DNA of 64,000 bases from Minutocellus sp. GHC0000111 (taxonomy: Eukaryota). A model generated the notes under the pieces. The model searched no databases and was not told the origin of the DNA. It saw only the letters and a list, made by a program, of their open reading frames with translations. A program made the translations under genes and the position numbers. Below, one piece after another: positions 1 to 64,000 of this stretch; within the stretch, counting starts at the first letter, position 1; each line of letters begins with the position of its first letter. The stretch is taken from assembly GCA_977018835.1 (NCBI GenBank), contig OZ361260.1:1922001-1986000 (forward strand), given 5' to 3'.

Positions 1-1482
1 AGCAATCTTCTGCAGTGCTTTATCCACTTCGTTCGGAGTTATATTCGGGTCCTTTTTTGCATTATTAATTGAAACCACCCTCTCTGCCCACTCTTTGGGA
101 CATGCCATTCCACCTCGAGCCATCCCTTTACGATAACCTCTGACTGTTTTAATCGTCCTCTCGAATCCTTCGTCGGACAAGTCATACTTTTCGTCTAGCT
201 CATAGACTCGGCGTAGCCACGAGACTAATTCATCACCACTATACTCATTTGTCGTCACCACCTTGCATCTAACGTCCGAGTAGTCTCATTTGCACCGCGA
301 CCACATTTTTCATTGCCTTCATAAATCCCTCCTTAGGGAAATAATCATCATCTTCAAATTTCGCTAGCCTCGATCCAACTTCATGGATAATGTATTTCAG
401 CAACATAGGCAACTCATTATCGCTCTTCTTCTTACTTGTTTCCTCCATTATTGCCTCATATGCCATGTGCGGCCCTACAACATCGCCAGGGGTGTCCCTG
501 ACGTACAATTTACCTCCTTCTTTGACCTTCGTTTTAATCTTTGCTTGGGAATAAATTAAAAGCAAGGCCTCTTTCCACGCATGTGTTTCTGGTGTCCCTT
601 GCTTCGCTGTAACACATTGATTCTGCGCTTCTTCCTTCGTGAAGCCACATGCTTCATAGATAACTTGCAAGCATATTTTTATTTCATTTGGTACGCGACT
701 CAGGGCTACCTTCCGTGGCTTTGACGATTTCGTACGAGCCTGTGTTGCATTCAGTTCAAAAGCACGGAAAAGTGTTAGTGAGTTTAGACGGTAGGAAACC
801 ACATGTGTACTTATTAGAGTCTTTGCATATATATATTTTTGTTGAATATTCAACATTGATAAATGACATCCATTCTCTTTTTCGTGCATTTACTTCTGTT
901 GAATATTCCACAAAAATAATTGTAATGTTCGCTCGTCGTCTGCTTGGAGGATCTTTTTGCGTACAATACAGACACCGATAAACCGGATCACACATAGGGA
1001 TACTTCATATATTCAACGGTTGGATATCTTTCGACGTGTTTCGACTCTCTGTCCCCGGAGAGAGCGAACCCGCTTCCGCTCTCACAGCCCTTCCCACCCT
1101 CCATCCTCCGTCTCGCACTGCTCTCATTGTCGCCTGTTGCGTTGTATTGGTTTCGTTTTCTCACCATGGTTGATATTATGCGGCGTCTCTCTTTGTGATT
1201 CCACGATTTCTTCTCTTCGGTCTTTCGACGAGCTTCCTTTTCTGATGAATGGCTGAGAAATGAAGTGTATTTTGCTACGTCGTCAGTTCTTCGTCCGTTT
1301 TGCACTTTCGAGTGAGAGTTTGACGCAATCTCTTTGGTGCGGTTTCTTTTTGACCCTCGCGTCTCATCTTTGCTATCAACTTCTCTCTCAAAAAACTGAC
1401 GTAATTTCCGAGGCATATATTTTCCCAAACTGACGCAAGTTTTGTTGATTGCTTTGGTGTCAAGGACCATGTCTTTCTTCAC
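1..1482 (-). pseudogene. 5' part of the left-arm multi-exon accessory gene of the Helitron-like element (copy A), unknown function
   Basis: Same sequence as 38882-40363. ORF segments 988-1482, 269-739 and 1-261, with a frame break near 265. Confidence 0.5.
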
Positions 1483-1542
1483 GCCGTATCTTCTCCAAGC
1501 CGCTCTCTTCGGTTCATTTATTCATTTTTTTCTCTCTTTGCA

Positions 1543-3255
1543 ATGGCTCTTCGTAGTGGAAAGAAGAGAGTTCCTTCGCCGGATCCTGTCCCCTCCCCTC
1601 AGTCGACGCCAACGAAGAAGGCGGCGATGGAGTCGACTCCTCCATCCGAAGAGTCTCCCACTTCAGTTGCCGCTTCCGCCGTTGGGGCCGTATCCATCGG
1701 CGACAAGAATGATCTTGCCAGTCCTCACGTGTCATCTTCTTCCGGTGTGCAGGCTGCGGGATCTGATTCTTCCAAGTCCCCTGATCCATCGCAGATCGCT
1801 TTCCTCGAGATGCTCAAAGCCAACAACCCCGAGGCCACCAAATACATCAGCCAACTCATTTCCCAGCTCGACGACAATTTCTCAATCTACGGTGGCACCG
1901 GCAAGGTGTGCTTTTCGGTCTATGGTCAGTATGTGTTCATGGATGTCAATCCTCTTCTCGTGATTCAGGTCGCTATGACCTGGCTCGATCACGAGAAGAA
2001 CAACTCTACTGAATCCGAGTGGGATCCTGATCGTATTCTTCTTCATACTTGCGATACAAGAGACGATATATTCAAGCACGAGGATGTCGTCGGCCGCGAT
2101 GTTCGTATCCTGCCATACGATGAACGTAACTTGCCCCTCGTTGCGTATCCTGCTGTTACCAAGATGCCTGCGCAGGGATCGAGTATTGTTCAGTACGATA
2201 CTACTATTGCTGCTGCCACTTCTAGTCCCAATTTCGCTGCTGGATCCGTCGCCGCTCTTCGTCATCAGATGTTGGATGACAATCTGTCCAGCCCTTCAGC
2301 TTCTTCAAAGTAAGCCTGTACACCATCATTGTTAATGTCCTTTGTGTGAAAACTATTTTTGTTGAATATCCAACATTCCTAAATGACTAATCCTTAAAAA
2401 TTTACCCTCTCTTTTCTATGGCTCGAAAGTATTGGTCGCAATGCCAAACCCACTAAACTTAGCTTCAGCGAGTCGCCTGCTGCTTCCACTGCCACTCCTG
2501 TTGTTGAAATCCAAGCTTCCGTTGAAAGTACCAAGCCATTTTCATTTAGTCCTGAGCTCCTCCAAACAGCCTCTGAGGAAGCTGCTGTCCCCGGCGATCC
2601 GACTATGCTTGCTACCATTACGAAAGCCATGAAGAATGGTACCGTCATCCTTGGAGTAATCAATATTTTTGATTCCAAGAATCCTCGTTCGAACAAACAG
2701 TTTTGGGGTGCGAAAGCCAACGTTATCATTCCCCTCGCTAAGATGTATGCAAAACATTGCCCTGGGTTTTCCTCCCTTCAGCCATTCGTGGAATGTATGA
2801 TTCCTGTTACTGTTCTACGTAACTCTTTCGACCGGAACCAGGACAGTCGTTTGTCTCGGCAGGGAACTTCAGCGACGTACTATGATTATGCAATCGCATT
2901 CGCCATTAATTCATCAGGCAAAGTGACCGGAGTATCGACTATGTTGACTACCTTTCTAGGAAAGTTGCTGAGCATGATGAAGCGTTCCGATTTTCGTTCT
3001 TCGTATCAGAGTATTTGCGACCGCAACCAGTCTTTGTCGGGTTTTGCGAATACCATTCGAGACAAGAATGACTTTTGGCTGACTTGGTCGCATCTCTCGT
3101 GCGCAACTGAACACGTCCACCTTAACAAGTTCCTACCTGATGATGAAATCATTAAGCTGGGATCCTCCGTTCTCGGTATCGATGAACCCAAGGCCTGGCC
3201 CCCTGAGTTCCAGGCTGAATGCTGGAAGGACGGTCTACCCAGTGAGTATATCTAA
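1543..3255 (+). CDS. Helitron accessory protein B (~530 aa, two exons 1543-2309 and 2430-3255), unknown function
   Basis: Phase-2 intron 2310-2429 (AA|GTAAGC ... CGAAAG|T) joins ORFs 1543-2313 and 2605-3255 in frame. Ser/Pro-rich N-terminus, no domain recognised. Confidence 0.7.
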
Positions 3256-3456
3256 ATCACAATCCTTGAATCTAATACTACGCTATACCAATATTGTTTG
3301 CCTTGTTTCCATGAAATTATCAAACCACGCTCTCAAAAATAAAAATATAAAAATATGCAAATCGAGCGAAAGTCAACTAATCATTTCCTCATGTCCAAGA
3401 GAATAAGAAGAAGAAGAATTTAAAGACTGAGGATCTGACATAGTTAAGACTCTTTA

Positions 3457-3600
3457 TAACAGCATTGTAACTTACATCACCACCTCTTATGTATATTTCA
3501 TTTTAGGGTTCGACTGCCTCGACTATCTCTTTCTAACAGCATTACCACCTCTTATGTATATTTCATTTCCTACTAGTAGACTGCCTTGACTATCTTCCCA
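3457..3600. repeat. Imperfect tandem duplication (~65-75 bp unit) just upstream of the RepHel start; also at 42338-42481
   Basis: TAACAGCATT...ACCACCTCTTATGTATATTTCATTT...GACTGCCTYGACTATCT occurs twice in tandem. Confidence 0.8.
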
Positions 3601-3617
3601 GTAACGGAAAAGAATCA

Positions 3618-6600
3618 ATGGAATGGCTCATTAATGTCAAATTACCAATTTTTCTCGGTGATGAGGACGAATTCCCTCATACCGACATGTTAGTGGCTCC
3701 TAACTGGTGTCCCGGTTGGATTCTCGATCAGATGATTAAGGAACAAGCATGTGAAATTTTTGATTGCCTTGACGAAGCTCTCATGTGCATTTTCGAGAAG
3801 CGAATCTTTGCAGCCTCAGCCCGTCCTATCGAAGACCTGGGGGTTTTCAACTGTTGCACTGTGTCAGTCGAAGCAAGAAATGAATGGAACATATACATAC
3901 TGCTTCCTCGCGGTTTCGTATTTGAACACCCTTTGTCTGCAGATCCTCTAACATCATCGAACGATCTCAACAATCGAATCCTGTACCTGGCGTCTTGGAT
4001 CATGGGAATCAGTCCTGATTCTCTTTACGTTCTCTACAACGGAACTCCATTAGCACGAGCAACGTCAGTTCCTCTGTATGCTTTAGCTCTACACAACAAT
4101 TCCTATGTCACTGTTTTCCAACGTGTGCGCGGAGGCATCTGCGTTGCTCAGAATTCCTCTGGCAGAAAGAGATCGGTAAGTCAAACAGTATCTTACATCG
4201 TCTAAATCTAACATTTATCTCTGTTGAATATTCAACAAAAGTTAATTTCAATAAGTTTAGTAATGTCTCACATGAAACAATAATTACGCTTTCTACTGTG
4301 TCTTTCCAGACTTTTTCAGATAAATCAAGAAGACCGGCACGGGATTCTCGTCACAATGACAAGAAGCGTGCCGAACGGGAATCACTTCCAAGATCTGAAA
4401 CAAAGCCACCATACTGGAATCGGTTACCATCATACAGTCCTGATCTTGTCCAGACAATCTGGGAAGACTCCATCGACTTCGACTTGACCATGGACGACCC
4501 CTTTAATTCCGTCAGTCAAGAAGATTACGTGTTCAGGATTAAGAAAGCCGAGACCTTGATAAAGGCAGCTAAGAAGGCAGGTCTTGGTATTGGCTTCAAT
4601 AGAGAGTCATTCAGGAAAGCTCCGCATTACGAACAAAAGATCCTCGAATCCATTTTCCGCTTTGAATACAGGATGGCAAACGTAGACCACTCCGTCTGTT
4701 CTTCATGCCACGAAAGTAGCATCGATATGAAGACTACCATTAAGGAATCTATATGCAGCAAATGCCAAGACAAGACGAGGAAGACTGCTTACAATTCCCA
4801 AAATGCCATGCTACCAACATGGACTGATGAAAATGGTAATACGCAATACAACATACCAGAAGAGCTCGAAGGTCTATCTATCGCCGAAATTCTTTTAATT
4901 CAGAGAGTTTCACCCCTCGTCCCTCTAGTTCATATTAAAAACGGAACGTTAGGTATAAAAAGTCACGTTTGTTCATTTCTTCAAGACGTTAACGAAGTTG
5001 CCACTCGTCTGCCGAGGCTGCCTACTGAAGTGAAAGCAGTGAAAATGATTCGATCCTACAATGGTAGCAGCGAGGTCAACAACGTGAAAGTTTTCATCGT
5101 GAACCGCCATCGAGTAATGAGAGCACTTTGCTGGCTTGTCAGATTCCACCGTGACTACAAGAGAGCGTATGAATGTGGAGAATTGACCATCGATCCATCT
5201 AGTCTCGATTGGATGGATGGAAATGACGAAACTACCCTTCCGTCTATTGTATTAACTAGAAAATGCGAAACTCAATCCGAACTAGACATCGATGAGAACA
5301 GTGGAGTATCAAGAAAGCAATGCATTGAACCAGATGAAAGTAACGACGAATTCGAATCATCAGGAATATCCTGCCCCGAAAACGCTGCTTTGTCATCCGA
5401 AGCCAACGACAAAATCATCAGGTCGCTAAAGGAAGCAGCAAAAGAAGGAAAATCAAAGATTCCGGCACTGGATTGGCCCCAGCAGTCATCAGAGGCAATA
5501 TCTGAATTCGACGGATCAATTCGAATATTCGTGAATGCATTTCCACATCTATTTCCAGGAGGAATAGGTTATGCTTCCGAAGACAGTAGAAAAGTTGCTA
5601 TATCAATCGGGAAGTGGGCAAAACACATGCTTTTGTATACTGATGGAAGATTTGCCAGAGATCCCGTCTGGAGCTTCTTCGCTTATAATTACTGCCTCCG
5701 ACAAAGGAACAAGGAGTCTGGATCAATTTTTGTAAATCGTGTTATATCTAGACCACCACTGTCGCTTGAAGAGTTACAGACTTCCTTAAGAAATGGTGAT
5801 ACTTCATTCGTGAATAAAATGGCTTTCTACATCAAGCGAATCCGAGGATCCGATGCATACTGGCGACAAAAAAGAGCCGAGCTTTACAATTGGATACATT
5901 ATCACATCGGGGAAGGACATGGGGCACCTAATGGTTTCTTTACGCTTTCATGTGCAGAATACTTTTGGCCAGACATGGTAAGACTACTCGAAGACAGAAT
6001 ATGGATAGCCGAAGGACGACATCGAAACGGTCCTGGTGCTAAAACCGAACGACACGGAAAAGAAATCGACTTAACGAATGACAGAAAAGCGAGAAACAAG
6101 GCAGTTAATGACTACGCGATAGTAATCCAGGAATTCTTCATCCACCGGACAGAAGACTGTCTCAACACAGTTGGAATAGAGCACTACTGGCTACGCTTTG
6201 AATTTGCTAAGGGAAGAGGGCAAATCCACGCACATATTCTGGTCATACTAAAGAAATTTCTACAGAATGAAACCCAACAACAAGTCGACGCTGCGAAAGG
6301 AAATAGAGAAAAAGAAGCAAAAGCAGTGGCGAAATGGGCCGAAAAACATTTCGGAATGACAGCACAGTACAATAAAGAACAGGCAGAGAATGAGACAAAG
6401 TAAGTACGCAGTGTCCAAATTTTTCTCATTTACGTTTGTTGAACATTCGACATTAATAAATACCAATCCATCGAACTCCTACAATTTTACCAGGCAAGCA
6501 TCGACGATCAGACTTGCAGATGTTACGGACTACAGAAAGGATGAGGCTAAACTATGCGAAGAATGCATGATGCACACATGCAGTGGATATTGCATGAGAC

Positions 6601-9600
6601 ATCCAAAAGGAAAGAAGAAGAAGAAAAGATGCTGCCGTGCTGGGGCCGGAGAAGAAAAAACAAAGAATAGAAACGACACTCCTGGTTTCCCAATGCGGGA
6701 TGCTCCAGCTATTACTCACGACCACAGGGGATTTCTGAAACTCGAGATGCCACGGAATCATCCGCGTTTGGTCCAAGCTCCGCTAACAATTTTGAGAGGT
6801 TGGAGAGGTAATTGCGACTTTAAAATCCTGTTGTACAAATCCACGAATGGAAAACCACATCCCGAAGAAATATCAACAGTGACCGACTATGACGTCGCTT
6901 ACCAATGCAAAGGAAATGAGAGAATCCAAGCTGAAATACAACTTCTCCGCGATTTTGCCTTAAAGTGAGTATGAATTAGTATTTGTATATTTTATGCTTC
7001 AATCTCAAACTAACAACGAGACTGCATGTTTTTATTATTATTTGAGAAAAGCGCTGAAACGATGACTGGGACAACAGCAGACGTCATCAGAGTGTCTCGA
7101 CAAATGCTCAACCGATCAATTGCAAGCAGAACAATTCCAAAGCAAGAGTGTATGGTCGAACTAGCGGAACTCCCGCTAGTCTTAAGTTCCGACACAACCG
7201 AAACAATAAACCTGTCAGGGAGTTACAAGATTAAATCGGATACTCACAGAGACTTAGTGTCCCAATATCGAAAAATCGCAAAGAGCAATCCGACAATGTC
7301 ACTACACGATTACGTTCGTAAGGCAATCAACGAGAAAAAGAGATCAGTGAAAAACGGAAAAATGAAATACAAAAACGTAATCCCGCATTACGTTGGGGCA
7401 AACGGTCAGCCGAAATACCCACCAACAAAAGAATACGCGATGGCAATTCTCATAGTACACAAACCATGGGAAGACAGCAAGCCAAAAAGAAGGAACGGAG
7501 CACAAGATTGGATCGACGAATTCAAAGAATTTGTCACATCAGAAGCGTGTCCAGAATTCGTGAAAATGGAATACGCACGAGTAAAAGAAAGAGCCGAGAG
7601 CAAGAGGCCATCCGAAGCGATATCATCAGAGGAGTGCTACGACTACGAGACACAAGCAGATGTTGACGACTCAACCAAAGATCTTTTAAATATCATCACG
7701 ACTCAAACACTGGCCACAGACCCGTTTTTAAATGTCCACGACCAAAAAATCAATAAAGGCCTACATTACGACTGGTCCGAAAGAATGTCAGTAAGTCATT
7801 TATACCTGATTTATTTTCGTCGAATATTCAACAAACATAAATGACAAAAATACATCCAACAAGGGAAATTTTTTGTTTGACACAACATCCGATATTTTTT
7901 TTATTCTATCACGCATTTTTTTTAAAAAAAAGACTAGGGATCCTTCATACCTAGGAGAGTCGTGGCTCGATGAATTAACACAGGGCTACCAAGCAGACCT
8001 CTCTGCCAAGCAGAGGGTAAGGCCTTTCACGATGACCCTCGACGGTGAAGTGACAAACATCACCATAGACCACGTGAAAGATGACCAACTCGACGTGATT
8101 TTATTGGTAGTGGAAAACATAAAGAAATGGATAGAAAGCGCAAAGGGAATCAACAAAAAGGATGCTAAAGAGTACAAGCCCCTTAGAATGACCGTAAGGG
8201 GAGCAGCAGGATCAGGTAAGAGTTTCTTCATTAAGGCCCTGGCAAATACGGTCAGAGAGATGTTTGGCGATCAAAACGCAGTTCACATATCTGCGCCGAC
8301 AGGAGCAGCAGCTCACAACGTCGGCGGCGAAACGATACACAGGAAATTCCAAGTAAATCCACACAGGCCAGAAAATGATATTGGTAAGGAGGCGAAAGCT
8401 CGATTAAAGGAAACGAAAAGAAGAACAGTGGTCGAGATAATCGACGAGAGAAGCATGCTGACATGTAAAGTCGTGGGAGCAGCAGAAAGGCACACACTGC
8501 AGAAGCAGCTCATGGAGGTTCCCACGCTAATGAAGACTGGGGTGGCATACCAGTGGTTGTATTTGTAGGCGACGACTACCAACTACCACCGCCAACAAAT
8601 GTAGAGAAAGGAGCTTTCGATCTGATGGACAGCAAGACATCATTTTCACAACAAAAGCTAGGCGACGCATCATTTGGATCACAACTCCTAATGAACATGT
8701 CAGAAAAATGCGTAGAGCTTAGGTCAGTCAGTAAAACGTCAAAATGGAACACAGTCGAAGTTCAAGGAAGTGCTACAGAATCTAAGAACAGGAGACCCCA
8801 CACACGACGATGCATCCTTTTTAATGAAGTTACATCTGGCAAACCTAACTCAAGCGGAGACAGAGGAAATGGAAAAGGACAAAGTAGTAATGCACATGTT
8901 CGCCACAAAAGCGCCACGAGACGAGTACAACGTGAGGAAACTAAGTGAAAACGCATCCGACAGAAACCCCGCGGCACTAGTTAAAGCTTCATGGAAAACA
9001 AGCAGACGAGCAAACCTACAGTCCATCGCCCAGCACTTTGACAACCCACCAGATGCAGCAACTTTAATGTGCAGAGGGTCTGTGGTCAGAATCACAGGGA
9101 AAAATTTCGAGCCAGACTTTGGACTGTTCAACAACGCCATCGGAACTGTAGAAGAAATAGTGTTCAAACCAGGGAAAGACCCGAACAATGGGGACCAACC
9201 GAGTTATGTAGCTGTGAGGTTTGAAGGATACAGCGGGCCAGCATGGGGGACGAGTCGGAACCAAAAAAAGTCCCAATTCCAATGATGGTGACAAGAAGAT
9301 GCAACAAAGGATGCTGCGAAGTGACATGCTGCCCACTAAGCCTCTCATACGGAGTGACAGCCCACACATTCCAGGGGCAATCAGCAGGACCAGTGGATGA
9401 AGGCCAACCAAAAAATGCAGTAGATTGTGTAGTGTTCTATCCAGGAAACAACAAATTCGAAGGAAACAACCCCGGCTTGTTGTACATGGGAACATCAAGA
9501 GCTACGACACATCAGGAACAGGAAGACTAGACTCAGCACTATAATATTTTTCAGGACAAGACATGAATACATACAGAGTCATAGGACTTAAATACCAACG

Positions 9601-9813
9601 AGACGGAAAAACACCATGCAAGAAAGAAGTGCAACTGAGACAAAAATGGATAGAAAGACTAGACAAAAACAAACACCATTAGAGACCAAGTTGGGACAAC
9701 AAAGAAAAAGAAGAACTAATCACATGGGCAAAGACGTTCCGAATGAGCACCAACAACCTAGAAGACATTTTAAGCATGAAAGAATGGAGAGCATGCAAAG
9801 CATAAAGCGATGA
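3618..9813 (+). pseudogene. RepHel polyprotein (ubiquitin-like / Cys motif / DUF6570-like / HUH Rep / PIF1 helicase), copy A, helicase frameshifted
   Basis: Frame-consistent GT-AG introns 4176-4309, 6400-6493, 6965-7051, 7791-7932. Rep motifs FFTLSCAEYFWPD, FEFAKGRGQIHAHIL, WRGNCDFK, DYDVAYQCK. Helicase motifs GAAGSGKS, APTGAAA, IIDERSM, GDDYQLPP, TAHTFQG, LYMGTSRA. Frameshifts near 8494, 8727, 9247, 9510. 3' end approximate. Confidence 0.9.
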
Positions 9814-10206
9814 CTCCCGTGTTTACTAATGCTGAATATTCAACAAAACTGTGTCAGACTATGACGTCATACAGAAATCAAATTCAGGGGAACATCCGGG
9901 GAAAAAGTAAGCCGGCACGAGCCTCCAGTTCATTCAACAATAGTGAGCTACAAAAATAAGCGTCGTATATTTAACATCTTAAAATCGTATAAGTATGCAA
10001 CTATAATTGCAGCAGGGAAGACGTAATTGCTAAAATGGCCCAAGGTCCCCCCAACACAACCAACGAACGACAAAACAGAGGGCACCCGGGCCCACTACGT
10101 ACCTAGGCCTAGGTACCTAGGTACATGTAGTAGGCGCCTATCACCAACCATACTACATGTAGCCTACTGAAGGTAGGCCCACACCTTGACTGGTCCAAAC
10201 GCCACG

Positions 10207-10491
10207 ATGGCTGCGCCCGAGAGATGTAGCAGATTTTGCCGGCCAGTAGTTCGTGTGCCTCTCTGGGTCAGCATGCTGTGGGCGTTTCTATTTGTCAACA
10301 CAGTGTGTCGTGTATCATGCCTCCAACAGCCGTCATCATCCAGATCTCCTCGTTGCGGCAACGGTCCTACTTCATGCACGGGCATCCGCAGCGGTGTGCC
10401 GTGCATGTCACATGCGACCACTGTACGGGCGTGTCGCGGAACGTTTGAGCGCTCGTGGCGTCGTCAACCACAGATTTTGCCTGCCCAGCGA
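10207..10491 (+). pseudogene. Duplicated 5' fragment of the FtsH-like gene
   Basis: Matches 49088-49372; identity stops abruptly after ...CCCAGCGA. Confidence 0.85.
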
Positions 10492-12640
10492 GTACTTGGG
10501 CCTGTAGTTGGAACTGCAGATGGGATGGTGGACGGCAAAACTGACGGAGTACTACTGGGACTAGCCGATGGCAATGAACTTGGCCTCTGTGATATCGATG
10601 GTGCGTGAGACACCGTCGGGGCTAAAGAAGGTTGAGGACTACATGTGTGCATTGACGCGAGGAAGTTCGTCTAGGTGAGCTTTTACGTTCTACAAAAGAA
10701 AATAATATAATCATGCTTGCATTTCACACATACACATACAGCACTCTCGGATTGCCTTACCTAACGGTTGGAGCGGCACTGATAGAAGGAGCAGCAGATG
10801 GCCTCGAACTTGGTTGGCCACTTGGCATCGATGATGGTCCACTCGAGGGATTGTCACTTGGTTGGCTGGATGGAGATGCACTCGGCTCCCCAGATGGCAT
10901 GGTGGTAGGCCCAGTCGATGGCACCGACGTCGGCGAACCGCTGGGAACACCACTTGGTATCAAAGTTGGAGCACTCGAAGGTTCAAGGCTTGGAAATGAT
11001 GAAGGTACGGCACTGGGCGAGGAGGAATGTGTGAGAGTCGGCATTGAGCTTGGGCTACTACTTGGCATTCCAGATGGCCTGGGCGATGTTGTTGGAGCTG
11101 CGGATACGGTCGGTGATGCTGAGGGTTTGGTACTAATTGTCGGCATTGCGCTCAGAGATGGGTTCGCACTGGGCTTGTTGCTGGGTTGTGAGCTTGGCAC
11201 TGCGCTTGGCTTGGCCGTCGGCGCTGATGATTGCGTAGGGGCTGCCGATATTGATGGAGCAGAGCTTGGTTCTGAGCTGATACTTGGCATTCCAGATATG
11301 CTCGGCATTGCAGATGGCCAGGACGAGGGGGCTGTAGATGGCATTCCCGAAGGCGATGGCGATTTTAGAATCGATGGACCGCTGCTTGGCGAAGCAGTTG
11401 GCACTGAATTTGGCATATCCGTCTGAGGCGCCCCATCGCTTATCATTCTGGTGCATTGAATTCCACCAGTATCTTCCGGCGGCACCATGCCTTCAAGGCT
11501 TTGATCACAGACACAGCTATCAATGAGTTGCCTCGAAGAAGTTGCGGATGCACGCAGAGAACGGGCTCTGCCGTCACCAGAGTTTTTCGGAGCAGATTGA
11601 AGCATACGGATTCCGCCCTCGGATGAATTTGTGTCATTCGTCACAGCTAGCGACGGAAAGTATGTCGCCACAAGCTCGTCGCCGACCCCATAGATTTCAA
11701 TTGTGCACGTTGTTGTTCCCCAAGTTGTTCCATCGATCGTGCACAAATCACTGCTTTGCTCTTGCCCTGCAAGTTTCCGTCTTATTCTTCCTCCTCCTCC
11801 ATCCTCTTGCGGACAGTTCGACGCAACAGAAACGGAACTGATTTGAATGTTGATGTTCTGAAAGTACGCAGCGCACTTTGTGGCGATTAGAACGTTTGAG
11901 AATCGATCAATCACCGCCTTCTTTACTTGACCCGCAACATCGCCTGAATCGCCACAAAGTTGGACAATATCCAGCTGCGCTGTGATCTGAAAGGAGGTTT
12001 GCGAAGTCGTGGCATTGACAGGTCGCAAAGTGGGACGGACCCAGGGCTGTGCCGAGCAGGACGCATAGTTGCCCCTCCCGACAGGAAGCTGCGGCAAGCT
12101 CCTAAAGAAACCAATTTGCTTTGTGGGAGGACTGCAGGAGGCCTTTGTCCAGCGATTGGCGAATCGTTCGCATTTTCTCAGAAAGAAGCGCTGTCGCTTC
12201 GCCATGCAAAAGTCAAATTGTCGCTTGCATCGGCTGGTGCTCTGGCATTTGAAGTTGGCTGCTCGTTTGCGAATGTATCTACGACATTGGCCGCAGGATC
12301 GATTGATGAGGCGATAGCATCTCTTGGCACCGTATTTCGGCTTCTGTGGACCTCTGTAGAAAATGTTGCTTCGCAGGAGACGGTTCTGTTCCGTCTGTTC
12401 TTTTTCGTTTTCGTCTGCTACTTTCTCGTCGTGAGCAAGCGGTGCTATTGTATGAGCCTCTGCAATTTCTCCAAAGCCAACGCCAGCAGTATCAGCACCT
12501 TTGTTTTCTCTTCGACGTGGGAGTGGGTCTATTTTTCCACCAAGGTTCGCTGCTCCTGCTGCAGTAACCTCACTAACAAGGAGGAAGGATGAGGTTGTTA
12601 GCAGAAGAAGCGCCAGAGATGATAGTCGACATGATGACAT
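10492..12640 (-). CDS. Secreted mucin-like PS/PT-repeat protein, 3'-truncated by the duplication junction
   Basis: Signal peptide MSSCRLSSLALLLLTTSSFLLV, Cys-rich segments, long PSxxPSxxP tract. Probable intron 10639-10760; exon 2 (PS repeats) is cut at 10492. Confidence 0.75.
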
Positions 12641-12990
12641 GATGGTGGTTGAGTACTGATCATCAAAAGGTCTTGGTGAGGGGTGGCTATTCTTCGATTG
12701 TAGTGGACATCCAGCGATGAGGGCCTCGACTATCCCAAGATAAGAGGAAAGTAGACTGCGGCGAACGGCAATAGCACATCGAAACGCTTCGAACGACTGC
12801 ATGCACTTCGACAAAAACGTGTGGTGGCACCAAAGCGCTTTTGTCTCCGAGCATTTTAGTTTGATGCTTCTTTCTGACGAAATAATGGCGACGTATGGCC
12901 GTCCTCCGTCTCCCGCAATCGAACTCATTTTGCAGAGCCGGCCCATCGCTATCGGCAGCCCACGGTGCCGGCCCACGTGCCACGTCCACC

Positions 12991-13851
12991 ATGCTGTTCA
13001 TCACTCCTAATGCGGCTTCCATCACCGCTCTCCTCTGCTCGGTCATAGTTTCAGCAGGTCTTTCCTTGGCATTTTCTACGCCACGGCTCCCCTCGAAATC
13101 ACCAATATTACAACTAGCACGAAACATAGCGCCATCAAGACCAACATCACCACGAAACATAGCGCCGTCGAGACCAACATCATCGCTCCTCTCCAAGTGG
13201 GATAATCTCGTGGATGAAGATGACGATGATGACGGTGGTCTGGACTTTGGAGAAGAGCTGCCGGGACCACGAGATATGCGCTACATCGAGTTCAACATCG
13301 GGCGGCAGAATCGCAACTTCGTCGACATTCGAACCGCAGGTGGTCCTGAGATGACGTTGGACGTGTACTCTCGCAAGCCTGGAGACGACGTTTTTTGGTT
13401 CACCGGCAAAGTGGCGCGTGTATCGGACGTCACGCCCGAACAGGCCGTGGCGCGGCAATGGTCGCTGATTGAAACCCACGCCGCGAGGCTCCGCCTGATT
13501 GAGCTATACGCAAGCCGCGGAAAGCTGGAATTGTGGACAGCGCCGGGGGATTCGGAGATGGACGTTGCCTACAACCGACCGACCGTTCAGTTTTTACAGA
13601 TGAAGCGGCCTGAGGAAGGTGTGGAGGGACTAGATGCAATCAAGCCAGGCTTTGTTGGATTCCAGGGAGAAATATATGAGGGTGGGGAGGAGGGATTCCG
13701 AACTTGGCGCAATGATGATGGCACACCCGCTAAGCCAGAGATTACAGATACGCCAGAGAAGGGAGAGAAGCGCGCCCCCACGGACGCAGAGATGGAGGAT
13801 ATACAAGAATTGCTAAAAGGGAAAGATCTCAATGAATTCTTTGAAAATTAG
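12991..13851 (+). CDS. Hypothetical protein, probably plastid-targeted
   Basis: Intact ORF. Hydrophobic signal, SLAF motif and Ser/Arg/Pro-rich transit-like segment containing a 33-bp duplication (RNIAPSRPTS twice). Confidence 0.7.
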   Translation: MLFITPNAASITALLCSVIVSAGLSLAFSTPRLPSKSPILQLARNIAPSRPTSPRNIAPSRPTSSLLSKWDNLVDEDDDDDGGLDFGEELPGPRDMRYIEFNIGRQNRNFVDIRTAGGPEMTLDVYSRKPGDDVFWFTGKVARVSDVTPEQAVARQWSLIETHAARLRLIELYASRGKLELWTAPGDSEMDVAYNRPTVQFLQMKRPEEGVEGLDAIKPGFVGFQGEIYEGGEEGFRTWRNDDGTPAKPEITDTPEKGEKRAPTDAEMEDIQELLKGKDLNEFFEN

Positions 13852-13867
13852 TAGACCAATATAAAGT

Positions 13868-15032
13868 TCAGCCTCCTTCTTCATCACCATGGTCAGGCTC
13901 CAGAGACCTGTGGATATGAGCTCTTTTGCATGCCTCGTACAGCGTCATTTGTATAGCGAGCATCGGTACCACCGACACCAACCTTGGTTTGAGTCCACTG
14001 TACAAAGCCCGCGGTCCTTCCTGACGAATGATGTGAGCAAATCCGCCAGTGATTCCCATTCCATCGGGGAGACAGCCGGTGACTAGTCTCGTCTTGACAG
14101 TTTCGTAAGGCATTAGGATGCACACAGAAACACCACTCGCAACGCCACCCATAAAGGCATTCTCTTTGTTGCTTGCATCTCGATGAACGTAATGAAAGTG
14201 GGAACGCTTCAGATGCTGAAAGCAGCTCCAACTGATCGCATAGGCTGGCACCATACCAAATACGTGCGCCCATCCTCCTTTGTAATATGACTTCATCCCA
14301 CCTCTGGAGAGTGTTTGTATTGCTTGTGGAAGATTCTTAAATCCTGGAGTTCCCGCCATGATATTATCCATAATTACAGCGTGTGGTATGCTCAATAGGG
14401 AGCAAAGAGATGTAGCGACGGTGCTGGCAGCAAAATCTTTTTGTAGCGCCAGCGACGGCATTTTCTCTCTGATCACTGCTCTGAGTTTGCGACGTTTTAG
14501 CAAATATTGACCGAAATCGTTCCGAATCCATTGCTTTCCTTGTTTGCTCGAGTACAGCAAAATTCGCCGCGCCAAGAAATGATGATAGTATGAATTGGGC
14601 TCCTGCACCACGGAAGAGAATCTTCAATCCGCTCCCTGTCGTTGGGGAGAGCGATTGTGGTGCTGTCACTACTTTACGACCGCCCGATGGCGGTACTGTC
14701 AACACTCTGCTACCGCTCTGGGCAACATACAATCCTTCCAGTGCAGCTTCGGCTATCACTCTGTTTTGTCCTCTACCTTTTGTCTGGGCTAGAGTTTTAG
14801 CAGTATTTGCGGGATGGAGGAGAACCTTTGCTAATGAGCGTGATATGGCGCCACATATAAGGCTGCCATAGAAATCAAGGCACCGTTCGTTGGAAGGAGC
14901 GGCCGATTTCGTTGTGGCCGAGACTGTGCTACTTTGGCCGAATCCCCGCACGGGCAAAGAGATGGTGAGTAAGGAGTATAACAAGAAAATGTGTCGTATC
15001 CATCGATTGTTGCGGCACCTGCTCATCATCAT
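13868..15032 (-). pseudogene. Mitochondrial carrier family (SLC25) protein, SAM-carrier-like, with one frameshift
   Basis: Carrier signatures HPANTAKT and MPYETVKTRL, GPRALYSGLKPR. The two halves differ in frame at a T5 run near 14440 (GATK/DFAAS): pseudogene or homopolymer sequencing error. Confidence 0.75.
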
Positions 15033-15356
15033 TCTCGGTGGCGAGTTGAATTGAATGGCTACTCTCGTTTCTCTCTTGCTCTTGCTGAAATGATGAAGGC
15101 ATTGTTCTCGGATGTCATCGTCAGTTCGCAGAGGCAACGGGGCCGGTTCAAAATCTTCAACTGATCTTGTGCTGCTCGCATACGTACGAGTGCCGTACGT
15201 ACGAAGATACGCGACACGACGCGAAGTCGCAGCAGCGAGCGGCCAGCAGCAGCAGCGCAGAGCCCAAGGTGATGCCTACAGTACGCCTCGATGCCTTACA
15301 TGTATTTTCTGATCAGTGCATCATCATGGATGTTATGTTGGAAACGACTTCACGAC

Positions 15357-16805
15357 ATGGAGCAACAAGAAGAAGACACCGACGTGCCCTCGACGCTGTA
15401 TGATCTTGTACAGCGCGCTACCACGGACGAAGACTGGGCTCAGCTGGCATCTCTTGCCACCTCAACATTTCGAGACCTCGCCCGATATCAAAGCCCAAAG
15501 TCAGAGCGCAGTCGCACTCCCCTTCATGCTGCAGTCGCAAAGCATGCGCCTGTGGCCGCCGTTGCAGCCATTGTATCGGCCTATCCACAGGCTTGTCTTG
15601 TTGCAGATGCAGAGGGTTTGGTGCCACTGCACGTGGTTGCACTCAGTTCAGATAGTGCCTCAGCAACTGACCCTGCCAGTGTTGCTCAACTTTTGCTTGA
15701 GCGCGAACCGAACGCTGCTGTCACCCTCGACTGGTACGGCAATACCCCGCTTCACTTGGCAGCGCTCATGGGCGCCCGTCTTTCAATCGTTCAGGAAATA
15801 TGCCGAGTTGAACAGGCACGGGAGGCAAGCTTGATGCAGAACCACAGAGGAAATTGTCCAATTCATGATGCGGTAGATTTCCACCTCCCACTTCCGATCT
15901 TGCGGGTAATTCTGGATGTAACAAGACCAGAGGCTATGCTCAAGAAGAATAAAGAACGAATGAGTCCTCTTGCCTTGGCGTGTAGCCGGAGTAGTGATTT
16001 GGACGAATCCGCCATAAGACTTATTCTGGAGTATTTGTGCAAACATGGCATAGTGCAGGAGTGTCTTCAACAGCGGCACCTTGAAGGGTCATGTAGACCT
16101 CAATCAATGGGCCTCACTCCTTTTGGTTTTCTTTGCTTCAGTGCTCGAGAAAGAATCAATGAAGCCATCCGAGAGCTTTCTCACGGTGGATCTCTTCGCC
16201 AGGGACATACCTTTCAGCGCATCTGGTCGGTGTCTGTTATTATTCTGAACGCTTCTTTCAATGATGGCACAGGTATTGACCGCATCGATGCAAAGGGCCG
16301 GTCCAAATCGATAGTAAATGCATGCCTACGTCCCGAGCTCGGTGTATCAAACATTATGCAACGCCTCATTGTTTTGAGGCGCAGAAATCAACTTGTTCTT
16401 GTTGATGGAAATGGAAATATGCCCCTGCATCGCGCGTGTGCAAGGGCGTTACCCAGATCTTATACCGAAGGAGGTCCAATAGAATACTTGCTTGAGGGCA
16501 ACATAGAAGTAGCCAAAATCCCAAACGGCCAAGGAAAGCTCCCGATTGTCATTTTGGAAGAGAATGAGTGCTGTAGTTGGAAAGGTGGCATCCGCAGTCT
16601 TCTCTTTGCTTACCCTAAAGGTTTATTTGAACTCGATAGCATGGTGGCACCAATCTATCCTCATGTGTTTTCACTCATCATGAAAGAAGATGAGGAGAAG
16701 ATCAATTATGACTTTCGAGACCCCATATCTCGCAGAACATGTTTTGATATAGTTTTTGAATTATTGAGAGATTCGCCAGAGATTATTGGTGGTGACATAA
16801 CCTAA
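15357..16805 (+). CDS. Ankyrin-repeat protein
   Basis: Repeated TPLHAAV, GLVPLHVVA, GNTPLHLAA, GNCPIHDAV, GNMPLHRAC motifs. Confidence 0.9.
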   Translation: MEQQEEDTDVPSTLYDLVQRATTDEDWAQLASLATSTFRDLARYQSPKSERSRTPLHAAVAKHAPVAAVAAIVSAYPQACLVADAEGLVPLHVVALSSDSASATDPASVAQLLLEREPNAAVTLDWYGNTPLHLAALMGARLSIVQEICRVEQAREASLMQNHRGNCPIHDAVDFHLPLPILRVILDVTRPEAMLKKNKERMSPLALACSRSSDLDESAIRLILEYLCKHGIVQECLQQRHLEGSCRPQSMGLTPFGFLCFSARERINEAIRELSHGGSLRQGHTFQRIWSVSVIILNASFNDGTGIDRIDAKGRSKSIVNACLRPELGVSNIMQRLIVLRRRNQLVLVDGNGNMPLHRACARALPRSYTEGGPIEYLLEGNIEVAKIPNGQGKLPIVILEENECCSWKGGIRSLLFAYPKGLFELDSMVAPIYPHVFSLIMKEDEEKINYDFRDPISRRTCFDIVFELLRDSPEIIGGDIT

Positions 16806-16891
16806 AGATAATGAATATCTACATCAAAGTGGCATGTATGCCATGTTTATCGTTTACTTTTTTTGTGGGGGCTATTATTGCGAAAACTCTT

Positions 16892-17905
16892 TTAAGAACG
16901 AATTCCATATCCTAGCTCAGCGCCTCCACTTTGGATGTGGCCAACGCCCGTGGTGAATGTCATATCAGCAGCGATGCACAAGCAAAGGCGGCCCGTCTCC
17001 TCGATGGTACCTTTGCGACCCATACATTGGACTCGATCTCCAGCTTCGGCGGCAGCCACAGGATCGGCTTCTCCGTCGCTCCACGCCTTCCACAGCGGCG
17101 TCCAAATATTGCCTGGACTAACGGTGTTGACTCTGACACCATTCTTTGCCTCGTCGATGGCCAGGGCCTTGCTGAAGGCGGTCGTCGCACCCTTGGTGGC
17201 CGCATAGGTGACAGCCTCTGCCTGGCCGAACGCACCAACAAAGCTGCTCATGTTGATGATGTTGCCCTTGGTCTTTCGCAGATGCGGCAGTGCCTCCTTA
17301 CAAATGGCAAAGTAGCTGATGAAATTTAACTGGAACAAATCCTGCATGTCAGCAACGGAAAAGTCATCGATGGTGCCAGGCGGTGGGTGCCATCCAGCAT
17401 TATTGATGACGCAGTCCAGCCTACCGAACTCTTCAATGGTCTTTCGGACTACACTGATGCACTGGTCGACATCGGATACATCCGCTTGCACAAACACCGC
17501 TCGGCCAGAATGACGGTCGTTGGAGTTGAGTTCGGCCTCCAGCTCCTTGCTTTCGTCTACTTTCTTGTCACAGAATACGACGTTGGCACCCGCCGCCAGG
17601 AAGACACGGACGCAGCCCTCACCAATTCCCATGGCACCGCCCGATTTCATCGCCACCTTGCCAACGTATCGGCCCGCCAGCCCAACGGCGAAGGGCTCTA
17701 CCTCGGTCGAGACCGAGAGATCCGCAGCCGAGGGTTTGGCAACATCCTCTTGGCCAAAATCGGCAGGCAGAACGATGCGAGGAGGCGGCTCGGCGGCACG
17801 TCCACCCCCACCACCTCGTCCGTGGTAGCCCGTTGTGGCCTTGGAGGAGAGGATGGCATCGGCCGAGGCGTGATGCGTTTGGTGCTGGAATTGTTTGCTG
17901 CTCAT
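16892..17905 (-). CDS. Short-chain dehydrogenase/reductase, HSD17B14-like
   Basis: GGAMGIG Rossmann motif, NNAGWHPP, catalytic YAATK, VSPGNIWTPLW, GGAELGYG C-terminus. Confidence 0.9.
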   Translation of the reverse strand: MSSKQFQHQTHHASADAILSSKATTGYHGRGGGGGRAAEPPPRIVLPADFGQEDVAKPSAADLSVSTEVEPFAVGLAGRYVGKVAMKSGGAMGIGEGCVRVFLAAGANVVFCDKKVDESKELEAELNSNDRHSGRAVFVQADVSDVDQCISVVRKTIEEFGRLDCVINNAGWHPPPGTIDDFSVADMQDLFQLNFISYFAICKEALPHLRKTKGNIINMSSFVGAFGQAEAVTYAATKGATTAFSKALAIDEAKNGVRVNTVSPGNIWTPLWKAWSDGEADPVAAAEAGDRVQCMGRKGTIEETGRLCLCIAADMTFTTGVGHIQSGGAELGYGIRS

Positions 17906-18113
17906 GATCTGATGGTACTAGCTAGTAGTATCTCTGCTGTCAGCTCTGACTTGCGCTTGCTTTGTGGCGGGTGGCACGGTGTGGATTAAGAGGGCGCTGT
18001 CCATAATTTTCCCCGTTTTTAATCCCCCTTATTCTTATTTCTTATGACGAGCGAAGCATGACAAAAACTCGACCCCACCATGAGAATCGCCGCTCTGCCC
18101 CCTCTTCATTACG

Positions 18114-19343
18114 ATGAAGCGCAGCGCTGATAATAGTGCCGGCCCGGCCCACAACGCAGATACGCGGTTGCGGAAACTCAAGACAGATAACTCCGGTCGC
18201 CCGATTTTGCCTGTTGACAAGAAGAAAGAGAAGGCGGAGGACAAAGCGAAAGACGCCGTTACCGAGATACTGGAGGGCCTCGCCGTCACGTTGGAGAACG
18301 ACCCGAACGGACAAGGACGAGAATTATGGAACAATCCCGGCGTCGGCCATGCACTTCAACATCTTGTCAAAGCAGTCGAGGCTCGCGCTGATAAGTATCA
18401 TGTTCGGGATGATATTGATGTCGCTGCTGAGCGGCCCGGCCTCGTAGTTACCAACCTGTCCGTGGCTGATGTGAAGTTGAGGCTGACGGTCGGCATCGTC
18501 GATCAATTGCAAGATCCCATGTTTGACGCCGGACCTGAATTCTTCCCTATATTTCAACTTCATGGGAAACGGATCGATATTGGATCGGCTCTTGCTGCGC
18601 ACGGCCGACCTTTCAACACCACATCGCTTACTTTGCTTGATGGAAGCGGAAAGCTTATCGTCGCTCGTGTTGCCCTGACAATTACCGAAAAGGCCCGAAG
18701 TCTACAACAGGGCCATGTGATCAAATTGACAAAGTTCCACCGATGGCATGTGGCTCCATATGATGACATACACTCTACTGCTGGGATTGGACTAGTTGAT
18801 TTTGATATTGTTGGAATGGGCCAACTTCTGCAGGTAGATGGTGGGCCATCAGCAGCGATCAGATCGGACACGGATGCTCTTGTTGCGGCCGTTTGTGAGG
18901 AAGCCGACGATGATCCGACGGCAGCGCCGGAGGCAGACACATTCGGTAATTGGGACGAGACCAGAGAGAGGCCGCCAATACCCCCTGCTTGCTGCACTGC
19001 CGCCAACCGAAGCTGCTCAATGTACGGCACACTCTTCTTTCAGAAATGCGTCTGCGAAGAAATGCTGGTGCCGACGGAGGAGGACCTGGAGGATATCGCT
19101 GACAAATACTACGCAACCACCATGCCAGTCGAAGCCATGGCAAATAATTTGAAGAGGAACATGCTGTATTGGTACTATGCAACTGAGGTGTATCATGTGA
19201 GAGGTTGGCTTGATCGGAAGCCCTTGCCAACCTGTCTAGTCTTTTGCATTAGGTTCATTTATCCAAATGATAAAGGTGAACGATATGTTGGATTCATCCC
19301 TGGTCATCAAGATGAAGAGGAAGAAGAAGAGGAAAATGCATAA
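18114..19343 (+). CDS. KolX accessory protein with putative N-terminal RPA70N-like OB fold
   Basis: C-terminal C..C..CVCEEM...RKPLPTCLVFCIRFIYP...YVGF matches the KolX / P2X7-ballast-like motif from memory. Lies inside the TIRs, tail-to-tail with the transposase. Confidence 0.8.
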   Translation: MKRSADNSAGPAHNADTRLRKLKTDNSGRPILPVDKKKEKAEDKAKDAVTEILEGLAVTLENDPNGQGRELWNNPGVGHALQHLVKAVEARADKYHVRDDIDVAAERPGLVVTNLSVADVKLRLTVGIVDQLQDPMFDAGPEFFPIFQLHGKRIDIGSALAAHGRPFNTTSLTLLDGSGKLIVARVALTITEKARSLQQGHVIKLTKFHRWHVAPYDDIHSTAGIGLVDFDIVGMGQLLQVDGGPSAAIRSDTDALVAAVCEEADDDPTAAPEADTFGNWDETRERPPIPPACCTAANRSCSMYGTLFFQKCVCEEMLVPTEEDLEDIADKYYATTMPVEAMANNLKRNMLYWYYATEVYHVRGWLDRKPLPTCLVFCIRFIYPNDKGERYVGFIPGHQDEEEEEEENA

Positions 19344-19447
19344 TCATTACCTCAACACATGTAGATAACAAGAATGTGCGTAGCACGTGAGTAACAGCAC
19401 ACAATAAATCCATTTTTATTTACAGTGATAAAATATTTTGCACGTGT

Positions 19448-21970
19448 TTACAAGCTGCCATTTTCTCTCAGTATCGCCGGCATCCAAGAGCTAACATCAT
19501 TTGCCGATACACCGAAGTTTGTCTTAGCTTTCTTATTATTTCTTGCAGATTTCTTGTTGCTGCCTGGGCTTCTGCGCTTCTTTCCGGCGTAAACGACAAC
19601 GTCGTCAGCATCGTCGCATTGACATTCAGCCCGAGTGTGGCCAAGCTGCTTGCATTTCTGACACTGCTGGTCAATCTTCTTCTTGCGGCCAGGCTTTGCT
19701 GGTTTCGCCTTACCAGCAGCTAGGGCCCTGTTCTTCTTGTACACATAGTCCTTGTCGTCTTTCTCGCTTCTGTTTCGCAAGGCTGCTCGAAGGCGCTTGC
19801 TGTCGCTCTTGCTCTTTTTGTACTCATCGGTGCGCTTACGCGCAAGGTCGCCCTCGAGCTTCCGGTCAATTGCATCGAATCCATCTTTTCGGGTAGGAGA
19901 ATCCCTCGATCCCAACTTTCCAAGAACTCGCTCATTGAATTCCGTACCCAGTGACTTGTGGCCAGCGGCTCTACTTGTTGCATTTGGGTAGGCGTCTGAA
20001 GCAGTCAAATTCGGCCTTTTCCCCATCGTGAACTTCGTCACCATCCCGTTGAGCTGTTCGACGCCGGTGGTAGATTCCTTCTTGCAGTTGGAGTCGGCAG
20101 TATTCTTGTTGATTCTCTTGGTTATTTCAAGCGTCATCTTGCGAATCGTGTCGTCACTAATCTCCAACATGTCGCCATCGAATTGATTCCCCGAGCTCCA
20201 TTCCTCATCGAGCTTGCCATCACTCCAATCAGGATGAGCAATGCTGAGGCGAATCCAATCACACGTGTTGGTGGTGCAAAAAGTGTGAATGCCACATTGG
20301 TGACGAACGACGGACTGGAGTTCTTTCTGAAGGAGGGCCAGATGACTTTGTTTTTCCTCCTCGGACACAGCACCATCGGGCTGATCGAGAACGCTGTGCT
20401 TGTACCGATCAGCAATCTTCGAAATGTCCTGTTTCATCCGATTGATGCGTGGTCGGGGGATGGCATTAAAATTTTCAACTCCTTTGCATGCTTTTCGAAA
20501 GCCTGAGTCAATTGAATTGCTCAGATGATTAAAGTCACGGCAAAGCTCAACACCAGAAGCCAACTCATCACCTACTATGTCTTCCTGAGCGGCTGCTGCC
20601 CTGGCAATGCCTTTGCTGTCGCCATCGGCAACGTGCTTCTCAACGAAAAGAGGACACGCCTGCACGCTTCCTTCATCGTCGACCAGAAGATTCCGTCCAA
20701 CATTCTCGGCCAGATGCTCCTCTGCCACACCGGGGGAGTAGGAAGAGTTGCGATAGCAGAAGCCATCATGGTCGTACAGGGCCAGTGTCTCATCCTTGCT
20801 CATGTTTTTGAGCTCACTCGGCGTTGTTGGATTGCCGGCTTCCCGCCTCTCCCTCAATCTTGCATTGCAGGCTCTCACGCAATAGTGGCAGCTTGCCTGA
20901 GAGATTCCCTTGTCAACAACAAGGCCAGTTTCCTTGTCTACGGCAAATACCGCTGCAGCAGAGCCAGTGTAGCAATGGCCGTAGTCAGTCGCGTTTGAGG
21001 GCGCTGCCGTCTTGGGCCACCGCAACCACCGCCGCCGTGTGCATCTCGCCGCCTTGTTCAAACTCAACAGTCTTGCTGCTAGCGGCATGTGCTTTTGCCC
21101 TGTTCTCGTCAATGATTTCATCAGCTGCTTCAACAGCCGCTGCTCTGCATTTCTTTTCCACCTGTCGGGCATTCTTTTCGGTCGGATGGCCTTCGTGCAG
21201 AAACTCATGAAGCGACTTGCGCACATGGCCTCATCTTCCGCTGCCTCCATCAGCTCCAAGTTCATTCCAGCCTGACTTCTAGAATGCTTTCTGCCGGGGC
21301 ACACAACTTCTGACCTCTGGCCGATCCAAGTGCAAAAAGAAAAAGGTTGGTTGCATCTGTCGCATCGCCATTCAAATGTAACGCCGAATCCACGGCGAAC
21401 TGGCTCGGCCGAGAGACACAGATTGCCGCACGATCGGTGGAGATTCTGTGCGAAATCATGCAGCTGCTTCATCTCAACCACAATTCTTTTGCCGTTGAGC
21501 TGCACGCCGGTGATGTTGGGACGATCGGCAGCGTTGGCGGTGGGAGCAGATGACCGACCGACCGAAGAATTCTTGTCGGAACAACATTTCAGCGTCGCGT
21601 TGAGATGGGGCCCATGCTTTTCATCGTCCTGGAAGTAATTTTCAGGTGTGGTCGGCAGTGATCGCTTGCCATTGCGTTGAGAGCGTGGGCTGGCGTTGTC
21701 GGCTATTCTGGAGAAGCGGTAGAAGGGCTTTGCAACGTCAAGGCCTGATGTTTTCTCTGGACGTCGTCGTTGGATGTTGACCTCGTGTCGTGTTGGGACG
21801 TGTTGAAGAGATGATCGAACAAGAGAGATCTCTAAGCTCGGCGATGCGCCACCGCGCATCAAGATGCGGACAAGCTCATCAACAGTGCAGCAAGTACATC
21901 TGACGTCGTCTGGGAATGAGAGCAAGAGTGAGAGGATTGCCTCCTTAGCGTTAGCACGTGATGTTTCCAT
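19448..21970 (-). CDS. Kolobok (Mutator-like domain) DDE transposase, carrying two compensating frameshifts
   Basis: Motifs SCHYC, HDGFCYRN, ADGDSKG, ELCRDFNH, HQCGIHTFC...CDW, STTGVEQLNG and C-terminal knuckle CQKCKQLGHTRAEC. The first catalytic Asp motif (VAQDGSALKR) lies in another frame at 20985-21224. Confidence 0.85.
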   Translation of the reverse strand: METSRANAKEAILSLLLSFPDDVRCTCCTVDELVRILMRGGASPSLEISLVRSSLQHVPTRHEVNIQRRRPEKTSGLDVAKPFYRFSRIADNASPRSQRNGKRSLPTTPENYFQDDEKHGPHLNATLKCCSDKNSSVGRSSAPTANAADRPNITGVQLNGKRIVVEMKQLHDFAQNLHRSCGNLCLSAEPVRRGFGVTFEWRCDRCNQPFSFCTWIGQRSEVVCPGRKHSRSQAGMNLELMEAAEDEAMCASRFMSFCTKAIRPKRMPDRWKRNAEQRLLKQLMKSLTRTGQKHMPLAARLLSLNKAARCTRRRWLRWPKTAAPSNATDYGHCYTGSAAAVFAVDKETGLVVDKGISQASCHYCVRACNARLRERREAGNPTTPSELKNMSKDETLALYDHDGFCYRNSSYSPGVAEEHLAENVGRNLLVDDEGSVQACPLFVEKHVADGDSKGIARAAAAQEDIVGDELASGVELCRDFNHLSNSIDSGFRKACKGVENFNAIPRPRINRMKQDISKIADRYKHSVLDQPDGAVSEEEKQSHLALLQKELQSVVRHQCGIHTFCTTNTCDWIRLSIAHPDWSDGKLDEEWSSGNQFDGDMLEISDDTIRKMTLEITKRINKNTADSNCKKESTTGVEQLNGMVTKFTMGKRPNLTASDAYPNATSRAAGHKSLGTEFNERVLGKLGSRDSPTRKDGFDAIDRKLEGDLARKRTDEYKKSKSDSKRLRAALRNRSEKDDKDYVYKKNRALAAGKAKPAKPGRKKKIDQQCQKCKQLGHTRAECQCDDADDVVVYAGKKRRSPGSNKKSARNNKKAKTNFGVSANDVSSWMPAILRENGSL

Positions 21971-22550
21971 GGTTGTTTTTTTGTTTTGTGTCGGTTCTGG
22001 CGCAAGACACGCTTTTCGATGAGAACCTTACAAAAAGAACCCCAAATGAGGGAGACGTGCAAAAATACCCCAAACAAATATCCCCTTACCTCCCAACAGC
22101 AAAACTTCAAGATATCTTCCCACCAGCACCACCAATGCTGGTCATGCGTCGGCCGAGACTAATTTCGGTCGATCCGACGATGATGTGCACGTCGACCATT
22201 GCATTTCTGAGGGAGAGTTGATTCATCGAAGTTCCTCTGAACCAAGTGTTCCTGGAGGGATTTCCGACTTAATTCTGAAAGGAACGTCGATGACTCTTCG
22301 CCACTGTGGAGAGCGGCGGCCTTCGATGAGGAGCCCATTGTCGCGTTGGAGTGCTAACTTTGGCGATGGTGCGAAGAAGAAACGGCACAAAACACGCATT
22401 TTGGGGGCTTCCTAAAAGTTATGGACAGCGCCCTCTTAAGGTGGCAGATCCCCTTGAACACATGTAGATAACAAGAATGTGCGTAGCACGTGAGTAACAG
22501 CACACAATAAATCCATTTTTATTTACAGTGATAAAATATTTTGCACGTGT

Positions 22551-25073
22551 TTACAAGCTGCCATTTTCTCTCAGTATCGCCGGCATCCAAGAGCTAACAT
22601 CATTTGCCGATACACCGAAGTTTGTCTTAGCTTTCTTATTATTTCTTGCAGATTTCTTGTTGCTGCCTGGGCTTCTGCGCTTCTTTCCGGCGTAAACGAC
22701 AACGTCGTCAGCATCGTCGCATTGACATTCAGCCCGAGTGTGGCCAAGCTGCTTGCATTTCTGACACTGCTGGTCAATCTTCTTCTTGCGGCCAGGCTTT
22801 GCTGGTTTCGCCTTACCAGCAGCTAGGGCCCTGTTCTTCTTGTACACATAGTCCTTGTCGTCTTTCTCGCTTCTGTTTCGCAAGGCTGCTCGAAGGCGCT
22901 TGCTGTCGCTCTTGCTCTTTTTGTACTCATCGGTGCGCTTACGCGCAAGGTCGCCCTCGAGCTTCCGGTCAATTGCATCGAATCCATCTTTTCGGGTAGG
23001 AGAATCCCTCGATCCCAACTTTCCAAGAACTCGCTCATTGAATTCCGTACCCAGTGACTTGTGGCCAGCGGCTCTACTTGTTGCATTTGGGTAGGCGTCT
23101 GAAGCAGCCAAATTCGGCCTTTTCCCCATCGTGAACTTCGTCACCATCCCGTTGAGCTGTTCGACGCCGGTGGTAGATTCCTTCTTGCAGTTGGAGTCGG
23201 CAGTATTCTTGTTGATTCTCTTGGTTATTTCAAGCGTCATCTTGCGAATCGTGTCGTCACTAATCTCCAACATGTCGCCATCGAATTGATTCCCCGAGCT
23301 CCATTCCTCATCGAGCTTGCCATCACTCCAATCAGGATGAGCAATGCTGAGGCGAATCCAATCACACGTGTTGGTGGTGCAAAAAGTGTGAATGCCACAT
23401 TGGTGACGAACGACGGACTGGAGTTCTTTCTGAAGGAGGGCCAGATGACTTTGTTTTTCCTCCTCGGACACAGCACCATCGGGCTGATCGAGAACGCTGT
23501 GCTTGTACCGATCAGCAATCTTCGAAATGTCCTGTTTCATCCGATTGATGCGTGGTCGGGGGATGGCATTAAAATTTTCAACTCCTTTGCATGCTTTTCG
23601 AAAGCCTGAGTCAATTGAATTGCTCAGATGATTAAAGTCACGGCAAAGCTCAACACCAGAAGCCAACTCATCACCTACTATGTCTTCCTGAGCGGCTGCT
23701 GCCCTGGCAATGCCTTTGCTGTCGCCATCGGCAACGTGCTTCTCAACGAAAAGAGGACACGCCTGCACGCTTCCTTCATCGTCGACCAGAAGATTCCGTC
23801 CAACATTCTCGGCCAGATGCTCCTCTGCCACACCGGGGGAGTAGGAAGAGTTGCGATAGCAGAAGCCATCATGGTCGTACAGGGCCAGTGTCTCATCCTT
23901 GCTCATGTTTTTGAGCTCACTCGGCGTTGTTGGATTGCCGGCTTCCCGCCTCTCCCTCAATCTTGCATTGCAGGCTCTCACGCAATAGTGGCAGCTTGCC
24001 TGAGAGATTCCCTTGTCAACAACAAGGCCAGTTTCCTTGTCTACGGCAAATACCGCTGCAGCAGAGCCAGTGTAGCAATGGCCGTAGTCAGTCGCGTTTG
24101 AGGGCGCTGCCGTCTTGGGCCACCGCAACCACCGCCGCCGTGTGCATCTCGCCGCCTTGTTCAAACTCAACAGTCTTGCTGCTAGCGGCATGTGCTTTTG
24201 CCCTGTTCTCGTCAATGATTTCATCAGCTGCTTCAACAGCCGCTGCTCTGCATTTCTTTTCCACCTGTCGGGCATTCTTTTCGGTCGGATGGCCTTCGTG
24301 CAGAAACTCATGAAGCGACTTGCGCACATGGCCTCATCTTCCGCTGCCTCCATCAGCTCCAAGTTCATTCCAGCCTGACTTCTAGAATGCTTTCTGCCGG
24401 GGCACACAACTTCTGACCTCTGGCCGATCCAAGTGCAAAAAGAAAAAGGTTGGTTGCATCTGTCGCATCGCCATTCAAATGTAACGCCGAATCCACGGCG
24501 AACTGGCTCGGCCGAGAGACACAGATTGCCGCACGATCGGTGGAGATTCTGTGCGAAATCATGCAGCTGCTTCATCTCAACCACAATTCTTTTGCCGTTG
24601 AGCTGCACGCCGGTGATGTTGGGACGATCGGCAGCGTTGGCGGTGGGAGCAGATGACCGACCGACCGAAGAATTCTTGTCGGAACAACATTTCAGCGTCG
24701 CGTTGAGATGGGGCCCATGCTTTTCATCGTCCTGGAAGTAATTTTCAGGTGTGGTCGGCAGTGATCGCTTGCCATTGCGTTGAGAGCGTGGGCTGGCGTT
24801 GTCGGCTATTCTGGAGAAGCGGTAGAAGGGCTTTGCAACGTCAAGGCCTGATGTTTTCTCTGGACGTCGTCGTTGGATGTTGACCTCGTGTCGTGTTGGG
24901 ACGTGTTGAAGAGATGATCGAACAAGAGAGATCTCTAAGCTCGGCGATGCGCCACCGCGCATCAAGATGCGGACAAGCTCATCAACAGTGCAGCAAGTAC
25001 ATCTGACGTCGTCTGGGAATGAGAGCAAGAGTGAGAGGATTGCCTCCTTAGCGTTAGCACGTGATGTTTCCAT
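22551..25073 (-). CDS. Second copy of the Kolobok transposase
   Basis: 840-aa ORF matching 19448-21970 apart from T/A in NL(T/A)AS; followed by a second right TIR ending 25538 and TTAA. Confidence 0.85.
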   Translation of the reverse strand: METSRANAKEAILSLLLSFPDDVRCTCCTVDELVRILMRGGASPSLEISLVRSSLQHVPTRHEVNIQRRRPEKTSGLDVAKPFYRFSRIADNASPRSQRNGKRSLPTTPENYFQDDEKHGPHLNATLKCCSDKNSSVGRSSAPTANAADRPNITGVQLNGKRIVVEMKQLHDFAQNLHRSCGNLCLSAEPVRRGFGVTFEWRCDRCNQPFSFCTWIGQRSEVVCPGRKHSRSQAGMNLELMEAAEDEAMCASRFMSFCTKAIRPKRMPDRWKRNAEQRLLKQLMKSLTRTGQKHMPLAARLLSLNKAARCTRRRWLRWPKTAAPSNATDYGHCYTGSAAAVFAVDKETGLVVDKGISQASCHYCVRACNARLRERREAGNPTTPSELKNMSKDETLALYDHDGFCYRNSSYSPGVAEEHLAENVGRNLLVDDEGSVQACPLFVEKHVADGDSKGIARAAAAQEDIVGDELASGVELCRDFNHLSNSIDSGFRKACKGVENFNAIPRPRINRMKQDISKIADRYKHSVLDQPDGAVSEEEKQSHLALLQKELQSVVRHQCGIHTFCTTNTCDWIRLSIAHPDWSDGKLDEEWSSGNQFDGDMLEISDDTIRKMTLEITKRINKNTADSNCKKESTTGVEQLNGMVTKFTMGKRPNLAASDAYPNATSRAAGHKSLGTEFNERVLGKLGSRDSPTRKDGFDAIDRKLEGDLARKRTDEYKKSKSDSKRLRAALRNRSEKDDKDYVYKKNRALAAGKAKPAKPGRKKKIDQQCQKCKQLGHTRAECQCDDADDVVVYAGKKRRSPGSNKKSARNNKKAKTNFGVSANDVSSWMPAILRENGSL

Positions 25074-25659
25074 GGTTGTTTTTTTGTTTTGTGTCGGTTC
25101 TGGCGCAAGACACGCTTTTCGATGAGAACCTTACAAAAAGAACCCCAAATGAGGGAGACGTGCAAAAATACCCCAAACAAATATCCCCTTACCTCCCAAC
25201 AGCAAAACTTCAAGATATCTTCCCACCAGCACCACCAATGCTGGTCATGCGTCGGCCGAGACTAATTTCGGTCGATCCGACGATGATGTGCACGTCGACC
25301 ATTGCATTTCTGAGGGAGAGTTGATTCATCGAAGTTCCTCTGAACCAAGTGTTCCTGGAGGGATTTCCGACTTAATGCTGAAAGGAACGTCGATGACTCT
25401 TCGCCACTGTGGAGAGCGGCGGCCTTCGATGAGGAGCCCATTGTCGCGTTGGAGTGCTAACTTTGGCGATGGTGCGAAGAAGAAACGGCACAAAACACGC
25501 ATTTTGGGGGCTTCCTAAAAGTTATGGACAGCGCCCTCTTAAGGTGGCAGATCCCCTTGTTTCCGCCTTCATGATATTTTTCGGGGTGTTGACAACATTG
25601 ATCAAAATTTCATACTAATCCCAACTTTGTAACATTGAAAGCATGTGAAATTGAAGCTG

Positions 25660-27086
25660 TCAATTTTTACAAAAGGTTATTGTGAGAGGACGTTCTGCAT
25701 CTCGAATGATGCCAGCAATTGTTTTTTCGTCGGCCGCTGCAGTAACTACAGCATTGCCAACTGCAACAATCCTGTCACCTGTTCTGATTGCTGTAAGAGA
25801 ATTGTCCAGCACTTTGTCTACCACAGCTGATCTGAGGCTTAGCCCTAACTTTTGCCCTGAGAAGGACAGAGAATATGTCTTACCTACACAATCAGCAAAT
25901 TCAATTGCAAGATGACGGTATGCCATTACAACAGATCTTCCTGGCTGAGGCTGGCCCGCAACGTGAGACGATCTGTGGCGATACTGGCGGTGCATTGCAA
26001 TTGCAAGCCAAATAATTTTACGAAAGAATTGATTCAAAGAATCCATCCTTCTGAATTGCATGCACAAAAGATTTTGTCGATAGTAGCTGCACCAAAGTAT
26101 CGACCGTCGCATATTCCTCCTTGAGTAGCCGCTCTATCGCCGGAAAGAAGTCATCCTTCTGCACCGCGTATGCAAAAGATGGCGTTGATAGTAGCTGCAC
26201 CAAAGTGTCGACCGTCGCATATTCCTCCTTGAGTAGCCGCTCGATAGATTCAAAGAATCCATCCTTTTGCATGGCGTTCGCAAAAGATCGCGTTGATAAT
26301 ATCCGTACCAAATCATCTGCTGATGCATGTTCCTCGTTGAGTAGCCGCTCGATAGATTCAAAGAATCCATCCTTCTGCACCGCATAGGCAAAAGATGGCG
26401 TTGATAGTAGCTGCACCAAAGTGTCGACCGTCGCATATTCCTCCTTGAGTAGCCGCTCGATAGATTCAAAGAATCCATCCTTTTGCATGGCGTTCGCAAA
26501 AGATCGCGTTGATAACATCCGTACCAAATCACCAGCTGATGCAAATCCCTCCTCAACCAGCTTGGTTATTGCTGGAAAGAAGGCATCCTTCTGCACAGCG
26601 CCAGCCAACGCAGGGGTGGACAGCAGCCGAACCAAATCATCCCGAGATTCGACGTATCGATCTGCTTGCAGTTTGTCGACAGAAAGATACAAATCCTCGT
26701 CGAGCAGCCGAGATGCGAAAACGGGGGTTTCCAGAAACTTGATCATTTCCCCCTTAGAAAACCCCCCCCCCATCCTCGCTCATCAAAAATTCGATTTTGC
26801 GTCGGCACTCGCCCCCAGCAAGATCGAGCGTCCGCAACACCCTCATCTTGCTTGGCCATCTATCACCATCTATATTGAGAAGGGCCCGAATAGCTCTAGA
26901 TTCCTCCACCTGTGCCTTGTCTTCTGCCTTTAGATGCTTGGATAGATAGTCATCAATCTCAGGAACAGAAGGAGCATCACCACGTGAACTCTTCATCTCA
27001 TTGAACCCCTTCATAATTCGGAACGACCGCTCCAAGTATCTACGCGCGGATCCCTTCCCTCTGGCCATCATTGCAGAGCTTGGATG
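25660..27086 (-). pseudogene. 36-aa helical tandem-repeat protein with C-terminal PDZ-like domain; 5' end unclear, frame broken
   Basis: Six 108-bp repeats (DxLVxxLSTxSFAxAxQKDGFFESIERLLKEEYATV) at ~26020-26645. Frame break at C-run 26762-26771. C-terminal KLGLSL...GDRIVAVG...RPLTITF. Confidence 0.6.
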
Positions 27087-27934
27087 CGAGGCCGTTTTAG
27101 GATTGACCATTTGTCCCGTGTTGACGACAGGCGTAACGACGATGGGCTCATTGTACACGAACGATTTGAGGTTCTCCGTGGAAGTGACCTGTGGGTATCC
27201 ATAGTCCAGCATTTCGTCGAGAAGTTCATAAAGGAGGATGAGTTCTTCCGTATGGCTTCCTCGGACAGTGTGCCGCAGTAGTCCTTGAAGACTTTGGCGA
27301 TTTTGGAGAGAAGCTTTTGGAAGAGTGGGTGACAAAATGGATGGGGGAGAAGTAGTTGTTCGCAACAGATAACAATAATGGGTGAGCAAGTAGATGTGGT
27401 GTCGGGTCGGTAGGAGGAGAAATGAAAATAAATGCTTTCGGTGCGCATTGCTCCACACATTCGGCATATCTCATGATTTTTTTGTGTGTGGGCGGAACTT
27501 ACCTCAACAACAGTGCATGGGCTGACATTCCGGTTAGTAGAGCAGCCAAAGATGAGCCCATTCCTCTTCACGTGGATGTAACTGAGGCCGTCGGGCATGA
27601 TGAACACCGGGGGTGCATCTCCCTTCCGATCGGTCGATTCCCCTCCTCCACTGTTCCCACCGTTGCCTCCGGACGTTCCATCCGCTGCGCTACCGCTACC
27701 ACCGTCGGTCCCCGCGGCACCGTCGCCGCCCGCAGAGGCGACACTCGTCGGCGTTAAACCAGTGGAATCGGCAATGCCCGGGGTGGCAATGCCGTCCCAA
27801 AACTTGACCTTGCGAAAGAAGGCCTCGGTGTGCGACCGCTCGTGAGCTCCCACATCGTCACTGGTTCTGTAGGACTTTGCAATAACTGTGTCGCCACGGG
27901 GGCTAATGATGAAAAAGTTATTCAACACAATCAT
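27087..27934 (-). pseudogene. AP4M1: N-terminal (longin) fragment of AP-4 complex mu subunit, truncated and frameshifted
   Basis: FFIISPRGDTVIAKSYR, KDYCGTLSEEAIRKN, LYELLDEMLDYGYPQVTSTE. Intron ~27318-27502. 1-nt frameshift near 27243. Mu-homology domain absent. Confidence 0.8.
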
Positions 27935-28566
27935 TTGTACTAGCCTTTGTATTCCGTCGCACGGCACCCCAGCTGCCTCGAGTATGGTGAAGTGGGAAGT
28001 ACTCTACACGGATACGCACGGAGCAGCAGCCAAGCGAACGGCACAACGGCGCACCAGCAGCAGCCAGCCAGCCACGCGGTCGCGTCGGCCAGAGGCGAGA
28101 GGCGTACCTAGGTAGGCCTACAATGTACATGTAGGCCTACCTAGGTAGGCCTAGAGTAGGCCGGCCATTTTTGCACTCACACGTCACATTTGCATCATCG
28201 AGAAACAGCTCCGCCGCACCCTGCCGTCGGTACATGTATTTTGCAGGTAGAGTCTAGCTAGGAACTTCCTACACGTAGCTAGGCCTAGGTAGGTGATGCT
28301 GGTCCTCATGGCGGTATTTTGCAGGTGATGCTGGTCTTCCTCATAGGTGCTGGTGTGTATCGTCGTATACAGTGAAGGGTACCGTATCACTTTCTGCAAG
28401 GGATGGCTTTCTGCACTTTCTATTGCGTAGACGTTTAATATAATCTACCAGTAGATCTACCGGTACTGGTGACTTTTAAAATTGATCTATCTACACATGC
28501 ACCAGTAGACTACATGTAGATCTAATACCGGCATGTACTGGTATGTACAGTATTGATGTATTAGAT

Positions 28567-31500
28567 CTATGCACCATCGGACTTTCTCACACTAGTAGTA
28601 CCACCACTTTCAGTGTCATCTCCACCAGTGGTTGTGTTCGTAATGTGCCCAGAGTTTTCTGTGTCTGGCAGGCTTGCATCGTCTACATGTTCATAGCTGT
28701 TGAACAAATCCAAACCGGCAGCATTGTCCTCGGGAACATCATCGATGAAGAGGGCCCCAACAACAGCCACAACTCGACCATTTCCTCCGGGCAAAGGCGG
28801 CAGGTCTGAGTGTCTCACTACACTTTCCCCGGAAGTCTGAGAGCGGGCCATGGAACGGATGGGGAGATGTCGAACCCTCTCCTGGATTTCTCGGCGTCGT
28901 CGCTGCTGCCGACGGATGAGAAGATCTCGTCTTCTTTGTCGACGCTTTTGAGCTGGGTCATTCACACGCAAATCCATCAGCATCGTTGCGACGGCCTTGT
29001 CCTTGTTGGTTCGGAACGAGTTTCGAAGTCGCCTGTCGGCATTCCGTCTGCGTCGATTATTATTTGAAGCAAGTGATGAGCTTGCAGTAGATCCCAGGTT
29101 CAAACGGAATCGCGCTGTTTCGGGGAAAGCAGTAAATGCGGCGCGAGGCAGGTTTGAAGGAGCTCTGGCCTCCACGTTACTGAGAGGATGACTGTTTCGC
29201 CGGCTTCTATCACTTTGCCTACGCCAACTGCTGCTACTGCTGCTACCGGAGCCGATTCTTTGGTTCATCCTGCTTCTTACATTCCTCTTATATGCCTTCA
29301 CGGCACCCATTCCTCCAATACCTGCGCCCAGAACCACAACAACACTAATGGCAAGGAAACCAATCACATCACCAGTTTTCATGGAAGAAAACACTCTAAA
29401 TGTCCGAGTAAAGATATCAACCGGGGTATCAACGAGATCTTTTGCACGATCAACATAAATGTCCGATAGCGGTGGCTTCATCCACGGCCAGTGAGGTCGA
29501 TCCATATTGTCGGAGTTGACCACATAGGCGCGCTGGCAAGGCACCAATGTTTCGCGAGGAAAGTCATATGCCTCATTATCATCTTGTTGCCCGGTGTTCT
29601 CTTCTTTTGGAATGAGCGTCAGCATTTCGTTAGACGAAAACTCAGAGGCGTCATCGCCGCTTCCTGTGCTTCTTCGAAAAGTCGCCATTGATGTGGGCTC
29701 GGTAGTGCCAGAGGTAGGCGCAGCACTTGGAGCTTGGGATAAACTAGGACACATGCATTGACCCGTTTCGTTGTTGCAGATGCCATCAATGGCATTTCCT
29801 TCTCCATCGATCCCACCAGCGCCAACGCAATCTTGCGGACAATGGAAGGTAGGACAAGTTGATTTTCTGTCAGGACAAGTTATGGTATCGTGGGGCCACA
29901 CTCCCAGCACTTGGCCTGGAAATTGACATTTGGTCCACACACCATCCACCTTGACTCGCAGTGATTGATCGGACAAGACGCATGCCACAGGAACGCAGAG
30001 GGCTGCCTTTTGTCCATTGACTTGCCCGGTTACACAACGTGAGCCCAAACCAAATTCTTCCGTTTCCTTCACTTTATACCTAGCAGACTTAGGATTTGTG
30101 CAAGTGATTTCGATTTCCCCACCAATAATCGAGGGACATATCGGGACCTCCCACCGATTGTCTTTCAGATGGTGACATGATATCTTTCAGAAAAGAGGGT
30201 GTTGAAGAGAAATATGAAAATTCTTCAGGAAGAGATTTGGCATAGCGTACAAGGTTGCACGATGCCTTTCGAAAACTATCATCGGAGCAACCGGTCCATT
30301 CCATTTCATTGCTAGACTTCTGCATGGATTGCAGCGACCCACGCGTTGGTCAAAATCTGATCGGGAAGGAGCCTGCGACGATTCCACGTTACTAGTAGGG
30401 AGAAGGGCTCGTGGGTCGTTGCAGAAGAAGGCAGAGTTGGCAGCTCGGACCTTTCCATTGGCCATGATACATTTCTCGTTAACGAAAGGACAGCCAGCCC
30501 CTCTTCCCCATGGCCCGCTACTGGGAGATGCCTTACTGAAATCAACATCGTACCATCCAGCGTCGGAAAAATAGGCCAGTGTGAGGGGTGATATTGAAGG
30601 CAAAAGGCTAGCCGTGGTCTCGGGGGAAGAAAGAACAAATGATTCCGGACGAGGAAGGGGCACGTCAGTGACAACAGGATTCATCAAATCATTCTTCAAG
30701 ACTCGACGGCTCTGATTGGATTCGATGACAATTTCCATTGTAATAGCCCGCAAAAAAATATTTCGAAATTGAGTGGTGTGAGAATCGCGATACCAATGGT
30801 ATAATAGAGAAGAAGAAATGATGGTTCATTCAATAATTGGGATGAAGGGCAACGGCACAGCACAGCAACGATCGTAGTTCGCATTGTATGCTGTTTTAGT
30901 CGCTCACACGGCGAAGGTCCTAAGCTTCCCGCTAGACGAAGAGTCAATTATCATTCTCGGGCTTTAATTGCCGCTTTTGGTACGAAGAGAACCAAAGCGG
31001 TAGAAACCACCCTTAGATTCAGTCAAGAGAAGAAGACAGCAAAATGCTTTGTTTGGAACACTTACCCAATGGTCTTCGATGCATGCTCCAACATCAGTTT
31101 CGGCGTATTGAACATCCTCCGCAGATGATATATCGGCAACTTGGTCGCCTGCAGCATTATCGAGAAAGTCGTAGTCATCCCTACGGTCACGGCCATCGTC
31201 TGTTTGTTGATTGCCATGATCATTGTCATTCAGATCATTCAGATGCCGCTGCCGATTATTTTTCTCTGCAGACGATAACTCTGATTCCTCGGTATCATAT
31301 CCGTTCTGTTTCGATGAAGTGGTGATGGGCGATCCTTTCAATCGTTCTACGTGGTAGAGTTCGCCCTCTAGCTCGGCACCCTCCAATGTATCGCATGAAA
31401 AGTGATTCCTAACGACGGCTTGAACCGTCGGAGTTACAATATCGGCGACCCGGACACCTCCTCGGATGGTGCGAAACTTAATCGTGGTCTCGGCGGGTAG

Positions 31501-33341
31501 CGGTATGGTTGCCCGCTTGCGCCTTCTATTCCGCCTATTCAATATTCCAGTGCACTCAATGTTGACATCTGGCACTTCCCCAACAATCCAGGGATCTTTG
31601 TCACTTTCGTCATTGACGGCCGAGGAAGATATTGGCAATCTAGCAGTTCTTGGCGTCCCATCTCGCTCCCGAAAATGAGCCAAGCTTTGTATGTTGAAAC
31701 CAAGAATATGTCAAAGCTCGTGCATGACTGTGAGCTGAGTCAACTGAAGGTGTTTGATGTCGTCCGTCTTTGAAGTGAAGAATTTGTCAGGCTCGATGCA
31801 CAAATGGATCATTCCATGCGTCGGTCGATCGTATTGGTCCGTCGAGCTGAATGGGAAGTGGAATCGGCGTGCATGTTGAGTGTCATTAGTGAGTGAGACC
31901 AGGATTGTGAGATGAAAGGGGGTGAAGCATACAGGTTTGATGTGTGCAACACTAAATTAAAGTAAAATGCAAAAGCCTCGCCTCCAAAGCAAGCAGTCTA
32001 TGTGACCGTGCACGAGCCTATTGCATGAAAGACTCACCAATGAGTAGCGCTTGCCAAATAGGCTGGGGAGCATCTCGGGTGTTTAGTAGCTGTTCCTGAA
32101 TCCGGTGATTTGTTCTCTAGAAGCGATACTATGGGTGTGTCTGACGGTATTAATTTGCCAAGAGATGGGTGGGTCGCATTCACCAAACCATTTGCAGGGC
32201 TAAGGGTTGCGTTTGAATCATCCCTCTCTGCCGAAGCTGGCGATTCCAAGCTCTCTGATAGTTGCTGTTGCGAAAAGGGACGAAATCCTGCTTCCTTGTA
32301 GAGAGCATCGGATCCACGGATGTTCCCAGCCCCAGGATGTTGGTTGGGTTTGGAGAATGTGTCCGCAACGTGACTACTTGTGCTGCTGGCAGGGATGATG
32401 CTATTCGTAGTAGGAGCTTCCTCTTCATCAACGTTGGTATTGTTCGGATCACTCCGTGTACCGGTACCGGTACTTTGCTGCTGCGCTCGAAATCCGAGCT
32501 CAACGTATACCACCAAATCAGCATTCGGGACTCCAACTCCACTATTGGCATTGCCGTGACTCACTGTTGTGTTGTTCGCCGCCACCGCGCCAAAATCATG
32601 AAAATGATGCTCGGGAGGCAGGGCGCTAGGAGTTCCATTTTCATCCAGACCTGGTCCGCATGAGATGCCATCATAGAGTTGGCTTCTGTCCAAGGTGAGG
32701 TTGCCCTCGACCCGGATCAGACGAATGACATCCGACCATGCCTCAATGGCTGGGTTGAGGACGGTGTGTAGAAGGTAATGCTGCTGCGATTTGGTCAGAT
32801 GACTCTGGGTGGTCGCAGTTAGGATTGGAACTATTCGTATTGGCTCTGGTGTTGGGCCTGGGGATGTCGGTGATGCCGTTGGAAAATCACCATCAGCACC
32901 AATATCATCAATTGATTCTTCGAAAGGTGTAACCCCGTCTATTTTCGTTTCATCCTCCCCGATGCGCCCGCCATCCTCGCTATCGTCGCGACGAACTGCA
33001 CCTGCTTCGAGTAGGTGTCGGCTCAGTGGGTGGTTGGCCGGATAACTCACAACGCGCGTAGGCGTACGGATACGGCGCTGCGGCAGCCTGTCTATGCCAT
33101 CTCTTGTGGTAGGCACATTTGGAAGATGTGCCGCATAGCAGCCACTGTACCCAGATAGTTGGTGAAGAGAGCCCGCAAGTAGGCATCGGCATATTATGCT
33201 TGCCGTCACATGATTATTTGTTTTCCCTTGGGTTTTTTCCTTTCTCGTTTTTCGTCGTCTTGCTGGTGCGGCAGCAGCAGCAGCAGCGGCAAGGACTTTA
33301 GTGGAGCCGCTGCATGCACCTTCCCCTCTCCGTCTCTTCAT
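28567..33341 (-). pseudogene. Leishmanolysin-like (peptidase M8/GP63) membrane protein, disrupted
   Basis: STDQYDRPTHG, zinc motif read as VMHEL*HILGF (TGA at 31711-31713), NHFSCDTLEGAELE, EDHW, LTLAYFSDAGWY, WGRGAGC, EGF-like and TM segments. Introns 31847-32037 and ~30715-31065; further frame breaks near 30330 and 30120. Confidence 0.85.
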
Positions 33342-34662
33342 GACGTTTGGGATTGTCTTGGTTACTGACGCGGAGTGGCTGGAATTTAACTTGTACCTAG
33401 GTACAGTATGTGTAGCGCAGCAGCAGGCCAGCGCGCCACGGCCTCGCCTCTAGCTAGCACGCCGCGCCGTGGTCGTGGTCGCGCCGTAGATTCGATTCGA
33501 CCATGCATGGCGATGGCGCTGCGGAATGGTACTAACTAAGGCCTTTTTATTTCTGTGAGACATCATTCAGAAGTTGAGATCGATACGAAGCCGATGACGC
33601 ATGACGAGCCAGATAGCATGCATCATACAAGAGCTCTGCTGCTCATGTGGTCTCGGTGGTGTGGCGACGGACAGACCAAATGGCATCGGAGGGGTGGGTT
33701 CCCATCCGCTGGTTCGTAGCCTGTGCACTGTTTCTACGTAGCTTGGCTGGCATGTCGTGCTTTCTGTCCTGAGTGTTCATTGTTGGTGTTCATTGCAGAG
33801 GTGGGAGAGAGGGGCTACAGCAGATGGCCCAGGTGCCCTGGCGGGGCTGCTGTTTGGTTGCTCTCTTTCTTCCTGTTGCCGTGTGTCCGTGATGAGCTAG
33901 CTGTTCCTCTTCTTTTTTTTATTATTATAAATTGGCACTTCGTGCTACAATTCTTTTCTTACTGCTTAAGCATAACTCTCTTTACTTTTTATACGTTTCT
34001 TGTTTATAGTCGATGCCTCTTCCTGCATTTACTAATGTTGAATGCTCAACAATCCTATATGGCCGAGACGTATAATGACGTCATATGGAAAGTAGTGAGA
34101 CATTCTGCTCACAGGTGCGCGTTCAAATCGTGGCCGTCGATCGTATCCTGCATCGGTGCGCCGTGTGAGCTCCATTGTAATTGTACATCGTCGTCTTCGT
34201 TGCGCTCGTGGCGGTGTCGTCGTGGTGTTTCTTGTCTCTTCTGTTTCCCTACCATGGATTCGTTTGCGGCTTCTCCCCTCGGCAAGGAATTCTTTCGTCG
34301 TTTGTGGTTGTCCTCTCACTGTCGCCAATGCTAACCCTACCCATCTCTCGTCCCCGTCATTCGTTGATATCGTTCTCTCGAATCAATTTCACTCCTTCAT
34401 CGTCGATCTTTGTCTGTCTCGTTATATATTTGTATCTTCCGCTGTCGTCGATCCTGTATCTCGGTCTCTCGAATCTCCTCGGTCTTTTGGTTGTCTCTCT
34501 TCTTCGTCGAGCCTCGTCGATCGGTGTCTTATTTTTGATATCTTCCGTCGTACTGTTTATCGCATTGACGGGATATTTTTCTTCCGTCGACCTCATAGCT
34601 CTTTTCGTCTTCGTCGTTCTGGGTCGGACATTGATTGGAGTGGTTCTGTTTTACCTTTTGTA

Positions 34663-35085
34663 ATGTCATGTGTCCCGACGTTTCGCACGGTCTTTCGGCA
34701 TCCTGAATTTGCACGTTTTGTCCAATCATTAGCTTCCGAACCTCACGGCCCCGGCGCGGCATCTGCAGGTCCTATTCATGCTTCTTTTTGCCATTTCATA
34801 GCATCTTTTCTTGCTGTGAACCAGCTTGAGCAAGTCGACGTCTTACGTGTTATCCATGCAGCTGACAGAGAGTCAATCTGTTCCGATGAAATCCCCATGC
34901 TCTATGTACGTGATGCCAACGTTGGATCCGCTGCTTACGTTTTCAGATCTAATTTTGACTCCAACCCCCATCTCCCTAGCGATGTTTTTGCCTCCTCGTC
35001 TCCCGTCTTTCGTTACCTCAGATCATGCTTTCGATCTGGTCCTCATTTCGATCCTTCTGGTCCTGATGATTACGGTCAGCTCTGA
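34663..35085 (+). CDS. Small accessory ORF (140 aa) of the Helitron-like element, unknown function
   Basis: ATG at 34663 with protein-like composition, convergent with the left-arm gene and separated from it by a palindrome-bearing AT-rich gap. Confidence 0.45.
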   Translation: MSCVPTFRTVFRHPEFARFVQSLASEPHGPGAASAGPIHASFCHFIASFLAVNQLEQVDVLRVIHAADRESICSDEIPMLYVRDANVGSAAYVFRSNFDSNPHLPSDVFASSSPVFRYLRSCFRSGPHFDPSGPDDYGQL

Positions 35086-35189
35086 AGATTTCATGTACCT
35101 CGCTCTATTTATCTTTGTGGAATATTCAACATTTGTAGATATCTCTTCTTTAATTTTGCTAGTATTATATACATATATATTAATTATTC

Positions 35190-48694: not shown

Positions 48695-49087
48695 CTCCCG
48701 TGTTTACTAATGCTGAATATTCAACAAAACTGTGTCAGACTATGACGTCATACAGAAATCAAATTCAGGGGAACATCCGGGGAAAAAGTAAGCCGGCACG
48801 AGCCTCCAGTTCATTCAACAATAGTGAGCTACAAAAATAAGCGTCGTATATTTAACATCTTAAAATCGTATAAGTATGCAACTATAATTGCAGCAGGGAA
48901 GACGTAATTGCTAAAATGGCCCAAGGTCCCCCCAACACAACCAACGAACGACAAAACAGAGGGCACCCGGGCCCACTACGTACCTAGGCCTAGGTACCTA
49001 GGTACATGTAGTAGGCGCCTATCACCAACCATACTACATGTAGCCTACTGAAGGTAGGCCCACACCTTGACTGGTCCAAACGCCACG

Positions 49088-51330
49088 ATGGCTGCGCCCG
49101 AGAGATGTAGCAGATTTTGCCGGCCAGTAGTTCGTGTGCCTCTCTGGGTCAGCATGCTGTGGGCGTTTCTATTTGTCAACACAGTGTGTCGTGTATCATG
49201 CCTCCAACAGCCGTCATCATCCAGATCTCCTCGTTGCGGCAACGGTCCTACTTCATGCACGGGCATCCGCAGCGGTGTGCCGTGCATGTCACATGCGACC
49301 ACTGTACGGGCGTGTCGCGGAACGTTTGAGCGCTCGTGGCGTCGTCAACCACAGATTTTGCCTGCCCAGCGACGATCGGCCCTCTTCAGCAGCTCCCCCG
49401 ATGCCAGCATCGATGGTGACGATGGGAAGAAGGAAAGAGAAGGAGGACGGCGGCGCAGTGGCGGTGGTGGTCGATGGATCAGCAAGCTTAATCCAGTTCC
49501 TCGGATGAAGAAAATTGTGGCCAGCATAATCGCATTTCAAGCTGCGTTCCGAACTCGCTTCGCGGCTCTGCCCCGCAAAGCTAAACTGGTGGTTTTGGCG
49601 CAGCTTCTTGCGCTGGGACTTGTGGTTGGTTCCGTTGGGCGGAAGGTATACGTCAACACCTCGCAGGGACAGGCGGCTGTGGCTGCACGGCCGGTGGAAG
49701 TGCCCTACTCCACATTCATGGACATGGCCGAAATCAGTGGAAAGGGCCACGTCCCTGGTAAAAATCCTGCAATCGTTATCGACAATTTGGTCATCGGAAG
49801 GGATCGGGTTGGATTTCGTCTATCTCAAGACGAGGAGAAGCATCAGGTGGCCCTTCAGGACAAGAAACTAGCGGAAGATGACCCAGCCATCAAGTTCATC
49901 AGCGAGCGGAAAGTTTATGCCATGAAACCACCGGCCAATCAGGATATGATCGATTTCCTCCGCGGAAACGGCATTCCTTTCCGCGCAGCCTCGACAAAGG
50001 GTACCAATGCTGCTGCGACCGTTGCCCGCTCTGCAATCTTTCTAATTTACGTTCTATTCCTTCTGAGAATGTATCGTTCCATGTCAGGTGGTGGTGGCAG
50101 TGGTGATACCCCGGGAAAGCTTGCTCTTTCTATGGACGACGAAACCATTGTCAAGTTTGAAGACATTGAGGGCATCGACAAGGCCAAGTTCGAAGTCATG
50201 GAGTTCGTTGATACTCTGCGCCATCCCCAAAAGTATGCCATTTTGGGCGCAAGACCACCGACGGGGCTGCTCCTTGAGGGTCCTCCAGGTTTGTGATTTT
50301 CTCTTGGTGTTGAATGATTTCTCTCCTGGTGTTGATCAAGGAACTAAAGGAAGTTTTTTCGTGCTATCCTCCATATGCTTGTTCCTAACTTTTCATCTCT
50401 TTCCCTTCACTTAGGTACCGGCAAAACTATGCTTGCACGCGCAACGGCAGCTTCGGCTGGAGGTAGGTTTTGCTGTTTATGTTTCGCGTGCCATTCTAGA
50501 TATGATTCAGCTAGCTAGCTAGCTAGCTAGCTAGCTACGTAGCATTACCGCGCCGTGCCTCACCAATCAATTGTCACATCTATTTGTTGTTTACATGTGC
50601 TTCATGAAAAGTCCCTCTACTCTACTGCTCGGGATCTGACTTTGTTGAAATGTTTGTCGGCCGTGGTGCTGCAAGGGTGCGCAAGACATTTGCTCGAGCG
50701 GCGAAGATGGCCCCATGCATCATATTCATTGATGAGTTGGATGCGTTGGGCAAATCGAGAGCAATGGGAGGTCTCGGCGCCAATCTTCGCAGCAATGATG
50801 AAGCCGAGCAGACTCTCAATCAGCTACTAGCATGCATGGATGGGCTCGACTCATCTCGTGGAGTTTGCGTCTTGGCTGCCACAAATCGTAGAGATATTTT
50901 GGACCCTGCCTTGGTTCGACCTGGACGATTTGATCGCATCATCAAAGTGGAGCTGCCAGATTTGGAGGGCAGAGAGCGGATACTCAGGGTGCATGCCAAG
51001 AAACTGCCTGGATTCACGGAAGGGAAGGGCATCGACGAGAAGAGGCTGGGAAGTCTTGGCAAGGGCAAAGCGGTGGACCTATCGGCTGTTGCTGCTGTGA
51101 CAAATGGTCTTTGTGGCGCCGAGCTGGAATTCGTTGTCAATGAAGCTGCCATTCGCGCCGTTCGGCGTGTAAGCGCTCAACTCAACCAAGGCAAAGAACC
51201 CAAGGCCGTGACTCCTCAAGTGACGGCAGAAGATTTTGAGGCCAGCGTGGCCAATTACTATGCCACAAGAAAACCTGGTGGAGGATCAGGCGGAGTGGGG
51301 CAGTTGTTAATTAATGCACTAACAAAGTAG
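49088..51330 (+). CDS. FtsH-like membrane AAA+ ATPase lacking the M41 protease domain
   Basis: Two TM segments, VPYSTF, Walker A GPPG|TGKT across intron 50289-50414, intron 50463-50611, [30 protein letters not shown]. Stops soon after the AAA lid; no HExxH. Confidence 0.85.
50509..50536. repeat. (AGCT)n microsatellite in FtsH intron 2
   Basis: About seven AGCT units read directly. Confidence 0.9.
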
Positions 51331-51683
51331 ATTCTACATGTAGGAACGTTCCTAGATCTGGTAAATCTTGAAACACTGGCTATCCATGTACCGGTATCGG
51401 CACAATTCGTCGATGTTAAAAAACATTTTTTATGTACCGGTAGATTTTGCAGATTTTATTCATGCATGTACCGTTAGGTACCGACTACATGTACATGTAG
51501 TAGATCTAGATCTATACATCTCTATCTAGTAGAGCTACCGGTACCTAGCTAGTTACTAGTAGCTAGCTACCGTACATGTACATGTGTAGGTACCGGTAGC
51601 GGTAGCTCTCTCTAGCTACGACCTCGTAGCTGCTGCTAGAGAATAGATCTAGATCCAATTGACACCATGCAATGAATCTCCTA

Positions 51684-52324
51684 CAGTCAGTTCTCACCTA
51701 TAAGCACATTCCTTGTGCTTAGCTGAGGGCTGAGATTTAGTGCATCGACAAGCAAACTCCAGGGCCGAGCTCAAATTTGTGCCTACACGCATTTTAATCG
51801 CTGTTTCAGGATGGGAGCATCACTAAGCCTCTTGGTGTAACATTTTGGAGAGGTTGGGTGGGTGTTATCAGTCGAAAGGAGACCTTTACATCTTCTGTTG
51901 ATTGAGAGAGATGCCAGTGACAACACTAGCCTTCTCTGGGTGCAGCTTAAAGCGGGGGACCGGCCTCTAGATCTAGCCTGCCTTTTTAGCTCATCAAGCA
52001 TGTTTTAATTTAGCATCTGCCACGTCATCGTGCAACAAGCAAATTGCTTACCGACCGGTAGTCAGGGCTCGAATGTTGGGTAATCACAAGCACATTCAGG
52101 GCTGGAGCAAAAAACTTTTGTGCTTGTGCCTATTACTACGAGCAATTCCAAGGCGGCTGCTACAGGAGCGGCCCTGAACATCATTACGAATAAGAAAGAC
52201 GAAGTTTCTGCAGCGGTGAATTGCCTTGGCTCTGTTGATCTTGCCCTCAAGATGACAATTTGATAAACGTTTTACGTAGCTTCTATTTTATGTAACACAT
52301 GTAGAACTAGGTGAGAACTGACTG
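51684..52324. mobile_element. Non-autonomous pogo/Tc1-mariner-like element (MITE, 641 bp)
   Basis: 17-bp perfect TIR CAGTCAGTTCTCACCTA (51684-51700 / 52308-52324); TA on the left, TG on the right. Confidence 0.7.
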
Positions 52325-52776
52325 TGTGTGGTGTATGTAGGATGCTCTACATGTTGCAATGCACATGCACTGCACTGTAGGTAGTAGATCTACGAGGTCT
52401 TGCACCAGCACCGGTAGACATATTTACCTAGCTACTGTCGACAGTAGTAGCTAGTAGCTAGGTACAGCCCTGTACTAGCCAAACTAGTTTCCGAGTTTTT
52501 GTGGGGGGGGGGGGGTCATACATGCTAGCTACGTAGGTAGAGACTACCGGTAGGAAGCAAGCCAACACGCCGCCATGGCTGCCTTCTGTTGTTTTTCATA
52601 CATGTAAGTGTACCTAGGTAGGCCTACCTAGGTACGAGTAGCAGTGTAACCAACCTGCGGGAGGGCTCATAACCTCAATTTCTCAAACTGCGCCAAATTC
52701 CATGCCATTGCACGCCCGGCATCAGCGTTGTAGCAAGCTGGACTCGACTCTTCGTCGACAAGCATAAAATATTATC

Positions 52777-55583
52777 ATGTCCAAGGAAGGAGTCGAAGCG
52801 GTGACAGATGCCATGAAGGCCCAGGAGCTGGAGGAGGGCCCGGCCGCCGCCAAGTATGATAGATGGAACCTCCGACCTGAATCGGAGGTAGACTACGGCC
52901 TCTTTGGTGCTAAGGGCGAGTACAACCGGTCTTCCAATGGGGGTTATTACATCACCACGGCCATCAACTACACAAATGGCCCGGCCCATATGGGCCATGC
53001 GTATGAGGCGGCGACGGCCGACACACTCGCTAGATACGCACGCGTTCGCGGTGGGCGGGATGGCGGGGTGCAATTCGTTACCGGTACCGATGAGCACGGC
53101 GAAAAGATTGCCAAGACCGCTGCCGAGAACGGTTCCAAGCCGATTGAATTGTGTGACAAGGTAAGAAAGAGACGAGTTAAGGTTGCTTACTTCTTCGTTT
53201 GTATGTATCGATTTCATATGCAGCCGCTCCCTGCATCTCTCGCATGTGTATTTACTTCTAGTAGATCTACTGATTTACTAATTGCATTAAAAAAATTCTT
53301 TCTCTGCTCTGCTCTCTTGGAAGTACGTATCTGGGTTCCAGTGCCTCAATCAGCGCATTTTGATCTCTAATGACGACTACATTCGCACCACATCCGAGCG
53401 CCACATGCGCACTGCTCAGGCCCTATGGAAGCGGTGCGCGGAGGCTGGTGATATTTACTTGGATTCGTACAGTGGCTGGTACAACGTGAGAGAGGAGACA
53501 TTTGTCACCGATTCCGATGCTCAGCTAGCTGATTTCAAGGATCCGGTCAGTGGCAAGCCATTGAAAAAGGTCGAGGAAGCCAGCTACTTCTTCAAAATGT
53601 CCAACTTTCACGATCGTCTCGTTCAGCACATCAAGGACAATCCGGAGTTCATCCGTCCTGAGCAGCATCGCAACCAGATCCTCGCGAGGCTGTCCGATGA
53701 TCGGCTGCGCGATCTTTCGATTTCTCGAACGAGCTTTGACTGGGGAATTCCCGTTCCTGAAGGCTTTGATGACAAACATGTCATGTACGTGTGGTTCGAT
53801 GCACTCTCAAACTATTTGACTGGCGTGGATGCTCTCGGTGCCAACGAACCAGATGCTGGACCGAATGTCGATCTGGCCAAGTACTGGCCTGCGGATGTTC
53901 ACATCATTGGAAAGGATATTCTTTGGTTCCACACTGTGATCTGGCCTACCATTCTCATGTCAGCCGGACTGCCACTGCCCAAGACAGTATTTGCCCACGG
54001 ATTTGTCAATGACAAGGAGGGTAAGAAGATGTCAAAGAGTCTCGGCAACGTCGTCGATCCCCACGACATGTTGGATAAGTATCCCGTCGACATTTTCAGA
54101 TGGTAAGTACTGCTTCTGATTCATCCCCACGGCGCTATCTAGTCTAGGTTGTTCGGTGATGTGGTTGGCTCTTTGCATATCACTGTTTACTAATCGCTCG
54201 CCCTTGTCCTTGCCCTTGTTCATCAAACAATAATTCTGGATTTTCGCCCTGATCCGAAATAAATTTCGAAGGTATCTCTGTAAGGAGGCTCCGTATGGCG
54301 GTGAGCTCTCCTTCAGTGAGGACTCACTTCGTGATATGCACAATGCTGATTTATGCGATACTCTCGGAAATCTTGTCCATCGCGGAACTAATCTATGTAA
54401 GAAATACTGCGGCGGTATTATCCCTGATGTCCCTGCACCGCCCTCTCCTCCGATGGACTTTGTCAAGGTCAGAGAGTCTTATCAGGCCAAGATGGACAAC
54501 TTCGAACTGGAAGGTGGTGCCGCTATTGCCATGCAAGCCTTCCGCGATGTTAATGGCTACTTGACAGAAGAGGCGCCATGGCTCAAGAAGGGTGATGAAT
54601 TTGAGGAAGAACGCAAGATTGTTGTCCGCGCGACGCTTGAGGCAATATACGCCCTGTCGCATCTTCTCCTTCCCTTCATCCCTGCTGGAGCGACCAAAAT
54701 CTTTCAGAAGCTCAATACTTCCCCGAAGTCGATTGCCGACATCAGTACCGACCTGCGAAATCTTGAGACTGGAGCCAAGGTCGAGATTGGTGATGTTCTC
54801 TTCAAGAAGGTATGTTTTCATGCACCCGCTTCTACCTTTCTTCTTACAGCATTGGATTTCATTACAAATCTCATTACATTTTGAATCTTTTATCTACATC
54901 ATTCCTTGTAATATGTACTGGCTATCCATCGATCCACGTCTCCTTAGATCATGTCGGACGAGGAGCTTAGTGCCGCGGATGTCAAGAAGAAGAAAAACGA
55001 AGATTATGCAGAAGCTCAGAGGCGTAAGAAGGAGAAAAAGGCCGCCCAGAACGCCAAGAGCAAGGAGGCCGGTGGTGACCAACCGGATTTCACAAAGGTT
55101 GACATTCGTGTCGGAAAGATCACGAAAGTATGGCACCACCCCGAGGCCGACAAGCTGTTCTGCGAGGAGATCGATATCGGCGAAGAGGGTGGACCGAGGC
55201 AGATCGCTTCTGGACTTCGCGCGAATTATGAGCTCAGTGATATGCAAGACAAAATGGTCCTCGTTGTCTGCAATCTCAAGGCATCCAAAATGGTGGGCTT
55301 CGAAAGCCAAGGCATGGTCCTCGCAGCAAAGAGCGAAGATGGTACAAAGGTAGAACTTGTTACACCGCCAGAGGATGCTGCCATTGGAGAACGGGTCTAC
55401 ATCGAAGGTTTGAGCGGCGATCCCTTCTCATCGACACAGATGAAGAAGAAAAAAGTATGGGATAAAGTTGCCAAGAACCTCAAGACTGGGGAAGGCGGTG
55501 TTGCCACATGGGATGGAAAGGAAATCAAAACAGCGGCAGGTATCTGTTCCGCTGCTACTCTTGTCGGGGCTCCTATTTCATGA
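52777..55583 (+). CDS. MARS: Methionyl-tRNA synthetase with C-terminal EMAPII/Trbp111-like tRNA-binding domain
   Basis: YITTAINYTNGPAHMGHAYE, GTDEHG, YVWFDAL, GKDILWFH, KMSKSLGN, HPEADKL...SQGMVL. Introns 53161-53323, ~54103-54271, 54810-54948. Confidence 0.95.
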
Positions 55584-56052
55584 GAAGTGGGACCTTGGCC
55601 GAGGCGACAGATACGCTACCGGTACTCTATGAGTACTGAGATGAATGAAAGCAAACAACGAGCGATAATAACAAGGCTTCCGAGGAGGATACCTAGCTAC
55701 GTACGTAGCTACGTACCAGATGGGCCTACGTGGTTGGTATCTTTGCAGTATGAACTCTCTAGCTAGTAGTCGATGGTAAGCTGGTGATAAAAAAGTAAAA
55801 GAACAAAATCTTATGATTTTTCGTAATTCTATGTATGTAATCCATCACCGCTGACACTTTATCCTAACTATAAAACAGAGAGTACTAGTAGTAAGGCTCC
55901 TCGTGTGTTGTTGTTGTTCCGAAAATGCGGCGAAATTATGAGAATAAGCGTTCCCCTGCACTTTTCTCTTGCAAAATTGTGATGCGCGCTATGGCTTGAG
56001 GATAAGAGGCATGGACTATTAATTGCGTCTCTTCTCAGTACCCTTCTTCACT

Positions 56053-58620
56053 TTACATATTAAAAGCGCCACAGAGAGGAGGCAAAAAGCTACAGCCCCA
56101 GCTTGGCTCTCCATCAAGATTGACGGGAGTCTCCGTACCAACACGTGGGCTCGAGGGACGAACGCTATTCCGCCCACTGGCAACTCGCTCACCCTCCATT
56201 TTGGCCTGTTGGAGACTTTCTCTCACAGAGACATTCGGGAAGGCACCGCCATGAAGGGAGGGCATGGGAGGTGCACCTTCGGGAGAAGCACGTGGATTAG
56301 AACCACCGGTGGACTTTTTAGTTGAGCCAGCAGTATTCTTTTCCTCGACACCATGATTCGAGATGGGAGAAACGTCGGAAACGTCGGATCCATTCATCCT
56401 TAGTGCATCCCTCCCAGGATCTTCCACCATAGGCATATCCGCAAAGTCGGCATCCATCAGCCCGGCATGCTCGAGAAGCTCGGTGACCGAACCACCCGTC
56501 ATGCTGAGGGTGGAGAGTGATCCACCTGTGTTCCGACGGTCTCTCATCGGAGATAGGTCAAGGTCGTCCATTCCACTGGGCATTTCACTCGACATATCGT
56601 GGGAAAGTGAAACATTGGTGGGACCCGTAAGATCGCCCTCCCCCTCGGATTTGGTTTTGGCTCTCAACTTGTTGCTGCTACCACCAGTGGTACTGGGAGG
56701 AGTTATTGTTGATGACTTGCCAGCAGGGACCGTTGAGTTGCTATGCAAACCAGTAGCATTACTTGCCGTGCGATCACGGCCATCACTGCTTCTGCTAACA
56801 ACAGGACTGTCGCCCATGGGCTCGGTATGAGCCAAGCACTTATTGACCCAGTCATTGGTAGCCTTCTGATCCGACGAATCTGGGCGGACCCGGTACAGCT
56901 GGAGCCATTCTCGCTCCTTGCGGCTGAGACGCATGATGCTGTATTCGGGTTCAGGAGGGTCGAAGACATCTCCGGATTCGGGATGGGGCGAGGCGCCAGC
57001 GCTGCTGCCACCGCCATTGTTACTGCCATGGTTGGGCGGCAAGCCACGGAAGGCACCGGCAGCATTCCTGGGAGGCTCGTACTCCGACGGATGGGGAGAG
57101 TGGTACGGTGGGCCGCCTGGATGATGGCCACCTGGGTGTGATGGGCCCATACCAGGGGAGAAGGAGGCACCGTGAGGAGGGATGTGATGCATTTGATGAT
57201 GATGCGGTCCCTGGGGACTACTGTAGGCCGGATAGCCGTAGGGACTCGCCAGACCAAGACGGGCGGCAGCATCTCGGCCATTCGAGTCGACGCCAGGATG
57301 GTAGTGCGGAGGCTGCTGTCCGTCCAAGGCATGAGGAGGCCAGGACATGGCATGGTTGATGGGAGGGCCGCCGTGGTAAGGCGGGTGGCCGTAGCTGCCG
57401 TTCTCCCGATCCAGGTCGGAATCACGGGGCGGTGTCGTCCCAGCCTCGCGAGGGCGCTTGTACTGTGAACCGCCCAAAGCTGACGACTTAGAGGTAGGAG
57501 CCGAGGGACCGGGACGCATATCTGATTCCGAGTTGGACTTTTTGATATTACTATTGGCCTTCTTGGTACCTCCTGTTCCTGCAGCACCGCCCTTTCCGTT
57601 CTTGCCGGTGGTATTCTTGGCGGCAGTGCCCTCGGCATCCTTCTTGGAGGTCGTTCCAGCAGCAGAACCAGAAGCAGCGACAGTACTACTAGTAGCAGCA
57701 GAGGCCGAGGAAGGTGACGACGCCATCGCGGTGGCTGCCCTTTCGTCCATGAGGTCGTCGTCGTCATCGTCGTCCGTCCTGGGACTGCGAGCAGCCGCAC
57801 TGACCAATCCATGGCTGTGACGCTTGAGGAAATTGCGCTTGGCGACGGGGAGGTCGCACACGGCACAGAATCGGAATCGCTTCCCGGACTGGCGACATTC
57901 GGGATGGCTGCAGGCCAAGACGAGGCCATGCTGAGCGCTCGGTGGGATGGTAAGGTACGCAGTATCGGACGTGTGGCCCTCGGGGACCGAGCGAGCCTTG
58001 CAGGGCATGCGACGCCACGTCGGCGGACCCAGGGGAGGTTCTCCCGTGGCCCTGGCCCTGGCGATCCTGGCGGATGCGTCGGGCGTTACCTTGGCACTGC
58101 CAGCCGATCCGGGCATGGGATGAGCCGGCGGCGGGGAGGGAGTATTCATCCCGCGGGGAGAGGCTCCAGGAGACGTCGAGTGGGGTGGCATGGGGTGCAT
58201 TCCGGGATGAGGGGGCATGCCGTGCGGCGGCGGCGGGCCGTAAGGGGGCATGCCCCGGTGAGGAGGCGGAGGGCCACCAGAGGAGTAGCCATTGAGCGAC
58301 ATGGACGACGCCGACGCTGCCGAGGCGGGTGAGCCGGGCATCGAATTGGGCCGAGATCCTCCGTTGGAACTCGGCGGGCTGCGAGGCCCGGGAGGGGGAC
58401 CAGGCGGCATGCCACGATGGGCCGGATGGCCCGGAGGAGGTGGCATGCCAGGATGAGGGGGAGGATGATGGGCGGCACCGGGATGGGACGGCATCGAACG
58501 CGGAGGCGACGGGGCATAGGGCCCTCCCGGCGGAGAAGGTGCGCCGGGGGGCAGACGCATCATGGGGCGGCCATGAGGGCGCGACGTCGGAGGCGTCGCC
58601 GGTGGCGGTGGAGTTTCCAT
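56053..58620 (-). CDS. Pro/His-rich low-complexity protein with a Cys/His putative zinc-binding domain (possible transcription regulator)
   Basis: Single long ORF with CKAR...HGLVLACSHPEC...FRFCAVCDLPVAKRNFLKRHSH, a motif I associate with diatom proteins. Confidence 0.75.
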   Translation of the reverse strand: METPPPPATPPTSRPHGRPMMRLPPGAPSPPGGPYAPSPPRSMPSHPGAAHHPPPHPGMPPPPGHPAHRGMPPGPPPGPRSPPSSNGGSRPNSMPGSPASAASASSMSLNGYSSGGPPPPHRGMPPYGPPPPHGMPPHPGMHPMPPHSTSPGASPRGMNTPSPPPAHPMPGSAGSAKVTPDASARIARARATGEPPLGPPTWRRMPCKARSVPEGHTSDTAYLTIPPSAQHGLVLACSHPECRQSGKRFRFCAVCDLPVAKRNFLKRHSHGLVSAAARSPRTDDDDDDDLMDERAATAMASSPSSASAATSSTVAASGSAAGTTSKKDAEGTAAKNTTGKNGKGGAAGTGGTKKANSNIKKSNSESDMRPGPSAPTSKSSALGGSQYKRPREAGTTPPRDSDLDRENGSYGHPPYHGGPPINHAMSWPPHALDGQQPPHYHPGVDSNGRDAAARLGLASPYGYPAYSSPQGPHHHQMHHIPPHGASFSPGMGPSHPGGHHPGGPPYHSPHPSEYEPPRNAAGAFRGLPPNHGSNNGGGSSAGASPHPESGDVFDPPEPEYSIMRLSRKEREWLQLYRVRPDSSDQKATNDWVNKCLAHTEPMGDSPVVSRSSDGRDRTASNATGLHSNSTVPAGKSSTITPPSTTGGSSNKLRAKTKSEGEGDLTGPTNVSLSHDMSSEMPSGMDDLDLSPMRDRRNTGGSLSTLSMTGGSVTELLEHAGLMDADFADMPMVEDPGRDALRMNGSDVSDVSPISNHGVEEKNTAGSTKKSTGGSNPRASPEGAPPMPSLHGGAFPNVSVRESLQQAKMEGERVASGRNSVRPSSPRVGTETPVNLDGEPSWGCSFLPPLCGAFNM

Positions 58621-59517
58621 TATGTTTGCAATATTGCCGCTTTTCGGAAGCAAAAAGTTCTCTTCTTTGTTCTTTCTCGATCGATGAGCGTTGCCTCTTT
58701 CTTCTTGGCGTGTTTTTTGTTCTCAACGCGGACGGCACAACAAGATATCCCCGTGTAGATGAAACGTCCTTTCTTGCCAATTGGCCAGAGATGGAGAGAT
58801 GAGAGCTTTACCCGACCAAACAAGTTCGGGAAACGATTCGATTCAAAAAAGCTTCCGACACTTGATCTGAATAAGCGAGCCTTGGGTCTTGTCGCTCTGG
58901 AAAAAGAGCACGTAGTAATGATACGGAGGAACGGAGAGCGATGTGAATTGAATTTCCCGCTAATGGAATGCAAGGCGTCTGAGGCAGAGGTGCGTTGACC
59001 AGCTCAAATGGCAGAGACCCAAGCGCTTGCCACCCAAAAGCAGTTCGAACTCGACTGGTTTAGACGATCCGCGTGAAGTGTCGGAAAATGAGGGTGGCGG
59101 ATTGCGGGGCGACCAACAGAAGGGACTTGAATATTTCGGTGCTGTGTCTGTATAACTTTTTAGAGAGGCGAGGCGGGCTCGAGTACTTGAATACTTACAG
59201 AGAGAAGAAAGAGAAAAAGAGGCAAAAGAGGCAAGGACCACCGCACGCACTGCGTGCTCCCGGACGGACGGACCGCAGAACAGAATACCGGTACCACAAG
59301 CAATTGCAATTGCAGTACCTAGCTAGTAGAGGTACACCCAGTCAAGATGGACTCCCGTACTAGTAGAGGATACGCAGACAGCGGGAGGGCTGGTGCTTCG
59401 AGAGCTACTACAAGCAGAGGTGATTCGATCCATTTCGATTCTTCAAATACTCGCACAGAGGAACCAGTGGTTCGCATTCGCGAGCGCACGTGGTAGCAGC
59501 ACTGCCTTCTTCTCTTT

Positions 59518-61221
59518 TTGCTACACTTAATATTCCTTGCGTTGCGTCCCGTTACTAGTCTAGTACATGTATTGACTGAAAGTTCCCCCCTTTCTATTTT
59601 GCCGCTGTTTCTCTTTTATACATTGGTAACGTGCATGATGTATGTGTTGGCTTTATTTATCTCTGTCCGACTTGGTCTCGAAGCAACGCATGATGATAAG
59701 GATGAGCGCATTGGCAGATACCACCACGGAAGGCCCCACTCGTACAGAAACGAAGAATTCGATTCCAATCGTCGTGGAAATGAAACTAGAGGAGGTGGTG
59801 GTAGTGATGGAGAATACGGTCACAATTATCGGCGACCTCGCCATTGCACGAGCGAAGGTGACGATGATTATCGCAGGTACCGAGATCATGGCATAGCTTC
59901 TTCTACGGGTACGAGTAGTGCTGGTGGTGACAAACGGCCCAGCAAACGGCCGAAACAACAGAAGCGAATCTGGCCACCTCCCTTCGATACCGACGGTGCC
60001 CTATACGTCTTCGATTCCAGAAGTGGATTCTTTTACGAAGCTGAAAGCAACTTCTACTTCGACCCAAAATCACGCTACTACTACTCCATCGACGCGGCGG
60101 CATACTTTCAGCACTACAAGGGGCAGGAACCACCGTTTCGAAAAGTTTCCCCGCAGCAAGAGGAAGAGAAAAAGAAGAAGGAAGAGCAAAAGAAGCGAGA
60201 GATGGACAAGCACACGATTAGTGACGCCGAGCAGGCTGGTCTTCCCGCTACCATATCTAACAATGAAGGCGGTGAAGTTGGCTCGGGCAAGATGAAGATT
60301 GCAATTTCACTAAAAACAAAAACGCCACTGGGCTCTGGAGCCACTAGATCTACTAGCTCCCTGAAATCACCCATGGATACGCGCATAGTTGAAAACTCAT
60401 CAATGGTTGGGCGAGAGCGACAAAGTTCTCCGACGACTCAATCCCGTGGAATCAAGCAGATACAGGCGCAGGCGTATGATGCTGACATTGCCAAGTGGAA
60501 CAATGCCAGATCGAGCAATACAACCACGTCCACTAGTTCGATACCGGCGGATTATAAGAACACTCCCAAAACTACCAAGGCGGGCCAGCCCATCTGCCTT
60601 TTGTGCCGTCGTAAATTTGCCAACACTGAGGCGCTGCAGAAGCATGAGCAATCGTCAGCTCTACATAAACAGAACCTTGCGAAGAAGAAAAGGGACCCTA
60701 CAAACAGTGGAGTTCCCAATCCTAGTGGAGCTGAGAGCAACGGCAAATCTTCTATAGAATATCGTGATCGTGCCAAAGATCGACGGTCTATGTATGGTAT
60801 TGAATCGAGCCACGGCGAGGAAGCAGCACCATTGACGGCGTCCACCGCATCATCCACTGGTATTGCAAGCACTGTCATTTCGTCGGCGTCGGCGGTCGAT
60901 ATTGGACCAAGTCTAGAAAAGGCCAGGCCTGTTGTCTCAGCAGAGTTGGTGAGGCCATCGGATGCTTTGGGGGACTCAAACATTGGAAGCCAAATGCTCA
61001 AGAAACTTGGTTGGAAACAGGGGTCGTCGTTAGGACGGGAGCAGGGCAACAGCGATGTTGGCCATGGTAGAGGTTCTGATGCCAACGCACAAATGGTCAA
61101 AGAATGGGAGACCATCGAGACTGCTGCTGCAGCCTCTTCCCAAACTGCTGCTGCTCGAGAAGGCACCAATAATAATAACAGCCGGGCAGGCGTTGGGGCA
61201 GGGCGTAGTAGATCTAGGTGA
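59518..61221 (+). CDS. OCRE / C2H2 zinc finger / G-patch protein (like the RBM5/10 C-terminal half); true start uncertain
   Basis: YVFDSRSGFFYEAESNFYFDPKSRYYY, CLLCRRKF...HEQSSALHKQNL, YRDRAKDRR, SNIGSQMLKKLGWKQGSSLG. Confidence 0.85.
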   Translation: MLHLIFLALRPVTSLVHVLTESSPLSILPLFLFYTLVTCMMYVLALFISVRLGLEATHDDKDERIGRYHHGRPHSYRNEEFDSNRRGNETRGGGGSDGEYGHNYRRPRHCTSEGDDDYRRYRDHGIASSTGTSSAGGDKRPSKRPKQQKRIWPPPFDTDGALYVFDSRSGFFYEAESNFYFDPKSRYYYSIDAAAYFQHYKGQEPPFRKVSPQQEEEKKKKEEQKKREMDKHTISDAEQAGLPATISNNEGGEVGSGKMKIAISLKTKTPLGSGATRSTSSLKSPMDTRIVENSSMVGRERQSSPTTQSRGIKQIQAQAYDADIAKWNNARSSNTTTSTSSIPADYKNTPKTTKAGQPICLLCRRKFANTEALQKHEQSSALHKQNLAKKKRDPTNSGVPNPSGAESNGKSSIEYRDRAKDRRSMYGIESSHGEEAAPLTASTASSTGIASTVISSASAVDIGPSLEKARPVVSAELVRPSDALGDSNIGSQMLKKLGWKQGSSLGREQGNSDVGHGRGSDANAQMVKEWETIETAAAASSQTAAAREGTNNNNSRAGVGAGRSRSR

Positions 61222-61472
61222 CGTGTGATGCCATCGGCACATGTAGATCTGAAAAAGACCTTGAAGAAGTTAGATCTACTTGTAACAAGAGCTGTTGTAT
61301 ACCGGTACCGGTACATGTATGTTCACATGTACATGTAGATCTACATGTAGATCTATCGGTACATGTAGACTAGAAATTACAAATCAGCAAAGAATGTCAC
61401 TAGTAGGCGAGTTAGGTGATCGTTGCTACTACCGGTACAGAGACCAACTCTATACATATCTATATAGGCCTA

Positions 61473-62971
61473 GAGTGATTCCACGAGACCGCCGACAAAA
61501 TCGCCGAAAATAGTAAGGCACTAGGAAATTTTTTTGTGCGATACTTTATGCAGCGCAAAAATGAACCCACTAAATGGCCTCTCTCAACACGGCGAAAGCA
61601 AGGAGAATTCATCTCCACAAGAAGGCCACCAAATGATGGTATAACGATAAATAACTCCAAGCCAACCGATGTATACGCCAACTACATGCGTTAGGTGAGT
61701 ATTGCATACTTGAAAGCAAACTCATTCGTACATCATGTGCTATTTTAGCAACATCTCCTCATGCCCAGAAATTTTCAATATTTTTTTACCCTCAAAATGG
61801 CAAAGAATGATGGCTGATGCTTGTCTACATCCATTTCAATCCTCCCTGACCGGCATTACTTTCACCTGGGTAATATTGGGAGCAAGTTTGCGCCAGAGGG
61901 TCGATATTGGGCCCCATCTTTGTATCATTGTGGCCGTCACCATGGAAAGCAAAAACATCTGAAAGTAGCAAATCCCCAACTACAACCCCCTTCAAGCCTC
62001 AACCACTGTTCCTTCACGCAACATCAGCACGCACGATGCTCATTCTATATTACATCCATCGATCTCACGTGTTGGTTTGGCCGCTTTCTCCGGTTTCGTT
62101 CCTCTCGGGCGGCAGAAGCAATGAAGGTGAAATCTGGTGCCGACATCAGACACGGGACTTTGGGAATAGTTTTCTCTATGAATTGTCAAGAAATGCCACC
62201 ATTCCTCACTCAAATGCGCTTGGTATATATATGGGTGAAGCGTCGACGGCTCAGTGCAACGGAAGTGGTGCATGGACCGCATAAAAGCATCCGGACCAAC
62301 TTTCGGATGGGTGGTGTAATGGGGGTGGTAATGGCGCTGGGCCACAATTCGCGGTACAGGCACGCACCGACGCACCGCTATCGCCCAAAAATCCCTTCCA
62401 GTAATATTCAGGAAGGCATCTAGGTGGTCAGAGTGTATGCGATGGCCGGGGTGGTGCTGTACATCGGGCGAACATGGTCGTGATGGAACGTCGGAAACTG
62501 TCGAAAAAATCGGGTCTAACGCGAACGAATTTTTCAAGGCTCAAAAAAGTAATTGCAAGTCTCCTGCTGCACCACAGTGTTGTGAAAGGCTATTACAAGG
62601 GTATGGTGCCCCGTAGTCTTGATTGTTCTCAATGGGAGGCACGTCGGCGACACATGTTGTGGCCCCATTCGTTGAACGAAATGGGTTTTGTTTCGTTATA
62701 AAGTTTGATGTATTTTTTCTTTCTTGAAACAGCACAAGTGTATTCTACGACATAAAAATAAATTTTCAAACAATAGTGTACCAAAAGAAACACTCTAATA
62801 CCGTATCTATATCATGTGCTAAAAGAGCACCAAGATCATTGTACCAACTTCCTTTTATTGTTGATTATGGTCTACAATACCCTTCTGAGTAAGGATCATC
62901 AATAAAAGGAAGTTGGTACAATGTTTACGAAACATCGCGGAGGGGGTGTCTGCTCTCTCGTGAAATCACTC
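61473..62971. mobile_element. Non-autonomous TIR element (1,499 bp) with long target-site duplication
   Basis: Imperfect ~25-bp TIRs (GAGTGATTCCACGAGACCGCCGACA vs GAGTGATTTCACGAGAGAGCAGACA), flanked by TACATATCTATATAGGCCTA at 61453-61472 and 62972-62991. Confidence 0.8.
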
Positions 62972-63278
62972 TACATATCTATATAGGCCTATAGATCTAC
63001 CGGTACCATTGGTCACACATGTTTTCCTTGCGTGTTTTCCGTTCGTGTTGGGGGTTGCGTTGCCAACAACAACAACAACAACAACAACACACATTCTGAA
63101 ATCAGATCTAGATACTAGTAGTACCGGTACATGTATGTTATCCTCGTCCCTCTCGACATCAAACCGGAGACAAAACACCTCTCGAGCAAGAGGTCCTGGA
63201 TCGACTTATTCGACTGGCCAGCTGCCTCAGATCAGATAGGAACGCAATCGCAACGGCACAAAACGAAAGCAAGCAACC

Positions 63279-64000
63279 ATGTCGGAATCATCCGAGGAAG
63301 CGACGGTCACCTGCTCGACCTCGAAGGGAGAATTCAAGATGAAATTCTTCCGAAATTGGAGTCCCAATGGATACGATAGAGTGGTCGAGCTCTTCGAGAG
63401 GGGATTCTACGATCACTCCCACTTCTTTCGAGGTGAGAATTATCCAATGACATTCCGATTTTGATTATTGGAATGCAGAATGGAACGACGCAACACACGT
63501 TCCTGTAGATCTGTCTACACAACGGCACGAGTTAAAAACAGATGATTATGTTTTACGGGCATTTTTCGTGTATTGTACAGAAGTCGTGTACAAGCCCCCC
63601 CTTGAACATTTCTTCTCATCATCCATCCGTCCTTTCCTCCGACACTTACTGTATGCTGTCGATTGGTAACGTAGTTCTGCCAGGCTTCCTAGTGCAGTTC
63701 GGGATTTCGTATTCCGTGGACAAAGAGCTGAAGAAGTTTGCAAGACAGACCATACCGGATGATCCGCATCGTCCTGACTTAAGACAGGTGAATAATATGT
63801 CCGTGTGTGATGTGTTCTTTCGTAAAATTGATCCATTTCATTGGTTCTAGCTAGTACATCCTAATGCGGCTTTCGACTTACTTTAATCATTTATTTGTGT
63901 GACGTCTCTTCATGCAACACGTGCTGTAAACAATAATACATCAACTATCAACAATTAGTTTCGTCCTGGGCTGATTAGTTTTGCTGGTAAGTGAAGGTGT
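63279..64000 (+). CDS. Cyclophilin-type peptidyl-prolyl isomerase (runs off the window)
   Basis: VTCSTSKGEF...WSPNGYDRVVELFERGFYDHSHFFR | PGFLVQFGIS | GLISFAG, split by GT-AG introns. Confidence 0.85.

What the first reader, a model, noticed from the sequence alone, without database searches (positions are those of the whole stretch)
61453..62991. TIR element flanked by a 16-20 bp target-site duplication
Seen: exact direct repeat TACATATCTATATAGGCCTA on both sides of a 1,499-bp element with GAG...CTC termini (or TAG...CTA termini with a 16-bp duplication). Known: eukaryotic cut-and-paste superfamilies typically make 2-11 bp TSDs; longer ones are known from casposons and some bacterial IS elements. 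Inference: may mark an uncharacterised transposase family with widely staggered cuts.
Basis: partly seen in the sequence, partly recalled or inferred. Interest (0 to 1): 0.7.

Follow-up and report, generated by a model that had tools for sequence, protein, structure and literature searches.

The report
Diatom-type transposon, 20-base flanking repeat
This is a real, many-copy, gene-less 1.5-kb jumping DNA element in a likely diatom genome, and the copy here sits between two identical 20-base stretches; the family likely inserts into short TA-type sites with little or no duplication, so the long repeat likely formed when this copy's two ends joined at two neighbouring sites.

Summary
Observation confirmed: an exact 20-bp direct repeat flanks a 1,499-bp non-coding element with 25-nt terminal inverted repeats. 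It is a young, dispersed family: depth about 115-130 times the flanks, one internal ORF product on 55 contigs, absent at the same site in a related lineage. That the family routinely makes 16-20-bp duplications is not shown. Across other copies the bases touching the element are fixed (A|GAG...CTC|T) and the next base is mixed (TA/CA left, TA/TG right). The only other two-ended copy (L004) has no exact flanking repeat, but may be a collapsed assembly. A fixed 20-bp duplication fails in 3 of 4 other right flanks. Both outer edges of the 20-mer are themselves TA^TA sites (about 2% by chance). Best reading (0.5): a Spy/ATon-like inserter between A and T, whose two ends here joined two target sites 20 bp apart. 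Routine long duplication stays possible (0.27). Long duplications are already known in one eukaryotic group (IS481EU). No transposase was found; the genome was not available.

The parts
61473..62971 (.). Non-autonomous TIR element, 1,499 bp (1,501 bp if the touching A and T belong to it); no coding signal
   Evidence: many copies:
61473..61497 (+). Left terminal inverted repeat (25 nt, 4 mismatches to the right arm)
62947..62971 (-). Right terminal inverted repeat; the last 50 bases of the element are identical in L004
61453..61472 (+). Left copy of the exact 20-bp direct repeat; its last base (A, 61472) is where contigs of the family begin
62972..62991 (+). Right copy of the 20-bp direct repeat; its first base (T, 62972) is shared by all 5 right flanks seen
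61451..61454 (.). TA^TA site at the outer left edge of the duplicated stretch
62990..62993 (.). TA^TA site at the outer right edge of the duplicated stretch
62837..62923 (.). Subterminal palindrome (29-bp arms, 29-nt spacer), 48 bp from the right end; arms change together between subfamilies
   Evidence: z -7.65; L004 z -4.67; 2 of 25 pairs changed on both sides; loose ends
61376..61448 (.). Piece of a different short high-depth repeat just left of the insertion (context)
59497..61221 (+). Upstream host gene, OCRE / zinc finger / G-patch (RBM5/10-like); the element lies about 250 bp past its stop (context)

Best explanation
This is a young, many-copy, gene-less TIR element that is likely moved by a transposase encoded elsewhere and likely inserts between A and T in a short YA^TR site with no duplication, while the 20-bp repeat of this copy likely arose because its two ends were joined at two such sites 20 bp apart. 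Shown: TIRs, many copies, no coding signal, fixed A and T at the ends with a mixed next base, and a TA^TA site at each outer edge of the 20-mer. Inferred: a cut-and-paste (DDE) enzyme acting in trans; each active site reading a palindromic YA^TR around its target bond; both attacking one site (blunt joint, as described for Spy) in most insertions, and two sites about two helical turns apart here, with host fill-in copying the 20 bases between. A crossover between two alleles inserted at the two sites would leave the same picture.
For: Contigs of the family begin at 61472 in X2 (record 61472-62211), and the distances to contig ends point to 61472 in X18, X9 and X13; X2's other record ends at 62972. 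Flanks of other copies: left CA (L004), CA (X1); right TA (L004), TG (X1 and X18), TA (X11), TA (X12): 6 of 6 fit Y-A / T-R, chance 0.04 locally and 0.007 window-wide. L004 has no exact flanking repeat under any of 4 boundaries, though its last 50 bases are unchanged (decay under about 6%). Base 20 of the right flank is not A in 3 of 4 other copies (read by hand). Both outer edges of the 20-mer are YA/TR, seen in 1.4-1.9% of comparable segments; these edges were not used to derive the motif. Precedents: Spy inserts in AAA|TTT without duplication (PMC4122938); ATons are TIR elements flanked by A and T (PMC3422177); one IS481EU family makes 4, 15 and 24 bp; Replitron-1 and some algal Helitrons, whose kin make none, make variable duplications (PMC10288648).
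Against: Only two copies have both ends. L004 is a 2,042-bp metagenome contig with 17-18 bases of left flank, so its flanks may come from different copies, and its left TIR differs at 5 of 17 bases. Its flanks also share CTACCGGT near the register of a 19-bp duplication (11 of 17 aligned, null p 0.08), which leans toward the rival. The outer-edge test was thought of after looking, and the site is dense in YA^TR (5 within 21 bases). No empty site with an alignable 20-mer was seen in 8 of 8 runs laid. The X1 left-flank joint has a short side of 22 letters, which the tool flags as less reliable. No transposase was identified.
Confidence: 0.5

Rival explanations
1. The family routinely makes 16-20-bp (or variable long) target duplications through a widely staggered cut; the ends would be AGAG..CTCT (18 bp), YAGAG..CTCTR (16 bp) or GAG..CTC with a TR...YA target.
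For: The repeat is exact and abuts both TIRs in a young copy. L004's flanks have a weak in-register likeness (p 0.08) and its lack of an exact repeat could be an assembly chimera. No canonical 4- or 8-bp duplication is exact in either two-ended copy. IS481EU and IS1202 show that DDE enzymes can do this.
Against: No exact repeat in L004. Fixed 20 bp ending in A fails in 3 of 4 right flanks. The 18- and 16-bp readings need the extra T/A or TA/TA matches and the outer TA edges to be chance or added preference.
Confidence: 0.27
2. A TA-duplicating (Tc1/mariner-type) element: either inserted at the middle TA of an 18-bp tandem duplication that was already there, or joined at two TA sites; the CA and TG flanks of other copies would be later mutation of TA.
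For: The window copy has TA on both sides; 5 of 8 flanks seen are TA and the other 3 are single transitions of TA. Earlier notes report TA-to-CA/TG change in diatom repeats. Only 37 of 76 internal TA steps are kept in L004. A 12-bp tandem duplication lies about 100 bp upstream.
Against: Transition rate at YpA (0.158) is only slightly above YpC and YpG (0.139, 0.132). Three of 6 flanks altered has p 0.03 even at 13% per site. X2's two contigs both stop one base short of TA, which a rough simulation gives at 0.4% if 90% of copies had TA. No perfect non-microsatellite tandem of 13-30 bp exists in the 64 kb.
Confidence: 0.12
3. The long repeat is not a product of insertion at all: assembly merging of a filled and an empty haplotype, or local repair after insertion.
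For: Neither junction of this copy appeared in a listed contig; the X15 right-flank contig starts at 62995. The related lineage has other letters just before 62989.
Against: The repeat abuts both TIRs to the base and both its outer edges are target-like sites. The host contig is megabase-sized (3.28 Mb for the neighbouring gene), which suggests long reads (inference).
Confidence: 0.11

Closest known systems
Spy transposons (PHIS superfamily; PMC4122938 passages and part 2 of 4; PMC11304231 passages)
   Same: TIRs; 1-1.5-kb non-autonomous members; fixed A on the left and T on the right; likely no duplication in ordinary copies.
   Different: Spy targets AAA|TTT (AAWTT) and starts GGANNNNG; here the flanks are YA|TR and the end is GAGTGATT. 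Spy was reported from invertebrates. No Spy copy with a 20-bp duplication appears in the passages read.
ATons of Aedes aegypti (PMC3422177, parts 1-3 of 4)
   Same: Non-autonomous, TIRs of 15-17 bp, flanked by A and T, some with subterminal stem-loops, mobiliser unknown.
   Different: ATons are under 500 bp and all have T next to the 5' A; this element is 1.5 kb and has G.
IS481EU / Banshee of parabasalids (PMC10045372, parts 1-3 of 5)
   Same: Eukaryotic TIR elements with long duplications, and with discrete lengths (4, 15, 24 bp) inside one family.
   Different: Ends are TNT..AYA; lengths about 4, 15, 25; only parabasalids. Here GAG..CTC and 20 (or 18, 16) bp.
Kolobok (PMC9587614, passages)
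   Same: RR..YY ends; known from a diatom; a Kolobok-type element with GAG..CTC ends and TTAA flanks lies in this window (17990-22435).
   Different: No TTAA at any of 8 flanks seen; its TIR matches this element only in GAG.
Replitrons and Helitrons (PMC10288648 section 9 part 1; PMC9977147 passages)
   Same: Subterminal hairpin near one end; Helitrons insert between A and T; variable duplications occur in some algal families.
   Different: No direct terminal repeat and no TC..CTRR ends; true TIRs at both ends instead.

Membership tests
Non-autonomous TIR DNA transposon | Terminal inverted repeats | tested here: met
   21 of 25 bases
Non-autonomous TIR DNA transposon | Dispersed copies with sharp common ends | tested here: met
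Non-autonomous TIR DNA transposon | No transposase gene | tested here: met
   No Pfam hit above cut-off in 12 of 12 frames; substitutions not codon-biased; ORF lengths within chance
Spy (PHIS) | Inserted between A and T without duplication | tested here: inconclusive
   Fits L004 and 6 of 6 outside flanks; not this copy; no empty site
Spy (PHIS) | AAA|TTT target and GGANNNNG end | tested here: not met
   Flanks YA|TR, end GAGTGATT
Spy (PHIS) | Spy-type DDE transposase in a partner with the same ends | not testable with these tools
   Genome not held
ATon | TIRs flanked by A and T | tested here: met
ATon | T next to the 5' A; under 500 bp | tested here: not met
   G; 1,499 bp
IS481EU | TNT..AYA ends | tested here: not met
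IS481EU | Duplications of about 4, 15 or 25 bp | tested here: inconclusive
   16 bp only if the ends are TAGAG..CTCTA; otherwise 18 or 20
Tc1/mariner | TA duplication on both sides | tested here: not met
   Met by this copy, but 3 of 6 other flanks are CA or TG
Kolobok | RR..YY ends | tested here: met
Kolobok | TTAA duplication | tested here: not met
   0 of 8 flanks
hAT | YARNG end (motif recalled, from no call) | tested here: inconclusive
   TAGAG/CAGAG fits only if the mixed base belongs to the element
hAT | 8-bp duplication | tested here: not met
   0 of 2 two-ended copies
Mutator/MuDR | 9-12-bp duplication | tested here: not met
   0 of 2
Sola (features recalled; paper not held) | GRG/GAG ends with a 4-bp duplication | tested here: not met
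   Window CCTA vs TACA; L004 3 of 4 bases
Harbinger / Pangu / Nuwa / ISL2EU | TWA, ANT, CWG, TNA or AT duplication | tested here: not met
   No 3-bp or AT repeat at any boundary in either copy
Helitron | TC..CTRR ends, no TIRs | tested here: not met
Replitron | Short direct terminal repeats shared by all copies | tested here: not met
   The 20-mer is unique to this site; depth falls to flank level outside the element

The most novel reading that the evidence does not exclude
A diatom-type genome carries an active TIR family whose unknown transposase reads a palindromic YA^TR at each active site and can join the two ends either at one site (no duplication) or at sites two helical turns apart (about 20 bp), making long target duplications a regular product: a second eukaryotic long-duplication lineage, unrelated in its ends to IS481EU.
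Probability: 0.3. Interest if true: 0.7.

Novelty: new variant of a known kind. Interest (0 to 1): 0.42.

Why it matters
Duplication length is a main key for classifying gene-less transposons and reflects how the enzyme holds its target. An element with fixed A and T at its ends, a YA^TR preference and at least one exact 20-bp duplication fits no superfamily signature tested here. If long duplications are common in the family, it gives about a hundred natural insertions with which to test the open question raised for IS481EU: how one enzyme makes staggers a helical turn or two apart. If they are rare, it is a Spy/ATon-like family outside animals plus one odd insertion, of modest interest.

Tried and rejected
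Whole genome: not held; L004's record not searchable by handle. Other copies: none in the window; metagenome scan gave 6 loci, 1 real (L004) and 5 chance matches; viral scans gave 12, 8 and 0 loci with no real copy; protein-pattern scans gave 1 weak locus (L027, 35 residues, E 2e-4, not followed up) and 0; prokaryote genome scans 0 and 0. Empty site: no joint skipping just the element in 8 runs; 8 of the 19 listed runs were laid. Coding remnant: rejected by Pfam, coding model, neutral substitution pattern and ORF-length null; the 322-aa database protein from L004 is a TGA read-through call; Atlas best score 0.75, not informative. The 16 protein hits are ORF calls on copies of the element. Rfam: 6 matches, all far below gathering scores. 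Sigma-70 scan is irrelevant for this host and at chance. The window's Kolobok and Helitron elements as mobilisers: no shared ends beyond GAG. LINE-type retrotransposition: no tail, exact TIR ends. Reading other copies' flanks through proteins that cross the left end: the window's own ORF is not in the collection and the large protein search never ran, so flank statistics remain at 6 outside flanks. Binding or folding jobs were not relevant.

Full report
Observation. The 20-mers at 61453-61472 and 62972-62991 are identical and enclose 1,499 bp that begin GAG and end CTC; the arms agree at 15 of 16 and 21 of 25 terminal bases. The repeat starts and ends with TA, so it reads as 20 bp (GAG ends), 18 bp (AGAG ends) or 16 bp (TAGAG ends). 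Chance is negligible: about 1e-12 by Markov models of the flanks, at most 33 in 200,000 by resampling palindrome-rich intergenic DNA, and it is the only long case among 2 hits of a de novo scan of the window.

Host and setting. The window is eukaryotic and gene-dense. The element lies about 250 bp past the stop of an OCRE / G-patch gene. Among 39 relatives of that protein the only one that names an organism is from Attheya, a diatom, at 33% identity; 'diatom-like' is therefore an inference. Intergenic DNA is rich in TA-nnnn-TA palindromes. No whole genome was held.

It is a young, dispersed family. Single internal contigs have depth 13,010 against about 100 for the flanks in run X15 and 24,990 against about 220 in X18, ratios of 129 and 114; the tool warns that depth is not copy number. 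Independently, one 100-residue ORF product from inside the element is recorded on 55 contigs of up to 5.3 Mb. The window copy differs from the majority letter at 7 listed places (table cut). Runs X9 and X12, from a related lineage, each hold a contig joining 61276-61278 to 63004, so the element is absent there, but the letters between are not given. Older subfamilies at about 80% identity exist: L004 aligns over the whole length.

It is non-coding. No Pfam family passes cut-off in 12 of 12 frames of the two copies. Substitutions are even over codon positions (37, 37, 38 in the longest block), a coding model scores it at background, and the longest ORFs are within chance (p 0.14 to 0.57). A palindrome at 62837-62923 folds far better than shuffles in both copies (z -7.65 and -4.67); 2 of 25 pairs change on both sides between them, and loose ends in X15 show a third left arm and a third right arm that are exact complements over 16 bases (separate contigs, so their pairing is inferred). 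It is probably a binding or structural signal that the family keeps (inference).

What other copies say about the junction. In low-depth run X2 the two contigs end exactly at 61472 (A) and 62972 (T); distances to contig ends in X18, X9 and X13 also point to 61472. Flanks read for other copies are CA (L004) and CA (X1) on the left, and TA (L004), TG (X1 and X18), TA (X11, a copy with no difference over 183 bases) and TA (X12) on the right. One more left junction (X13) has two unaligned letters that are not printed, and I left it out. So the touching A and T are fixed and the next base is Y on the left and R on the right in 6 of 6 (chance 0.04 to 0.007). A 2-bp duplication with fixed A and T must be TA, and 3 of 6 are not. 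Earlier notes on TA-to-CA/TG change in diatom repeats made me test this: YpA transitions are only slightly raised here (0.158 against 0.139 and 0.132), and a rough simulation makes X2's pattern unlikely if 90% of copies had TA (0.4%). A fixed 20-bp duplication needs A at base 20 of each right flank; it is C in 3 of 4 (the fourth, X12, is partly inferred from the stretch it aligned to).

The second two-ended copy. L004 has no exact flanking repeat under four boundary choices; its best near match is 3 of 4 bases. Its last 50 bases equal the window's, which bounds decay at about 6%, so a long duplication should have survived. Against this: only 17-18 bases of left flank are present, the left TIR differs at 5 of 17 bases, a short contig of a repeat can join flanks of different copies, and a gapped alignment finds 11 of 17 matches in a 19-bp register (null p 0.08). 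L004 therefore counts against routine long duplication, but weakly.

The site itself. The base pairs just outside the 20-mer are also target-like: TA^TA at 61451-61454 and TA^TA at 62990-62993. Among intergenic segments of 14-26 bp that start TR and end YA, 1.9% (20 or so of 1,073) have both outer edges so, and 1.4% window-wide. The test was post hoc and the spot is dense in such sites (5 in 21 bases).

Mechanism. Shown: TIRs, copy number, no gene, fixed A|T, mixed next base, two target-like edges. Inferred: a transposase from an unseen partner excises the element at its TIRs and joins both ends in the middle of one YA^TR site, as Spy does at AAA|TTT. In this copy the left end was joined after the second TA and the right end before the first, 20 bp apart (about two helical turns); fill-in of the gaps copied the 20 bases. 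Crossover between two alleles inserted at the two sites would look the same. I give this 0.5; routine long duplication 0.27; TA-type element 0.12; assembly or repair origin 0.11.

Comparison. It works most like Spy and ATon but is a member of neither: the AAA|TTT target, the GGANNNNG end and ATon's inner T were tested and not met. Kolobok ends fit but TTAA does not. IS481EU is the published eukaryotic case of long and mixed duplication lengths, with other ends. What I saw: PMC10045372 parts 1-3 of 5; PMC3422177 parts 1-3 of 4; PMC4122938 passages and part 2 of 4; passages of PMC4482050, PMC11304231, PMC9587614, PMC9977147, PMC4455052 and PMC8547959; PMC10288648 passages and section 9 part 1. 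No figures or supplements were seen; IS481EU, Spy and PHIS supplements list family ends and could bear on classification. Sola and hAT end motifs are recalled. Ten searches (listings only) showed no description of this family or of a long-duplication TIR element in diatoms; Repbase could not be searched. No look-alike was in the scan's earlier notes.

Verdict. A real, apparently undescribed non-autonomous TIR family with an unusual junction signature and one exact 20-bp flanking repeat. Whether the long repeat is the rule or an exception is open and can be settled in minutes with the assembly. Interest 0.42; 0.7 if long duplications prove regular (probability about 0.3).

Noticed in passing
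window 17990-22435 (second right end at 25538): Kolobok-type element: TTAA on both sides, 18-nt TIRs starting GAG (1 mismatch), two convergent ORFs, one with Pfam PF20700. Its right 3,103 bp are tandemly duplicated (19354-25559), giving two near-identical transposase ORFs.
   Followed up: partly
window 1-10491 and 38882-49372: 10.5-kb segment present twice with one mismatch; holds Helitron_like_N and PIF1 helicase ORFs in pieces. A recent Helitron copy or an assembly duplication.
   Followed up: partly
window 61376-61448: Short repeat with very high depth in 6 of 8 runs laid, a sharp left edge at 61376 with many different flanks, no TIR seen and no second copy in the window. Unclassified.
   Followed up: no
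run X18, joint 61534 to 62890: A contig at single-copy depth skips 1,355 bases of the element: likely a short internal-deletion derivative.
   Followed up: no
run X18, record matching window 62488-62693: A 1,765-bp contig shares only this part, after 1,557 other bases: a possible longer relative or autonomous partner; its sequence could not be read.
   Followed up: no
runs X1 and X18, joint 62972 to 61508: A right end followed by 33 letters that resemble a diverged left end: a copy abutting or nested in an older relative.
   Followed up: partly
window 26031-26641: Coding tandem repeat with a 108-bp unit, about 4.5 copies, only weak Pfam hits.
   Followed up: no
window intergenic regions: TA-nnnn-TA palindromes are abundant (19, 16, 15, 9 and 8 copies of the five commonest octamers).
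   Followed up: partly
L027 4001-4105: Weak 35-residue match (49%, E 2e-4) of an element ORF in a viral contig; probably chance.
   Followed up: no
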